Below, one piece after another: positions 1 to 64,000 of a stretch of 64,000 nucleotides of DNA. The stretch spans positions 160,001-224,000 of the forward strand of contig CAWJBB010000030.1 of NCBI GenBank assembly GCA_963840855.1, read 5' to 3'. Positions within the stretch are counted from its first letter, which is position 1, and each line of letters starts with the position of its first letter. The stretch comes from an uncultured delta proteobacterium. Its GTDB lineage: Bacteria; Desulfobacterota; Binatia; UBA9968. Under the pieces are notes generated by a model that made no database searches, had not been told where the DNA came from, and was given only the letters and a program-made list of their open reading frames with translations. A program made the translations under genes and the position numbers.

Positions 1-1
1 A

Positions 2-955
2 TGTGCCAATTTTGTTTTCTTTCGCCCACCGATAAGCCCAAGCCGTTGCGGTGGTGTCCAGCAACGGCATGCCGACACACTCGAAGACAACCGTCTCGTC
101 GGCGTCTTGGCGCGCGGGGACTTTGCCCATAATTACCTCGCCCAATTCGCCGGCGATCCTGTCACCCGACCATATACCGGCGGCGATCATCGCCGCATAA
201 GGCTGGCGCGGCGCCTCGCCGGCCAAAACTTCTTCTTTCCATGAGACGATGATGCGCGATCGGGTGATTAGATCTTGAGGAAGCTGGCCGCCGGTGATGG
301 ATACGACCAAAGCGCCGGGAGAAATCCATGCAGTTTCAAGCACCGGCGCGCGGGAACTGGTTGCGACACAGACGACCGTCGTATTTTGAATTGCGTCCCG
401 CGCGCTGTCTACAGCCTGGATTTCGAGGCCCAGCCAGGCGCTCATTTCTTTTGCGAAGGCGACCCGATGCGCTGCCGTCGGACTGAATACTCGCACGCGC
501 TCGAGCGACGGCAGAGCGCGGCAGATAGCGACCAACTGTCCGCGCGCCTGGCGGCCGCTGCCCAGGAGTCCCAATGTTTTCGCGTGCGGCGGCGCGAGAT
601 GACGAGCCGCGACTCCTCCCGGCGCGCCCGTGCGCCAGATATTCAACTCTCGCCCAGCGACCAGCGCCAGGAGATCGCCGCTGTCATTGTCGAACAGCAA
701 GTGAAAATAGGCGTCTTTGGCGCCGCGAAAAAGCGCGCTGATACGCGCGGCGAAACCCGCCCCAGGCACAGCCGCCGTCATGATGCGATATTTTCGTTTG
801 GTATCCACCAGGCTGGTTTCGACTCTGATTTGATCGGCCACTTCGTCGCGCCCGTGCGCCCCGAGCGAGGCTTCGATCAGATTCAGCAGCTCGTCCATGG
901 CTGCCGGAGTTTGATACAGTTGCTTGAGGTCGTTTTCGCTTAATATAATTGCCAT
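2..955 (-). CDS. Ornithine cyclodeaminase/mu-crystallin family protein (3' end runs off the window)
   Basis: Manual translation from ATG 955: MAIILSENDLKQ...WRTGAPGGVAARHLA...LGLLGSGRQARGQ (Rossmann motif)...ELGEVIMGKVPARQDADETVVFECVG. Frame is open to the window edge. Confidence 0.85.
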   Translation of the reverse strand, partial: MAIILSENDLKQLYQTPAAMDELLNLIEASLGAHGRDEVADQIRVETSLVDTKRKYRIMTAAVPGAGFAARISALFRGAKDAYFHLLFDNDSGDLLALVAGRELNIWRTGAPGGVAARHLAPPHAKTLGLLGSGRQARGQLVAICRALPSLERVRVFSPTAAHRVAFAKEMSAWLGLEIQAVDSARDAIQNTTVVCVATSSRAPVLETAWISPGALVVSITGGQLPQDLITRSRIIVSWKEEVLAGEAPRQPYAAMIAAGIWSGDRIAGELGEVIMGKVPARQDADETVVFECVGMPLLDTTATAWAYRWAKENKIGT

Positions 956-1075
956 GAGATTGCCTATAGCAAAATCATCCGGAGATTGTTACGGCTTTAT
1001 CTAAAGGCGTGTTTGACGGGGTGGCCTCGGACCCATCCGGCGCTGCTTTGTCTTTGTTGAAAGGAGCGGAGTGAT

Positions 1076-1973
1076 ATGGACCACGATTCAAACGTTTTGA
1101 AACTTAAAGCGCTGCTGGGCGACTATCCCAACACGTTGGCATTAAAGAAGGGCGAAGTCCGTTCGCCCCATATCACTTTTGATTTTGCCGACGTGAAGGC
1201 GCCGAGCACCGCTTTCAAAGACGTCGTGCGGCATCTGAAGTATGATGTCGCCGAGCTGGCGATCGTGACTTACCTGCAGGCCAAAGCACATGGCAAACCG
1301 CTGGCGCTGCTTCCCGCCGTCGTCGTCGGCACGTTGCCGCATCCGTTTCTAGCCTATAACGCCGAGCGCGGTCAGCTCACGCCCGCCGATCTCAAGGGCC
1401 GCCGCGTCGGCATCCGCGCCTATTCCGTGACAACCGCGGCCTGGATCCGCGGTATCCTGCAAAACGATCACGGCGTCGATCTCGATAGCATCAAGTGGGT
1501 GACTTTCGAGGATCCCCACGTCGCCGAGTATCATGATCCTGCCACAGCGGAGCGCGCGCCCGCCGGCAAGCAACTCGCACAGATGCTCTTCGATGGCGAA
1601 ATCGATGCGGGACTCGTCGGCGGGCCCGATCTCAAAGACCCGAGACTCCAACCGCTGATTGCCAATCCCAATGAAGCAGCGAAAGCATGGTGCCAACGCA
1701 ACGGCGCATTACCGATCAATCATATGGCTGTGGTCAAAGAATCACTGTTAAAGGCGAACCCATCGGCAGTGAAAGAGATCTTCCGCTTGCTGCGCGAGAG
1801 CAAGCTGGCCGCACCCGACGGCAAGCGGGATAGACCCCATTCAGTTCGGCGTGGAAAATGTCCGGCGCAGTTTGGAATTGATCATCGAGTACTCCGTGCA
1901 GCAGAGGTTGATTCCGAGAAGATTTGAAGTCGACGAATTGTTCGATGACGTCACTCGCGCATTGGGCGGGTAG
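1076..1973 (+). CDS. 4,5-dihydroxyphthalate decarboxylase-like / PhnD-SsuA-type substrate-binding-fold protein (frameshift ~1820)
   Basis: YDVAELAIVTYLQAK and DLKGRRVGIRAYSVTTAAWIRGIL motifs. The C-terminus FGVENVRRSLELIIEYSVQQRLIPRRFEVDELF is in another frame and ends at TAG 1971-1973. Confidence 0.75.
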
Positions 1974-2144
1974 TATTCGTATGGGTTCGACGGACCGCCC
2001 TTTTCGAAATGCCGGATCATCGTGTCCGCCAGGAGTTGGACGCCTGGCGGCCGACGGAGGCTCTCGCAACCTGCGAGCAGGAAAACCGAGAGCAAAGGGA
2101 ATAGAGGAAGCAGTATCAGGTCCTTCGTTTGTCCAAGCTTCCCG

Positions 2145-3200
2145 TTAGCGGGGTGGCAGAGGGTCTCCGCCAGCGAGTTTGTTGAAGAACTCGATAACTT
2201 CACGGTCGCGAGGGATTTCCTTCATCGCCTTTTCCTGGTCTTCTGCCGTCAGAGGCGTAGCATCAGCGCCCGTGAGTTTTTTGAAGTCCTTTAGGAACGC
2301 GGGGTCCCGAAAAGTCTTGCGCAAGGCGTCCGCCACAATCTCGACGCGATCCTTAGGAGTTCCCGGGGGAAAGAGATAAGGCGTGCCAACCAGCCTGAAA
2401 GCTCGGTGCATGAGCAAGAGTTTTTGCTCCCTGGCGGATTTAGTAAAGCTCTCGAGCGTAGGCAGCTGAGCGAACCGAGGATGCTTGGGGACTTTGGGAG
2501 TCTCGAGGATGGCGTGAAAATCTACCAGACCCTTGTCAATCCAGCCCGGCGTTCTCTCGACCGATTCCGAGACCTGTGACCGGCCATCCACCTCTCCCTG
2601 GGCGAGAGCGACGACCATCTCCGGGTCGCTGTAGCCGGTAACGAACCTCGGCTCTTTCAAGCCGAGCATGTAGGCAAACGTACGGCCGGTAAGATAAATT
2701 TCGTGCCCGACTGCATGAGCCACAATTCTCAGCCCTGTGTGGGCGCGCAGTTTCTCCAAAGTGCTGAGCCCGAGATTGCTGTTTGTCAGAAAAATATAGT
2801 GAGTCCCGGTGTTCGGCGTGCCGAGATAGATGAATTTGTCGAGATCATATTCGACGCCGGGCTCACCCAGGATGGCATTCGATATGAGCCCGCTACCAAT
2901 GTTAGCGAGGGTTAGACCGTCGGGACGAGCCCTATGATACATGTAATTTCCCGCCTTTCGACCTCCGCTGCCCTCCATGAACTCCATTACGATGGTAGGA
3001 TTTCCAGGAATGTGCTTACTCAGGTGGGGAATGACAGCTCTGACTCTTCTCTCTCCTACCCCGCCGGGGCTACTGCCGCGAACAAGAGTGATGGTCTTCC
3101 CTTGATAAAAGGGGGTTTGTGAAAAAGCGAAATCTGGAGCGAAATGAAAGATGAGCAATAAGCTAAAGGCGACATGCAATAAGCGTCTTTGATCTCTCAT
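2145..3200 (-). CDS. Tripartite tricarboxylate transporter substrate-binding protein (Bug/TctC family)
   Basis: Signal peptide, FYQGKTITLV, KHIPGNPTIV, PDGLTL, PPGTPKDRV...LRKTFRDP. Confidence 0.85.
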   Translation of the reverse strand: MRDQRRLLHVAFSLLLIFHFAPDFAFSQTPFYQGKTITLVRGSSPGGVGERRVRAVIPHLSKHIPGNPTIVMEFMEGSGGRKAGNYMYHRARPDGLTLANIGSGLISNAILGEPGVEYDLDKFIYLGTPNTGTHYIFLTNSNLGLSTLEKLRAHTGLRIVAHAVGHEIYLTGRTFAYMLGLKEPRFVTGYSDPEMVVALAQGEVDGRSQVSESVERTPGWIDKGLVDFHAILETPKVPKHPRFAQLPTLESFTKSAREQKLLLMHRAFRLVGTPYLFPPGTPKDRVEIVADALRKTFRDPAFLKDFKKLTGADATPLTAEDQEKAMKEIPRDREVIEFFNKLAGGDPLPPR

Positions 3201-3833
3201 GGTTCCCTCCTTGGATTGATAGAGGAATCTAGGCAGCTTGCTTTCGCCGTGTCAATATGGCGCTTGTGACGTAATCGGGTAACCGTAATCGTGTCAGACT
3301 TGCCTAACGCTACTAACTCCAGACTTTGACAAATCAAACAAAGACAATCACGTCCTCAAGCCGGGAACCGCACGGTGATGGTCAAGCAAGGACAATCGAT
3401 TCTGCTGAAAAACCCCCGTTTGATTTTCGATCGACGCTAAGAAAAGGTGCTGCTGCGAACGCGATGTTTGCCAAACGGGAAATGTTTACGGGGTTACGGC
3501 GCCACAACCAAGAGAAGTGGCTCGCTCCTAGCCTAAAGCCGGACTCAATGCCGCTGTTCTCATTTGGAAGGCGAGCAAATTTAGATATCGTTTCACATTG
3601 CATGCAGCCCATCTACAAGCCCACGCGCGCCACTGCGCCTCGCCTTCCCAGCCGCACTCGCGTCGCGATGGCTGCCGGGACTGTTCCCGGAAAAGACGGA
3701 ATAGCCTGCGTCCCATCTCATGGCTGCACATTTCGAGACGAATAGGGTCCGGTCCTTGATCGTGCTATTTGGGAGGCTCAGGAATATCTTTGCTCCCGCG
3801 CCCCGGGCGTGAGTAAACATCGGTCTGTTGGTG

Positions 3834-3851
3834 AGCACCAAATATGGTGCT
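3834..3851. promoter_or_regulatory. Palindromic TA autorepression operator
   Basis: AGCACCA-AATA-TGGTGCT inverted repeat ~30 bp upstream of the Phd-type antitoxin start. Confidence 0.55.
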
Positions 3852-3882
3852 ATCTTTGATGTCATCGAAGTGGGAGGACGGC

Positions 3883-4167
3883 ATGCCGATCAATCTTTCA
3901 GAAGACATTCGCTCGGTGACAGATCTTAAACGCAAAACCAAGGAAATTCTAAGTCAGGTTCATCGCACCAAAAGACCGGTCGTGCTGACGCTCAATGGCA
4001 AAGCTGACGCCGTCCTCATGGATACGACAACGTATGAGAAGCACCTGAAGGCCGGCAACATGGCACGGTACCTTGCTCCGGCGGAACAAGATATTGCAGG
4101 CGGGCATAGTCGATGGATGCGAACCTTTCTGAAAGAATTCAAACGTGCCCGCAAAATTCCGCGTTAG
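3883..4167 (+). CDS. Type II TA antitoxin, Phd/YefM family
   Basis: GGAGG RBS; IRSVTDLKRKTKEILSQVHRTKRPVVLTLNGKADAVLM is a typical Phd N-terminus; overlaps the downstream toxin start. Confidence 0.85.
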   Translation: MPINLSEDIRSVTDLKRKTKEILSQVHRTKRPVVLTLNGKADAVLMDTTTYEKHLKAGNMARYLAPAEQDIAGGHSRWMRTFLKEFKRARKIPR

Positions 4168-4459
4168 GATCACGCGCACGGCGGAGCGGAACGTCGAGAA
4201 CATTTAGAGTTTTATCGCGCAAGACAGCCCGGAAGAAGCCAGTCGGTTTATCGACCGTCTGGAAGACTAGATCGCAACCCTGGAGCGGTTCCCCGAAAGA
4301 TGTCCCCTCATTCCTGAAAACGAAATTCTCGGTACGCGATACCGACATCTGCTTTACGGTAGCTACCGAAGCGTGTTTCGCGTTAGGGGAAAAACGGTTT
4401 ACGTTATGCGGATAATCCATGGAGCGAGGCTTTTAGACAGCTCCATGTTCGAAGATTAG
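4145..4459 (+). pseudogene. RelE/ParE-family toxin with two in-frame TAG stops (4205-4207, 4268-4270)
   Basis: VPAKFRVRITRTAERNVENI*SFIAQDSPEEASRFIDRLED*IATLERFPERCPLIPE...YRHLLYGSYRSVFRVRGKTVYVMRIIHGARL. Confidence 0.85.
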
Positions 4460-4654
4460 CAACGAGCGAGGCGACGGCGCTTGTTCCGTATGCACTATCC
4501 TTTTGCCGGTGCGATTCGCCAGCAAGAGTGTTACACGCACGAATTCTCCGTGCGAAGTCGTGCCGACGAACACGTCTCACGAACACGATCACGACGGCTC
4601 GAAGACAGCGAGCCAATCCCGGAAGAATGTCGAGACGGAGAATCCGGTTAACCG

Positions 4655-7439
4655 TTAAACGTTGTTCTGCTCGGGTGCGTGGGGAGTTGTTCTTCGTCTG
4701 CGTCTCCGTTTGTATTCAGCGAAAGCATCGACGTCTGTCTCGCCCGAACGTAAGAAGTCCAGGAAGCTTACCCCTTTGAATTTGCAGCTTTGGCAAATGC
4801 TAAGAAGAATCAAATACTCGCGAATTCCTTTTTCGTTGGGCAGACCATTAAAATCTCTACGCAGCAACGCAAATGCTTTGATCGCGTGTTCAGCGTTGTT
4901 GTTATTCCAAGGCACTCCGTCAAAATCCAAAAAGGTGAAAAGGCCGCAGCGGTTCTTTTCCAAGCGCGTTTTGCACTTCAGTGCGGTTTCGGTCTGATAC
5001 TCTCGATCAGCGAGGCTCTTGAAATAGCGATCCACAGCCATCTTATGCGCACGCAGGAAGCGGGCTTTCAAGCCAAATCGGTCCACCGTCGCAATTATCG
5101 CCCTCAAGAGCACGGCAAACTCACTAACGAGTCCCTTCATCTCCTCGTTGAAGGGTTCTTTCATCAAGTCGTCGTTCAGGTCCCGAATCAGGTGAACCAA
5201 GCACTTCTGCTGCGGGCAATCCAAGGAGTCATAGGCGGCATAGAAATCAGAAACGAGCACCCCTTTGAAATCCTTGAGGAGAGAATGCACCAAATCCCCT
5301 TCCCTCGAAGCGGCATATACGTACACCACATCTTCCAAGTTCGTGAACGCCCAGACATATCCAACACCAGTCTTCAGGTTAACTCTGGTTTCATCGGCAT
5401 GCACGAGGCGCCCAGTTGCTATCTTCTTAATTAGTCTTTCGTAAGTAGCCTCGTAGAATGCAGCGGCGTTTGCCTTGAATCTGTTTGCCATACTGCGGGG
5501 AAGATCGAACCCAAGCACCTCATTCAGAAAGATGGCCACTCTATTTAGTGGTATCCCAAGTCCAATGTTCTCGTATACGGAGAAAGCACGGAGATTCTCG
5601 CCGAATTTTTTGTTGGTCCAAGTGTGGTCATGATTCCGAAAGACAGCCCTACATTCCGGGCACCGATAGAGGTGGAAGAGATACCTCGTGATCCATCTTT
5701 TGATTCCATAGATACCGAACTTGACGTCAAGCACGGTTTTGCTGCACTTTCGGTGCTTGTAGATTTTTGTGCCGCGACACTTGGGACAGCGTACAGGCGC
5801 AGACCACGTAAGGATTTTGTTTGCGCGGAGCTTGGCCCGCCTCGGTTTGTGAGCTTTCTGTGCGATTTTCCTGAGCCGCTGACTAGATCTAACCAAGATT
5901 CTTTCCCGCTGGTAATTCCAATAGGCGGCTTGGTTGATCGTCTCAAGTTCGGGGACTTGAAACTGCACCTTTTGAAACTTGAAGAGTGAGTTCCGGGGCA
6001 AGGATTCGACGTTGACAACCAGATCGCGGTCCCCATCTGTCGGTACAGCGATTGATGTCGAAAGGCTGCTGAGAAACTCAGTCAAAAGCCGCAGGCCTTC
6101 ACAGTCCTCCGCGTTGTACTCTATCAGCGCTTCCTTTACCGTCGGGTGGCGTGACTTCTCCCATTGGAGCCGCCAAATTACCGCCATCGCGCCCGATGCG
6201 TTCGGCGCTGACCATTTGAACCCCAACGACTTAGCACAGTCTTTGAGGCCGTTTGAGTGACTGGGAAAGTAAATACTCGCAAAAACGACGGACAGTAGAT
6301 TCAATGGTGATGCCACCGCTGTTGCCGCTCCTGAATTCATTGCCGGTTCTCCGTGCCGTTCACACATCCGCTTCAGGAACGTCGTTTCGTAACTGCCGTA
6401 GTGGATCAACACCGGATTATCGAGCCCAGAGAGCACCTCGAGAAAGTCGCTCCAGATTCGTCTCTCTTCGTCCACGCTGTCGGCCCACAAACTGTGCTGA
6501 ACGATTTTTTGCGCAGTTTTGACCCGGACGCCGATGAGGTAATAGAAATCACGATCTGGAAGTCCCTCGACATCTAGATACACAGGCGTCCCCTCAAGCT
6601 TCAAATCCGGACTGTCGACGATGTGGATTTTGCGCTCCCGAATCGCGAGAGCCTTAAGGGCGTGGTGATACTTCCCGCGCTTTTGAGCGAGGCGCTTTGG
6701 CCTGCGGCGTGGCCGGAAGGTGTAAGAGAGTTGGGTAACGCTGAAGATGCCCTTGCTGTGGAACTTTCTTCGCTCCTTCTCAGTCATCCGAGAGAGAAGG
6801 CTGAGGTCGTCTTTCTCAATCGCCTTTTGGCGACATCGGATTTGAAACTCGCATGCTGCACAATGCCGATTCAGAACGAGGTCGGGCGGTGATGGACTGG
6901 AAAGCAGCGCGGCAATCTTCCCGGTCAGCTTTCGCACCTCGCCTGCCAGAGGCGAAGTCTTGACCTTCAGCGTGGCATGGTGATCTCCGTAGATTATCTT
7001 GCCAAGGGCAACGTTACGTCCGTGGATCTCCGACAATATGAGCGCGTCGAACGCGAGCAACACTTTGTCGTCGCGAGTGAGTTTGTTGGTGAAGACGAAC
7101 CGAATCGGAATGAACTGAACGGGCTTGCCGCGCCCCTCTAACGAGAAGCGTTCGACCGCATGCATGCTAGATTCTAGATTCTCCGTATGGGCAACGACGT
7201 CGACAGCCAGTCGCCACTTTGAGGTTTTGAGGCGGCCCATATCGGACGAGGTGCGAACGCATTCACCGGAGGGGAGTCTATCAATTAAGCGTTCACGCCC
7301 CTCGTTACGGTAGCTCTCGCTCTCGGTCTGTATCCAGTTCGCGTAAGGATTGCTTACTGTCAGTTTCGCCCAGCGATTTGAGGAAGCATTTGGTGGGGCA
7401 TTTTAAGTAGGCCTCGAATACACCGGATGTCACAGTCAT
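4655..7439 (-). mobile_element. IS66-family DDE transposase fused to an N-terminal TM0106/RecB-Cas4-like nuclease and an RNase H-like exonuclease domain (frameshift ~7355)
   Basis: N-terminal FEAYLKCPTKCFL; LNRHCAACEFQIRC; YLDVEG...HYGSYE...YNAEDC (DEDD-like); CPKC...CPEC zinc finger; HADET, VSDFYAAY, QKCLVHLIRD, NNNAEHAIK (IS66 core). Confidence 0.8.
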
Positions 7440-7832
7440 GGCACGAGCACACTCCTGTCCAGGACAAGGGATATCAACATCGCACAAACTGGGCTAGGAG
7501 GGGCCGCTAGTGATGGGATCTTAAAATGACTAGGGGAAGAAAACGAGGGGAAAAAAAGGGGTCGTGAAAAGCGCTGGGATGAACCGGCATGCAGTAGCGG
7601 ATGAGAGAGCCGCACAAGAAAGGAGCGAGCAACTGGATTGTTGTCTTGCTAGAATAAATTCTTAATTTCGCCGCCTTCATAGTAATTCCACTTAAACAAC
7701 AACGTTAATTGCCCCCCAGAGGCATTTATTCTTATTCCTTCTCTCTTGCAAAGCCCGTGACGGATTTTTACCGAGCGCGGGAGTTGTGTTATGGCTCCAT
7801 GTGCAATTAGCTTACATTCCCGTGGAGGTGCT

Positions 7833-8276
7833 ATGGCTGAATCACCAAAACTCTGCCGTTATTGCTTCCAGGAAATAAACCCACTCGCGACAGTTTGCCA
7901 TCACTGTTCAAAATTACAAACCGGATTTTTCAAATTCCTAAATTATATTACGGTCGCGGAGGTACTGTCTTTCTTCATATCCTTAGGTCTCCTATGGTTC
8001 TCTGTAGCACAATTTAATACTGCTAACTCGCAACTTGTTCAGGCCAGCGAGGCAAACTCAAAAGCTGAGAGCGCTCTAAAAAAGGCTACTGCTATAGAAA
8101 CCCAAGTTTTGGACGCCCGTCGCGACGTGTTAAAGGTCGCCGAGTGCGTCATGGAAATTGCTCAAATACTTCCACGCACGGGCGGATTTGGCGGAGGGTT
8201 AGGAGAGCCAGATAAAGAAATACTTAAGAAAAATTTGGATTGTTTGAGAAACTTACCCAGTAAGTCGAAACAATAG
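7833..8276 (+). CDS. Hypothetical membrane protein with N-terminal zinc ribbon and coiled coil
   Basis: GGAGG RBS; CRYC...CHHC; one hydrophobic helix; AT-rich codon usage. Confidence 0.55.
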   Translation: MAESPKLCRYCFQEINPLATVCHHCSKLQTGFFKFLNYITVAEVLSFFISLGLLWFSVAQFNTANSQLVQASEANSKAESALKKATAIETQVLDARRDVLKVAECVMEIAQILPRTGGFGGGLGEPDKEILKKNLDCLRNLPSKSKQ

Positions 8277-8580
8277 ATGAAACTATTCTTCTATCTCCGC
8301 CGGCTTCGGCAAAGTGCACGATGAGTCAAGAAAGCAAGTCAAAAAAGGGGACGATTTTTGGACCGCGGAATCTAAAAGTAGCCTGTTCCCATTTGCTATC
8401 CCTTGAGCTCCTACTACGGAAGCAGACGAGGCGGCTGCAAAAACGATAATGCTCGATAGCCACTTCAAATCGACCTTCTTCGCACAACGTCGCCTACATT
8501 ATCATGGCCCCGCATCTTTCGACCACAACCGTTCGAGGTGGATCCCAGGCACGGTGCGGCGCATGTTGCTATGGTCTGCG

Positions 8581-8677
8581 GCTCAACCCTTAACGCTAAC
8601 CTGCCGCCGACCGGGCAACGCGTGGCGGGACCCAAGAGCAACGCGCTTGGGCGGTCAGGTTGAGCGCCTCGTTAGAT
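8581..8677 (-). mobile_element. Integron attC recombination site (97 bp)
   Basis: On the minus strand: R'' ATCTAAC - GAGG - L'' CGCTCAACC ... L' GGTTAGCG - TTAGG - R' GTTGAGC. Imperfect palindrome with an extrahelical base, starting 7 nt after the stop of the upstream minus-strand gene. Confidence 0.75.
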
Positions 8678-8684
8678 TGCACCG

Positions 8685-9310
8685 TCATTGCGTTGGGGGC
8701 CTCGGGAGTTGAGAGTCCAATCCCCGGCGCGAATCATCGGATGGGACGCGGAACAAGCGCTGAGCATTTTTTAGGTGCGCGGTTGTTCGCAAGCTGAGCC
8801 AGTGCTCGCGAGTCCGGAAGAAGAGCTTACATGAAACCCAAACAAACGTGGCCTCCTGTGGCACCGAAGTGACGTAGCTGTGACGGAACGCTAGCTTAGG
8901 ATTGATGTACGCGGCGTTCGCGAAAAGCCGCTTGCTTCCAATTCGCGTATCTATGGAATTCGGAAAATGAAGCGGGTGATTTATACGCTCATCGCCATCG
9001 CGGATTTCATCCAAGGGCAGGAGATATCGAACGGACAGCTGAAAATCCTCGGTAGAATTGCCTAACCAGTCCTTTGTTCGAGAGAATTGTGGCCACCTCA
9101 ATCAGCCACTGGTGATCTTGGATTCCTGCGAAAGAGACTTCAGATGCTGAGTTCTGTGCTCGGTTCCGCCTCGCGTCGGACGAGAAACAGCCACGATGCC
9201 CATACCCCGAGGCTATCATCCCTAAAGCGGCTAGCAGGACTTGCCAGGTCAGCGAGTGCCATAGAATCAATCTAAGAGTACCTAGTTCTGTATAGTACGC
9301 CATATTCATT
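8685..9310 (-). CDS. Putative integron cassette protein, membrane-anchored hypothetical (frameshifted; start approximate)
   Basis: ORF pieces 9007-9390 and 8685-9101 join by indels: WQVLLAALGMIASG...EVSFAGIQDHQWLIEVATILSNKGLVRQFY/EDFQLSVRYLL...; followed by attC. Confidence 0.5.
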
Positions 9311-9576
9311 AGGCTCGCCTTGCTGTCACTTTGACCGTTTTTATAATGGAGGACGATTTGTAAAGCTTCTCTGATGACACAAGCCGACAAATGCTGAAAG
9401 TTGTTTCTGTATAGTTAGGCTCATCAGGGTTGTGATTCTGTTACCGAACCCAAGGCAAACGTATGGCAACTGGCAAGCTTAGAATACTCGACTCTACAAG
9501 AACGTCCGGACGGCTCGCTGCAAACGAACTCTTAACCATGCAACCATTGGTCGGACCACGCTATATCTTATTTCTT

Positions 9577-9800
9577 TCAGGGTTTTTTCTCCCAGAGAAT
9601 AGTATTGTCCGGCTTTAGCGCGTCACTTTCGCTGACGAAATTACCCGCATAAGCTTCACTCTTTTCGCACAGCGTATACGTCCCGCCCACCGTGACTTGG
9701 TTTTGGTACCCGATCTTGCTCTTGACCTTTTTGACGCCAGCCAAACTGCCAACCGCGATCGCTTCCGACCAGTGATTCACTTGCACCGCCGTCTCGCCGG
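9577..9800 (-). pseudogene. C-terminal remnant of REP-associated tyrosine transposase (RAYT)
   Basis: WSEAIAVGSLAGVKKVKS...GTYTLCEKSEAYAGNF...NTILW resembles RAYT C-terminal tails. Confidence 0.5.
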
Positions 9801-10006
9801 TAAGGCGCTTCTCCTAACCATTGGCGGTGTGCTTGCTGAAAGTCCCGGCGATACCACGAGCATCTATAGGGTTAGCGACTTCACGGGGGTCGGACCTGCG
9901 TGAGATCTTGATTCCTCAATGTAAGTTTGCAAAATAGGCGTTCTTGAAAGGCTTAGCCGTAGCTTTTTGGCGTTGAAATAGACGATCTAAGGCAAACAGA
10001 AAGCCC

Positions 10007-10058
10007 GTTCCAGCCGTTCCAAACGTTCCACCGCTTCGCTCCGTTCAAATCGTTTAAG
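10007..10058. repeat. 9-bp-unit GTTC(A/C)A tandem repeat
   Basis: GTTCCAGCC GTTCCAAAC GTTCCACCG...GTTCAAATC; same family at 26135, 61214 and 63646. Confidence 0.7.
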
Positions 10059-10125
10059 AAATTGAGACTCGGCCAAGACTTTGAGGACGCAACGCCATTG
10101 AACCGCTCACTCTAAGAAATACGCG

Positions 10126-10180
10126 ATGCCGCACACCAACCGCCATTTTCTGCCTGGGCACGTCTGGCACATCACTCGGA
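10126..10180 (+). pseudogene. N-terminal remnant of RAYT transposase
   Basis: MPHTNRHFLPGHVWHITR matches the RAYT N-terminus (MPRxxR...PG.vwHit.R); homology stops after this. Confidence 0.55.
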
Positions 10181-10424
10181 ATCTGCCTGTCATTTGCTTT
10201 TAAAGAGGCGATGGAGAGTTTGTCACGTCAAAGACAAGCCGTTCTCAGATCAAACTGAAGGATAGCTAAAGCGGCGGTTCCTTGTTGCACTCCTGCGCCA
10301 AATTTGAAGGTGCGGGTGATTCACACCCGCCTCTGCATTCCGGGCATTGACATGGAGACAAACAGTGGTGAAATTTAAATAAAGCTCGCGGTGAGGCGTG
10401 CTTTAGACGAGCGGGAGGTTCAAA

Positions 10425-10745
10425 TTGATGGCTATCAGTCCGACCGGAATGATTAAGAGTCTTGGCTGGGGCCGCTTCTTTCAACTGCTGGTGCATCTGC
10501 CGAGTTTTTTAAAGCTGTTTGCGCAGCTGGTGAAGGATCCAAGAGTAAACATCGCGCCGAAGCTCGTGATCCTGGGTGTTTTAGCTTACGTCGTCCTGCC
10601 GACCGATCTGGTGCCGGATTTTATTCCGGGTTTGGGTTATGCGGACGACTTGGCCGTGTTACTCGCGGGCTTGAAGCTTTTTCTGCGCCTCTGCCCGCCC
10701 GAGGTTGTTCAGGAACATGTAAAGTCGATTGCCGCGGGAAAATGA
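10425..10745 (+). CDS. YkvA/DUF1232 family membrane protein
   Basis: KDPRV...LAYVVLPTDLVPDFIPGLGYADD signature. Confidence 0.9.
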   Translation: MMAISPTGMIKSLGWGRFFQLLVHLPSFLKLFAQLVKDPRVNIAPKLVILGVLAYVVLPTDLVPDFIPGLGYADDLAVLLAGLKLFLRLCPPEVVQEHVKSIAAGK

Positions 10746-11116
10746 TTAGCGAAGCCAGCCTTGGGACCAGGTCTAGAAATAATGCAAGTCAGCCAATAGA
10801 ACGATCGGGATCTGGCATAACAATCCTATTAATCTCCACACCAAACTCGATGATCGAATGATTCAGACATAACAATCACTACAATCTTCAAATCACCCGT
10901 CTTTTTTCTCTCGGAAAGCTGCCAAATCATCAGTCAGGATTCGGTGTTTTTTGGAGGCAAAAGAAAATTATGGTAAGTCGGGAGCTTTTCACATCGTGGA
11001 CTCAGCGCTGTGCGGCCTCCAATGCTTATGAGGTGTGAATCCACTACATACGCTGGAAGAACAGGCGCGTCACGACATCTCACTTGCGCTGGTGAATCTC
11101 AGAGTTTTATGACCAC

Positions 11117-12349
11117 CTATCCGACCGCCCGCATCTCCTGCCGCTCAATCTCCGTACCCGCCGCCTTCCTGAAGTCCTCCTCCTTAAAGGAGTACAGTCC
11201 AGCGCCTCCAAGAAAGATCTTCGCAGCTATCTCTCTGGGCACGTTCTGAAGGAGGTTACTGGAGACGTTGGGAAAGTTGGAGTCGAAGTGGGGATAGTCC
11301 GTCGAAATACACATGTGATCGGCGCCAATGAGGCTCGCCGTGGACGCGATCTCGGGTTCGCTGCCCTCAACCCCAGCCCAGCAGTTGCGCTGAAAGTACT
11401 CCTTGGGTGTCAAGGACAGGTAGGGCGCATGGGAATCCCGGTAGTTCGCATAGTCCCACTCGATGCGGCTGAGCAACCCGGGGACCCATGAGTTCTGGGC
11501 CTCCAGGTAGCCCACCCGGAGCTTGGGGTGAAACTCGAAAACGCCGGAGATGATCTGAGCGATCAAAGCCTGCTGCATTTCGATCCAATGGCTGGCTACG
11601 TGGCGGTAAAACCGGTTCTCTCCGTAGAGCTCGTTCATGTGGGAGCTCCAGGCGCCTGTCCCCTCATGGAAGCACCAGGCGACGTCCAGTTCCTCATGAA
11701 GACTGTATAGGGGGTCCCAGTAGTTCGAATGCCAGTAGTGGCCGTTTAGCAGGTTAGGGCGAATAAACGAAGCCACGGCACCCAGCTCACGAACACACCG
11801 CACCAGTTCCTGGCATGCCAAGTTGACATCATGTAGAGGAAGCATGGCAGCGAATTTCAATTGGTTGGCACTGTACTGGCAAAACTCGTGGATCCAGTTG
11901 TTGTAGGCCTGGCTTAGGGCCAGGGAGAGTTGCGGATCCATTCCGTTGCGGGAGATGAGGCTGAGACCACCGGTGGGGAACAGGACAGCAATATCGATTC
12001 CCTCCATCTGCATCGCCATGATTTGGGCTTCGGCGTCGTAATCTCGTTCGATCGCGAAGCGCAACCGCCCTGTCGCAGCCGAGCGGGAGGCCGATAGCTG
12101 ACCCGTCGCACTCCCGAGAATAGGGCCACTGGCACGCGACGATGCGGGCTTTTTGCGGTATTGCTGCAACTCCACGTCCATGGAGGCGGGCAAACCATCG
12201 ATGATCCACGACCGGTGGCTTAGCTTCCCGTCCGCGCCTACTGCCGACGTGACCCGGGACTTGAAAGCCGGGTTCAGGTACTTCTCAAAAAGGTCCCCCG
12301 GCTCCTGAATATGCATGTCACTGTCTACGAACCTCAGTCCTTCTTTCAT
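11117..12349 (-). CDS. Amidohydrolase family protein (Amidohydro_2)
   Basis: VDSDMH, FHEG, HPKLRVGYLEAQNSW, STDYPHFD. Confidence 0.9.
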   Translation of the reverse strand: MKEGLRFVDSDMHIQEPGDLFEKYLNPAFKSRVTSAVGADGKLSHRSWIIDGLPASMDVELQQYRKKPASSRASGPILGSATGQLSASRSAATGRLRFAIERDYDAEAQIMAMQMEGIDIAVLFPTGGLSLISRNGMDPQLSLALSQAYNNWIHEFCQYSANQLKFAAMLPLHDVNLACQELVRCVRELGAVASFIRPNLLNGHYWHSNYWDPLYSLHEELDVAWCFHEGTGAWSSHMNELYGENRFYRHVASHWIEMQQALIAQIISGVFEFHPKLRVGYLEAQNSWVPGLLSRIEWDYANYRDSHAPYLSLTPKEYFQRNCWAGVEGSEPEIASTASLIGADHMCISTDYPHFDSNFPNVSSNLLQNVPREIAAKIFLGGAGLYSFKEEDFRKAAGTEIERQEMRAVG

Positions 12350-12742
12350 GGCATCCTCCGTTTCACTGCGTTACAAATTCACGGCGAATTCAGTCCCGCG
12401 AACCTTTGTCATAATCAAATCATGCCGTAACAGAAAGTGAAAAAACACAAGCCGCTCGCTGCGATCAAGAGCCGACTCGGCAAAGGAAGTTCCCACTAAA
12501 CCGATCTCCTCCCTCCTCTTTTTTCTTCTTTTTCTGTGTGATCTGGACTCTCCGACCGTGGGTCAGCCTAAAACAAATTGTACGACTTGACACAGTGATC
12601 CCGCAGGATCTTCCGCTTCGACTCTTCAGAGATGCTCAGGAGCGAAACGAAAGTATCCAATAAGGTGGTCTTGTGTCAACCTATTACAGATAAGCTTCAT
12701 GAAAGAGAAAGTTATCTTGATCAATCGCACTGGATGATTGTC

Positions 12743-13123
12743 TTACAATCTTTCAGCTCCATCGAGTTTTCCAAGATCTCGGTCAAAGGTACCCAAAGGT
12801 ACATGACCGGCCTTCAGAGCTACTTCGAGAATCAAACAATCGGAGAACCCCAGCGCGGGACGGTGGCGGTACTGCTCCAGCGCTGCCGCGACAGTATCGG
12901 ATTCTTGGATTGTGAGATCTTTGTGTTGCAAGAGCATATCGACGGCAGTCGCTATTTCTGGATGAGTGAGTTCGTAGACGGCCGCAAGGACCCGCGATGC
13001 CTCGACGAGGACGAGCGTCGATATCTACGCACCTTTGCTAATGAAGGCTTCCGCCGTAGCGACCTGCTTGCGGTCGTCACGCGTGATAAGGCAAACCAAC
13101 ACGTTGGTATCAACGGCGCGCAT
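12743..13123 (-). pseudogene. vapC: VapC (PIN-domain) toxin with in-frame TAG at codon 33 (13025-13027)
   Basis: MRAVDTNVLV...FISKGA*ISTLVLVEA...GFSDCLILEVA...GTFDRDL; PIN acidic residues are retained. Confidence 0.85.
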
Positions 13124-13373
13124 GCTTCTCTTTCATATAGCGCCGCACGCCTCTTTCGAAGTCTTCCAGCTTCTTCGGGGTGGGGACACCTTTCGGAAAG
13201 ATCGCTCGGTGAATATCCTGCGACGAGTATCGGCCGGCCTTGCGAACAACAATCGCATCGCCCTCCTCATCCCACTCCAGAATCGAACCTGGCCCGATAC
13301 CGAGTTTTCGCCGCACCTCAGCGGGAACGGAAATTTGACCTTGAGCCGTAATCTTTGAATGTGCGATGGCCAT
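13110..13373 (-). CDS. AbrB/MazE/SpoVT-family antitoxin (VapB)
   Basis: SKITAQGQISVPAEVRRKLGIGPGS; overlaps the vapC start. Confidence 0.9.
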   Translation of the reverse strand: MAIAHSKITAQGQISVPAEVRRKLGIGPGSILEWDEEGDAIVVRKAGRYSSQDIHRAIFPKGVPTPKKLEDFERGVRRYMKEKHARR

Positions 13374-13379
13374 GGGTGT

Positions 13380-13397
13380 TAATTACCATGGTAATTA
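13380..13397. promoter_or_regulatory. Perfect 18-bp palindromic operator of the vapBC promoter
   Basis: TAATTACCATGGTAATTA just upstream of ATG 13373; TTGACC -35-like hexamer at 13407-13402 (minus strand); transcript probably leaderless. Confidence 0.65.
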
Positions 13398-13556
13398 CAA
13401 CGGTCAATCGGACCCCTGCGGACAGGAATATTGGCGGCATGGGCATCGGGCCTGAAGTATGGAGTTCTTTTGGTGTGTCAACAGCCGAAAGACGCGACCC
13501 TAGTAGGATTCTCAAGGCGGAGGTAGACTAACGTAAATTATCTTGGACAGTAGTGA

Positions 13557-14753
13557 TCATCGACCTTTTTTGTCCTTGGCCACCGCGCTCAAGCGCGGCA
13601 AGAACCTGATGGCGTTGTCGCTGAGCAGCTTGATCTTGGCGCTCTCCGGCATGGCTTTATCCCAGATGAGCGGCACTGCGTTGGGCCATGCGCTGCCGTG
13701 GTGCGGGTAGTCAGTCGAGAACAGCCAGGGGTGCTCGCCTAGGGTTTCGACAGCGTACGCTATGTGCTTTTCTTCAGCCTCAACCGAGCAGAAGAGGTTG
13801 CCATCCTTCAGGATTTCCGAGGCGGTACGTTTCAGCTTGGGGGTTTGTGGTGAGCCAGGCTTGTAGCCGTCGTCCAGCTTCTCGATCAGGTAGGGCATCC
13901 AACCACCGAAGCTCTCGAATAGGCCGATTCGGAGCTTCGGGAACAAATCGAAGACGCCGCCGCCGACCAGAGCCGCCAGCGCGTATTGTCCCCCGATGCT
14001 GTGGTAGAGGCCGTTGGGAGCTTCCACCCACGGGGTAAAAGGCGGCCGGTTCGCGCCGCCGTGAACCCACAATGGCATGTCGAGTCCTTGAGCGGCTGCG
14101 TATAGAGGATGGAGGTCCGGATTGTCGAGCATCCTGCCATCCGGGCAGGTACGTGGTATTTGCAGTCCGGCAAAGTGCGGGTCCTCCTTGGTCCAGAACT
14201 CCAACTGCGCGATGGTCTTCGGAACGTCCCGCATGGTGGAGGCCCCTATCCACCAAAGACGGCCGCCTGCATCAGCGCAATAGTTACTCATGAACCGGTG
14301 GAAGGCGTGGTGCAGGGCGCTCTCGAAGCCCACGTCGCGCAACGCGCAAAAGCTGTCAGCCGAGCTCGGGAAGATAACACTGATGTCGACCGCGGCGATT
14401 TCCATGTCTCGGAGGCGAATCGCTGGGTCCCAATTACAAGCGGGGTCTATCCGGACACCAGCATTCGTCGAAGCCCGATCGCCTTGGATGGCTTGCTCAG
14501 ACCGCGAGCTACCGTTCCCCTGAACCTCGTATGCCTCATAGACGCCTAAAGGGCGTGTTGGAAGGGCCGGCCAAAGAAACTCCGAGAAGCCACGTTCTCC
14601 CGCCCGGTGCTTAAGCGCATTCGCTGCTTCGCTAAACCGCCGGTACGTCTCCCGGTATTCCGGGGCCATATATTGTTTGTACGTCCGGTCTAGATCCCAG
14701 TACTGGCGGATGTGGGAATCCATGTCGATCACTACATGTCCGTTGTAGCTCAT
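13557..14753 (-). CDS. Amidohydrolase family protein (Amidohydro_2)
   Basis: MSYNGHVVIDMDSH, WVHGG, FPKLRIGLFESFGGW, FSTDYPH. The ORF-track extension to 15032 is the tail of the upstream gene. Confidence 0.88.
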   Translation of the reverse strand: MSYNGHVVIDMDSHIRQYWDLDRTYKQYMAPEYRETYRRFSEAANALKHRAGERGFSEFLWPALPTRPLGVYEAYEVQGNGSSRSEQAIQGDRASTNAGVRIDPACNWDPAIRLRDMEIAAVDISVIFPSSADSFCALRDVGFESALHHAFHRFMSNYCADAGGRLWWIGASTMRDVPKTIAQLEFWTKEDPHFAGLQIPRTCPDGRMLDNPDLHPLYAAAQGLDMPLWVHGGANRPPFTPWVEAPNGLYHSIGGQYALAALVGGGVFDLFPKLRIGLFESFGGWMPYLIEKLDDGYKPGSPQTPKLKRTASEILKDGNLFCSVEAEEKHIAYAVETLGEHPWLFSTDYPHHGSAWPNAVPLIWDKAMPESAKIKLLSDNAIRFLPRLSAVAKDKKGR

Positions 14754-14852
14754 TACTCGCCTCTCTGAGCGGTGCCTTGAAATAGGCCTCGCGATTTTCT
14801 TTTTAGGGCTACGGCCGAAGAAGTTAAAAAACTCTTTAAAAGGACAACCGCG

Positions 14853-15861
14853 GCTATTAAGGCCCATCACATCCCGATAAAGCTTAAAGTATGTTGTAGC
14901 GCTCATTTCAGGACGCACCGGGACAATCTTGAGGTTAGCTGGGATTTGCTTCAAGATTGGCGCTTCGAAATCTCTTCGGCCGGAATTGTATCCGATGCTA
15001 GCGAATTCTAGCTGGGTTTCTTTGGAGAGCATGAAGTCGATGTATAGCCTCGCCGCGTTCGGATGAGGGGCGCCTTTCAGAAGGGCCAGAACGAACTGCC
15101 GGCTTATCAGTGGTTCGACGGCAACTCAATCGACCGGAGACACCCGCCTATTTAGGAGTTCTATCCCGTGAACCAGGGAGATGGCGACAATCGACGCGTC
15201 TCCCGCGGCGAGCAGGGTTTGCATTTGCGAATGGCCACCGATGATTTTGACGTCCAATGCTGCGAGTTTTCGGAGGAAATCAAAGTTTTTTCTTCACCAC
15301 ACGCGCTGATGGCTGCAGCGATACACTTGCTTTCGTTTTCGTCATGAGAATCTTGCCCTTCCATTTCGGTGCAAGAAGATCAGAGAAGCTCTTGGGAACA
15401 TCTGCGCCTTTGACGAGATTCGTGTTATAGGCAATCACGTTCAGGGTCTCGGCGTTATCGCCCAAAATCCTTGTCATCCTATACTGTGGGCGAAACGCAG
15501 TCCTCTGCGGCGAATCATAGCTGTCTATCAAACCTTTTTTTAGGAGACCATAGAAATCCATTTCAGATTCGTGAATTACATCGGCCTTGGCGCTCTTGGC
15601 TTGGCCCTCGATTACAACTCGTTCGGCAAGCCGTTCCGAACCTAGCCGAATGACATTGACTTTTATGAATGGATACTTCCTAGTAAAAAGCTGGCTAATT
15701 TTTGCGATGTTGACAATTCCAGCGTGCCATAGAAAACAAGCTCGCCCTCTTTCTTGGCGGCTTCGACGACGGGCTGCGCCATCGTACTCGACAAGAGAAC
15801 CAAAAACAGACGCGAAAAGACTAACGGCTGTGAGAAAATTACGTAGTTTTTTCGGGGTCAT
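14853..15861 (-). CDS. ABC transporter extracellular solute-binding protein (AfuA/SBP_bac_6-like), several frameshifts
   Basis: FTRKYPFIKV, NVIAYNTNLVK..DVPKSFSDLLAPKWKGKI, LLAAGD, KGAPHPNAARLYIDFMLSKETQ; ends approximate. Confidence 0.75.
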
Positions 15862-15889
15862 TATTGGCATCTCCCTGCCCAGTGGTTCG

Positions 15890-17157
15890 CTAAACAGCCG
15901 CAAGACTGACGTTGAGACTAGGACCATGCCGTAAGAACTGCTCGACTTCGGTTTCTGTGAGGAAGCGCTTTTTACAGATCTCTTGGTAAAGTGCCTCGCG
16001 GATTTTCTCCATCTGCTCCGGCGAGGGCCGCAGTCCCATCGACTCCACTTTAAGATCCAAAACGTTGCCCCAGAAGGTACTGCTACCCCATACATAACGC
16101 TGCGTCTGCCCTACAACTTCGCCGACAAATGGCACATTAGCCTCGGGCAAACCCTCCTCTTCAGACTGCCCGACCTGAAGCATATGGGCAGCCGACTCCT
16201 CCAAAAAGGCGTTCTCTCCCGTGATAGCCTTGTTACGTTGGCAGACGACGCCGGTGACTTTTTCAGCAAATTTAGACAAAGCATAGAGTTTCTCGAGGTT
16301 GAGACCGGTGTCAACGCCGAAAAGAATCTGCAGCGAGGCGGCCACCTCTTCGAGGGAAGCATTTCCCGCCCGATCGCCCAGTCCGTTGATCGCTACTTCA
16401 CACCAATCGGCGCCGGCCTCGACCGCGGCCAAAGTGTTGGCTGTAGCAAGACAAAATCATTGTGGCAGTGGATCGAGAGGGATGCTCGCTCGCCGACTTC
16501 CTTCTTGAGCTCTTGCACGAAATATTTAACCGTAGTCGGAAAACGCTTCCCCGGCTGTCGTAGATATGGAGGTGGCTGGCACCGGCCTGGGCCGCTTCGC
16601 CGTACATCTTCTTGACAGTGTCCAGATTGGTTCGCGTTGCTTTGGACCAACCGAAAGCAACTTCTCTAGCTCTTTCACAGGCGTAAGGCACGGCCGCATC
16701 GATAGTTTTGTGGATCTCGTCTTTCGATATCCCTTCCTTAAAGTCTGAGAAGATCTCCATCGGTGAAAAGGAAAAATGAAGGTCAAGATATCGGCGTCTA
16801 CTTTCAACGCCGGTCGATATCCTTTTTCCAATCGCCCCGCAACTTAGCGCTAAAATATGCGAGCTTCGTCTTGACGCCTGCGCGGCGTAATTTTTTGACG
16901 AGTTCCGCGACCGCCTCGGTGGAGTGTAGCTTTGGGAGCTCAATCGCGCCAACTCCCAACTCGTCAAGTTTCAATGCCAGTTCTGTCCGCGCATCGGGAG
17001 AAATGATCGCCCCGACGGTCTCCTCGCCTTCCCGCATCGTGACATCGCGCAGAAAGACCTTCTTGGGGAGGCCAGCCATTTGGGCGCGCACCGGCGTTTC
17101 CCAGTTGAGAGGTGAGGTATACCACTTTCCCGGTACATACCATGGTTTTGATTCCAT
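15890..17157 (-). CDS. LeuA/homocitrate synthase-like (DRE-TIM metallolyase) protein, frameshifted
   Basis: LRDVTMREGEET, LDELGVGAIE, SIHCHNDF, INGLGDRAGNASLEEVA, NKAITGENAF. Confidence 0.8.
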
Positions 17158-17204
17158 ATTACCCCCTGAAAGTTTGATACTGAATGAGATCGCTCCTAAA
17201 TCGG

Positions 17205-17744
17205 CACTACTAAGTCTCTTAGGAATGCGGCCGGCATCAACTTCCATCTTTAGCAGCGGGACCATGCCGCCTGCTTCCAGTTTCCTTAGGATGAACGACG
17301 GCATGGGTTCGAACTGCAGTTCAACGCTGGATGAAATGTTGGTCAGGCATCCTTTTTCGAGATCAACCTCGAGCTCATCGCCTTGTTTAACCGCATACAG
17401 AATCCCGGAATAGTTCCACCACCGGCAGCCCGCGTTCTATCGAATTCTCAAGAAATATGGAGCCGATGTATCGCATATCACCGCAGCCACACCCGCCCCA
17501 AAATGGATAAACAGGCGTGATCGTGATCATGCCCAAAGCCCATGAACTCGCCGACGATGAAATCCCCTTTCTGGACCTTCTTCGGAAAATCGGGATCTAC
17601 TTTGGTCATGCAGTACTTACCGATCTCCTCCGGCGTATACATGCCTTTGGCCTGCAGCTCGTGAGAAATATCAAATACACATATTTCCCAATCGACATCC
17701 AAAACACCGCGAAATACCCAGGCCTTTCCTCTCATCGGCTTCAT
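17205..17744 (-). CDS. LeuD/DmdB-like aconitase small (swivel) subunit with atypical catalytic loop, frameshifted; 3' end approximate
   Basis: RGKAWVF, KYCMTKVDPDFPKKVQKGDFIVG, GFGHDHDHA (canonical GCGSSREHA), GDELEVDLEKG, LEAGGMVP. Confidence 0.8.
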
Positions 17745-17765
17745 GTCTCACCCTGCAATCTTCGC

Positions 17766-19029
17766 TCACAGATATTTTCTGGGATCCGTGATCTTGCCCT
17801 CCAGGCACGAGGCGGCTACGGTCATTGGGTTAGCTAAATAGATTTGCGCTTCTTGGCTGCCCATGCGCCCAGGATAGTTCGTTTGACCCGACCGCAATAC
17901 ACACTTCGTCGGCCGATAAAGGCGTGTTCGCGCCCCATTCCATACCCTCGTTGGGTGTGGGCACGACACACTCAGCGTCTACGAAGGTGTTTATCAACCC
18001 CTCATCTAAAGCTTGGCGAAGTATTCTTGTCGTACCTGGGGTGATGTTAAGCACACGCGCGGATGAATCTTCTTGCCTTTCAAAATCCGCGCGGCCATGC
18101 GCAAATGTTCTATCCAGCTGGCGGCGTCGCTACCGATGAATCCCCGGTTGATGGGCGTTCCTTCCAACTCCTTGATCGGTTTTACCAGATGGCGCTTTGG
18201 TGGGGGCACGACTTGAGGCTCCAAATTCCCGATATCGAACTCAAAAACCTTTGCATACTGCGCATCCGGATCGCTGCGCTGGGGTTCGAATGGCTCGATA
18301 GTCCGCGCGCGCACGTAGTCGAGAGTCTTTTGTCGGGGTTGATGATCGCGGTCCAGGCACCGGTAAAAATGGCGAAGGAGCAGAGCGAAAACGCTCTCCC
18401 ATACTTAAGGCGTCAATCACCGGTCCCGTCCATTCGAGCGCAGCGCCGCCGGCCCCGGTCGGTCCGATCTGAGATAAGAAATATTCAAATAAATCGCGCG
18501 CGCAAGTCCCGGGAGGGAATTCCCCTTTGACGACAATCTTGATACTCCGAGGAACTCTCATCCAGGTTTTACCAGTTATGAAATATTCCCCGCGTCCATA
18601 GGAAAGAGTGGTGGCGAAGGCGCCTAGTGCGCCGCTACCGCTCGAGTGCCCGTTGACCGCCTGTAAGTAAACCTCCCCGGGTAGCGCCAAGCTCTTTCAG
18701 CGGAAAACATGTTTTCAATGCCGGACCGGCCGAGAGTGTAAATGTTCTCGTCGGGGATGCCGACCGCCTTGGCCCATTTGCGCGCGCCCATGCGAGACCG
18801 CGCGGCATTGTGCGAGCTGTCGCACCGAGGTGACCGTCGACGATTCTGATGAGCTTTGGATTAAAAACGCCAACTTCCCATTCCACGCAGAACTCCACAC
18901 CACCCCGTAAGCCACCAAAATTTCCCATCGGCGTTGGACATCGGCTGCCGACTTCGACGTAGTCACCGGTGAAACGTCTTTGCGGCCGGCAGCTTTAGCG
19001 AGAATTTTTTCGGTAATCGTTTTTCCCAT
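17766..19029 (-). CDS. LeuC/homoaconitase-like large subunit lacking the Fe-S cysteines, frameshifted
   Basis: MGKTITEKILAKAAG, GALGAFA, TGKTWMRVP, SDPDAQY, LEPQV, GFIGSDAAS, PNEGMEWG, TNYPGRMGS, IYLANPMTVAASCLEGKITDPR. Confidence 0.85.
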
Positions 19030-19303
19030 ACGTGACTTCCGATGCGTAACCGAACGTATACCGACACGAAGGACGCTGTCAACTTTGCCGGGGATTCAGA
19101 GGAAGCTAAAAATTCGCGCGCGTTCGGTATGAAAAAGCAATTTGCGCGGTATCGAGAAGCCTCGTGAGGTGCGCGGCGGCGCGTAGCACAAAGGCGATCG
19201 AACTAATAGGCGGGTATTGTGTCAACGACGGAGATTCGGGGTCGAGCGGTCTGGACCACGCCCGGCCAGGGAAAAGGAGTTCAAGGGAGCAGTCTAAGAA
19301 TGA

Positions 19304-19624
19304 CTAAAAGACCCCCGTGTCGATCAGCGAAAATATGACCTCCTTCAACGCCGGGTCGATGGTGTCGAGGCGGTCTACTGTGGGGCCGCCGGCCAATGAA
19401 TTGAGAATATCGGGCAAGTCCTCTTTTTTTACGCCCGCGTACCAAACTTTTTGCGGGTGAACCACAATATTGGGACCAGAGTCGCAGCCGCCAAAACAGA
19501 TATACGGTTTCACGTCGACGTCGATTGATCTATCGGCGACCTGGGTGGTGATTTCCTTCAGCAGCTCTTCAGAGCCGCGGCTCAGACAGTCGACGTTTTG
19601 GCACACGAAGCAGGTTTGTTTCAT
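19304..19624 (-). CDS. Thioredoxin-like (2Fe-2S) ferredoxin
   Basis: VCQNVDCLSRGS...CFGGCDSGPNIVVHPQKVWY. Confidence 0.88.
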   Translation of the reverse strand: MKQTCFVCQNVDCLSRGSEELLKEITTQVADRSIDVDVKPYICFGGCDSGPNIVVHPQKVWYAGVKKEDLPDILNSLAGGPTVDRLDTIDPALKEVIFSLIDTGVF

Positions 19625-19786
19625 TTAGAAGAGTCCCTTCGATGATTGACTTGGTTCGAGCCGTCGGATGTCTTCAAAAGGCCCGGGCTCTTGGCTCAGT
19701 GCCAAATCGGGAGCGTTAGCTCCGATCCAAGTCGCTCCCGGCCTCTCTAAAAGTTTCTACTCAATTTTCCGGAGTCGATCAACTGC

Positions 19787-20269
19787 CTAACCAGCGTCGG
19801 CGCCAAGCCCGCTGGCCTGGGCGATGATTTCGTCCACGCTCTTATCTAGATTGAGCTTCCGGTTGATGCGCGCGTCGTCGCGCTCCTTTATGAGAGCGTA
19901 GATCTCCAGGCAGTTACCTTCCGGGTCGAGGAAATAGCACGACACGGTGTTGCCCATCTCCTCGTAAGCGTGGCTGACGCAGTGATCTATCGGCACGCCT
20001 TGCGCCTTAAATTTTTCGTAGAACTCTTTCACTTCGGCCGGCGTGCCGACCTTCCAGGCGATATGCGCGATGAGCTTGGCCTGGCCTTCGCGTCCCTTGG
20101 TCAGAGCCAGCTCGTGGTCTTCGGTGTTGGGATCGGAGGTCAAAAACACCATACCTCTCGAGTTTTCTCGGTACTTGACCAGCCCGAGAACATCCCGATA
20201 AAACGCGACCATTTTGTCAAGGTCGTTAACGTAGAGCACCACGTGGCTCAGTCCTTTGATCTTTGGCAT
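19787..20269 (-). CDS. VOC/glyoxalase family protein
   Basis: GLSHVVLYVNDLDKMVAFYRDVLGL, HIAW, YFLDPEGNCLE; AGGAGG RBS. Confidence 0.88.
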   Translation of the reverse strand: MPKIKGLSHVVLYVNDLDKMVAFYRDVLGLVKYRENSRGMVFLTSDPNTEDHELALTKGREGQAKLIAHIAWKVGTPAEVKEFYEKFKAQGVPIDHCVSHAYEEMGNTVSCYFLDPEGNCLEIYALIKERDDARINRKLNLDKSVDEIIAQASGLGADAG

Positions 20270-20488
20270 ATGCGATTCCTCCTGCACGCTTAGCGCGTGC
20301 CGTTTTTCCGCTTAGACGGTGATCGTCGCCTCTGGGACGGAACCTATCCGATATCTTCGTCTTGTGTCAACTTGGGACTGGCTAGCGTGAAATCGTCATG
20401 AGGCCTAAAGCAATCGTAAATTCGGATCTGCGAATGGAAGTCGCTTCCATAATCCGTGCGTAAGGTCGTATCTATGTGATTAACCTGG

Positions 20489-20604
20489 CCGTCGAGAAGG
20501 CGGTGGGTGCGAGGCGGAGCGAGGGCTCGCACCGGAGCGTACATCGGCAGTACGTGAGGATGCGAGTCCGACGTGACAACGAAGCAAGCGCCCCTTATCG
20601 ACGG
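20489..20604. repeat. Palindromic MITE/REPIN-like intergenic element
   Basis: Terminal inverted repeats CCGTCGAGAAGG / CCTTATCGACGG with an inner CTCGCA..CGTAC..GTACG..TGCGAG hairpin. Confidence 0.55.
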
Positions 20605-20720
20605 ATCAGGGCTCTTGACGGTATCTCGCACGGCGGGTATAAGCGGGGCACAATCGTTTCCGTAACGCCGCTGATTCCTGCGAGCGCGCGTGGGCACCGG
20701 AAAGGATAAGGAGGTTTCAC

Positions 20721-22250
20721 ATGCGTAAGGGAACCATGGGAATAAATCGACGTCAGTTCCTTAGGCGAGGCGCCGCTCTCGGCCTAGGCACAGTTATTGG
20801 ATCGGCCCATGCACGTGGGATTTGGGCGGCCTCCAAGGAGCGCGTGGTCATTCTTCAAGGAGTCGGCTTGGATTCGCTGCATCCCTACGGTTATAGCGGC
20901 GGCGGGATTACCGGGATCTGGCAGCACATGATCGAGCCCCTGATCTCGATGGACTACACGCGCAACGAATACGTCGGGGTTCTGGCTGAGTCTTGGGAGT
21001 TTCAAGGCAAGAGATGGGTCTTCCGGCTTCGCAAAGGCATCCGTTTTCACAACGGCTCTCCGTTTACTTCAAAGGATGTCCTTTACTCGTTCCAGCGAAT
21101 GAAAACCGACAAGAGCAGTCTTCAGGGGGCTGATATTGCCGGCGTGGAAGTAGAGACCCCGGACGATCACACGGTGGTGTTGACGACTAAGAATGCAAGC
21201 GCAATCCTGCTCGACCGGCTCGACACTCGTTTCATTACGAGCAAGGCGGCCGCGGACAAGTATGGCGATCAAGTGGACAATAATCCGATCGGCACGGGGC
21301 CTTACAAATTCGTCAGCTGGCAGCGCGGCGGAAATTTGGCAATGGTGCGCAATGAGGACTATTGGGGGTCTAAGGCGGAGATTAAGGAAGCGGTCTTGAA
21401 AGGCGTGAAGGAGGAAGCAGCGCGAGTGGCGGGTCTCCTGGCCGGCCAGGGAGACGTGATTAGTAACCTCCCGATTGAAGAAATCGAGCGCGTGGACAAT
21501 CACCCGCGGATCCGGGTTGAAAGGGTGCCGGGATTCAGGATGTATTTTTTGGCCATGAACGTGACGTTCAAACCTTTCGGCAACAAGCTCGTGCGGCAGG
21601 CTTTCAATTACGCGGTGGATCCCGCCGTTATCATGAAACACATTTTTGACGGCAACGGCACCGTCCTCAACGGCCCGTTGAGTTCAAACATGATCGGCTA
21701 CGACCCTAACGTCAAGCGTTATCCTTACGATCCGAAAAAGTCGCGTGAGCTGCTGGCGCAAGCCGGTTATTCCGGTGGGCTGGAGGTGAAGCTCCATTAC
21801 GCCCCGGACCGCCATCTCAAAGGCAAAGAGGTTTGCCAGGTGCTTGCCAGTCAGCTGGCGAAAGCCGGCGTCAAAGTGGAACTGGTCTCGCAGGAGTACG
21901 CGGTCTATTGGGGAAAGGACGGGGTCAATGGCGGGAAGACCGCCTTCTATTATGCCGGGCGGACGGCGAGCGATGCCGACACGCTGTACGATCAATACTT
22001 CCACACCGGCATGAGCAAGCGCATCGGCTACAGCAACCCGGATTTCGACAAGCTAATTGAAGAGGAGCAGCAAACCGGCAATCACAAAAAGCGCATAGCG
22101 CTATTGCAACAGGCGGGGCGCATACTCATGGAGGATGCGCCTTTTGTTCCGCTCTACACCTTATCAGAGATTTACGGCCTGGCGAGAAATATACTCTGGA
22201 GAGGCACGCCGGATAATCGGATTCTCGCGGCTGAAATGAAAATCAAGTAG
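20721..22250 (+). CDS. ABC transporter substrate-binding protein, family 5 (peptide/nickel), Tat-exported
   Basis: NRRQFL Tat motif; LAESWE..FRLRKGIRFHNG; PIGTGPYKF; VRQAFNYAVD. Confidence 0.9.
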   Translation: MRKGTMGINRRQFLRRGAALGLGTVIGSAHARGIWAASKERVVILQGVGLDSLHPYGYSGGGITGIWQHMIEPLISMDYTRNEYVGVLAESWEFQGKRWVFRLRKGIRFHNGSPFTSKDVLYSFQRMKTDKSSLQGADIAGVEVETPDDHTVVLTTKNASAILLDRLDTRFITSKAAADKYGDQVDNNPIGTGPYKFVSWQRGGNLAMVRNEDYWGSKAEIKEAVLKGVKEEAARVAGLLAGQGDVISNLPIEEIERVDNHPRIRVERVPGFRMYFLAMNVTFKPFGNKLVRQAFNYAVDPAVIMKHIFDGNGTVLNGPLSSNMIGYDPNVKRYPYDPKKSRELLAQAGYSGGLEVKLHYAPDRHLKGKEVCQVLASQLAKAGVKVELVSQEYAVYWGKDGVNGGKTAFYYAGRTASDADTLYDQYFHTGMSKRIGYSNPDFDKLIEEEQQTGNHKKRIALLQQAGRILMEDAPFVPLYTLSEIYGLARNILWRGTPDNRILAAEMKIK

Positions 22251-22356
22251 AAGCGCGGTGGTTGCAACTTTCGATACTGCTCAACGCAAAAGTATACAGC
22301 CCGCAAAATGCGAGCCGGAGCGCCAACCAAAGACGATGGTAGTAGCTTATTTTCGA

Positions 22357-22451
22357 CAAGATCCCTCACTTCGTTCGGGATGACAATTTGCCCTGCTTGT
22401 CATTTCGAGCCCTTCGACTAAGCTCAGGGTAAACTCCGCGAGAAATCTTTC
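22357..22451. repeat. REP-like hairpin with nested CCCTTCGAC-N3-GCTCAGGG module
   Basis: AGATCCCTC...GGGATGACAA...TTGTCATTTCGAG[CCCTTCGACTAAGCTCAGGG]...GAGAAATCT. Confidence 0.6.
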
Positions 22452-22586
22452 TTGCTTTCCCGACACCGGCGCGACTGCTAAGTGAACCCTGCCGCCACGC
22501 TATACGGTTTGACAAACCAATGGGCACGGCCCTAAGAATACGAGAAGCTTAGCGACGCTGCGAATTTTATCACTAGAGGCTCTTAT

Positions 22587-23867
22587 ATGCCGCTGACTTT
22601 GGCGAATCACCCCGTCACGAAGATCGACTTCGGAACTCCGACCCGACTCGATGGGACGGTGCTGGTTATCGATCGTGAGGAACTTCGCCGGCTGGTGCTC
22701 GACGACCGTTCTTTTACAGGCGTCGATTTTCAGATCATCGGCGCCGGCGATAAGTGCCGCGCCGGGCCGATCTTCGACATCGTCGAACCAAGAGCGAAAG
22801 CTCCCGGTTCAGGCGCCGATTTTCCCGGCATCTTGGGTCCGCCCGTAACCGCTGGAGCGGGGACGACCCATGTGCTCAACGGAGCGGCGCTCACAGTTTT
22901 GTCGGAGAGACTGCCGGGAGCGGAGCGAAGCGAAACCGGCCGCCTGCTGGAAATGACCGGCGCGGCGGGGGATGCGAGCGATTACTCCTCGCTAAGACAT
23001 CTGGTGATGATTCCGCACACGCAATCGGCATTGCCGTGGCCGGCGATGCTGAAAGCGTATCGCATCGCGAGCCTGAAAGTCTCCGTACACCTGGCTCGCG
23101 CGGCGCTGAATCACCCCCCGGTATCCGTGCAGACCTTCGATGCTGTTGGCCCCGTGGAGCCGGGACGCGAGGGGCTTTTCCGCGTCGCCTACGTCGGCCA
23201 GATTTTTTCGCGCCAGCGCAAACCCGAGGTGGATGAACCGATTCTCTATGGCGCCAACACGGACGGAATGTTGCCCATGGTTCTCCACCCCGACGAATGG
23301 CTCGACGGCGCGATCGTTCCGTCGTTCCATTCCTGGATGGGCAACACCGACACTTACTTCTATCAGAATCATCCTGTCGTCTTGGACCTTTACCGCCGCC
23401 ACCAGGCGCGAGAGCTTAATTTCGTCGGGACGGTGGTGACAATCGCGGGGGCCAACCATTTTGACCGCGAGCGTAACTGTCGAGTGGCGGCGCATCTGGT
23501 GAAGTGGAATCTGCGGGCCGATGGCGCGGTTCTGACCAAGTATGGTGGCGGATTGCCCCACGCGGACCTGGCGGAAACGGCGCGGCTGTTGGAAGTCACG
23601 GGAATCCGAACCGCAGTCATGGTTACTGACACGTCCCGAGACCGTCGGGTGGAGTCGGCATTGCTTTTTAACACGCCGGAAGTGAATGCCATTGTTTACA
23701 ACGGTGGCAACGGCACCCGATGGGAAGTTCCAATGGTGGATCGGATCATCGCGCCGACCCCCGAGTTGCGTGAATTGCTCGCCGGTCCATTAGTTGTCGC
23801 AGCGTCGGACATCGCCGGCGTTACGAATCAGCAAGGGGCATCAAAAATGAGAGCAATGGTCTATTGA
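22587..23867 (+). CDS. grdE: Glycine/sarcosine/betaine reductase component B alpha/beta proprotein (GrdE/GrdI-like)
   Basis: DIVEPRAK, FPGILG..AGAGTTHVL, LHPDEWLDGAI, TYFYQNHPVVLDLY, ADGAVLTKYGGG. Confidence 0.8.
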   Translation: MPLTLANHPVTKIDFGTPTRLDGTVLVIDREELRRLVLDDRSFTGVDFQIIGAGDKCRAGPIFDIVEPRAKAPGSGADFPGILGPPVTAGAGTTHVLNGAALTVLSERLPGAERSETGRLLEMTGAAGDASDYSSLRHLVMIPHTQSALPWPAMLKAYRIASLKVSVHLARAALNHPPVSVQTFDAVGPVEPGREGLFRVAYVGQIFSRQRKPEVDEPILYGANTDGMLPMVLHPDEWLDGAIVPSFHSWMGNTDTYFYQNHPVVLDLYRRHQARELNFVGTVVTIAGANHFDRERNCRVAAHLVKWNLRADGAVLTKYGGGLPHADLAETARLLEVTGIRTAVMVTDTSRDRRVESALLFNTPEVNAIVYNGGNGTRWEVPMVDRIIAPTPELRELLAGPLVVAASDIAGVTNQQGASKMRAMVY

Positions 23868-23870
23868 AAT

Positions 23871-23947
23871 AGGCGAGAGGCGGAAGGCGTGAGGGGAGAG
23901 ACGGAAATATTCCCGCATCCCTCACGCCTGTTGCCTCAAGCCTTGTA
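23871..23947. repeat. Inverted heptamer tandem repeats (AGGCNNN)4 ... (GCCTNNN)4
   Basis: AGGCGAG AGGCGGA AGGCGTG AGGGGAG ... CCCTCAC GCCTGTT GCCTCAA GCCTTGT; related arrays at 38279-38312 and 39857-39887. Confidence 0.6.
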
Positions 23948-23962
23948 CCCAAGGAGCCTAAT

Positions 23963-25243
23963 ATGCGCATTGTGCACTACTTGAACCAATTTTTCGGCGG
24001 TATCGGCGCCGAGGAGCACGCGGGCAAGTCATTGGAGATACGCGAGGGCGCGGTGGGACCCGGCCGGCTTATGGAGCAACTTTTAGGCGACGGCGCGCGC
24101 GTCGTCATGACGCTCGTTTGCGGCGACAACTACGCCGTCGAACGCCAGGAGGAGCTGACCGCGGCCGTTTTAGAGAAGGTCAAGGAAACGAATCCGGATT
24201 TGTTCGTCGCCGGGCCCTGCTTCGACGCGGGTCGTTACGGCATGGCGGCCGGCGCGCTGTGCGCGGCCGTTCAATCGACCCTCGGCATTCCCGTTATCAC
24301 CGCGATGAGCGAAGAAAACCCTGGCGCGGATCTCTATCGCGAGGCGCTTTTTATCGTCGACTCGGGCGTCAACGCCGCCAAAATGCGCGACGTGTTGCTC
24401 AAGATGGTGGACCTTGGAAAGAAGCTAGCCGCCAAAAGAGCGGTCGGCCTGCCCGCGGAGGAAGGTTATCTGCGCCGCGGACTTCTGCGCGACCAAATCG
24501 TCGAAGACCGGGCGGCAACGCGGCTCGTCGACATGCTCATGGCGAAATTGCAAGACGAGCCGTTCGAATCCGAGATGTTGCCGACGACTTTTCCACCGGT
24601 TCCCATGCCGTCCGGCGTGAAAGATTTGTCGAAAGCCAAAATCATGCTGATCACTGACGGCGGGCTCGTTCCGAAAGGGAATCCGGATCGGATCTCGGGA
24701 ACCGCCGCGACGCGCTGGGGCGCGTACAACATCGCAGGCGTCGATGATCTGCGCGGCGAAGCATACGAAATCTCCCACGGCGGATACGACACGCGGTTCG
24801 TGCAGGACGATCCCGATCGTTTGGTGCCCCTCGACGCCATGCGCGAGATGGAAACGCGCGGCGTCATCGGTAAACTGCACGAAGAATTTCTCTCAACCTG
24901 CGGGCGATCCAATCCGCTTTCGAATACCCGGCGGCTGGGCAGGGAGATGGCCGAGAAGGTGAAGCGGGAAGGCGTCGATGCGGTGATCCTCACGTCCACT
25001 TGAGGGACGAGCACGCGCAGCGGCGCTGCGATCACGACAGAGTTGGAGAAAGCGGGCATCCCGGTGGTCCAGATCACCTCAGCCCTGCCCATCGCCAAGA
25101 TGGTGGGTTCGAACCGCGTCGTTTTGGGCAACGGCATCGTGCATGTCACCGGCGACGCCAAGCTGCCACCCGAAGATGAGAAGAAGCTGCGGCGCGAGTT
25201 GGTGCAAAAAGCGCTGGACGCGCTCCAGTCGAACGACAAATAA
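23963..25243 (+). CDS. grdB: Glycine/sarcosine/betaine reductase selenoprotein B (GrdB family); UGA 25001-25003 = selenocysteine
   Basis: MRIVHYLNQFFGGIG, CGDNY, AGRYG, GGLVPKGNPD, HGGYD, VDAVILTST-U-GTSTRSGA...ELEKAGIP...VGSNR continues in the same frame after TGA. Confidence 0.9.
25001..25040 (+). promoter_or_regulatory. Putative bacterial SECIS hairpin
   Basis: CGCAGC-GGC-GCTGCG stem-loop (25016-25030) with a G-containing loop, just 3' of the in-frame UGA. Confidence 0.55.
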
Positions 25244-25375
25244 GCGCCCCCGGCGAGCATGGCGGTGAAATCCTGAGGCGCTTGCTGTTGACGAGGAACG
25301 CCACTGACCCGCAACGCCTTGACTCAGCCATCGAAATACATCCAATCCATTCTCTTCTAACGCGTACAGACGGCT

Positions 25376-25885
25376 GTGAGTACGACGATTCACGTCAGAA
25401 CTGTCTCTTCCAAAAAAGCTCTGGCAAGGGCCTTCGCCATTCGCGTCCGTGTTTTCGTTAAAGAGCAGGGCGTGCCGGAAGAGATTGAATTGGATCGTGA
25501 CGATGAGCGGGCGACGCATTTCTTGGCTGTCCAATCCGGCAAAGCTGTGGGTACGGCCCGCGTGGTCATGCGACGGAGCAGCGCCAAGATCGGACGAATG
25601 GCGGTGCTGAAAAGCCATCGGCGCAAAGGGGTGGGGAAAAGGCTATTGAAGCGGGCCGTGCAGAAGGCGCGTCAGTCAGGCGCGAAGAAGATTTACCTGC
25701 ACGCGCAAGTGGCGGTGATCGATTTCTATGAGAATTTAAACTTTCGTTGCGTCGGCCCGGTTTTCGATGAAGCGGGGATTTCGCATCGGAAGATGGTCCT
25801 TGAAGAAGAAATTCAACCGCTAAAGAGCGCAAAGAAGAGAGGACTCACCACGAAGGCACGAAGTTCACGAAGTTTAAGAGAATAA
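25376..25885 (+). CDS. GNAT family N-acetyltransferase (ElaA/YjcF-like)
   Basis: IRVRVFVKEQGVP..ELD, AKIGRMAVL..HRRKGVG, LHAQ...FYE, FDEAGISHRKM. Confidence 0.9.
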   Translation: MSTTIHVRTVSSKKALARAFAIRVRVFVKEQGVPEEIELDRDDERATHFLAVQSGKAVGTARVVMRRSSAKIGRMAVLKSHRRKGVGKRLLKRAVQKARQSGAKKIYLHAQVAVIDFYENLNFRCVGPVFDEAGISHRKMVLEEEIQPLKSAKKRGLTTKARSSRSLRE

Positions 25886-25952
25886 ATATCCGAGCCCTTT
25901 GTGACCTTCGTGCCTCTTTGAAAATACGGGGCGTGAGGATGAGCTTTAGAAT

Positions 25953-26062
25953 TGTAGCCTGGATGGAGCGAAGCAGAATCCAGGAAGGTGGCGTGGCGTG
26001 GCAGAGGCAACGGTGCGCGTGAATGAAGAAACCCGGATTACGCTTTGCTCCATCCGGGCTAC
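25953..26062. repeat. GTAG-type REP doublet
   Basis: GTAGCCTGGATGGAGCGAAGCAGAATCCAGG ... CCCGGATTACGCTTTGCTCCATCCGGGCTAC. Confidence 0.7.
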
Positions 26063-26267
26063 GAAGGAGAATCCTCCATTTTCATGATCTGTGGGCGAGC
26101 GTAAGATCACGAATCACTTCGGGGTGAATCCTAATTTTGAACGTTTTGAACGATTGAAACGTTTGGAACGACTGGAACACGCGCAGCGTGTTCATTATTG
26201 CGCCTTCGTGCCAATACCGAATCGTTTTGTGAAATCGGCAACACAAGATTTGCGCAAGCTGCGCGAA

Positions 26268-27005
26268 CTAGGTCGGTTTCGATACTAACACCATCGGACC
26301 GGTCGGCGCCGCCGTCGTGCCGACTGGCTCGAGGGTGACGGCGAACGTTTGTATGGGTTTGTCGCTCGGAGCCGCGTTAATATGCACCCCGCCCGAGCCT
26401 TTGGCGTCGGTGCGGATACTCGCGACGTAGCGCGGGGACGACTCTTGAGCGATGGTCCAGACGGCGTACATCTTGCCCTCCGGCGCCGCGGGAAGATTGG
26501 TTACGAAGATATGACCTTCGCCGGATTCATTCCAGAGAAATCGACCCGCTGCTTTCGGTGTGGGACCGGTCCCATAAAGCGGGAAATCTCGGGTAGCGGG
26601 GTCGCGCAAGAGATTTATAACTGATGTGTATAGCGTGTGGCGCGGTTCGTAGCGTTTGGTAATCAATGTACCTGCCAGAACCGCGCCGACAATACCGGCA
26701 GCCAAAGTTCCCGTGATGACTTGCCAGCGTCTCCAAGTCGATCGCGGCTTCCGAGGGAGCGAAACGACCTTCTCGCTAGCGATGTTGTGGAAAAGACGAG
26801 TTTTGACAGACGCCGACGGTGTCATTGGAGTGATGGAGCGATGCAAGATCAATAGGGCTTCGCGGGTCTCACGGACGTACGCTTCACAGATGGGACAGCC
26901 GGAGGCCAGATGAGCTTCGAATTCCTTCAGCTCCTTCTCATCGAGGGCGCCGAGAGCATAGAACTCACTGCGTTCAAGCCATTCTTCGTGGGCTGTTGCC
27001 ATCAT
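26268..27005 (-). CDS. Anti-sigma factor, RskA family (copy 1)
   Basis: YALGALD..E...FEAHLASGCPICE; TM helix; NLPAAPEGKMYAVW; FAVTLEP.G..APTGPMVL. Confidence 0.88.
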   Translation of the reverse strand: MMATAHEEWLERSEFYALGALDEKELKEFEAHLASGCPICEAYVRETREALLILHRSITPMTPSASVKTRLFHNIASEKVVSLPRKPRSTWRRWQVITGTLAAGIVGAVLAGTLITKRYEPRHTLYTSVINLLRDPATRDFPLYGTGPTPKAAGRFLWNESGEGHIFVTNLPAAPEGKMYAVWTIAQESSPRYVASIRTDAKGSGGVHINAAPSDKPIQTFAVTLEPVGTTAAPTGPMVLVSKPT

Positions 27006-27562
27006 GCCAACTGTGTCCCGAGGATCTCTCTTAATTTCTGAATGCCGGAGCGCATCCGGGTCTTGACAGTCCCCAAAGGCTCCGCCAACCGATCAGCGAT
27101 CTCGTTCTGCGTTAAGCCGTCAAAGTAGGCCAGCTCCAGCACTTTACGTTGCGGGTCTGGCAGATTCGCTAGAGCGCTGTTCATTGTCAGCCTGGTTTCC
27201 GATTCTGCTGCCGAAGACTCCACGTTCTCAGGGGATTCCGCTCGCGCAGGGTCGTCGGTGTGCACAAAGCTCTTTTGCATTCTACGAATAGAACGTATTT
27301 TGTCGATGGCTCGGCTACGCGCAATGTTTATGATCCATGCTTCCGGGCTGCCACGCTCCGCGCTGTAGTTTTGCGCCTGACGCCAAACTTGGACAAAAAC
27401 CTCTTGAAGTAGATCCTCGGCGTCGGAGCGAGCCTTCAGCATCCGCATAGCGAGGGTAAAGACTAGGGTCGAGAAGCGATCGTAAAGCTGGCTGAAGGCG
27501 TCACGATCCTGCTTCGCGACTTGTTGAATAAGATGGAGGGCGATTGTTGGGTTGGGAGGCAC
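27002..27562 (-). CDS. ECF RNA polymerase sigma factor (SigK-like), copy 1
   Basis: AFSQLYDRF, AEDLLQEVFVQVW, LAYFDGLTQNEIA..L..PLGTVKTRMR. Confidence 0.92.
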   Translation of the reverse strand: MPPNPTIALHLIQQVAKQDRDAFSQLYDRFSTLVFTLAMRMLKARSDAEDLLQEVFVQVWRQAQNYSAERGSPEAWIINIARSRAIDKIRSIRRMQKSFVHTDDPARAESPENVESSAAESETRLTMNSALANLPDPQRKVLELAYFDGLTQNEIADRLAEPLGTVKTRMRSGIQKLREILGTQLA

Positions 27563-27748
27563 CGGTATCTCCTAAACAATCGTCTCGCTTTGCACAGGGG
27601 TCATGAGCAGCATAACAGAACCTTCCTCAGTTCACTGATGAATGCTGCGGTAGACTAGCAATTCTTCGTAAACCAAGGTCCGTCACCTAAACAAGCGGAA
27701 AAAATCTTAGCTCAACGCCGCTTCACTATGCAAACCAACTCTATACTT

Positions 27749-27776
27749 ATTACGAGTGCGATGAGGATTTGGATTT
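27749..27776 (-). promoter_or_regulatory. ECF promoter (-35 AAATCC / -10 CGTAAT) upstream of sigma copy 1
   Basis: Minus strand AAATCC-N16-CGTAAT; same motif recurs at 29871-29899 and 29950-29976. Confidence 0.65.
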
Positions 27777-27903
27777 ACACTTAAGAATTTTTCTTGAGAA
27801 TCTGGATTAGGCATGGCCCGCGACTCGGTTTGGAGAAAAATGTAGTGTCGGTGACCTTGAATTTTTCTCCGGCCCAAAGGAACCGAGCTTGGTTTGAAAG
27901 ACG

Positions 27904-28662
27904 TCAAAAGCTCCCAAGGAGATGCATCGGGCCGGTGGGTTTAGGAACGCCGCCTGCGGGCTCAAGGGTAACGGCAAACTTGTCGAAGGACTTTCCTTGA
28001 GGAAGTGAGGGGATCTTTAGTAAGGTGTGGGGTTTGTCTTCAACGGAGAAGGTTCCCGCTGGCACTGGCTCGTCGCCGGCAATGGCCCAGAGTTCATAAA
28101 CCTTATCCGGCGTGTTCTTCGGAAGGCCCATTGTAATAAGGACACCCTTGCCGGTTTCGGGATTCCAAAGCAAATGACCCATAGCGTCCGGGCTTGGCGC
28201 TAGTCCCTTCAGGTGCGCGGATCGAGCGTGGGGATCCGAGAGGAATTGAATGCTCGTTTCATGTAGTATCGACCCGGTTTGGATAGAGGCCACCTCTTTC
28301 TGGAGCCTTTGAAGTTCTTGTCGGGTAGTATACAGACTCCACGTCATAGTCATCAGGAGGCCGGCGGCGGCGAACGCGCCAGCGCTTATGCCCCAAGGGA
28401 ACCATCTCGATCTCGTGCCTTCCCGAATCGATGGCGCAACCTCGGGGTTAATCTGATGAAGCAGCCTGGCCTTGACCTGCTGCGGGGGAACCACGGGCGC
28501 AAGCGATCGCGCGAAAACGGCTAAAGTCTCCCGTGTCTCACGGAGGTGGCCTTCACAGACGCGGCAGCCTGCCAGGTGAGCTTCGAATTGGATGCGCTCA
28601 TCACCGTCAAGGGCACCCAGGCCAAAAATCTCTGCTCGTTCAAGCCATTCTTCGTGTGCCAT
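27904..28662 (-). CDS. Anti-sigma factor, RskA family (copy 2)
   Basis: HEEWLERAE..GLGALD, FEAHLAGCRVCE, TM helix, KVYELW, FAVTLEPAGGVPKPTGPM. Confidence 0.88.
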   Translation of the reverse strand: MAHEEWLERAEIFGLGALDGDERIQFEAHLAGCRVCEGHLRETRETLAVFARSLAPVVPPQQVKARLLHQINPEVAPSIREGTRSRWFPWGISAGAFAAAGLLMTMTWSLYTTRQELQRLQKEVASIQTGSILHETSIQFLSDPHARSAHLKGLAPSPDAMGHLLWNPETGKGVLITMGLPKNTPDKVYELWAIAGDEPVPAGTFSVEDKPHTLLKIPSLPQGKSFDKFAVTLEPAGGVPKPTGPMHLLGSF

Positions 28663-28668
28663 GAGAAT

Positions 28669-29233
28669 TCACGCTGCCCGAGAGCTGACGATCTCCCGAA
28701 GACGTTGAATGCCGGAGCGCATCCTGGTCTTGACTGTACCTAAAGGTTCCGCCAAGCGTTCGGCGATTTCGCTTTGCGTCAAGCCGTCAAAGTAAGCGAG
28801 CTCCAGTACTTTGCGCAGGGCCTCGGGCAAATTCGCCAGTGCGCTGTTCATCGCCAACCTGGCTTCGGACTCCGCTGCCGATGATTCGACATTTTCACCT
28901 GATTCCGCCCGTGCCGGATCGTCGGTCAGCACGAAACTCTTTTCCATTCTCCGGATAGAACGTATTTTGTCGATTGCCCGGCTGCGCGCAATATTAATAA
29001 TCCATGCTTCCGGGCTGCCGCGCTCCGCGCTGTAGTTTTCCGCCTGACGCCAAACTTGGACAAAAACCTCTTGAAGTAAATCCTCGGCGTCGGAACGGAC
29101 CCTCAGCATGCGCATGGCGAGGGAAAAGACAAGGGAAGAACATCGGTCATACAGCTGGCTGAACGCCTCCCGATCTTGCTGGGCGACTTGTTGGATCAGG
29201 TATGCGGCTGGACTTATCGGATTGGGCGCTCAC
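28669..29233 (-). CDS. ECF RNA polymerase sigma factor (SigK-like), copy 2 (indel just after the GTG start)
   Basis: PNPISPAAYLIQQVAQQDREAFSQLYDR...; near-identical to 27002-27562. Confidence 0.88.
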
Positions 29234-29800
29234 TGGATTATCCTTTATAGCAAGCATCTCGTTTTGCGTGGAACTTATCACAAGCATGAGCGCTCCGTCG
29301 TCCGTGCGACTGTCGAGATGGACACTGCCGGCCTCGGCGCGGTGATAATCGCCGGCTTTGAGCAAGCGCCCGGCGATGTAACAACTTCCCTCAATCACGA
29401 ACATCTCCTCAGTGAGGGCGTGGCGATGATCGGTGTAGCGCGCGCCTTTCTGCATGCGCATGAGCGCCGTAACGCGCTTGCGCGTATCATCCATAGCCAG
29501 GACCTTAACGGCAATCCCTGGGGCGATTTCCCGCCACTCGCCTTCTTGGGCGTGGACAAATAGGTGGCCGGGCTTATCCTTATCGATCTCGGCAAAAATA
29601 TGCGTCTTGACCGCGGATGGCGGCGAAAGCTGTTCTAGAGACTCCGAAAGCTGGGCAAACACCTGGGCGGTCTCGCGGACCTTATCCTCACAAAGGGCGC
29701 AGCCTGCCGCAAGGTGAGCCTCAAACTGAGCCAGTTCCTCTCCCTCGAGGGCACTCACGGCGAAGACCTCGGCCCGCGCCAGCCATTCTTCATGTTCCAC
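29147..29800 (-). CDS. ChrR-like anti-sigma factor: ZAS-type N-domain plus cupin (true stop probably ~29245)
   Basis: HEEWLARAE...FEAHLAAGCALCE; WREIAPGI..K.L; HRHALTEEMFVIEG; GDYHRAEAGSVH; no TM helix. Confidence 0.8.
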   Translation of the reverse strand: MEHEEWLARAEVFAVSALEGEELAQFEAHLAAGCALCEDKVRETAQVFAQLSESLEQLSPPSAVKTHIFAEIDKDKPGHLFVHAQEGEWREIAPGIAVKVLAMDDTRKRVTALMRMQKGARYTDHRHALTEEMFVIEGSCYIAGRLLKAGDYHRAEAGSVHLDSRTDDGALMLVISSTQNEMLAIKDNPVSAQSDKSSRIPDPTSRPARSGGVQPAV

Positions 29801-29870
29801 GACGATTCACCTATCGCAGCGGCAAAATTCTAGCCCAGCGCCAACCGCAGTGCAAACAACTCCTATACAC

Positions 29871-29976
29871 ATTACGAACGGGGGCTTGGATTCGGATTTA
29901 CTCCGACAAAAATTAATTTGCCGGGCCCGTGTCTTTTTTCCTGATCTGGCAATCCGAGCTCACGACTTCCGCCGTA
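29871..29976. promoter_or_regulatory. Divergent pair of ECF promoters
   Basis: Minus strand AAATCC-N17-CGTAAT (29899-29871); plus strand CAATCC-N17-CGTA (29950-29976). Confidence 0.65.
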
Positions 29977-30031
29977 TATGAATGCAGAGATTACCTCTAA
30001 TTCGACTCAACGAGAGCAAAAAGGAAACGGC

Positions 30032-30436
30032 ATGAAACGATATGGGGCGAGTTTTGCGATCATAACTGCAGCGATTCTACTCGGAAGCTTACCGCTACCC
30101 GCGCATAACGGTCATGATCATGGTCGGAAAAACAGCCCCGCCAACACCGCGCGAGACGGGATTGCGCTTGCGCAATCCGGAGCGCAGTCAAGCGTCGCGA
30201 TCAAGCTATTTCAGTACCAGCCCGGGCGAGTGCAACTGGCGCCGGGGACAACGGTAACCTGGGTAAATGAAGACGATATCTTTCATTCTGTCACCGCGGA
30301 TAAAGGGGACCCTGGATTCGACGCGCCCTTGGACGGCAAAGGGAAGAGCTTCAGCTTCACTTTCTCCCAGCCGGGAATTTACGCCTACCATTGTGAACGC
30401 CACGAACACATGCGCGGCGAGATCGATGTTCGATAA
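30032..30436 (+). CDS. Secreted plastocyanin/amicyanin-like cupredoxin
   Basis: Signal peptide; GTTVTWVN.D...HSVT; YHCERHEHMRG type-1 copper ligands. Confidence 0.88.
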   Translation: MKRYGASFAIITAAILLGSLPLPAHNGHDHGRKNSPANTARDGIALAQSGAQSSVAIKLFQYQPGRVQLAPGTTVTWVNEDDIFHSVTADKGDPGFDAPLDGKGKSFSFTFSQPGIYAYHCERHEHMRGEIDVR

Positions 30437-30437
30437 T

Positions 30438-30578
30438 GTGGTGTCTCAAATCCGCGTCATTCCGGCCGAGTCTGCGAGAGCCGGAATCCAGGACAATCAA
30501 GACAATCTGGATTCCCGCCTGCGCGGGAATGACGAGTAAAGGAGTGCCGGCTTTTTAAAAGGACCTCTGAGACATCAC
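30438..30578. repeat. MITE-like shell enclosing a GTCATTCC-type REP hairpin
   Basis: Inverted repeats GTGGTGTCTCA / TGAGACATCAC around GTCATTCCGG...GGAATCCAG...CTGGATTCCCGCCTGCGCGGGAATGAC. Confidence 0.65.
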
Positions 30579-30640
30579 GCTAGCAAGTCGATGATCAACA
30601 AAGGCAAAGGAAGTTTCCCAATCAGAAGGAGGAGCAAGAA

Positions 30641-31876
30641 ATGAAAATCAAAATGGTTCGATTAGTTGGCGCTTCGCTGCTCGCGGCCGCCGTGGTGACA
30701 GGCTGCGGCTCGACGAATTCGCCGAGCGGGATGCAGGGCCATTCGATGCATGGCTCGATGATGGGCGCAAAGGAGGCGGCGACGGCAGCAGCGGATCTCA
30801 GGGTGAATCTCAATGCGTTGCTCGGTGAGCATATGCTGATTGCGTCCGTGGCCACGAGCCACGCGCTCGGTGGACGAGAGATCCCATTCAAGGGCGCGGT
30901 GGCGGGACTCGATGCCAACTCGGCAGATATCGCCAAGGCCATCGGCTCGGTCTATGGACCCGACGCCGAAAAGGCGTTCCTACCGTTGTGGCAGAAGCAT
31001 ATCGGCTTCGTGGTCGATTACACGGCGGGCGTCGCGGCCAAGGACAAAGCCAAGCAAGACAAAGCCGTCAAGGACCTAATCGGCTACGCCGATGACTTCG
31101 GCGCTTTCTTAAACTCCGCCAATCCCAACTTGCCCAAGAGCGCGGTGGCGGAGCTGGTCAAAGGTCACATTCTAACCTTGAAAGATGTGATCGATGCCCA
31201 GGCCGCCGGCGATTGGCCGAAAGCGTACTCGGCGATTCGCTCCGCTTATGGCCACATGCATATGATCGGCGACCCTTTGGCCGCGGCGATCGCCAAGCAG
31301 TTTCCACAAAAATTTCCGGGCAGCGCGGATTCGCCGGTGGCGAACCTGCGTAACACCCTCAACTTGGCGCTGCGCGAGCATGCGATCCTGGCCGCGATGG
31401 CGACGGGATCCGCTTTGGGCGGGCGCACCGCGGAGTTCAACGCCGCGGCCAACGCTGTGGACGGCAATTCTATAGATATATCGAAGGCGATTGGCTCGGT
31501 TTATGGTCCGGACGCGGAGAGGGCTTTTTTACCCCTTTGGCGCAAGCACATCGGCTTCGTCGTCGACTACACCACCGGACTTGCGGCGAAGGATAAGGCC
31601 AAACAGGACAAGGCGGTCAAGGACTTGATCGGCTACGCCGACGACTTCGGCGCTTTCTTGAGTTCCGCGAACCCCAACCTGCCGAAGAGCACCGTGGCTG
31701 AGCTGGTCAAGGGGCATATTCTGACTTTGAAAGATGTCGTCGATGCACAGGCTGCGAAGGACTGGCCGAAGGTTTATAGCGATCTTCGTCTCGCCGCCGG
31801 CCATATGGCGATGATCGCCGATCCACTGGGAATGGCGATAGCGAAGCAGTTTCCGGAACGTTTTGCGCAGCGCTGA
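30641..31876 (+). CDS. Lipoprotein with two tandem His-containing helical-bundle domains (often labelled copper amine oxidase-associated)
   Basis: Lipobox VTGC; duplicated LxEH...LWxKHIGFVVDY...KGHILTLKDV.DAQAA...GHMxMI.DPL..AIAKQFP. Confidence 0.75.
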   Translation: MKIKMVRLVGASLLAAAVVTGCGSTNSPSGMQGHSMHGSMMGAKEAATAAADLRVNLNALLGEHMLIASVATSHALGGREIPFKGAVAGLDANSADIAKAIGSVYGPDAEKAFLPLWQKHIGFVVDYTAGVAAKDKAKQDKAVKDLIGYADDFGAFLNSANPNLPKSAVAELVKGHILTLKDVIDAQAAGDWPKAYSAIRSAYGHMHMIGDPLAAAIAKQFPQKFPGSADSPVANLRNTLNLALREHAILAAMATGSALGGRTAEFNAAANAVDGNSIDISKAIGSVYGPDAERAFLPLWRKHIGFVVDYTTGLAAKDKAKQDKAVKDLIGYADDFGAFLSSANPNLPKSTVAELVKGHILTLKDVVDAQAAKDWPKVYSDLRLAAGHMAMIADPLGMAIAKQFPERFAQR

Positions 31877-31948
31877 AAAAAAAGTTTTTAGATCAAACAG
31901 GGTGGGTTTACTAAGCAACGATCCAAAACCACATAAGGAGAAAGATTT

Positions 31949-33539
31949 ATGAAATCGATAAAGCAACATGCCATCACCCGACTTACGGCGATGGCTCTGA
32001 GCGGCCTGATGACCTTCGCGACAACTTCCCCGATGGCCTGGGCCGCCAGCCATCGAGAGGCGCCGCTGATCGCGCTGGACCCGGCGGCGGATAACACCGA
32101 CACTTATATGTTCCGGAGCTGGCAAGATCCGAGCAAAATCGTGTTCATCATGAACGTGATCCCCGGTCAGGACCCTGCCGATGGTCCGAACTATTTTAAT
32201 TTCGATGATGACGTGGTCTATCGGTTCAATATCGATAACAACCGGGACGGTAGCGCTGAAGACATTATTTACGAGTTCCGCTTCAGAACGGAAAACCGGC
32301 CGATATTCGGGCAGCTCGAATTTCCGCTGGCCTATGTTGGTAATCCCAATATTCCGGTCCCGGAGTTGCAGGGGATCACCAAACTCGACGGGGCGGGTTC
32401 CGAAGGCCTTACTCGCCGGCAGACATACACTGTGACCGAATTACGCGGCGAGTATCGCAGGGAGCTTTTTAAGGGACAGCGGCTGGTCGCGGTTCCGTCC
32501 AACGTTGGTCCGGCAACGTTCAAAAATTACGAAGACCTTGCGTCGCAGGGGATATACGTCGATGGCGAGTCGCAGATCAAAGTATTCGCAGGCCAACGCG
32601 CGGAAACATTTTATATCGATCTCGGCGCGGTCTTCGACACGGTTAATCTGCGCCGATTTCCACCGCTTCTAACGCCAGCTGAGGACGCCGACGATACCAA
32701 GGATCCGTTCGGCATCAACCGGTTTAGCGGCACCAATGTGAACAGCATCGCGATCGAAATACCGATCGCGCGGATTACGCAGGACCGCAAGCCCCTAGAG
32801 ATGACGAAGAATCCGTGGATCGGCATGTATGCCTCCACGAGCCGGCAAAAGATCAGAGTACTAGGGAAAAATGGCAGGGTGAGGACAGACGGACCAGCGG
32901 TACAGGTTTCTCGCTTGGCGAATCCGTTGGTGAACGAGCTGATTATCAATACCTCGTCTAAAGATTTCTGGAATGCCGAGGAGCCGGAGGACGAAGCTCA
33001 GTTCCAGGAATTCTACAAAAATCCTTCGGTAGCGCAGGCGCTGGAACTAATCTTCGGCGTGCCCGTGCCGGCAACGCCGCGGACGGATTTGATGAGCGTT
33101 TTTCTCAAGTATCCAGGACAGCCTCTTAACGGCAATAATTGCGGCAAACCCTGCGCCGAGCTCTTGCGGCTCAATCTTGGCGCGGCGCCGACCCAGCCTG
33201 AGAATCAGAAACGGCTAGGCGGGCTTGCCGGCGATGCCGGCCGGGTTCCCCAATGGCCGACGACCCAATGACGATGTTACTGATATCGCGATTCGCGTAG
33301 TCGGCGGCGCCAACTATATCGCCGGCTTGGCCGGAGACGGCGTGAACTTCCTGGGCGGCGCGCCGGGCGCGGGCGTCAATGACGGGCCGGGCTACGGAAC
33401 GATTCCGGGAAATCGGCTCGACGTGACCCTGAACGGGATCGCCAAGGAGTTTCCTTATCTGCCGACGCCCTTTGACGGACGCAGCCGGCGCCACATCGAC
33501 TGCGTACAGAACACCGGGGCGCCTTGCATCGAGCAGTAG
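31949..33539 (+). CDS. DUF4331 family secreted protein (frameshift ~33237)
   Basis: ASHREAP.I..DP.ADNTD.Y.F, VFAGQRAETFYIDLG, QVSRLANPLVNE, GFPNGRRPNDDVTDI, FPYLPTP. Confidence 0.88.
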
Positions 33540-33550
33540 ATCGAGGAAAG

Positions 33551-33578
33551 GCCGGAGGGAGATCGCCCTCCCTCCGGC
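33551..33578 (+). terminator. Intergenic GC-rich hairpin
   Basis: GCCGGAGGGAG-ATCGCC-CTCCCTCCGGC; weak U tract, so it may be an attenuating or stabilising stem. Confidence 0.4.
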
Positions 33579-33602
33579 GCGTCTTTGTCAAGGAGAAGGA
33601 TA

Positions 33603-34939
33603 ATGAAAACCCGCCGTACCCTAACTGTGATGCTGTTTGCTCTGCTGGCTTTTGGCTTTGACCTCGCCCATGCCCAACGGACGAAAACCGATCATCAGAT
33701 CGCCTACTACCAGACATTGCTTCAACGCAATCCACGAAGCGCCAAAGCGTACTTTGGATTAAGCGACGCGCTGATTCGGAAGGCGCGTGAAACCGGTGAT
33801 CCGTCCTATTTCAACCGCGCCGAGGAAGCATTGAAAAAGTCTCTGGAGATCGCGCCGCAAAATGCGGGGGCGCTGCGCCATCTGGCTTATGTTTTTTATT
33901 CGCGCCATGAGTTTGCACCCGCGGCGGTGCATGCACGCAAAGCCGTCGAGATAAATCCGGAGGACGGCGACTCCTACGGCGTCCTTGGCGACGCGCTGCT
34001 TGAAGTGGGCCAATACGCCGAAGCGCAGGCTGCATACAACACTATGATCGAGCTGGATGAGAGTCTGTATTCCTACAGCCGGTTGGCTGGACTCAAAAGC
34101 ATGCGCGGCGAAAACGCGGGCGCGATTGACGATCTGGAGCGAGCTATCGCAATTGGAAAAGCCGCGAAGCAACCGGCGGAAAGCATCGCTTGGGCGGAAT
34201 GGCAGCTTGGTACGGACTACTTTGCTCTCGGAAAGATTGAAGAAGCCGAGGGTTATATCAGCAGTCGCTCACGACTTATCCGAATTATTACCGTGCCTTT
34301 GCCGGCATGGCCCAGTTGCGGGCGGCGCAGAAAAAGTATGGAGAGGCGGTCGAACTTTACCAGAAAGCGATCGCAATTCTGCCAATGCCGGAATATGCCG
34401 CGGCATTAGGCGATGTCTATATGAAAATCGGCGAACCAAAGAAAGCGAAGCAGCAGTACGATCTCGTCGAGTATATTGGCAGGCTTAACGCGCTCAATCA
34501 GGCTCTGTACAACCGCGAACTGGCTTACTTCTATGCCGATCATGACATCAAGCTGACGGAGGCTTTGGATCTGGCCAAGCGCGAGCTGGATTACCGCAAA
34601 GACATCTATGCCTACGACCTCCTCGCTTGGAATCTCTACAAAAACGGCAAGCTCGCCGAGGCGCGCGATGCTATCGAGGAAGCGCTCAAGCTCGGCACCA
34701 AAGACGCGAAGCTGTTCTATCATGCGGGCATGATCCATTACCGCCTCGGCGACCAGGACAAGGCGAAGGAGTTTCTCAACCGCGCGCTGTCGACCAATCC
34801 TCATTTCCATATTCTCTTCGCTGATACCGCCGCGCAAACATTGACACAGCTCGAACGCGATGTTGAGCAGGCGAAGCCGCGCATGATCGTGAGGAGGGTT
34901 AAACGATGCAAGGCTGTTCTCTTCATCCGGCGCGCTTGA
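33603..34939 (+). CDS. Tetratricopeptide repeat protein (frameshift ~34255)
   Basis: Signal peptide; ARETGDPSY..RAE; multiple TPR helices; usual neighbour of DUF4331. Confidence 0.85.
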
Positions 34940-34988
34940 CACTTGTCGAAAATCTCCCCTGACCCCTCCCTTCGACCTCGCTCAGGGC

Positions 34989-36761
34989 ATGCTTTTTCAA
35001 AGAGGGGGATTTTTTTCGCCAGCGAGAAGCAACTCGACGACACTCAGAGTAATCGTCGCGGCTCTTTCGTTTCTCTGCCCGCTGCTTTTTGCCGGACTTT
35101 GCGCGGCCCATCCGTTGGGTAATTTCAGCATCAGCCAGTATTCCGCGCTGCGCGTTGGACAAGATTCGATTACGTTGCGTTACATCGTCGACATGGCGGA
35201 GATCCCGACGTTCCAGGAAATTCAGGAGACCGGGATAATTCCAAATGGAGACGACCCCAACACCCAAGCCTATCTTGCGAAGAAAATCCTCGCGCTGCGC
35301 GATGGGTTGTCACTCGAAATAGGCGGCCGGCGTCTACCGCTCCACGCGGACTCGAAAGAAATTATTTTTCCCGCCGGTGCCGGCGGAATGCCGACATTGA
35401 AGATTGGCGTATCTTACACGGCCCGACTTCCAGCCAGTGCCAACGGTTTGAAATTTTCGTTCAATTATCGCGACGGGAATTTTGTCGGGAGGGCAGGCTG
35501 GAAAGAAATTATCGTAGCGCCCGCGGCGGGCGTCCAGATCGAAAACAGTTCGGTTCCTGCATCGGACCGTAGCGCTGGGTTAAGCAATTATCCCACCGAC
35601 CTTTTGAACACTCCGCCGCAGGATCTAGAGGCTCGAGTTGTCTTTTCAGTTCCAGTTATCACGGCAACGTTGGTGGGCGAGGAAAAATCATCATCTTTGG
35701 CCGACGAGGTCAATACCCCGGTTTCGTCTGTCCCATCGCGGGCACGACGTACGACCAGCGATCAGCCATTGGACCAACGCGTGTATGTCAAGAATGTAGG
35801 GGAGGGTCGCGACCGCCCCCTACCAAAAGAGGCGACGTCACCTGAAAGGTCGCCCGCGCTAAATCTTGAATCATCTATCGATAACAAGGTTGTCCAATTG
35901 CAAGTTAATAAACAATCAACGCCGCGCGATTCATTCACCGAATTGATCGCCAGGAAACAGTTAGGATGGAGCGTCGTTCTTATCGCGCTTGCGGTTGCCG
36001 TGGGCCTCGGCGCGTTCCATGCGTTGGAGCCCGGTCACGGCAAGACTCTGGTCGCCGCTTATCTCGTTGGCTCGCGGGGCACCATGAAGCATGCGCTGCT
36101 GCTCGGACTGATCGTCACCGCGGCGCATACATCCGGGGTGTATCTTTTGGGGGGGATCACGCTTTACGCATCGCAGTACATCGTACCGGAGCGGCTTTAT
36201 CCCTGGCTGGGCGTAGTGTCCGGCGTCATGATTACGATTCTCGGAACGGTTCTCCTTTTTCAGCGTTCCCGAAGCAAAGGCGTAGGCCACTCACACCACC
36301 ACGGTCACGAGCAACACGGCCATCCTCATGATCACGAGCACGGGCATCCGCACCATCACAGTCACGCGCATGGACACGATCATGGCCACCGCCACGCGCA
36401 TGATGGTCACCACCATCATGATGGAACGGCGTCGCTGCGCGAGCTTTTGACACTAGGCATCAGCGGCGGCATCGTGCCTTGTCCCGCTGCGCTGGTTGTT
36501 CTCTTGAGCGCCGTGTCGATGAACCGTGTCGGCTTCGGGCTTTTCTTGATCGTTGCCTTCAGCGCCGGCCTAGCCGCAGTTTTGGTCGGAATCGGCGTGT
36601 TGATGGTTTACGCGCGACAGTCTATGTCGCGGTTCCAGAGCGAAGGAAAATGGATAACTCACTGGCTGCCCATAACCTCATCGGCCTTCATCGTCATGTT
36701 CGGCCTCGCTCTTACCTGGCAGGCACTCCAAACGACGGGTATGAGCCCGTGGCGGCTTTAG
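34989..36761 (+). CDS. Nickel/cobalt transporter (NiCoT/RcnA-like) with N-terminal periplasmic domain; start uncertain
   Basis: AHPLGNFSI; HALEPGHGK; His-rich loop; GIVPCP. Confidence 0.85.
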   Translation: MLFQRGGFFSPARSNSTTLRVIVAALSFLCPLLFAGLCAAHPLGNFSISQYSALRVGQDSITLRYIVDMAEIPTFQEIQETGIIPNGDDPNTQAYLAKKILALRDGLSLEIGGRRLPLHADSKEIIFPAGAGGMPTLKIGVSYTARLPASANGLKFSFNYRDGNFVGRAGWKEIIVAPAAGVQIENSSVPASDRSAGLSNYPTDLLNTPPQDLEARVVFSVPVITATLVGEEKSSSLADEVNTPVSSVPSRARRTTSDQPLDQRVYVKNVGEGRDRPLPKEATSPERSPALNLESSIDNKVVQLQVNKQSTPRDSFTELIARKQLGWSVVLIALAVAVGLGAFHALEPGHGKTLVAAYLVGSRGTMKHALLLGLIVTAAHTSGVYLLGGITLYASQYIVPERLYPWLGVVSGVMITILGTVLLFQRSRSKGVGHSHHHGHEQHGHPHDHEHGHPHHHSHAHGHDHGHRHAHDGHHHHDGTASLRELLTLGISGGIVPCPAALVVLLSAVSMNRVGFGLFLIVAFSAGLAAVLVGIGVLMVYARQSMSRFQSEGKWITHWLPITSSAFIVMFGLALTWQALQTTGMSPWRL

Positions 36762-36895
36762 CGTTGATATTGCTCTACTTCGCAGAAGATGATCGGAACA
36801 GCGAAAAAATCGATCTGATCCGCGAAAGCTACAAGCAGGCCTTCCATCAGGAGTCGGTGCTGCGCGTCGATAGCCGAAGTTGCGTCTCGTTTTGA
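36762..36895 (+). pseudogene. C-terminal fragment of a DUF3574-family gene
   Basis: LILLY...KIDLIRESYKQAFHQESVLRVD...CVSF; no N-terminal half. Confidence 0.6.
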
Positions 36896-37029
36896 ACCGC
36901 CGGGTCAAAATACCAGCAAGACAAACATTCCAAAAGTTGCTAATAGACCGTAAAGACTGGATAAAAAGTATGAAAAGTTGCCGCGTCTGAGTGCGCGGGT
37001 TTGCGAGACGTTGCGATGTCTAGGCAAGC

Positions 37030-38281
37030 ATGAAGGATTTGGCGGCCCATCCGTTTATTGAAGCTCTATTGAAACGGCGCTCCCGCCGCTTTGGCTTGGG
37101 CATGAAGATGGAGTCCGGGCCCCTGGCTTTCCAGAGCCGGCATGCGCCAATTCCGTTGACCGAAGAGGAAGAAGCACTGCTGGTGTTCGCCGCCAGTGGT
37201 GTCACGGGGTATGCTCTGCTCGATCTGCCTTTCGTTGAAAGCGAAGGCGGCGCCATTGTCGCCCGTTCCGTGGGCAGAACCATAGCGAGTGGCGACGCGA
37301 TCCAAGCCGTTTCTCTGGTGGTGACGAACGACGAAGCCACCTACTTGATCAAGCGCCCGCAGGACTTTGACCCCGGCGAGATTCCTGAATTGATCGAGCT
37401 CGCCCTGGCGCATGTTCAACGAGAACGTGTCGATCAACCATGCGGACGTTTCTCCCCATCATGAATCGCAGGTAAATCAACGGTGACAAGTATTTAATGG
37501 GCTCGGCCGTTGTGTGTTGACTGAATGCGCATGCCCGGTTTCCAGCCGGCATATTCGGCCGCTTCGCACGCAAGCAGATTGGGCGGTGCAGCGCACGGGT
37601 CATTGGACGAGCTCCTGCCGGCGGGCGGGTTCTCACGGTGCAACGGCTCGAACTCATGGTGTCGGAGCTGGTCACTGTGGAGCAAGGAATGATGCTGCAG
37701 AACTTGGCGCTGATGTGCCAAACGCTGGGGCTCGGCGGTTTTCCCAATTTCGCCGAACATGAGTTCAGTTGGTTTCAGGCTCTCGGATTTCGCATGGAAG
37801 AAATGCCGGCCGGTAAATATCTCGGCGCGAATCTATTGGCGAGATTCCTGATGAATGTCTTCGGCGCCAACCATGCTATCCCATACTCGCTGGGTCTGGA
37901 ACGCGACGGAAAAATCTTGCTGGCACCCTATAGTCCGCCGTACTACGCCACAATGGAAAATGCCGTGCACGCGGTTGTGGAAGCTAAATTTGGCCCACAG
38001 GGCTTGTTTCGCGGCGGCGCGGCACGGAGCGCTTGGCGCGAACCGGCGGCGATTGCCAATGGAGTCAAGCAGATCAGCCACGAAGCCGTTGCGGCGACGC
38101 ATATTGCGAATACATTTACCAGCGTTATGGACGCTTTCCTGCCTACATTCCGCCCTTCCGTACGGTGCTGGGTTTTCAAGCTTGCCATCTCGACCCGGAG
38201 TTTTACGACCGCTACTACAGGCCCCAAGCGCTATCAGAAACCGAGCGCGATCATATGGCGAATTGGCACGGCGAAAAGTAG
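37030..38281 (+). pseudogene. Nitroreductase-like protein, disrupted (degenerate 37410-37620, frameshift ~38100)
   Basis: ALLKRRSRRFGLG; EQGMMLQNLALMCQTLGLGGF; YIYQRYGRFPA...QACHLDPEFYDRYY. Confidence 0.6.
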
Positions 38282-38347
38282 GCATGAGGCGTGAGGCACG
38301 AGGCGTAAGGCGATAGTCGTGAGTACGAGTCCCGCGCAATTGCGGAT

Positions 38348-39724
38348 TCAGGCGCGGAATAGCGGGCGCAAGGCGCGCAGATCGCGAACTTTCTCCAGCT
38401 TCCAGACCGCGTCGCACAGCTTTCGCGCCCGAGTCTTGCCGATCACCGTAGTCATCAGATCGTAGCTCTTTTCATCCACTTCGGCTCGCGTCATCGGTTT
38501 CTCGGCGGTGCCGGAGACGGCCCTGGCATGGTGCCTGAGCTCGCGGCCGTCGCGCAGGCTGACCTCGACAATTCCCTGGCGGCTCGGCATGGCCGCCGAC
38601 AGCGCGTCGTCGCCGCGTAGCTCGATACGGCCGCGCAGCGCCAAGACTTTGCGGTCGCGCATGCGGCTTTCGTCGTGGGACGATTCGAAGGTGACCTTGC
38701 CGTCGATCAACATGACGGCGCAAATGTGCTGCATGCAGATGTCGGGCATATCGCGGTTGTCGACGGTGTTCGCGGCCTGGTGCGCCACCCGCACCACGAC
38801 TTTGTCAACGTCTACCGCTTTGATTTGGTGCGCCAGGATGAGATCGCGCAGCGCATCGAGGGGCGCTTGAATCGGTGAGCCCACCGACCAGCGCTTGATG
38901 TTGGTATTCATGATTTCGTAGACGTCGCCGAGGCCGCGGGTCAGCATGGTGGGATCCGGCTGGCGGCCGTAGGCCACAAAGAAGTTACGCTCGCCGGCGA
39001 ACACATCATCGACACCGGTGAAGCCATGGCCGACCATGGTGGCCGCAGTAACACCGTTGCGAGCCGGCATGCCGCCGAAGTCGAAGGCCTTTTCAATATG
39101 CTCCCCATCGCGCATCCAGCACGAGATACCCGATGCTTGCTGCGCGGTGAACGAAAGCATATGGCGGACCTGGCGCTCGCGCAGGCCGGCCAGCGCCCCG
39201 GCGGCCGCGGCGGCTCCGAACATCGGCCCGAAGCTGTGCGTCGAATGGCCGTCCGCTCGGAACTGGTAAGCGTCGAGGGCTTGTGTCAACCGGCAGCCGA
39301 CGTCGTAACCAAGGGCCACCGCGCGAAGCAGGGCAATGCCGCTCTGCCGTTGCCGCTCGGCCATGGCGAGGGCCGCGGGCACGATGCCACAGCCCGGATG
39401 AGTCAGCGACGGCGCATGTGAATCGTCGGTCTCGTCGGCATGAGCGAGCATGCCGTTGGCCAAGGCGGCGTTCACGGCGGTGGTAATGACATTGCTGCCG
39501 ATGACGCAGGCTTCTTTGACGCCGCCGAGCGTTTTGACATAGGTGAGCGCTTTGATTCCGGGCGCGAGGCGCGACCCGGAAATCATTGCGGCGAAGGTGT
39601 CGAGGATGTGGTGCTTGGTCTTTTCGATCACCGCGGTAGGAAGCGGCCTGCGCAGTGCCGAAGCGATGTAAGCGCTTAGCTTGCGCATGACCGGCGAGAT
39701 TTGCGTTGCGGGGCGGCGGCTCAT
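38348..39724 (-). CDS. MmgE/PrpD family protein
   Basis: TKHHILDT, AALANGMLAHADETDDSH, HPG. Confidence 0.92.
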   Translation of the reverse strand: MSRRPATQISPVMRKLSAYIASALRRPLPTAVIEKTKHHILDTFAAMISGSRLAPGIKALTYVKTLGGVKEACVIGSNVITTAVNAALANGMLAHADETDDSHAPSLTHPGCGIVPAALAMAERQRQSGIALLRAVALGYDVGCRLTQALDAYQFRADGHSTHSFGPMFGAAAAAGALAGLRERQVRHMLSFTAQQASGISCWMRDGEHIEKAFDFGGMPARNGVTAATMVGHGFTGVDDVFAGERNFFVAYGRQPDPTMLTRGLGDVYEIMNTNIKRWSVGSPIQAPLDALRDLILAHQIKAVDVDKVVVRVAHQAANTVDNRDMPDICMQHICAVMLIDGKVTFESSHDESRMRDRKVLALRGRIELRGDDALSAAMPSRQGIVEVSLRDGRELRHHARAVSGTAEKPMTRAEVDEKSYDLMTTVIGKTRARKLCDAVWKLEKVRDLRALRPLFRA

Positions 39725-40171
39725 AGAAAAACCCGCCGTGGAACAAAATTTTCTGTGCGCTCATTGCGGTCAAGAGCGCCGATATCGAGTTCATGTTTTT
39801 TCCAGGGCGGTTCAACTATTCCGATACTTTATAAACTGCGTAAACACAATCCCTAACTTTGAACCTTGAACGTTGAACTCGGAACCGCACACGGAGTGTG
39901 CGTTCAAGTGTATAAAAGATCGTCGTCTCTGATATAATAGGTTCAAATATCAACCTTCCGAAGCGCGAGAGTTGATTCGTCTGGAAAAACAATCGGCACT
40001 TCTACGACTAATTTGCGATCATAGACATAAGCATTCGATGGCAATTGCCCCGCCCTTGTATTCGTGCACCGTCGCATTAGCACAGTCTGACCTGCGAGTT
40101 TTGCATCCGAAGGATTGCCCACGCCTCGAATCGAGACTTCGGAATCTAAAATAGGGAGATACAAAAAATAA

Positions 40172-42250
40172 ATGGCCAAGACTATGTCAAAGTCCAACCT
40201 CGCGACGGTTGAACCCCAATCCGTCGAGCCGAAGGCGGCCATGTCGGCGGCTGAGATGGGAGCGCGCCAGCGCGATATCTCGGTTTCCGAGTTCTTTACC
40301 AAGAACCGCCACCTATTAGGTTTTGACAATCCGAGAAAAGCGCTGCTCACCTGCGTGAAAGAGGCCGTCGATAATGCCCTCGACGCCTGTGAGGAAGCAG
40401 GGATTCTGCCTGAAGTTGTGGTCAAGCTAGAGGTCGCTTCTAACGGCGCTGCCGCGCCTGCTCCGAGCCAGGCGAACCGCTTCCGGATCACGGTGATCGA
40501 CTACGGCCCCGGCATCGTGCGCCAACAGATTCCACCGATATTCGCCAAGCTTCTCTACGGGTCCAAGTTCCACCGGCTGCGCATGAGCCGCGGGCAGCAG
40601 GGAATCGGCATTTCTGCCGCCGGCATGTATGCGCAATTGACGACAGGGAAGCCGGTGCAGATTATCTCGCGCACGAGCGCGAAATCGGCCGCTCACTATT
40701 TCGAAGTCCAGATCGATACTAAAAAAAACGAGCCGCGGATTTTTGAGAACAAGAAGATCGATTGGGAGAGCCATCGCGGTACCCAGGTGACTCTTGAAAT
40801 AGAGGGACGCTATCAAAGGGGCCGCGGTTCCGTGGACGAGTATCTCGAACAGGTTGCCATCGCCAATCCGCATGTCAAGCTCGTCTACCAGACCCCGGAG
40901 GGAGAGACCAAAGAATATCCCCGAACCATACAAGAGCTGCCGCCGCAGCCGCGTGAAATCAAGCCGCATCCCTACGGCATCGAGTTCGGCATGATGCTAA
41001 GGATGCTGCACGACACCAAGAGCCACTCGCTCTCCGGGTTCCTGTCGAGCGATTTCAGCCGGGTGTCTGCCAATCTCGCTCACGAAATCTGCAAGGCGGC
41101 GAAGATTTCGCCGGACTCGCGGCCGCGAAATATTCACGGCGCCGCCGCCGAGACGCTCTACAAGGTGATCCAGTCCACCAAGATCATGGCGCCGCCGAGC
41201 AATTGCATCTCACCCATCGGTGAGAAGGCGATTCTCCATGGCCTGTATAAGCAAATCAAGGGTGATTTCTACACTGCGGTAACTCGGCCACCGGCGGTCT
41301 ATCGCGGCAACCCATTCATCATCGAGGCCGGTTTGGCCTTCGGCAAGGGACCGGAACAGTCGGCAGGTAAAGCGGATAAGCCCAAGGTGCCACTTGCCGA
41401 AGGCGAGAATCATGACGACGACAACGAGTTAGCCAGTGTCATTCGTTATGCCAATCGCGTACCGCTGCTCTATCAGCAATCCGCCTGCGCGACCTTCAAG
41501 GCGGTGCTCGACACCACCTGGCGTAACTACGGTGTTCCCCAATCCAGAGGCGCTCTGCCGGCCGGTCCCATGGTAATTTTCGTCCATATGGCCTCGGTCT
41601 GGGTGCCTTTCACCAGTGAGTCCAAGGAAGCGATCGCCGACTACGACGAGATCAGAAAAGAAATCAAACTCGCCCTGCAAGAGTGCGGGCGGCGGCTCGG
41701 CGTCTTTCTGCGACGACGCGAGCGGGCCAAGAGCGAGTTTCGCAGGCGCAATATTTTCGAACTCTATATCGAAGAAGTCGTCGAAGCGTGCAACCGCCTC
41801 AAAGGTGGAAAGCTGCCCAGGGAAAAACTCAAAGAGCAGCTGCAAAAGATCGCCATGAAACGGACCGGCGGCGAAAAAACCGACGAGCTACTGGGACACG
41901 ACGGCGGTGGCCCGGAAGGCCTTCCCCATTCCATCATCGTCACCGCCGAGGGCACCGAAGGAGACGCCCCGGAACTGCCCGGCGATGAGGGGAACGATGG
42001 CGCGCCTTCGGAGGAACTGCCGCTCGACCTCGACACATCCGCGGCGCCGGCGCGGCCCAAAGGAAAGGCTGTGTCAAACAAGACTACGAAGCCTACCAGG
42101 GCTAAAATGACTGGCAAGAAGAATCCGGCGAAAGTTCAACCGCCGCAGAGCGCTAAGCAAATGACCTTGGGTTTTGATACGGCTGGAACAGACGCAAAAC
42201 GTAGCCAAAGGATTGGGAAAAAACATGGCGCGAAAAAAGTCAAAAAATAA
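40172..42250 (+). CDS. top6B: DNA topoisomerase VI subunit B
   Basis: SVSEFF.KN...LGFDN, KEAVDNALDACEE, DYGPG, YGSKFH, SRGQQGIGIS, RYANRVPLL, VPFTSESKEAIA. Confidence 0.96.
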   Translation: MAKTMSKSNLATVEPQSVEPKAAMSAAEMGARQRDISVSEFFTKNRHLLGFDNPRKALLTCVKEAVDNALDACEEAGILPEVVVKLEVASNGAAAPAPSQANRFRITVIDYGPGIVRQQIPPIFAKLLYGSKFHRLRMSRGQQGIGISAAGMYAQLTTGKPVQIISRTSAKSAAHYFEVQIDTKKNEPRIFENKKIDWESHRGTQVTLEIEGRYQRGRGSVDEYLEQVAIANPHVKLVYQTPEGETKEYPRTIQELPPQPREIKPHPYGIEFGMMLRMLHDTKSHSLSGFLSSDFSRVSANLAHEICKAAKISPDSRPRNIHGAAAETLYKVIQSTKIMAPPSNCISPIGEKAILHGLYKQIKGDFYTAVTRPPAVYRGNPFIIEAGLAFGKGPEQSAGKADKPKVPLAEGENHDDDNELASVIRYANRVPLLYQQSACATFKAVLDTTWRNYGVPQSRGALPAGPMVIFVHMASVWVPFTSESKEAIADYDEIRKEIKLALQECGRRLGVFLRRRERAKSEFRRRNIFELYIEEVVEACNRLKGGKLPREKLKEQLQKIAMKRTGGEKTDELLGHDGGGPEGLPHSIIVTAEGTEGDAPELPGDEGNDGAPSEELPLDLDTSAAPARPKGKAVSNKTTKPTRAKMTGKKNPAKVQPPQSAKQMTLGFDTAGTDAKRSQRIGKKHGAKKVKK

Positions 42251-43331
42251 CGGAGCGGTGGAAAAGAAACTCGTCGGCGTGGCCGACGTGGTCATTAGCG
42301 CCGCGCAGCGAAGCAAAGATCCTGCCCTTTCGATTCCCGTGCGCAGTCTCGCCAACGTCACGTTCAACGAGAAGCGGGGTATCATCGAGATGGGCCGTAG
42401 GAAGCAGGCGCGCTCGTTCTTCAACGTCGGCATGGCCAAGAAGTTCATGCAAACGGTGCTGGTCGCCGATGCCCTTGCGGAACTGCAGCGCGCGAATTTA
42501 ACCACTTCTCTCAGGGAGATCTACTACCGCACCAAGCACACGATCAAAAACTCCCACGAAAACACCTTTGACAACCAGAACGAATCGGACCCGCTCATCG
42601 AAGACCTGGAAGTCACCTTGGAAGCCCTGCGCGAAGAGCTCCACGTGCGCGCTGAGAACTCCGGCACCGTGGTGGGGCCGCTGGTATTGGTCGACGACGG
42701 CGACCGTGTGGACTGCACCAGGCTGGGGAAAGGCGGTTATTCGGTTCCCTCCATCGTCGAGCCTGAATACATTCAGCTCACTAAGTGCACGGCGGATTTC
42801 GTGCTTCTCGTCGAAAAAGGCACCCAGTGGAATCGCCTTTCAGAAGACAAGTTCTGGCGCAGATACAACTGCATCCTGCTCACCGGAAACGGCCAGCCGC
42901 CTCGCGGCGTCAGGCGCCTGGCGCGCAGGCTGCACGAAGAATTTAGTCTGCCCGTTTATGTCCTCGTCGATAACGACCCCTGGGGCTACTACATCTACTC
43001 GGTCGTCAAACAGGGGTCGATCAATCTCGCTTTTGAAAGCGAGCGCATGGCCATTCCCAAGGCCAAGTTCATCGGCTTCTCCAGCGCCGATCCCGATCGC
43101 TACGGCCTGCCGCGCAACGTCGGCATCAAGCTCAACGACAAGGACATCAACCGGGCAAAAGAACTGATGAAGTACAAGTGGTTTCAGAAAAAGGAGTGGC
43201 AGAATGAAATCAAGGGGATGCTCTCAATAGGTCTCAAGTACGAGCTCGACTCGCTTGCCAACAAGGACTTTCAGTACCTGACCAAAACCTATCTCCCCAA
43301 AAAACTCAAAGAGAAAGATTGGCTGGATTAG
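42225..43331 (+). CDS. top6A: DNA topoisomerase VI subunit A (Spo11 family)
   Basis: SLREIYY catalytic Tyr, NTFDNQNESD, LVEK, DNDPWG TOPRIM motif. Confidence 0.95.
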   Translation: MARKKSKNNGAVEKKLVGVADVVISAAQRSKDPALSIPVRSLANVTFNEKRGIIEMGRRKQARSFFNVGMAKKFMQTVLVADALAELQRANLTTSLREIYYRTKHTIKNSHENTFDNQNESDPLIEDLEVTLEALREELHVRAENSGTVVGPLVLVDDGDRVDCTRLGKGGYSVPSIVEPEYIQLTKCTADFVLLVEKGTQWNRLSEDKFWRRYNCILLTGNGQPPRGVRRLARRLHEEFSLPVYVLVDNDPWGYYIYSVVKQGSINLAFESERMAIPKAKFIGFSSADPDRYGLPRNVGIKLNDKDINRAKELMKYKWFQKKEWQNEIKGMLSIGLKYELDSLANKDFQYLTKTYLPKKLKEKDWLD

Positions 43332-43401
43332 ACGGACGCGGACAGCCATTCAGCTCTTCGAGTACTGCGTTTGGAAATCACTGCTAGAAGGTTGGGACGT
43401 T

Positions 43402-43516
43402 GGTAGCGGTTCAGTCTCAGAAATTTGTAGGGGCCCCCGTGCCTGCCCGCATCAGGGCGACCACAGGGGATCGCCCCTACATTGATACGTTTGTTGAATC
43501 AAACTGAACCACTACC
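43402..43516. repeat. MITE-like shell enclosing a GTAG-type REP
   Basis: Inverted repeats GGTAGCGGTTCAGT / ACTGAACCACTACC around TGTAGGGGC...GCCCCTACA (43426-43481). Confidence 0.7.
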
Positions 43517-43649
43517 GCGGCGTTTCTCTCCTTGACAGGTCCCTTCCACTGAAATAAACGACGATTGTAAGTTTACTGTGCCTTCGGCAATCGTCGGAGT
43601 CCTAATTCGAGAGCCGCCGATCACCATGAAGAGCACAGGAGGAGGCGTC

Positions 43650-44705
43650 ATGTTTCGAGTAGACGTAGATGCGCATGTAGACGAAACGGAAGCGACCTGG
43701 GAATACCTCGACGATGGGGCGCACCGCTTCAAGCCGGTCACACTTGACCCGGGCGCCGCGACGGCGCCGGGCGATGCCCGGCCGCACCGCCTCTGGCTTA
43801 TCGACGGAACGATCAGGCTCAGGCGCTGGCGCGATGACCAGCGAACGGGAACCGTCAAAGCGACCCGAGAGCTTGTGGACGTGGAGGCCCGGCTGCGCCA
43901 CATGGACGAGCTGCGCGTCGACGTGCAGGTGCTCTACCCCACACTGTTCCTCCATGCTTTTACCGCTCGACCGGAGATCGACGTAGCACTGTGCAAGTCT
44001 TACAATCGCTGGATCGCCACAGCCACTGAGAAGAGTCGCGGACGGCTCCGCTGGGTCGCAGTTTTGCCGCTGCTCGACATCGACAAGTCCGTGCAGGAGC
44101 TACGCTGGGCGAAGGATCATGGCGCCTGCGGGGTGTTCAAGAAAGGCATCGAATGCGGTGACCGCGCGGCCAGCGATCCGTACTTCTTTCCAGTCTACGA
44201 GGAGGCGAGCCGCCTCGATCTGCCTATCTGTATCCACAATGCGACGGGAAACGTCGAGTCCGCCACCGCGGAAGGTTCCGGCCTGGGAGGAGGAATGGTT
44301 GCTATCGCGGCGTTCACCGCGCTCGCGGAGCATGGCATTCCCGAGATGTTCCCGAATCTCAGGGTGGGATTCATCGAGACGGGCGCTTCCTGGGTGCCGT
44401 ATCTCTATTCCGATCTGGTGGCAAAGAAACTGCGGCGGACCTTTCTTCCCATCGACTTCAAAGAAGACTTGTTCCGCCGCAACCGTTTCTACGTCGCGTG
44501 CCAAACCAACGATGATCTTCCCTACATCTTGAAGTACGGGACCGAAGACAGCTTGATGATCGGAACCGACTATAGCCATGCGGACCAATCGGCAGAGATT
44601 CAGGCCCTGGACGTCATCGAGCAGCGCGGCGAGAACGGGGAAATCCCCGCCTCTGTCGCCCGCAAGATCCTGGACGACAACCCGCGCCGGTTCTACGGGC
44701 TATAG
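43650..44705 (+). CDS. Amidohydrolase family protein (Amidohydro_2)
   Basis: VDAHVDE, CIH, FPNLRVGFIETGASW, GTDYSH. Confidence 0.9.
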   Translation: MFRVDVDAHVDETEATWEYLDDGAHRFKPVTLDPGAATAPGDARPHRLWLIDGTIRLRRWRDDQRTGTVKATRELVDVEARLRHMDELRVDVQVLYPTLFLHAFTARPEIDVALCKSYNRWIATATEKSRGRLRWVAVLPLLDIDKSVQELRWAKDHGACGVFKKGIECGDRAASDPYFFPVYEEASRLDLPICIHNATGNVESATAEGSGLGGGMVAIAAFTALAEHGIPEMFPNLRVGFIETGASWVPYLYSDLVAKKLRRTFLPIDFKEDLFRRNRFYVACQTNDDLPYILKYGTEDSLMIGTDYSHADQSAEIQALDVIEQRGENGEIPASVARKILDDNPRRFYGL

Positions 44706-44963
44706 GCGAACTTCCGGAACGTTCCCACATTCTACTCACGTAACTGCTCGGCGACAACGCGCCGAAAGCGGCGCTGAACATACAGCAGGACCTCGGCGTA
44801 AACTTAGTGCTATAGCGGATGCGTGGCGAGGCACGCCGTGGAAACGAAATGCCGGGGGGTTATCGACTTGAGCCACGTGCAAGTGTCGAAACAATATTTC
44901 ATACTGAACTTGTTGTGAGAGATTGTGGGTGAAAAGCGCGACGCGCGCGGCCCGGAGGTGACC

Positions 44964-47084
44964 ATGAGCGTACTGGGACAGCAGAAGCGAGGAAGCGGCG
45001 GCTCCGCGCCGGCCGGGCGCATCCAGCCAGGTAACAGCGGGCCAGGAGCTCCGAAGACTGCGGGAAAGCTGAAAATGCCTCCGGGCCGAACCTGGCTATG
45101 GTTCGTGCTCATCTTGCTTGCAAACTTCTTGCTGGCGAGGTTCTTCATGCCGAGTCCCGATGCGCCACTCACAGTTCCGTATACTTTTTTCAAGGAGGAG
45201 GTAAGGAAGAACAATGTCGAGGCGATTTACAGCCGCGGCGAGACCCTGACGGGCCGCTTCGCGGCGCCGGTGACCTATCCGCCGGCGGAGAAAAAGAGCG
45301 CAGCGCCGAGAGGCGCGCCCGAAAAGTCGAGCGAGCGTGGCGCGGCGCGCCGTGCGGCTCCGAGAACAGCGAGTAACTTCACGACCACCTTGCCCGCCTT
45401 CGTAGATCCCGGGTTGGAGACGTTTTTGATTGATCACGGGGTTCAAATCAGCGCTGAACCTATCGAAGAAGGCGGCAGCCCGTGGACGACGTTCCTTTTT
45501 GGCTTTGGCCCGGCCCTACTCCTCATCGGATTTTACGTTTGGCTCTTCCGGCGCGCGGCGCAGCAGGGCGGCGGCATGGGCGGACTCATGGGTATCGGCC
45601 GGAGCAGGGCGCGCCGCTACGATCAAGAGAAGGATACCAAAGTCACCTTCGACGACGTCGCCGGCATCGACGAGGCCGAGAACGAGCTCGTCGAAATCGT
45701 GGATTTTCTGAGAGATCCCAAGAAATACACCCGCCTGGGCGGGACTGCGCCGAAGGGCGTGTTGCTGATAGGCGCGCCGGGCACAGGCAAGACCTTGCTA
45801 GCGAAGGCGGTCGCCGGAGAGGCGGGCGTGCCGTTCTTCTCGATGAGCGCCGCGGAGTTCGTGGAGATGATCGTGGGAGTGGGCGCGGCGAGAGTGCGGG
45901 ACCTTTTCAAGCAGGCGCGCGAGAATGCGCCCGCGATCGTCTTCATCGATGAGCTGGACGCCATCGGTCGCGCGCGTGGGCAGATGGCGATTGGCGGTTC
46001 GAGCGAGCAGGAGCAGACCTTAAACCAAATTCTCACCGAGATGGACGGCTTCTCCAGCCGCGAGGGCATCATTGTCTTGGCCGCGACTAACCAGCCGGAC
46101 GTGCTCGACAAGGCGCTCCTGCGGCCCGGACGCTTCGACCGGCGCGTGGTGGTTAACCTCCCCGACAAGACGGGGCGCGAGGCGATCCTCAAAGTCCACA
46201 CCCGCAGCGTGCCACTCGCGAAGGACGTAAATTTAGCGGACCTTGCAGCCGTGACGTCAGGGCTCTCGGGAGCTGACCTGAAGAACCTGGTCAATGAAGC
46301 GGCGCTGCTGGCGGCTCGCCGCGAGCAGAATGAGGTCCGTCACAAGGACTTTCTCGATGCACTCGAGAAAATCGTGCTCGGCCCCGAGCGCCCGCTGCTC
46401 TTGAGCCGCGCCGACAAGCAACGCATCGCCTACCATGAAGGCGGACATGCAATTCTCGGCCTGGTGGTTCCCGGCGCTGACCCGGTGAACCGGGTGACAA
46501 TCGTGCCGCGTGGGCAGGCCCTCGGAGTGACTTATCAGCGCCCGGACAGCGAGCGCTACAACTATCCGGAAGCCTATCTACGCGCGAGGATCATCGGGAT
46601 GCTGGGCGGCCGCGCGGCGGAGGAGATCGTCTATGGCACCAAGACGACTGGCGCAGAAAGCGACATCGAGCAAGCCACCGGCCTGGCGCGCCGGATGGTC
46701 ACGCGCTGGGGTATGAGCGAGCGGCTCGGAATGGTGCAGCTCGCGCCCCGGGAGAACCCATACCTGAGCGTTCCGAACGGTTATGCAGGCTCGAGGGAGT
46801 TCAGTGAGGAGACGGCCGAAGCCATCGACGAGGAGGTGCGCAAGATCATCGGCGAGAGCCATGACGAGGCGATACGCCTTCTGAGCGCGCACCGAAAACA
46901 ACTCGACGCGCTGGTTGAAGCGTTACTCGTGCGCGAAACTCTCAATGAGCAGGAGATCCTTGAGGTTACCGGGCTCCCGCGCGCGCCCGCTTTGGAGACC
47001 GGGATCTTACCCGCTGGCGCGGGCAACGGTGGCGACGGTCACTCGCGTGACGACTCGGTCTCGCCACGCGCTTACAAAGAATAG
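44964..47084 (+). CDS. ftsH: ATP-dependent zinc metalloprotease FtsH
   Basis: Two TM helices, [26 protein letters not shown]. Confidence 0.95.
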
Positions 47085-47113
47085 CGGGCGCCGGGCGTGC
47101 CGCCTCGACTTCA

Positions 47114-47582
47114 CTAATGTGATGGTTGTGAAATTTCCGGATAACGTAAGCGGACCACTCGAGCGAGTCCCTTGAGTTTATCCTCGATCCTCAACTTAAA
47201 GTGTTCTTCGGGGATCAAGCACTCGAGGCACGCTTCCGGTCCGGGGAGAACAATTATAGAAAACAACTCCGTCTTCGAAACGACTTGATAACGAACCCGC
47301 CTGCCGAACTTCTTTGCTTCATACTCCGTAACTCCATCGACTTCGCGCAACAGGCCCTCAGCGAACGGGTGCTCGCCGCGGAAAAATTTCGTTTGCACTT
47401 TCGGAAATCGCTGCTGAATGTGCCGTTCCACCCGACGCAGCGCTACATCACCATTGGTGGTCCCGGACCACAGCAACCCTACGTTTCTCCCTTCGAGAGT
47501 TGCGAGCCGGGGGCTCACCCCCCTGAGGCTTTAGGTCGCCACGGATCTCCGCTACGGGATTCAACACTTTGAGCTGTGCCAT
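47114..47582 (-). pseudogene. Chimeric remnant: UGSC-family N-terminus fused to a NifU-like CxxC C-terminus
   Basis: MAQLKVLNPVAE..(G-run indel)..SPRLATLEGRNVGLLWSG..NGD, then abruptly ...GPEACLECLIPEEHFK; the UGSC/CGSC motif is missing. Confidence 0.45.
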
Positions 47583-48063
47583 ATTTGCTCTCTTTCTTGG
47601 GAATGTTCCGATGAAAAACTATCCTGACGTAAGTTGTTGTAAATGACAGGCTGCCGACCGCCGCGCGTGACCGCCATCATCGTTCCATCACGTCTCACAG
47701 TCGGGCAGGACGAAGACTATTGCATCGACGCAATATCAAAAGCGCACCAGACTCGCAACCTGAGTGAAATTTCGACGACCGCACAAGAGCGGTTCTCGGT
47801 CAAGTGTCTATCTTCGGCCGGGCGAAGCGTCTCTCGTCGAAGATGAATCGTACGAGCAAAAACTCGGCGAGGATCTGAAGACTGGAAACCGCACACCGCA
47901 TTGATTGATACACGATGTTTCGGATCACGGCGCCGGAGCAGCATTTGGGCCTGCTAATCATCGACTGAGAAATCCACAGCCGATGGGTCTTGACCGAGGG
48001 TTCCCAACCGGCGTATGGTCGCTCTAGTTGACCCCTGCGCTAAGCGGAAAAGGAGGCTTTCTT

Positions 48064-49287
48064 ATGCTGACAACCAACAAGGTGAAGACCCCGCGTAGTT
48101 TCCGCATCGTCGGACCTCAACGCCAGATCGATGAGCGCGAGACGCCGCATCCCAAAGTCGAACGCGGCGAATTCGGAACGCGGCTCCGTGACTGGCGAAA
48201 AAATCGCGTCGGCGGCGATCCTTTCCGGCGCCTCTTCGGCGGCGGCGGCGAAGGTGATCCGAACAATACCTTAAATAAGATAATGAGGGACGCGCCCGAG
48301 GGAAAGGTCAATCCTAACCAGATCCCCGTGGACGATCCGGCGGAAATGGCCGAGCAAATTAAAGGAGTCGCCAAGTACCTTGGCGCCGATGTCGTGGGGA
48401 TTTGTCATCTCGACCAGCTTTATGTCTATTCCCACCGCGCCCGGGGCAACGCCGCTATGGGAGAAAAACCCGGCGATCCCGTCAACATAAAGCACCGCTA
48501 CGCCATCTGCCTGGGTTTCGCGAGCGACTACTACCGCTACATGAGCAACAACAGCAAAATCTCCGACACGGAGTATCAGTTCGGCAACAACCACGCCATC
48601 GTGCCGACGTTCATGCTTGCGTCCTATATCCGTGAGATGGGCTATCCCGCGACTGCTAATCACCACGGGCGGTCGTCGGTCAACCCGATTCCCTTAGCAA
48701 TCAACGCTGGGCTGGGCGAGCTGGGGCGCCACGGCATGCTGATTCATGAAAAGTACGGCTCGCGACTGCATTTGACGGTGGTGACGACTGATCTTCCCTT
48801 GGCGGTCGATCAACCGGTGGATATCGGCGTCGAAGAGTTCTGCAAATACTGCAAAAAGTGCGCGCGCACCTGTCCCTCGCACAGCATTCCCTTCGGCGAA
48901 AAGGAAGTCTTGAACGGCGTCGAGAAGTATCTCGTCAACATAGAGACTTGCTACAAATACAAGCTGGCGGGCCGCGGCGAGTGGACCAACTGCGTCGTTT
49001 GCGTTTCATCATGCTGCTATAACAAGCCCGATACCTGGTGGCACGACGTGGCGATGTGGTCGGTAAAGAAAACACCTCCAATGTTACGCGTGTTGGTCGT
49101 TAAACCGCTGCTGTGGATGGATGACCTGATATGGGGAAAAAGGCCATGGAAACGCATGAAGTGGCTGAGCTACGACAACGCGCCGAAAACTATGACTTGC
49201 AATATTCCAGGCTGCAATGCCAAGCACACCAACCTGCAGGACAAGCGGCTTCATACCACCAACGTCGCTCAGGGAGGAACGCACTGA
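48064..49287 (+). CDS. Reductive dehalogenase-like cobalamin/2x[4Fe-4S] protein (RdhA/QueG superfamily), no Tat signal
   Basis: IKGVAKYLGADVVGI, LASYIREMGYPA, AGLGELGRHG...YGSR..L..VTTDLPL, FCKYCKKCARTCP, C...CVVCVSSC. Confidence 0.85.
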   Translation: MLTTNKVKTPRSFRIVGPQRQIDERETPHPKVERGEFGTRLRDWRKNRVGGDPFRRLFGGGGEGDPNNTLNKIMRDAPEGKVNPNQIPVDDPAEMAEQIKGVAKYLGADVVGICHLDQLYVYSHRARGNAAMGEKPGDPVNIKHRYAICLGFASDYYRYMSNNSKISDTEYQFGNNHAIVPTFMLASYIREMGYPATANHHGRSSVNPIPLAINAGLGELGRHGMLIHEKYGSRLHLTVVTTDLPLAVDQPVDIGVEEFCKYCKKCARTCPSHSIPFGEKEVLNGVEKYLVNIETCYKYKLAGRGEWTNCVVCVSSCCYNKPDTWWHDVAMWSVKKTPPMLRVLVVKPLLWMDDLIWGKRPWKRMKWLSYDNAPKTMTCNIPGCNAKHTNLQDKRLHTTNVAQGGTH

Positions 49288-49339
49288 CGATTGAGCGAAG
49301 TCTGAACCGACGAATTTACTGACGGGAGAAAGCAAAGCA

Positions 49340-49594
49340 ATGGCGTTCATAATTGCGGAACCATGCATTGGCGTAAAAGACAAAGCGTGCATCGACGTTT
49401 GTCCGATGGACTGCATTCACGGCGGCGACAAGGACGAGATGCTCTACATCGATCCGGACGAGTGCATCGACTGTGACGGATGCGTTCCGGTATGCCCGGT
49501 GGAAGCCATCTTTCCCGCGGATAAAGTCCCGGAAAAGTGGAAAAACTATGTCCAGATCAACGCGGACTACTTTAAAGCGCGGAAGTCACCCTAA
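49340..49594 (+). CDS. Ferredoxin (FdxA-like dicluster)
   Basis: CIGVKDKACIDVCPMDC...IDPDECIDCDGCVPVCPVEAI. Confidence 0.92.
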   Translation: MAFIIAEPCIGVKDKACIDVCPMDCIHGGDKDEMLYIDPDECIDCDGCVPVCPVEAIFPADKVPEKWKNYVQINADYFKARKSP

Positions 49595-49617
49595 AGATTT
49601 TATCCTACATAGGGTAT

Positions 49618-49730
49618 CGTCATTCCGGGCAAGCTGGCGATAGCTAGCGCGACCCGGAATCCAGGAAAATGAAAGCTTCTGGCTTCCCGCTGGAGCTTCT
49701 CCTGAGCCCAGCCGAAGGGCCGGTATGACG
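49618..49730. repeat. GTCATTCC-type REP hairpin with nested module
   Basis: CGTCATTCCGGGC...CCCGGAATCCAG...CTGGCTTCCCG..[CCTGAGCCCAGCCGAAGGG]CCGGTATGACG; related copy at 63728-63837. Confidence 0.6.
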
Positions 49731-49925
49731 TACTCGGACTCCCAACGTTGTAAACGAACTTTAATTCCAGGACTCTAGCGCTGGTTCCTTTCTTACCACG
49801 CGTTGTTTCGGTATGAAAACTACCCAATCTTCGTTATCAAAGGACCTGCATCGCCGCGCACTCGCTCGCGCGTCATCTGACTCCGGTGCGTTCATGAATC
49901 ATTCCGGTGTTGTGGCCGGCGGTTG

Positions 49926-50807
49926 CTACGGCCGCAGCCCGGGTTCCACTGCAGAAATGTTCAGGCGTGGCGGGGTGGACTCGAGTTCGCGCAGGAACTC
50001 CGCCAGGGCGTTCCAGAACTCTTCGCGCCGCTCGATCCCGTAGTGACGCGCGCCCGCCAGCTTCACAGTGCGCTGGGGTCCGCCCCACGCGCGCGCGAGC
50101 GCGACGCCGTTTTCAACCGGAGTGACGTCGTCATGCTCGGCGAGGATGAACAGCGCGGGCACCTTGATCGCTGGCGCGATCGCAGCCGCGTCGTAGCGCC
50201 CGTTTAGCAATAGCCCGGCCGGTAGCCAGGGATAGCGCTCCGCGGCGAGGGCGGCGAAGCTGTCAAAGGGAGTGGCAAGAATCGCGCCGCGGATCTGACG
50301 CGTCGTCGCCAGGGAAACGGCGAAGTACGTGCCCAGGCTCCGGCCGAGCACCACGATGCTCGACGGGTCCACGTCGGATCTCGCCGCGGCGTAATCATAG
50401 ATGAGGCCGGTGTCTTCCAGCACGACGCTCTCGGAGGGCTCGCCTTCGGATAGACCGAAGCCTCGATAGTTGATGAATAGCCAGCCCCAGCGCTCGGGCT
50501 TGACGCCCCGATCAATCATCCAGGACGATTCCCGGCGCACGCCGCCGAAGACGATCACCAGCGGAAAGCGCTGGCCGGACCGCGCCGCCGCCGGATGCTT
50601 CAGCCATCCATGCAGCGTGACGCCGTCGGCCGTTTTAAGGCGCACTTCCTCGATGCCATTCGCGCGCGACGCCACCGACGCGAGATACTCCGGGTCCGAG
50701 CTCCTCGGCCGAAACAGGAATCGTTGCTCCAGCGGTTCCATCATGAGGCCGCAGCCGACGGCGAGCAGCGCGACGGTACCGGCGAGGATGGTGAGTAAAG
50801 ATCGCAC
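49926..50807 (-). CDS. Alpha/beta hydrolase (ABHD13/BEM46-like); start uncertain
   Basis: TADGVTLHGW, NYRGFGLSEGEPSE, GRSLG nucleophile elbow, D and H triad residues. Confidence 0.85.
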   Translation of the reverse strand: MRSLLTILAGTVALLAVGCGLMMEPLEQRFLFRPRSSDPEYLASVASRANGIEEVRLKTADGVTLHGWLKHPAAARSGQRFPLVIVFGGVRRESSWMIDRGVKPERWGWLFINYRGFGLSEGEPSESVVLEDTGLIYDYAAARSDVDPSSIVVLGRSLGTYFAVSLATTRQIRGAILATPFDSFAALAAERYPWLPAGLLLNGRYDAAAIAPAIKVPALFILAEHDDVTPVENGVALARAWGGPQRTVKLAGARHYGIERREEFWNALAEFLRELESTPPRLNISAVEPGLRP

Positions 50808-50911
50808 GGGTGGTATTCTACATTGCACGAAAAACGGAGCAAGGGGCTGCGTCCGTGGCTCTGAAACACGGTGGCTTGAACGGCTGCAAAACGAGTTATA
50901 TTCTTGGTGCC

Positions 50912-53011
50912 ATGGACGAGCAGGAACTACCAAGCCAGAACGTGGATCTTATACAGAGCCAACATCAGGCTTTGCTGGAAGTTTCACAGGCGATTGCCTC
51001 GCACCGAGATCTCGGGCAGCTTTTTCATGACCTCGCGCCGCGCCTCCACCTCGTGGTTCAGTTTGACTTCGTCAATCTGATCCTGCACGAGCCGACCCGC
51101 AATGTGATGCGATCGCATGTCTTGGAATGCCCAGAGCCGGATTATGTCTGCCCCTCACAGGAATGCCCTATGGAAACCCCGGGAGGCTGGGTGTGGCAGA
51201 CTCAACAAACATGGGTAGTTTCCCAACTTGACCTTGAAACCCGTTTCCCCGATTGCTCGCGCTGGCTGAGCGAGCGCGGGGTGCAGTCGCTCTGTGTCGT
51301 TCCGATTACAACCGCATTACGGAAATTGGGTGCCCTGGCTTTCGGCAGCTCGCGGAAAGCGGCCTACTCTGAGACCGACGTGACTTTTCTGCAACAGGTG
51401 GCCAGGCAAGTGGCGGTGGCGGTCGACAACGCGCTCAACTTCGAGCAGGCGCAAACCGTCCAACAGCAGCTCCAGGAAGAACGCGATCGTTTGCGCCTCT
51501 TGTTGGAAGTGAACAATACCGTAGTGTCGGCGCTCGATCTGCACGAACTGCTAAGCGCGGTATCCACTTCTCTGCGACGCCTATTCAAGCATGAATACGC
51601 CAGCCTTTCTCTCTACGATGCAGAAACCCAGCGGCTGCAGATTCACGCGTTGGATTTCCCGGTCAGCAAGGGCCTGCTCCAGGAAGGTCTCTGGGTCCCC
51701 GTTGAGGGATCACCGACGGGAAGAGCCTTGACGTCGCGCCAGCCGGTCTTCATAACCCGCCGCGACATCGAGCAATTTGGTTCCGACATCGCCCGGCGCA
51801 TCGTCGCCGAAGGTCTCCAGTCTGGATGTTGCTTACCTCTGGTTTCACACGGCCGGCCCCTTGGCACGCTCGTGGTGGCAAGCATGCGCGAGGAAACATT
51901 CCCGCAAAAAGACGCCGAGCTGCTTCACCACGTCGCCAATCAAATCGCCATAGCCGTCGAAAACGCGCTGGCTTTCGGGCAGGTGGTGGAGCGAGCGAAC
52001 AAGCTCACGGAGGAAAAACTCTATCTCCAGGATGAGATCCGCACCCGGCATGATTTCGAGGAGATCATCGGTGAGGACCGCGCTCTCAAAAATGTCTTGC
52101 AGCAGGCGCAAACGGTAGCTCCCACCGACTCCACCGTTCTCATTCTCGGCGAAACCGGTACAGGCAAGGAGCTGATCGCCCGCGCCATTCACAATCTGAG
52201 CGCGCGCCGCGAGCGGGCCCTGGTGAAAATAAACTGCGCCGCCATCCCCACCGGCCTCCTTGAAAGCGAATTGTTCGGCCATGAGAAAGGCGCGTTCACC
52301 GGGGCCATCCTGCAACGCGTCGGCCGCTTCGAGCTCGCCAACGGCGGCACGCTTTTTCTTGACGAAGTCGGCGACATTCCGCTCGAACTCCAGCCCAAGT
52401 TGCTGAGGGTTTTGCAGGAGCACGAGTTCGAGCGCCTTGGGAGCACGAAAACGCTTCGCGTGAACGTGCGAATCGTCGCCGCCACGAACTCGAATTTGCC
52501 GCAAATGGTCGCCGAGAAGCAATTTCGCAGCGACCTGTTTTACCGGCTCAATGTTTTTCCCATCGTCATTCCGCCGTTGCGCGAGCGGCGCGAAGATATT
52601 TCTCTTTTAGTGCGATACTTTGTGCAAAAGTACGCACGACGCATGAAAAAAAAGGTCGAGACGATTCCAGCCAGCGCGATGAAAGCGTTGTCTGAATACA
52701 ATTGGCCAGGCAATGTCCGGGAACTGGAAAATTTCATCGAGCGCGCGGTCATCCTTTCCCGCGACGCGCAACTGGAAATTCCGCTTACCGAGTTGAGGCC
52801 AGTGACGAATCTCGCGCCGGTAATCTCTGCAAACGGCGCCGCGACCCTGGAACAGGCTGAACGGGAGCATATCGTGCGCGCCCTGGGCGAAGCGAATTGG
52901 ATAATCGGCGGCGCGGCGGGCGCCGCCGCACGCCTGGGTATGAAGCGGACCACTCTTCAATCACGCATGAAACAATTGGGCATCGCGCGTCCCAGATTAA
53001 CCCCAGCTTAA
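50912..53011 (+). CDS. Sigma54-dependent activator with two GAF domains (FhlA/HyfR-like)
   Basis: GAF-GAF; GETGTGKE, GAFTGA, LFLDEVG, WPGNVRELEN; Fis-type HTH. Confidence 0.92.
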   Translation: MDEQELPSQNVDLIQSQHQALLEVSQAIASHRDLGQLFHDLAPRLHLVVQFDFVNLILHEPTRNVMRSHVLECPEPDYVCPSQECPMETPGGWVWQTQQTWVVSQLDLETRFPDCSRWLSERGVQSLCVVPITTALRKLGALAFGSSRKAAYSETDVTFLQQVARQVAVAVDNALNFEQAQTVQQQLQEERDRLRLLLEVNNTVVSALDLHELLSAVSTSLRRLFKHEYASLSLYDAETQRLQIHALDFPVSKGLLQEGLWVPVEGSPTGRALTSRQPVFITRRDIEQFGSDIARRIVAEGLQSGCCLPLVSHGRPLGTLVVASMREETFPQKDAELLHHVANQIAIAVENALAFGQVVERANKLTEEKLYLQDEIRTRHDFEEIIGEDRALKNVLQQAQTVAPTDSTVLILGETGTGKELIARAIHNLSARRERALVKINCAAIPTGLLESELFGHEKGAFTGAILQRVGRFELANGGTLFLDEVGDIPLELQPKLLRVLQEHEFERLGSTKTLRVNVRIVAATNSNLPQMVAEKQFRSDLFYRLNVFPIVIPPLRERREDISLLVRYFVQKYARRMKKKVETIPASAMKALSEYNWPGNVRELENFIERAVILSRDAQLEIPLTELRPVTNLAPVISANGAATLEQAEREHIVRALGEANWIIGGAAGAAARLGMKRTTLQSRMKQLGIARPRLTPA

Positions 53012-53175
53012 TCACAGCCGTTCCCGAGACAAACAGAGGCCGATATTTCGGCAGCTGCCGACCCGCGAGCGTGACACCGCCGCAATCGACTGGAGCCAAT
53101 CGTTAACGTCCGAAAACGGCCGGTAACTGTCTTGCGTACGGGCTTCATTTATCCCAATACTGTTTTTGACACGCT

Positions 53176-54620
53176 ATGAAAGATTTCTACGAGGCCATGC
53201 TTGCCAGAGACCACCGTTTTGACGGCAAGTTTTTCATCGCGGTAAAGACCACGGGTGTTTACTGCCGTCCCATTTGTCCGGCAAGGCCAAAGCTGGAAAA
53301 CTGCGAGTTTTTTCCTGACGCCGCCTCTGCGGAAAAGGCTGGATACCGGCCATGTTTGAGGTGCCGCCCGGAGTGCGCTCCTCTATCACCTGCCTGGTTC
53401 GGAAAGAAAGCGGTAGTGCAACGGGCACTCAAACTCATAGCGAGAAACGAGCTTCATCACACCAACGAAGATCAATTTGCCGCCCGGCTGGGAGTGAGTG
53501 CAAGACACTTGCGGCGGCTTTTTGAAGAAGAGATCGGTCAGACCCCTAAGCAAATTGCCGACAACAACAGGCTTAACTTCGCTCGAAAGCTGATTGTCGA
53601 GAGCACCATGCCTCTGATGACGGTCGCACGAACGGCTGGCTTTCGTTCCCTCAGACGTTTCAACGACGCATTCCAAAAACGTTTCCGCCGGCCTCCTTCT
53701 CAGCTACGAAAGACTCATATTGACCCACACAACACTGACGGAATCGACCTTAAGCTTGCATTCAGGCCTCCTTACGATTGGCAAACCATTATTCGATTCT
53801 ATCGGACGCATTCCATTCCGGGCGTCGAACGCGTCACGGAGGGCTTCTTCGAACGCGTTTTTTGTATCGGTAGCGCGATTGGAGTTTTCCAAGTTCAACC
53901 GATGGCCGCCGAACCGCAGCTGAAATTAAGGGTCATCACCGAAGACCCCACGATACTCTTCGACGTCGTAACGCGCGTGCGTAGGATGTTCGACTTGGAC
54001 TCGGATCCCATGCTCATTGCGAGCAGTTTCGCACCGGTTCCGCGTCTTGCAAAACTATTTGATCGCTTTCCTGGCTTGCGATTGCCAGGTGGTTGGGATG
54101 GTTTTGAGACCGCCGTGTGTTCGATCTTGGGGCAATTGGTTTCGGCTGAACAGCGAACCCATCTCGTCGGCCAGCTAGTGCGCGGCTACGGGGCGGATGT
54201 CGTTCATCCTGTTTCCGGAGAGAAGACCCGGTTATTTCCCCGCCCGGAAATTCTGGCGCAGTCCGATCTCAGCGAGGTCAAGACAACGATAGCTCGAAGA
54301 GAGGCGATTCGCGATTTCAGCCGTCGCGTATTGAGTGGAGCGATTTCGCTTTCCGAAGCTCAAGACCCTATGGCGTTCCGGAAGACCCTCCTCGAAACGA
54401 AGGGCCTGGGTCCCTGGTCGGCGGAATATATCAGCCTTCGGGCCATCGGTGACACCGATGCTTTTCCTGGGACGGATTTGATTCTCAAACGCGTGGTCGA
54501 GCTGCACCCAGATCTTGATTTGGAAGCTATCAGACCTTGGAGATCGTACGCGGCGATTTATCTCTGGAAGGAGTTCGCTGACATGCTTTCCAAGAGAAAG
54601 ATGAGGAACCAACATGACGC
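53176..54620 (+). CDS. ada: Ada-AlkA fusion: Ada Zn domain + AraC HTH + 3-methyladenine glycosylase II (true stop probably ~54604-54620; ORF track extends to 54822)
   Basis: RDHRFDGKFF.AV.TTG.YCRPICPA, RPCLRCRPE, GLGPWSAEY...GDTDAFP, PWRSYA. Confidence 0.9.
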
Positions 54621-55147
54621 TGTATTACAAGGAAATGAAATCGCCGATCGGCAAACTGAAACTGATCGCGAACGCAAACGCGCTGGTGGCCATTCTGTCG
54701 GAACGGGAACGTCCAAATCGACTGAGACTCGACGTGCCAAACGTCGATCAGCAACACCCCATCCTGGTGGAAGCCGAACGACAACTCTCCGATTATTTCG
54801 CCGGCAAGAGAACTCAGTTTGAGCTTCCTCTCGAACCACGCGGGACTGAGTTCCAACAGAAGGTCTGGTTATACTTGAGGAGAATTCCGTTTGGAAAGAC
54901 GACGAGTTATGGAGATATAGCCAGAACTGTCGGTTCGCCTCGGGCCTCTCGCGCCGTCGGCGCCGCCTGCGGCAAGAATCCGCTCTCCATTGTGGTGCCC
55001 TGTCATCGGGTTGTCGGAGCGAACGGAGCGCTTACCGGTTTTGGCGGCGGCCTCGAGACCAAGGCTGAGCTCTTGGCTCTCGAAGCACGGGCCCTCCAGA
55101 TCGAAGGCTCTCAGCCTGAGGCTGATCCGCCTCCGGCGGAACTTTGA
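54614..55147 (+). CDS. ogt: Methylated-DNA--protein-cysteine methyltransferase
   Basis: GTEFQQKVW, IPFG...SYG, RAVG.A..KNP...PCHRV. Confidence 0.95.
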   Translation: MTLYYKEMKSPIGKLKLIANANALVAILSERERPNRLRLDVPNVDQQHPILVEAERQLSDYFAGKRTQFELPLEPRGTEFQQKVWLYLRRIPFGKTTSYGDIARTVGSPRASRAVGAACGKNPLSIVVPCHRVVGANGALTGFGGGLETKAELLALEARALQIEGSQPEADPPPAEL

Positions 55148-55354
55148 ACTCCCATGTAATTCGATCCCCTAGACTTACCCCTGCGACTCCTTGAACTATG
55201 AATAATGCCGGCTGGCCCAGTGCCGGTCAGCATTTCGGCGCGTGCCGACCCGTCGGCACGCTTGCTTCGTCACTAACCATAGTCAACACACTGATAAAGT
55301 TTGAAATCTCTTTGATTCCGGATATTTATCGCGCTCTCTGAAACGAAGCGGTTT

Positions 55355-55369
55355 TGGCACACGACTTGC
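55355..55369 (+). promoter_or_regulatory. Sigma54 (-24/-12) promoter
   Basis: TGGCAC-ACGAC-TTGC with exact spacing; palindromic UAS-like TGCCGACCCGTCGGCA ~100 bp upstream. Confidence 0.8.
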
Positions 55370-55410
55370 CATAACTCTTCATCGAGAGGAAGAAAATTAC
55401 GCTGGATGTC

Positions 55411-55590
55411 ATGAAGATCGACGTTCCATTTATTGCGGCTTTGCTTATCCTTGGTGCCGATCTTTTGGCGCGCGTTTCAATTCAAAGTATCGAACAGGCG
55501 CTTTTCTCGACGGCGTTGGAGTGGTCTATGAAGCGCATCAGGGCGGGCCGGCAGAAATCTTCTTCCAAGAGTGTGGGATCGGATGAGTAG
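55411..55590 (+). CDS. Small hypothetical protein (59 aa)
   Basis: First ORF after the sigma54 promoter; hydrophobic N-terminus MKIDVPFIAALLILGADLL. Confidence 0.3.
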   Translation: MKIDVPFIAALLILGADLLARVSIQSIEQALFSTALEWSMKRIRAGRQKSSSKSVGSDE

Positions 55591-55617
55591 GCTCGAATTG
55601 CAAGTAGGAGGAACTCG

Positions 55618-55782
55618 ATGATGTTCGAAAATCAGATCTGGTTTTATCCGACAGCGGCGCCGGCTGCGCTACCGATCGGGCTGAACCATCTAGACGCGGA
55701 TTTTTGTTGGTGTGATCCGGTAGTCGAGGTGGACGAGGACGGCAAGGAAGTTGTGCTGCACAAGCAAGTGACATGGAACTGA
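55618..55782 (+). CDS. Small putative metal-binding protein (54 aa, H-x5-CWC-x-P...H)
   Basis: AGGAGG RBS; MMFENQIWF...NHLDADFCWCDPVVEVDEDGKEVVLHKQVTWN. Confidence 0.6.
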   Translation: MMFENQIWFYPTAAPAALPIGLNHLDADFCWCDPVVEVDEDGKEVVLHKQVTWN

Positions 55783-55807
55783 ACCGTCTGAAACAGGCTC
55801 TTAGTTC

Positions 55808-56083
55808 ATGTTGAAGATCACCACCAAAACCGACGCTGTAAAGACTACTTTCGAGCTTGAAGGGAAACTAGCGGGAGCTTGGGTTAATGAACTGGAGCAC
55901 TGTTGGCGCGAGATTCCCAGCGGTCACACCGTTAAGATTTCATTGGAAGCGGTGACATTTATCGACGATGACGGGAAAAAACTGCTGGCCAGGCTGCACG
56001 CAAGCGGGGCAGAGCTGAAGGCCGCGGGATGCATGACGAAATGCATCGTGCGGGAGATCATCAGAGAAAACCAGCGAAACTAA
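55808..56083 (+). CDS. STAS-like small protein
   Basis: MLKIT...LEGKLAGAWV.EL..CW...L..VTFID..G..LL..L. Confidence 0.75.
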   Translation: MLKITTKTDAVKTTFELEGKLAGAWVNELEHCWREIPSGHTVKISLEAVTFIDDDGKKLLARLHASGAELKAAGCMTKCIVREIIRENQRN

Positions 56084-56181
56084 CTTGATTCGAGGAATGT
56101 ATGATAAGCGCAACGGGCAACGAGGCGATCCCACGCGCGCGCGAGGAAAACTTTACTGCCATTGAAAAATTGGGAGGAACC

Positions 56182-56604
56182 ATGGAATTGAAACCCTACA
56201 CTTCGAAATCAGTGCCGGAGCGCGGCCATATCAATGCGGAAGAAAAAATCGCCTCGCTCTTTGAACCGGACACCCTTTTATCCGCGCAGTATTTTGATAA
56301 CCTGCGCAGAAAAACCATCTTAGAGCCGGAGAAAGCGCTCATCCTGGCGGTTTTGGAAGATGCCATTAATTGCTTTCAAGACAATGTCTTGGCTGAGAGC
56401 GGCAAAGCAAAGAAGCTTTTCGACGAAGCGGAAGAATGGGTATTCGATGAAGGCGGCGAGTGGATATTCTCCTTTCGAAATGTCTGTGAGCATTTGGGGT
56501 TTAATCCTGAATACGTGCGCCGGGGATTGTTGCGATGGAAAGAAAAGAAACTAGCCAGTCAACCTCGCCGCAGCGTTTGGGACGGGACGAGGATGGCCGG
56601 CTAA
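56182..56604 (+). CDS. Conserved hypothetical protein
   Basis: GGAGG RBS; PEKALILAVLEDAINCFQ...AEEW....W.FSF.NVC..LG..P..VR. Confidence 0.7.
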   Translation: MELKPYTSKSVPERGHINAEEKIASLFEPDTLLSAQYFDNLRRKTILEPEKALILAVLEDAINCFQDNVLAESGKAKKLFDEAEEWVFDEGGEWIFSFRNVCEHLGFNPEYVRRGLLRWKEKKLASQPRRSVWDGTRMAG

Positions 56605-56667
56605 AGCACGCCGCGAAATAGAGTGATGGCGCAGGACCCACGTTAGAGTATTAAGGAGGAAGTGTTT

Positions 56668-56841
56668 ATGAATTCATGGCAACTCATGTTTCTACAAAGC
56701 AGAGCGAACAACTACTTTTATAACGGAGATAGTCTCGCGACGCAGAATTGGGCTTGGCCCCAGGGGACCTGGTTTCAGAAGCGTTTGCGCTATCTGCGAA
56801 AGAAGCGGCAGCGGACGCATCAGCAAACGGCGGCGCTATGA
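56668..56841 (+). CDS. Small basic hypothetical protein (57 aa)
   Basis: AAGGAGG RBS; MNSWQLMFLQSRANNYFY...KRLRYLRKKRQR. Confidence 0.45.
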   Translation: MNSWQLMFLQSRANNYFYNGDSLATQNWAWPQGTWFQKRLRYLRKKRQRTHQQTAAL

Positions 56842-56869
56842 AGCGCAAAGCTTAAAGCTGTTGATCTGG

Positions 56870-57864
56870 CTACTCGGGCAGTTTCGGAGGACTTGATACT
56901 TCCGTAGCAACTTGCCCCGTTAGCGCTTCCATGAACGCGACTAAATCTTTCTGCTCCGCGGCAGTAAGATTGAGGGGGCGCACTTCTTTTGAAAGCCACT
57001 GATTCGGCGCGCCGCCTTTGTTGTAGAAGGCGACCACTTCCTCCAATGTTTTGAGGCTGCCGTCGTGCATATACGGCGCGCGTTTGGCGACGTCGCGCAG
57101 GGTCGGGGTCTTGAAAGCGCCCCTATGCTCGTCGTTTTTGGAAACCGTAAATCTTCCGAGGTCTGGGCTCGCGTTATCCATACCCACACCCAGGTTGTGA
57201 TAGTTTTCGTCGGTGAAGTTAAAGCTCGCGTGGCAGGTCACGCAACGCGCCTTTCCTTCAAACAAGGCCAGGCCTCGCTGCGCAGCTGCCGGGAGGGCTT
57301 TTTTATCGCCCGCCTTGAAACGATCGTAGGGTGAGTTGCCGGATAGGATCATCCGTTCATAGGCTGCGATGGCTTTTGCCACTCCTTCGGGGTTGAGGTC
57401 TGTGCCGAACACCTTGCGATGCTGCTCTTGATAGTACGGAATAGAGCCCAGGTTTTTGACGAGCAACTCCGGCGACTGGTCCGATGCTTTGATCGCTTGA
57501 TCTTCCAGCGAAGTGCGCTGGCCGGCCCACTGTTGCGCGTCGCTAAATAGACGATTGACCAGCGTCGGCGAGTGCCGCGGCGTGGGCTTGCCATCGAACC
57601 TTGCGGAAAACTGACGCGCATCGCCCCAGCCGTGATTTGGCTCATGGCAAGTAACACAGGCTACGGTGCCGTTTCGCGACCATCGTTTATCCCAGAAAAA
57701 CTGTTTGCCTAGGGCGATCTTCTCCGCTGTGAGCGGATTGTCAGCGGGAATGTACGCGGCGCTTTCCTGGAGACCTAGGGAAGCTTAAGCTTGAACTCGT
57801 CGCTATGAGCTCGCGCGGCGAAAGTGGCGAGGGCGAGCACGAATATCATGTACCATAACTTCAT
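56870..57864 (-). CDS. Di-heme cytochrome c peroxidase (CcpA/MauG family), frameshifted
   Basis: Signal peptide; PADNPLTAEKIALGKQFF; two CxxCH motifs (ACVTCH, RCVTCH); FKTPTLRDV...PYMHDG. Confidence 0.88.
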
Positions 57865-57919
57865 GCGATGCCTCCTTGCAATTGTTCTCAGCGATAGACG
57901 GTGTGAAAACTCTTTAGGA

Positions 57920-58070
57920 ACCCTTGACCCCCCTTCGACCCTTTGAGGGGCCTCAGGCCAGGCCCCTCGACAGCCTTCAGTCCCGAGCCTTCGAGGGTCA
58001 GGGCAAACGGCTAAATGCTTGATTATGTCTGACATCCGTTCGTGGTGAGCCGAGTCGAACCATGAACGGG
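57920..58070. repeat. CCCTTCGAC-type REP cluster
   Basis: CCCTTCGAC...CTCAGG..CCCTCGACAG...CAGGGCAAACGG...CCGTTCGTGGTGAGCCGAGTCGAACCATGAACG. Confidence 0.55.
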
Positions 58071-58102
58071 GTTTTCATACAGCCCGGCGATAGACGAACC
58101 CA

Positions 58103-59650
58103 CTATTTTCCGCCCTGCGCCGCCGCGCGAGCCACTTGCATGGTTGCGCTGTCGCCGTGAATGCCGACGATCGTGCTCACGTCGAGGTTGAGCCTATCGA
58201 GGGCCGTGACGAATTCTTTTACCAGTGGCGCGGCGCGCACCTGCCCGTTGCGGGGGCTGATATGGTCCGCTTCGATCAATATCTTCTCAGACGGTAAATA
58301 GATAACGACGAGATCTTCGGCGTGGGAAGTCGGCAATGGGTAAACTTCCACTCGGCGGCTACCGTCGGTCAGCACGCGGGGTCCACCGCCGAAAGATTCA
58401 ATGACCACGCCGCCCGGACTTGTTTCTAAACTGTCGGGTTTGCGCGTGTGCGGCGCTTTGGCGACGCGGCTGTAGAACTCCTTCGCTGAAAACGGCGCAA
58501 TCACAGATGCGCCCGATGCCATAAAAGCGCGTATGCCTCCCGCGTGATCCAGGTGGTGGTGTGTCGGAACGATGTAGCGGATCGGTTTCGTGGGAAATTT
58601 TTCTTGAATGGATTTTACCACCGGCGCGGTACGGGCTTCATAGAGCGGCCCTTCGACGGCAACCAAATGATCGCGCATTTCGATGACGACGGTGGCGTGG
58701 CCGACCCCTTGGATTTTGTGTACGCCGTCGGCCAAGCAATTCCATTCGATGGACGCGGGGCGCCCCATGTCCTGATAGCTCACGCCGCCGGCGACCCGAC
58801 GCAGGATCCACTGCGAGGCAATGGGCGCCGCATCCGTTTTCTGCGCGCGCACCGACTCCGGCACGATGAAGGTGTCGGTAGTAAGCGAGGAGTTGTTCTT
58901 AACGGATCTAATTTGCTCCTCTTGGAGCGCTTTACCGTTGAGCTCGTAGCGCAGGCTGAAAGGCGTCATCACGCCGTCGACCTTGCGCCAATCGCCGTAG
59001 CGCAACAGATAGCTGCTATCGCCTTCCAGGGGATCATTCTCGAGAATGTCGACTTGCGCCGGTAGATGCGTTTTGGGGTCGAGATAGATGCGGAACTCAT
59101 CGCCGCCGTCTTTGAATGCGATAACGCGATGCGATAACCCATTCACATCAGTGTCGGGTAGACGCTGAGCGCTTTTTCCCTTGGCAGCGACCAGTAGCAA
59201 ATTGACTGCGCTGCGCTTCTCTTCACGCATGCGGGTTGCCAGGCGTCCTGGATGAAGGCGGCTTTGTTTGGCGGTTTTGGGATCGCCTTCTTGCAGGAGT
59301 CCGACGTTGCCGTCGATGATTTCGAGGAAACGGATGTTTTCGTTGCGGGCCGAATTGCGCCCGTCCCAGTCTATTCTTACCCGCGGCTGGGTTAGATCGC
59401 GGGTCAGCGTGTAACGAAAGGTGCTGATCTGGCGGGTGGCGCCGAGCGGCCGTGGTGTCGAGGAAGAATCGAACTGCTTGCCTTCGCTCTCAATGACTTG
59501 GTTCTTGATTGCTCGCAGCGCGGCTACCCCGCCCATGGCGTTGGCGCTTTGGTCGAGTAACGCTTTCACGGATTGGGCATGCGCGGTGGCGATCGCGCAT
59601 GCGAACAGCGCCGCAGCGAAGAAAAAGGTCATTGAAATTCTTCGGCTCAT
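58103..59650 (-). CDS. Secreted MBL-fold metallo-hydrolase with N-terminal LolA-like region
   Basis: Signal peptide; A.AMGG; THHHLDHAGG; HAED; EAD; IVGIHG. Confidence 0.85.
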   Translation of the reverse strand: MSRRISMTFFFAAALFACAIATAHAQSVKALLDQSANAMGGVAALRAIKNQVIESEGKQFDSSSTPRPLGATRQISTFRYTLTRDLTQPRVRIDWDGRNSARNENIRFLEIIDGNVGLLQEGDPKTAKQSRLHPGRLATRMREEKRSAVNLLLVAAKGKSAQRLPDTDVNGLSHRVIAFKDGGDEFRIYLDPKTHLPAQVDILENDPLEGDSSYLLRYGDWRKVDGVMTPFSLRYELNGKALQEEQIRSVKNNSSLTTDTFIVPESVRAQKTDAAPIASQWILRRVAGGVSYQDMGRPASIEWNCLADGVHKIQGVGHATVVIEMRDHLVAVEGPLYEARTAPVVKSIQEKFPTKPIRYIVPTHHHLDHAGGIRAFMASGASVIAPFSAKEFYSRVAKAPHTRKPDSLETSPGGVVIESFGGGPRVLTDGSRRVEVYPLPTSHAEDLVVIYLPSEKILIEADHISPRNGQVRAAPLVKEFVTALDRLNLDVSTIVGIHGDSATMQVARAAAQGGK

Positions 59651-59987
59651 ACTTGCCTCCTCAATATATGACTCAACGGCCCTAGCCATATCACACATCC
59701 TGTGATGGCCGATAATGTTTTGATCAATCCGTGAGATGCCAATGGCGGTGAGATGAGCTACGAGTGAGTAACTCGGTGGCGTGATCAAGGTCCAGCCCTG
59801 TTTGCAAGCCGTCTACGAGTTGACATAACGCCACCTTATCGAATACTCTCCGCCTCGAAATGGGCATTGGCGGACCGCTTTCCTTCGTCGGGCTCGCTAT
59901 TGAGCCGTTGACAGCTGGCTCACAAGCGCCTGATGGAGCCGTTTTTATTCGGGTCAAGGTCTGAAAAGCGAATTCTATCATTTAAAT

Positions 59988-61030
59988 ATGAAGCTGATTT
60001 TGTTCGTTCTTCTGTTCGCTATTTTTCCGGCCGCTGTTAACAGCGTCTTTTCACAGGCGCCTTTTTATCAAGACAAAACGATTGCAGTCGTTTTGGGCGG
60101 CCCTCCGGGCGGCTCGGCCGACTTGAGGACAAGGGCGGTTACAAATTTCCTGCGTAAACATATTCCGGGAAATCCGACGATCACGATCCAGCATATGGGC
60201 GCGGGCGGAGGCCGGCAAGCGGCAAATCATGTCTATCGCGGAGCGCGCCCGGATGGGCTTACCGTCGGCAGCATGGGCGCCGCGCTGGTCGCCAACGCCG
60301 TTCTCGGCGAGCCGGGTGTTCAATATGACATCGACAAGTTCATTTATCTTGGCACGCCCGACAGCGCGCAGCATTATGTTTTCGTCACGCATCGCGAGGC
60401 GGGACTCTCTAGTATTGATAAACTGCGCGCAGCCTCTGGCGTGCGAATCGGCGCGCAATCAGTGGGTCATCGCCATTTACATCACGGGCCGGCTTTACGC
60501 CTATCTACTGGGCCTGAGAGAACCCAGGTTCGTTACCGGCTATACGGGCCCCGAGATCGATATCGCGCTTTTCAAGCGTGAGCTCGACGCCAGAGTTACC
60601 ACCGGCGAGTCCATCGTGCGCCGTTCGCCTGAATGGTTAGAGAAAAAACTCGTGGACGTCCACGCCGGCATTGAAATCCCCAAGGCGAGCGCAGTCAGCA
60701 CTTCGCTAATTTGCCTGAGCTAGAAAGCTTCGCGAAGTCGCCAAAGAGAAGAAAATCGTGGAAATGTTTCGCGCCTTCAGACTTGCCGGGCAGAATTTTT
60801 TTCTGCCGCCGGGAACTCCCAAAGAGCGGGTGCAGATCTTGCAGGACGCCATGCGCAAGACGTTCGCGGATAGTGAGTTTTCAAGGGAATACCAAAAGCT
60901 TGCAGGCGAGCCGCCATCGCCTCTCATGCCGGAGACGCTGGAGAAAGTAATCAAGGAGCTGCCGCGCGATAACGAGGTCATCGAACTGTTCAAGATACTC
61001 GCCGGCGCGGAACCCCTGCCCGCCCGTTAG
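59988..61030 (+). CDS. Bug/TctC family substrate-binding protein (frameshifted)
   Basis: FYQDKTI, KHIPGNPTI, PDGLTVG, PPGTPKERV; paralogue of 2145-3200. Confidence 0.82.
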
Positions 61031-61213
61031 CGCCGCTTGCCGTCGATTCAAATCAATGACTTGTTTCTTTCATGGGGCACTGTTTCCAATTTAACCGAGG
61101 CAAGATCTTATGAGCTTGAAGGCGCGTCACCGTGGGGCAAGTCGTCGATTTTAGTTTCCTCGAAAAGGCGCGCAAGATCTCGGATTGATTCGCTGACTCT
61201 ACTCCGGCGAATG

Positions 61214-61285
61214 GTTCAAATCGTTCAAGCTGTTCAAACTGTTCAAAACGTTTGGAACGATTGGAACTTTTGGAACGACTTGAAC
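61214..61285. repeat. Palindromic 9-bp-unit array (4 direct + 4 inverted units)
   Basis: GTTCAAATC GTTCAAGCT GTTCAAACT GTTCAAAAC | GTTTGGAAC GATTGGAAC TTTTGGAAC GACTTGAAC. Confidence 0.75.
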
Positions 61286-61383
61286 CCCGTATGATAGCCC
61301 GCCTGCTCTTGCTTCTCCTGCCGATTCGGACTTACCATACGGACTATTTCGTCAGTTAAGAAAAGAAGCCGACGGAGGTCGTC

Positions 61384-62256
61384 ATGGAGCCGATCGAGCC
61401 CGCAGTTCTTGCCACCGCCAACGAGAAAAGCCGCAAGCTTAGAGAGTTAATCCGGGCGCCGGATATTCTTGTGATGCCGGGCGCCTACGATGTTCTGAGC
61501 GCGCTGTTGTTCCAACAGCTCGGCTTCGAAGCAATTCAATGCACCAGCGGCGGCATCGCCGCGGCGTTGGGCTATCCTGACGGCGAGGTGATTAGCCGGG
61601 ATCTGTTTCTCCAAGTGACGGGAAATTTCGCCGCGGCGGTCTCGGTTCCCGTCAACGCCGACGGCGAGCGCGGCTACGGCGACGAGGAGGGCGTCAAAGA
61701 AACCGTGCGCGCGCTGGTCGCCGCCGGCGTGGCCGGTATGAATCTCGAAGACGGCGCCGGGGCCAAGCCGGGCGGCGCGCGCGGGTTGGTGCCGGTGGCC
61801 GAGCAATTACGCAAAATCGCCGCGGTCATGGAAACCAAACGCGCGCTGGGCAGCGAGTTTTTCCTTAACGCTCGCGTGGACGCATTCCACGTCATGACCG
61901 ACGATCCAAAAAAAATTCTGGACGAGGCGATCCGCCGCGGCAACGCCTACGCGGAGGCGGGCGGCGACTGCATTTTCTATTTGAACCTCCATGCGCGGGA
62001 CACCATCGGCGTCGTGGCCAAGGAAGTCAAAGCGCCGGTCAGCATTCTGGCCGGACCACAGTCACCGAGCGTAAGTGAGTTGCAAGATTTGGGCGTGGCG
62101 CGAGTCAGTTACGGCTCCGGGTTTCTCAAAGCGGCTATCGGGGCAACCAAGCGCCTGGCGCAGGAAATCTTGGAGAAGGGAACCGTCGCGGCGATGAAAG
62201 AGGGAATGCAAACGCCGGAAATAAACGCCCTGGTGTCACGAAAGAAAGCGAGTTGA
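61384..62256 (+). CDS. Isocitrate lyase/PEP mutase family protein
   Basis: PGAYDVLSA, TSGGIAAALGYPDGE, ADGERGYG, GMNLED, NARVD, AYAEAGGDCIF. Confidence 0.9.
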   Translation: MEPIEPAVLATANEKSRKLRELIRAPDILVMPGAYDVLSALLFQQLGFEAIQCTSGGIAAALGYPDGEVISRDLFLQVTGNFAAAVSVPVNADGERGYGDEEGVKETVRALVAAGVAGMNLEDGAGAKPGGARGLVPVAEQLRKIAAVMETKRALGSEFFLNARVDAFHVMTDDPKKILDEAIRRGNAYAEAGGDCIFYLNLHARDTIGVVAKEVKAPVSILAGPQSPSVSELQDLGVARVSYGSGFLKAAIGATKRLAQEILEKGTVAAMKEGMQTPEINALVSRKKAS

Positions 62257-62260
62257 GCGG

Positions 62261-62731
62261 ATGAACGCCGCAGGCACAGTCGTTTCCATTCACGTCGCTC
62301 CCACCGGCGCGGCGCCGATGAAGACCGTCAGCAAGATCCAAGTGGTGGCCGGCAAGGGGCTGGAAGGCGACCGTTACGCGGTGAAGCTCGGAACCTACTC
62401 GAATGATCCCGGTTCGGGGCGCGACGTGACGTTGATTGAAATCGAAGCTTTCGAAGCTCTACGGCGCGACTATCAAATTACCCTCGAACCCGCTTCGGCG
62501 CGCCGCAATATCGTCACCCGCGGCGTCGCGCTCAATCATCTCGTCGGGGTCGAATTCACCGTCGGTGACGCGCTCCTGCGCGGCACGCGCCTGTGCGACC
62601 CCTGCGCGCATATGGAGAAGCTCACGGTCAAAGGAGCAATGCGCGGCTTGATTCATCGCGGCGGACTCAGGGCGGAGATCATTCGTGGGGGAGTCATTCG
62701 CATCGGCGACGCCATTGGCGCGGGTGGCTAA
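62261..62731 (+). CDS. MOSC domain protein
   Basis: GLEGDRY, RDVTLIE, RRNIVTRG, CDPC, GGLRAEI..GG.I..GD. Confidence 0.9.
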   Translation: MNAAGTVVSIHVAPTGAAPMKTVSKIQVVAGKGLEGDRYAVKLGTYSNDPGSGRDVTLIEIEAFEALRRDYQITLEPASARRNIVTRGVALNHLVGVEFTVGDALLRGTRLCDPCAHMEKLTVKGAMRGLIHRGGLRAEIIRGGVIRIGDAIGAGG

Positions 62732-62780
62732 GTAGTGACGTGTTTGCCGTGGATAGTCGGACGATCCCGGGTCCTCGCCC

Positions 62781-63641
62781 ATGACCGGCTGGGCGCTCAC
62801 GCTAATTCTCGCCGCCGCCTTCATCCACGCGGGTTGGAATTTTCTCGCCAAGTGCGCCAGCGGACACGCCACGTTTACCTGGCTCTTCGCGGTTTTGTCC
62901 GCGTTGTTTTATGCGCCGGTGGCCGGCGCCGTGATATTTTTGTGGGGCGCGCCGATCGGTTGGGTGGAAATCGGGTTTATGGCCGGCAGCGCGGCGTTGC
63001 ACACGGCTTACTTCGTCTTGCTCAATCAGGGCTACCGCACCGGCGATTTGTCCTTGGTCTATCCGCTGGCGCGAGGCACCGGGCCGCTGCTCTCCACTGT
63101 CGCGGCAATCGTGTTTCTCGGTGAACGCCCGACAGTCGTGGCATTGTTGGGAGCGCTGTTGGTGATCGCCGGCGTCGCTGTGCTGACGAGCAACCCGGAG
63201 CAACTCCGTCGCGCGGGAGCGCGCATGGCGGTTCAGTATGCTCTGGTGACCGGCGCATTCATCGCGGCTTACACGCTCTGGGATAAACAGGCGGTGAGCC
63301 GGTTTGCCTTATCGCCGATCCTGCTCGATTGGGGCGCGAATGCCGGCCGCGCGCTCCTGCTTACGCCGTTCGCGCTGCGCCACTGGAACGAAACGCGCCT
63401 CGAATGGCAAACCCATCGGCGCGAGGCCGCCGGCGTCGCGCTACTGGCGCCGCTTTCGTATATTCTGGTCTTAACGGCATTGGCATTTACGCCGGTGAGC
63501 TACGTCGCGCCGGCGCGGGAGATCAGTATTCTGATCGGCACGGCGATGGGCGCCCGCTTGCTGTCGGAAGGTGACGCCGGTCGCCGTTTGCTTGGCGCGG
63601 GAGCGATGGTGGTGGGTGTTATCGGACTGGCGCTAGGATAA
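62781..63641 (+). CDS. EamA/DMT family transporter
   Basis: AAFIHAGWN..AK; GDLSLVYPLARG; AYTLWDK; VAPAREISI. Confidence 0.9.
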   Translation: MTGWALTLILAAAFIHAGWNFLAKCASGHATFTWLFAVLSALFYAPVAGAVIFLWGAPIGWVEIGFMAGSAALHTAYFVLLNQGYRTGDLSLVYPLARGTGPLLSTVAAIVFLGERPTVVALLGALLVIAGVAVLTSNPEQLRRAGARMAVQYALVTGAFIAAYTLWDKQAVSRFALSPILLDWGANAGRALLLTPFALRHWNETRLEWQTHRREAAGVALLAPLSYILVLTALAFTPVSYVAPAREISILIGTAMGARLLSEGDAGRRLLGAGAMVVGVIGLALG

Positions 63642-63894
63642 GATAGTTCAAATCGTTCCAGCCGTTCAAAACGTTCAAGTCGTCAGACTTGGTCCCTCGG
63701 GATTGGTTCAAGCGGCAGAGAGAATTCCGTCATGCCCGTCCCGATAATCAGTCGAGGGCCGGCTACGGCGGGCATCCAGGCCAATTGGATGGAAACAAGC
63801 ACAAGAAAGTCTGGATTCCCGCTTCCGCGGGAATGACTGATTACGGACAAGTCTTATCCGACGTCTTGAAAAATGAGCGCTCATTTAACTAGAC

Positions 63895-64000
63895 ATGATT
63901 AAAGACGATTCGTTCAAAGATTTTGTTCTGGATCAGTTGCGCGATCTGGACGATGTCGAGGCGCGGCGCATGTTCGGCGGCTACGGGCTTTATCAGGACG
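63895..64000 (+). CDS. TfoX/Sxy N-terminal domain protein (partial)
   Basis: [10 protein letters not shown]......[11 protein letters not shown]. Confidence 0.85.

Follow-up and report, generated by a model that had tools for sequence, protein, structure and literature searches.

The dehydratases of the aconitase family are the textbook case of a non-redox, catalytic Fe-S cluster and are prime targets of oxidative damage. The best solved relative of the gene pair described here is LeuC/LeuD, the isopropylmalate/citramalate isomerase of Methanocaldococcus jannaschii (MJ0499/MJ1277; structures 4KP1, 4NQY and 3VBA), both by sequence (E 4e-69 for the large and 7e-37 for the small subunit) and by fold (TM 0.91). 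The two systems have in common two subunits, with chains of ~420 and 170-180 aa, and a neighbouring LeuA-type synthase. The M. jannaschii enzyme, however, carries three cysteines and a [4Fe-4S] cluster together with the DSH, NMAIE, SNRNF and GSSREHA motifs, whereas the clade to which our pair belongs reads Asp/Glu/Glu (D/E/E), NGH, S-x-A-I-F, GQTNY and GHDHDHA. M. jannaschii LeuCD is reported to hydrate maleate (PMC8307300), and aconitase X (AcnX) is described as carrying its clusters, [2Fe-2S] or [3Fe-4S], elsewhere than at the canonical site (PMC8184944). AcnX is still Fe-S dependent, and its TM to the model of our clade is only 0.53-0.55. Like the clade, AcnX and the iron-regulatory proteins (IRPs) are members of the aconitase superfamily that are off the canonical [4Fe-4S] site, and both were among the fold matches. 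IRP1 and IRP2 function without a cluster, as RNA-binding/regulatory proteins of eukaryotes, and differ from the clade in that they are not operon-encoded two-subunit enzymes.

Two further systems can be likened to the clade by their description. DmdA/DmdB and Dml of the nicotinate fermentation of Eubacterium barkeri, a 2,3-dimethylmalate dehydratase and a 2,3-dimethylmalate lyase, combine a LeuCD-type hydratase with a C-C lyase of the PEP-mutase/isocitrate-lyase (ICL) family, as is seen in the homologous loci L026, L027 and L032; DmdAB is the Fe-S enzyme of an anaerobe, and in contrast to that system the partner in our locus is LeuA-like, not ICL-like. Bacterial maleate hydratase (HbzIJ of the gentisate pathway; the enzyme of Pseudomonas pseudoalcaligenes) is also a heterodimeric LeuCD-like enzyme, and its substrate, an unsaturated dicarboxylate, is part of a catabolic pathway. 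Its subunits are larger (57 and 24 kDa), and in an older report it is said to be colourless and to need no cofactor. No published Cys-free LeuC/LeuD-type protein was found in a search that covered mainly the literature outside subscription journals.

Organization of the locus

The window, i.e., the whole stretch of DNA analysed (64,000 nucleotides from an uncultured delta proteobacterium of the Binatia), carries the pair on its minus strand (Table 1). The initial annotation had assigned positions 17205-19029 to an aconitase-family homologue, and this span fits two genes, one LeuC-like and one LeuD-like. Together with the genes for a LeuA-like synthase/lyase, a solute-binding protein and an Amidohydro_2 protein they would form, in this order, one operon. 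The last piece of the solute-binding gene continues in frame into an annotated 491-aa ORF, and the true start of the Amidohydro_2 gene is likely to lie near 14753 rather than 15032. The LeuA-like product matches PF00682 (175.3 bits), and its HxH metal motif is kept (IHCHNDFG in L020 and L025, two loci with intact orthologues); its scores are below the NCBIfam subfamily cut-offs (276.4 vs 517; 259.8 vs 484.75), so that it is a member of the wider family with no named equivalog. In L020, a Glyoxalase-family gene is found ~2.7 kb upstream of the LeuC-like gene, with two genes between them. The window has a second stretch with few ORFs (7240-11117); one of four fragments from it had a Pfam match (DUF1232), and Pfam provided no evidence of broken genes in these four fragments.

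The LeuC-like and LeuD-like genes are adjacent in 14/14 D/E/E loci with downstream DNA (the window, L004, L008, L009, L019-L026 and L028). The LeuA-like gene adjoins the pair only in the window, L020 and L025, and is not found beside the copies of the C59 type (L004, L019 and L024), named after contig C59 of the genome that the window belongs to, which carries an intact paralogous pair. A PEP_mutase/ICL-family lyase gene adjoins the Cys-bearing sister L027 and the 46%-identical relative L032, and is also present in the D/E/E cluster of Micromonospora; glycyl-radical enzyme and aldehyde:ferredoxin oxidoreductase genes adjoin 46% relatives. Among the annotated neighbours no LeuB-like gene was seen beside any copy, and a canonical LeuC (IGSCTNS, SNRNFIGR) is encoded elsewhere in the same genome.

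Table 1. Genes and replaced motifs in the window (L025 numbering for residues)
Feature	Positions	Strand	Basis or remark
Glyoxalase/dioxygenase-superfamily ORF	19787..20287	-	upstream of the LeuC-like gene, same strand
Thioredoxin-like [2Fe-2S] ferredoxin-family ORF	19304..19624	-	directly upstream of the LeuC-like gene, same strand
LeuC-like large subunit, aconitase family, D/E/E clade	17769..19029	-	frameshift-aware alignment; Pfam PF00330 on fragments
AVNGHS for GADSHT	18643..18660	-	family-wide, Cys-bearing sisters included
FIGSDAAS, GAC = Asp for the first cluster cysteine	18126..18128	-	D303
PNEGMEWG, two Glu for cluster cysteines 2 and 3 (C-x-x-C)	17932..17955	-	
SGQTNYPGR for S-N-R-N-F-x-G-R	~17865..17891	-	Q and T co-vary with D/E/E
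LeuD-like small subunit	17200..17744	-	frameshift alignment; TIGR02087 on intact orthologue; PDB 3VBA
GFGHDHDHA for GCGSSREHA (catalytic Ser/Arg loop), small subunit	17514..17540	-	
LeuA-like (isopropylmalate/citramalate/homocitrate synthase-like, HMGL-like domain)	15921..17157	-	5 one-base frame breaks
Solute-binding protein gene, three frame pieces	14856..15790	-	orthologue of L025 11060-12253
Amidohydro_2 (PF04909) gene	13557..14753	-	Pfam

Replacement of the cluster cysteines and of the active-site motifs

Direct reading of the minus strand recovered all the motifs that the initial annotation had described, each where it had been placed. The first replaced cysteine is taken to be the equivalent of Cys358 of pig aconitase, and the two Glu of PNEGMEWG (GAG, 17949-17947, and GAA, 17940-17938) are E363 and E366. 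When an intact orthologue was aligned to the M. jannaschii large subunit (4NQY/4KP1), D, E and E fell exactly on the three cysteines, GQTNY on SNRNF and NGH on DSH, and in the small subunit GHDHDHA aligned to GSSREHA of 3VBA. The frame breaks of the window copy (see below) spare all the motifs. The claim that indel noise cannot explain the swap was borne out, since Cys to Asp/Glu requires 2-3 base changes per codon and D/E/E is found in 69/69 clade members.

For the remaining positions we use the numbering of pig aconitase and the catalytic or substrate roles described in the aconitase literature. In the large subunit Asp165 is changed to Asn, Ser166 to Gly, His147 to Asn, Glu262 to Phe and Arg447 to Thr, and Ser642/Ser643/Arg644 of the small subunit read His/Asp/His; only the equivalents of His101, His167, Asn448 and Arg452 are retained, in 69/69 clade members. 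The set of catalytic and substrate residues of 3-isopropylmalate dehydratase/homoaconitase (LeuCD/HacAB) is not kept as such, its positions reading N-G-H, N, T and H-D-H. Because most of the canonical substrate and catalytic residues are lost, the chemistry may differ from hydration.

Profile searches place the pair in the superfamily but outside its named subfamilies. PF00330 scored 165.2 bits with the intact orthologue of L020 (cut-off 28.7), and matched three of the eight window fragments, with 43.5, 31.6 and, below the cut-off, 17.3 bits. The large subunit was below the NCBIfam cut-offs of NF001614 (319.5 vs 385), TIGR01343 (310.1 vs 385.7) and TIGR02083 (269.4 vs 610.65), and so was the small subunit of an intact orthologue with TIGR02087 (106.1 vs 108.95) and TIGR02084 (103 vs 245.85), the best small-subunit model being named 'LeuD/DmdB family'.

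Conservation and single origin of the D/E/E residues

It had been proposed that LeuC homologues carrying GSD and ExxE might form a conserved clade with the same gene neighbours. The clade exists, but its neighbouring genes vary from locus to locus. D303, E363, E366 and Q384 are invariant in 69/69 aligned members, down to ~55% identity, and the GSC...CxxC cysteines are absent from all of them as well as from the window copy; as these members come from many sources, a D/E/E pattern private to this window is ruled out. The Cys-retaining sisters (P0028, P0316, L010 and L027 among them), mostly from Chloroflexota MAGs and annotated as 'aconitase family protein', share with the clade 55-65% identity, NGH, NYPGRMG, the GHDHD small-subunit loop and the same length, and L027 likewise has a lyase neighbour. 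They differ in that they read C/C/C/T at the same four positions (47/47), the T being part of a G-T-C-N-Y motif whose fourth Cys, at position 385, is found in 43/47, and in that they keep His147 (46/47). Hence, two changes co-vary with the swap, His147 to Asn (GIEH to GIEN) and TC to QT in the NRN motif, with T385 in 66/69 clade members. No characterised sister was found in literature searches.

The D/E/E rows formed one clade in a tree of 74 rows (SH-aLRT 98) and in one of 123 rows, where its support was 100 and the state changed once, nested among the 47 Cys-retaining sisters. The named Cys forms are Chloroflexota/Dehalococcoidia MAGs, and the named D/E/E forms are MAGs of Binatia and Burkholderiales and one Micromonospora isolate genome, the clade hosts being soil and sediment bacteria. 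The loops paired with Cys-retaining large subunits read GHDHDQ (L010), GHDHDH (L027) and GHDHES (L030), and the HDH core was present in 120/120 small subunits listed. Since the Cys-bearing sisters have the same loop, HDHDH is older than the swap; AVNGH and NYPGR, which are common to the family with its sisters, likewise predate the loss of the cysteines. NGH for DSH, NYPGR for NFxGR and GHDHDH for GSSREH thus appear to be the marks of a distinct LeuCD-type family. To the initial annotation the D/E/E residues and the His/Asp loop together had looked like a selected cofactor swap or a new reaction: the exchange of the cysteines is indeed conserved and of single origin, and it is the loop that does not belong to it.

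Intact homologues of 422 aa are common in metagenomes, the representatives P0001 and P0007 standing for 57 and 138 member sequences, respectively. In a phylum-wide search the gene was detected at E<=1e-100 in only 2/301 genomes, G012 and G000, the latter through its C59 copy, as the window copy, with its frameshifts, fell short of this threshold. A metagenome scan with generic patterns gave 80 loci, of which 7 (L027-L033) were at least 46% identical and 73 were ordinary LeuC relatives that were left out, and the clusters matched in the ESM Atlas bore no more than the generic labels 'aconitase family / isopropylmalate dehydratase'.

Between L020 and L025, dN/dS was 0.035 for the large subunit, 0.068 for the small subunit and 0.032 for the LeuA-like protein. 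The window copy gave values of 0.03-0.08 against its orthologues, the same as between intact orthologues, and its nonsynonymous branch in the LeuC-like gene (0.030) was similar to those of two intact lineages (0.029 and 0.025). These values point to strong purifying selection over the whole protein, cleft residues included. With the invariance of the residues and the intact paralogue in the same genome, they agree with the original view that the swap is not decay.

Models of the large subunit and of the heterodimer

The AF2 model of the large subunit (pLDDT 88.5, pTM 0.91) has the three-domain alpha/beta fold of a LeuC-type large subunit. Foldseek matched it to 4KP1 (TM 0.91, 34% identity), 4KP2 (0.90) and aconitases (0.82-0.86), in keeping with the earlier remark that the rest of the fold is well conserved. 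Confidence is lowest in the loop with E363 and E366 (block 361-370, pLDDT 54). The LeuC/LeuD-like complex was modelled from our own alignments with two riding Fe(II) ions, which were not scored. It had an ipSAE of 0.93, compared with 0.02 for the best control, at a mark reached by 58/80 solved complexes and 2/110 mismatched pairs, a calibration that holds only roughly with own alignments and a riding ligand. The partner pLDDT was at least 93, and the runs agreed in at least 94% of contacts. The likeness of the complex to the domain packing of aconitases may stem from the memory of the model or from likeness to solved aconitases. In the complex, residues 70-75 of the small subunit (the GHDHD loop) contact residues 126-128 (VNG), 385 and 387-390 (T, YPGR) of the large one, so that the contact region, as modelled, is the canonical active-site cleft. 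D303, E363 and E366 were not among the interface residues of this model.

Frame breaks in the window copy

In the window, one-base indels break the frame of the LeuC-like gene at 7 places (near 18966, 18815, 18686, 18389, 18331, 18055 and 17892), without any in-frame stop, and that of the LeuD-like gene at 3 (near 17495, 17447 and 17410). A frameshift-aware alignment of the LeuC-like gene to P0001 gave 387/416 identical residues, and its breaks recurred at the same places in the alignments to L020 and L025. The three genes together have 15 one-base indels and 0 stops in 1004 aligned codons. The breaks were compared with contigs of related populations, i.e., short-read contigs from four further studies, most of which are 90-99% similar to the window; the share of sampled words found in any one sequencing run was at most 0.21. 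Among the matches listed, these contigs carry an extra letter at 11 places and are without one window letter at a twelfth. Ten of these 12 places are in the three genes and coincide, to within a few bases, with 10 of the 15 frame breaks, and the two further places (15470 and 15786) are in the solute-binding gene. The related contigs part from the window at 19086-19093, beside the end of the noisy region.

The absence of stops, the ortholog-like dN/dS and the contigs that hold the missing letters indicate that the breaks are local errors of assembly rather than decay, and it is most likely that they are consensus errors of this kind and that the genes are functional in nature. A recent, true inactivation of the operon, made redundant by the C59 paralogue, could also account for at least 17 one-base indels that are confined to ~14.9-19.0 kb between intact flanking genes. 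A generally noisy genome is ruled out as their cause, because the region belongs to the lowest ~1% of the genome for open-frame length (in 46/4206 windows of 3.2 kb the longest open frame is <=240 aa); in addition, only 6/11 of the inserted letters adjoin the same letter and 5/11 do not, so that a simple homopolymer-error story is incomplete. Every event, however, is a single base, with no larger deletion, and neutral decay worth 17 indels should have left many substitutions and several stops, whereas no nonsynonymous excess was found on the window branch. Furthermore, the C59 paralogue is without LeuA-like and solute-binding protein genes, which were therefore not made redundant, and the divergence of the related contigs at 19086-19093 suggests a low-coverage or strain-variable assembly path. 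Thus, we consider a pseudogene cluster unlikely. That the D/E/E pattern itself is an artefact of sequencing noise, as the many indels of the window copy might suggest, has a practically negligible probability, given that the motifs are untouched by the indels and that the same residues occur in 69/69 independent members, which include an isolate genome and short-read assemblies.

Discussion

We hold it to be an even prospect that the locus encodes a cluster-free hydro-lyase heterodimer that would use a D/E/E-held metal and work in a LeuA-like operon whose breaks are assembly errors. In the mechanism proposed, one lineage within the family would have exchanged the three [4Fe-4S] cysteines for D/E/E in a single event and, at the same time, two shell residues (His147 to Asn and Thr-Cys to Gln-Thr). 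The heterodimer would remain a hydro-lyase, be it a hydratase, a dehydratase or an isomerase, and its substrate would be a dicarboxylic acid of the maleate/malate type, either 2-hydroxy or unsaturated; a divalent metal in the D/E/E(+Q/N) site would serve as the Lewis acid in place of the unique iron of the cluster, and the HDHDH loop would supply a His or an Asp as the base in place of Ser642. If the metal site replaces the cluster, the enzyme would need no Fe-S cluster and would tolerate oxygen; a link to oxygen would fit the host groups of the Cys and the D/E/E forms and the glycyl-radical enzyme and aldehyde:ferredoxin oxidoreductase neighbours of 46% relatives. The hydroxy-acid would be passed to or from the neighbouring C-C lyase/synthase, LeuA-like in the window and isocitrate-lyase/PEP-mutase-like in other genomes. 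These neighbours and the maleate hydration reported for M. jannaschii LeuCD speak for such a pathway role. What the data show is the residue pattern with its conservation and single origin, purifying selection, the fold, the modelled heterodimer and the neighbouring genes; metal binding, reaction and substrate of the pair are inferred. In its most specific form, that a catalytic [4Fe-4S] cluster was replaced in one step by a mono- or binuclear divalent-metal D/E/E(+Gln/Asn) site facing the HDHDH loop of the partner in an oxygen-tolerant hydro-lyase, the proposal is tentative.

D/E/E(+Q, T) could instead do no more than fill the cavity, either alone or together with a structural ion, if the four-Cys cluster of the sisters was already structural or regulatory and catalysis fell to the family-wide His/Asp residues (H67, H129 and HDHDH). 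The fourth Cys of the sisters, at the position of Arg447, changes along with the three ligands, and the ancestral cluster may thus have lacked a catalytic open site; if it was perhaps not catalytic, D/E/E need not hold a catalytic metal. HDHDH and NGH are present in both forms, which leaves the presumed catalytic apparatus unchanged across the swap, both have the same kind of lyase neighbour, and the Fe-proximal Asp165 and Ser166 are already gone in the Cys forms. A filler, however, would not predict D, E, E and Q as strictly as they are found, it is unfavourable to pack three carboxylates against each other with no cation, and the Cys forms keep His147 as catalytic aconitases do; in the complex model, moreover, position 385 lies where the two subunits meet, close to the HDHD loop, so that the fourth Cys is not necessarily a ligand of the cluster. 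We therefore see the structural replacement as possible but doubtful. The replacement of nearly all the canonical catalytic and carboxylate-binding residues, the cluster-free IRP structures among the fold matches (3snp and 6vcd) and the solute-binding protein genes that recur nearby would also be compatible with a pseudoenzyme that binds a ligand, a metal or a partner as a sensor, chaperone or storage protein. Such a non-catalytic descendant is very unlikely, as the operons are metabolic, with genes for synthases/lyases and amidohydrolases and no regulators, strong purifying selection extends over the whole protein and its cleft, and the cluster-keeping sisters share the same remodelled cleft.

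For annotation, the ~70 sequence clusters that are automatically named '3-isopropylmalate dehydratase' are almost certainly misnamed, and frame breaks such as those of the window should not be called pseudogenes without read support. If the reading as a cluster-free hydro-lyase is true, the pair would be the first natural case of aconitase-type dehydration on a carboxylate-bound metal, and a possible source of oxygen-stable hydratases for chiral hydroxy-acids. The Cys-bearing sisters would then represent the state before the swap, a natural paired experiment, and a clade in which fold, heterodimer and operon setting have outlasted the cluster cysteines would show an escape from Fe-S dependence.

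Carboxylate residues replace the Fe-S cysteines in a LeuC/LeuD-like gene pair

The source genome bin, in which the window covers positions 160001-224000 of contig C30, comprises 7.1 Mb in 93 contigs, and is 94% complete and 8% contaminated. In the region of ~14.9-19.0 kb only short overlapping ORFs were observed on the minus strand. An aconitase family Pfam match was detected in three of the eight fragments between 17478 and 19029 (two of the three above cut-off), and downstream of them Pfam matched three fragments to an HMGL-like domain, followed by a solute-binding protein and by an Amidohydro_2 gene. Three genes were rebuilt by frameshift-aware alignment against intact homologues (see the table). 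The solute-binding gene that follows the LeuA-like gene was found in three frame pieces, the last of which is in frame with the '491-aa' Amidohydro_2 ORF; Amidohydro_2 proper probably has its true start near 14753. Since no stop separates both genes in the shared frame, a further assembly error is likely near 14856. The ferredoxin-family ORF that immediately precedes the LeuC-like gene was not observed in the upstream flanks of the intact orthologues (L020 and L025).

Features of the window and motifs of the LeuC/LeuD-like pair (positions within the window)
Feature	Position	Strand	Remarks
LeuC-like gene	19029-17769	minus	7 one-base breaks by frameshift-aware alignment
LeuD-like gene	17744-17200	minus	3 one-base breaks by frameshift-aware alignment
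LeuA-like gene	17157-15921	minus	5 one-base breaks by frameshift-aware alignment
AVNGHS	18660-18643	minus	aligns with DSH
FIGSD-AAS	18128-18126 (GAC codon)	minus	aligns with GSC
PNEGMEWG	17955-17932	minus	aligns with C-x-x-C
SGQTNYPGR	about 17891-17865	minus	aligns with SNRNF
GFGHDHDHA	17540-17514	minus	aligns with GSSREHA of the small subunit
'491-aa' Amidohydro_2 ORF	13557-15032		composite; its initial ~59 codons belong to the C-terminus of the solute-binding gene upstream, same frame
Thioredoxin-like [2Fe-2S] ferredoxin-family ORF	19304-19624	that of the LeuC-like gene	106 aa; directly upstream
IS66-family transposase-type ORF	4655-7240	minus	861 aa, intact
Phd/YefM-type antitoxin ORF	3844-4167		PF02604, 45 bits
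Small ORF behind the antitoxin ORF	4113-4415		
Reductase component B and GRDB matches	22587-25003		neighbouring genes

The initial annotation had proposed an Fe-S-independent LeuC/LeuD homologue, and the motifs on which it drew are all present on the minus strand. They were placed by HMMER alignments of an intact orthologue with the solved M. jannaschii subunits; the residue roles and the pig-aconitase numbering (Asp100-His101, His147, Asp165-Ser166-His167, Asn258, Glu262, Asn446-Arg447, Ser642) are those of the aconitase literature. In the large subunit the three [4Fe-4S] cysteines are replaced by Asp, Glu and Glu (D/E/E), and a sister group keeps them (the Cys form). Common to both forms are V-D-G-H in the Asp100-His101 region, N-G-H at the Asp165-Ser166-His167 positions, a Phe at the Glu262 position, N-Y-P-G-R instead of N-F-x-G-R, and, in the small subunit, G-H-D-H-D-(H/Q/E) in place of G-S-S-R-E-H. 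The HDH core of this loop was present in all 120 small subunits listed, and HDHDH in 106 of them; in the Cys-form loci L010, L027 and L030 the loop reads GHDHDQ, GHDHDH and GHDHES, respectively. Hence, the His/Asp loop is family-wide and older than the D/E/E swap, and, contrary to what had been suggested, did not arise together with it. Specific to the D/E/E clade are the three ligands, Asn in place of His147, Gln-Thr in place of Thr-Cys where aconitase has Asn446-Arg447, and the loss of an Asn near Asn258.

Elsewhere in the window, the 861-aa ORF combines an IS66-family DDE transposase domain with an RNase_H_2 domain and, at weak significance (E 7e-4), a Cas4-like match, an architecture unusual for a transposase. 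The antitoxin ORF and the small ORF behind it, which lie beside the transposase, are probably a toxin-antitoxin pair. Two neighbouring genes have Pfam matches to component B of glycine/sarcosine/betaine reductase (PF09338, 228 bits) and to GRDB (PF07355, 442 bits).

Frame breaks in the window copy

The three genes carry 15 frame breaks, all of them single-base (13 missing and 2 extra bases), with neither an in-frame stop in 1004 aligned codons nor larger deletions. The dN/dS values obtained when the window copy was compared with L020 and with L025 (0.036/0.039 for the LeuC-like, 0.077/0.039 for the LeuD-like and 0.031/0.033 for the LeuA-like gene) were the same as those between both intact orthologues (0.035, 0.068 and 0.032, respectively). 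Three-point arithmetic on the dN of the LeuC-like gene assigned 0.030 to the window branch versus 0.029 and 0.025, and no excess of nonsynonymous change was observed on that branch, where, with dS saturated (>1.2), only a sizeable relaxation would be detectable. Logan contigs from four studies of soil and freshwater sediment (likeness mostly 90-99%) had, among the sites listed, one extra letter at 15470, 15786, 16451, 16537, 16784, 16810, 17446, 17495, 18054, 18332 and 18391, and one letter fewer at 17413. Ten of these 12 sites lie in the three genes, a few bases from the independently inferred frame breaks, and 15470 and 15786 are inside the solute-binding gene; at least 12 sites were found, some of them supported by only 1-3 of the 4 runs. 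The best run contains at most 0.21 of the words of the stretch, and therefore the contigs represent relatives rather than the source.

We consider it quite likely that the frame breaks are a consensus artefact. The alternative, a very recent and real inactivation, appears improbable. Besides the origin of the contigs in relatives, and their divergence from the window at 19086-19093 (see below), two observations count against a simple error story: only 6 of the 11 inserted letters are next to an identical letter, and the noise is local to this region. Of 4206 windows of 3.2 kb across the genome, only 46 have a longest open frame that does not exceed 240 aa (226 aa in the frame-broken region).

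The contigs of all four runs cease to match the window at 19086-19093, after which two different sequences follow. This synteny breakpoint is located just upstream of the LeuC-like gene, beside the end of the indel-rich stretch, and the divergence is consistent with a segment that varies among strains and was assembled at low depth. In L024, a locus of a short-read Binatia MAG, the LeuC-like gene (6233-7499), which is of the type found on contig C59 of the source genome, likewise aligns in two segments that overlap (residues 1-82 and 76-422); the pattern suggests that the frame is broken, or a stretch inserted, near residue 80.

Conservation of D/E/E within one clade

On contig C59 the source genome has, in addition, an intact pair (422 aa in the large subunit, with a small subunit beside it) that is 83% identical to the window copy at the DNA level and contains FIGSD, PNEGMEWG and GFGHDHDHA. 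Word-indexed searches listed 37 and later 120 homologues, many of them of 422 aa and 75-96% identical; behind the representatives P0001 and P0007 stand 57 and 138 member sequences. All eight loci of a species-genome scan were of the D/E/E type; they come from a Micromonospora isolate and from MAGs that bear the titles Binatia, 'delta proteobacterium' and 'Syntrophobacter sp.'.

The family was aligned in 116 rows (111 of 121 proteins, those <400 or >450 aa being the 10 excluded, plus 5 translated from loci). In L025 numbering, positions 303, 363 and 366 were D, E and E in each of the 69 D/E/E rows and C in each of the 47 Cys rows, so that D/E/E as an artefact is excluded. Position 384 was likewise invariant (Q versus T), position 107 was N in 64/69 and H in 46/47, and H67, H129, N386 and R390 were present in 69/69 D/E/E rows. 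A 74-row PMSF maximum-likelihood tree placed the D/E/E rows in one clade (SH-aLRT 98) within a family clade (99) whose remaining members retain Cys. In a FastTree with 123 rows, for which six ordinary LeuC-like proteins set the root, the D/E/E rows (70 here) again formed one clade (support 100); Cys forms make up the grade in which it is nested, and a single change of state suffices for Cys to D/E/E; the trees are quick or FastTree builds.

An exhaustive search of 50%-identity representatives returned 5527 proteins at E<=0.001, among which the family proper was represented only by P0038 (63% identical) and P0039 (49%), the next matches being 43% or less. The distribution among relatives is patchy: among 41 genomes examined (the unpublished G009 and G015 enter only this tally), high-identity copies were found only in the source genome, G012 and G023 (D/E/E) and in G019 (Cys form), and among 301 genomes sampled phylum-wide only in 2.

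A fourth Cys was observed in the Cys sisters (for example L010, L027, P0028 and P0316), in G-T-C-N-Y-P-G-R at the aconitase Arg447 position (position 385; 43/47 rows). It becomes Thr (66/69 rows) exactly where the three ligands become D/E/E, and may be an extra cluster ligand or a catalytic residue. Outside the family, other LeuC-like representatives also lack cluster Cys (P0079, P0141, P0073, P0095, P0156 and P0169). At the three ligand positions P0079 and P0141 are devoid of Cys (they read G-G-S/H-x-G-G and P-P-S-x-G-S-N-Q), and P0073 lacks the CxxC pair; Cys may have been lost more than once in LeuC-like proteins.

Predicted structure

AlphaFold2 modelled the L025 orthologue from a 26-row alignment with a pLDDT of 88.5 and a pTM of 0.91, the weakest block being residues 361-370 (the PNEGMEWG loop, pLDDT 54). 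Foldseek ranked the structures 4KP1, 4KP2 and 4NQY on top (TM 0.89-0.91), followed by aconitases. A heterodimer model of both subunits with two riding Fe ions gave ipSAE values of 0.93, 0.93 and 0.94 versus 0.02 for the best control, with a partner pLDDT of at least 93 and a contact agreement of at least 94%; the ipSAE mark is reached by 58/80 solved complexes and 2/110 mismatched pairs, a calibration that is approximate given our own alignments and the riding ligand, and the score may stem from the familiarity of the predictor with the way aconitase domains pack. Residues 70-75 of the small subunit, the region of the G-H-D-H-D loop, are modelled in contact with large-subunit residues 126-128 (V-N-G), 222-227, 385 and 387-390 (T, Y-P-G-R), a predicted contact region that corresponds to the canonical cleft. 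D303, E363 and E366 were absent from the modelled subunit contacts, and their convergence with the HDHDH loop is inferred from homology only.

Gene neighbourhood

About 17 loci with usable flanks were compared. The order LeuC-like, LeuD-like, LeuA-like (413-414 aa) is common to the window, L020 and L025, with solute-binding and Amidohydro_2 genes around it and a glyoxalase-family gene upstream. The LeuA-like protein matches PF00682 (175 bits) and retains the HxH motif, and in NCBIfam it scores highest, though under the cut-offs, against subfamilies of isopropylmalate/citramalate/homocitrate synthase. The C59-type copies (L004, L019 and L024) are without a LeuA-like gene. Neighbours in L021 are an NMT1-like binding protein and a cupin, and in L028 (D/E/E) an Amidohydro_2 gene comes after the pair, with luciferase-like, PGA_cap and second Amidohydro_2 genes nearby. 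The Micromonospora cluster comprises LysR, a YeiH-like membrane protein, the LeuC/LeuD-like pair, an isochorismatase-family hydrolase, two polysaccharide-deacetylase-like genes, an ABC ATPase, a PEP-mutase/isocitrate-lyase-family protein and an FAD protein. In L027 a PEP-mutase/isocitrate-lyase-family gene directly adjoins the pair, which is of the Cys form, and in L032 one lies beside a relative of 46% identity; the relatives L031 and L032 have marks of anaerobes as neighbours, namely a glycyl-radical enzyme and an aldehyde:ferredoxin oxidoreductase. As the recurring neighbours are lyase or synthase genes, the partner of the pair appears to be a C-C lyase or synthase for 2-hydroxy-acids.

PGA_cap (CapA-like) genes are found a few kb from a D/E/E pair in two unrelated loci (L024, 4595-5722; L028, 11791-12972), accompanied by solute-binding or Amidohydro_2 genes.

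Proposed role of the D/E/E protein

Dimethylmalate dehydratase works with dimethylmalate lyase in a hydratase-plus-lyase route, and the D/E/E pair with its putative C-C lyase or synthase partner resembles this logic. For the closest solved relative, from M. jannaschii, hydration of maleate is also reported (PMC8307300). Together with the neighbouring genes, this supports, but does not prove, a putative hydro-lyase role on a maleate/malate-type acid.

As a whole, we give about even credence to a cluster-free hydro-lyase, in which a divalent metal at D/E/E(+Q/N) would stand in for the unique iron of the cluster, while the role of the Ser642 base would fall to a His or an Asp within the HDHDH loop. 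The main rival, at which the conserved fourth Cys of the sisters hints, is that D/E/E merely occupies the place of a formerly structural cluster and that catalysis is carried out by the shared His/Asp residues; we regard it as rather unlikely. That the pair is a non-catalytic descendant seems very improbable.

In databases the members go under generic names ('3-isopropylmalate dehydratase large subunit' or 'aconitase family protein'), and a full-text literature search, with most subscription journals outside its scope, found no description of a Cys-free LeuC/LeuD-type protein. The fold and the architecture are known; what appears to be new is the replacement of the defining cofactor site. Because ordinary Fe-S aconitase-family genes are retained elsewhere in the source genome, the D/E/E protein would be an accessory enzyme and not a replacement of LeuCD.
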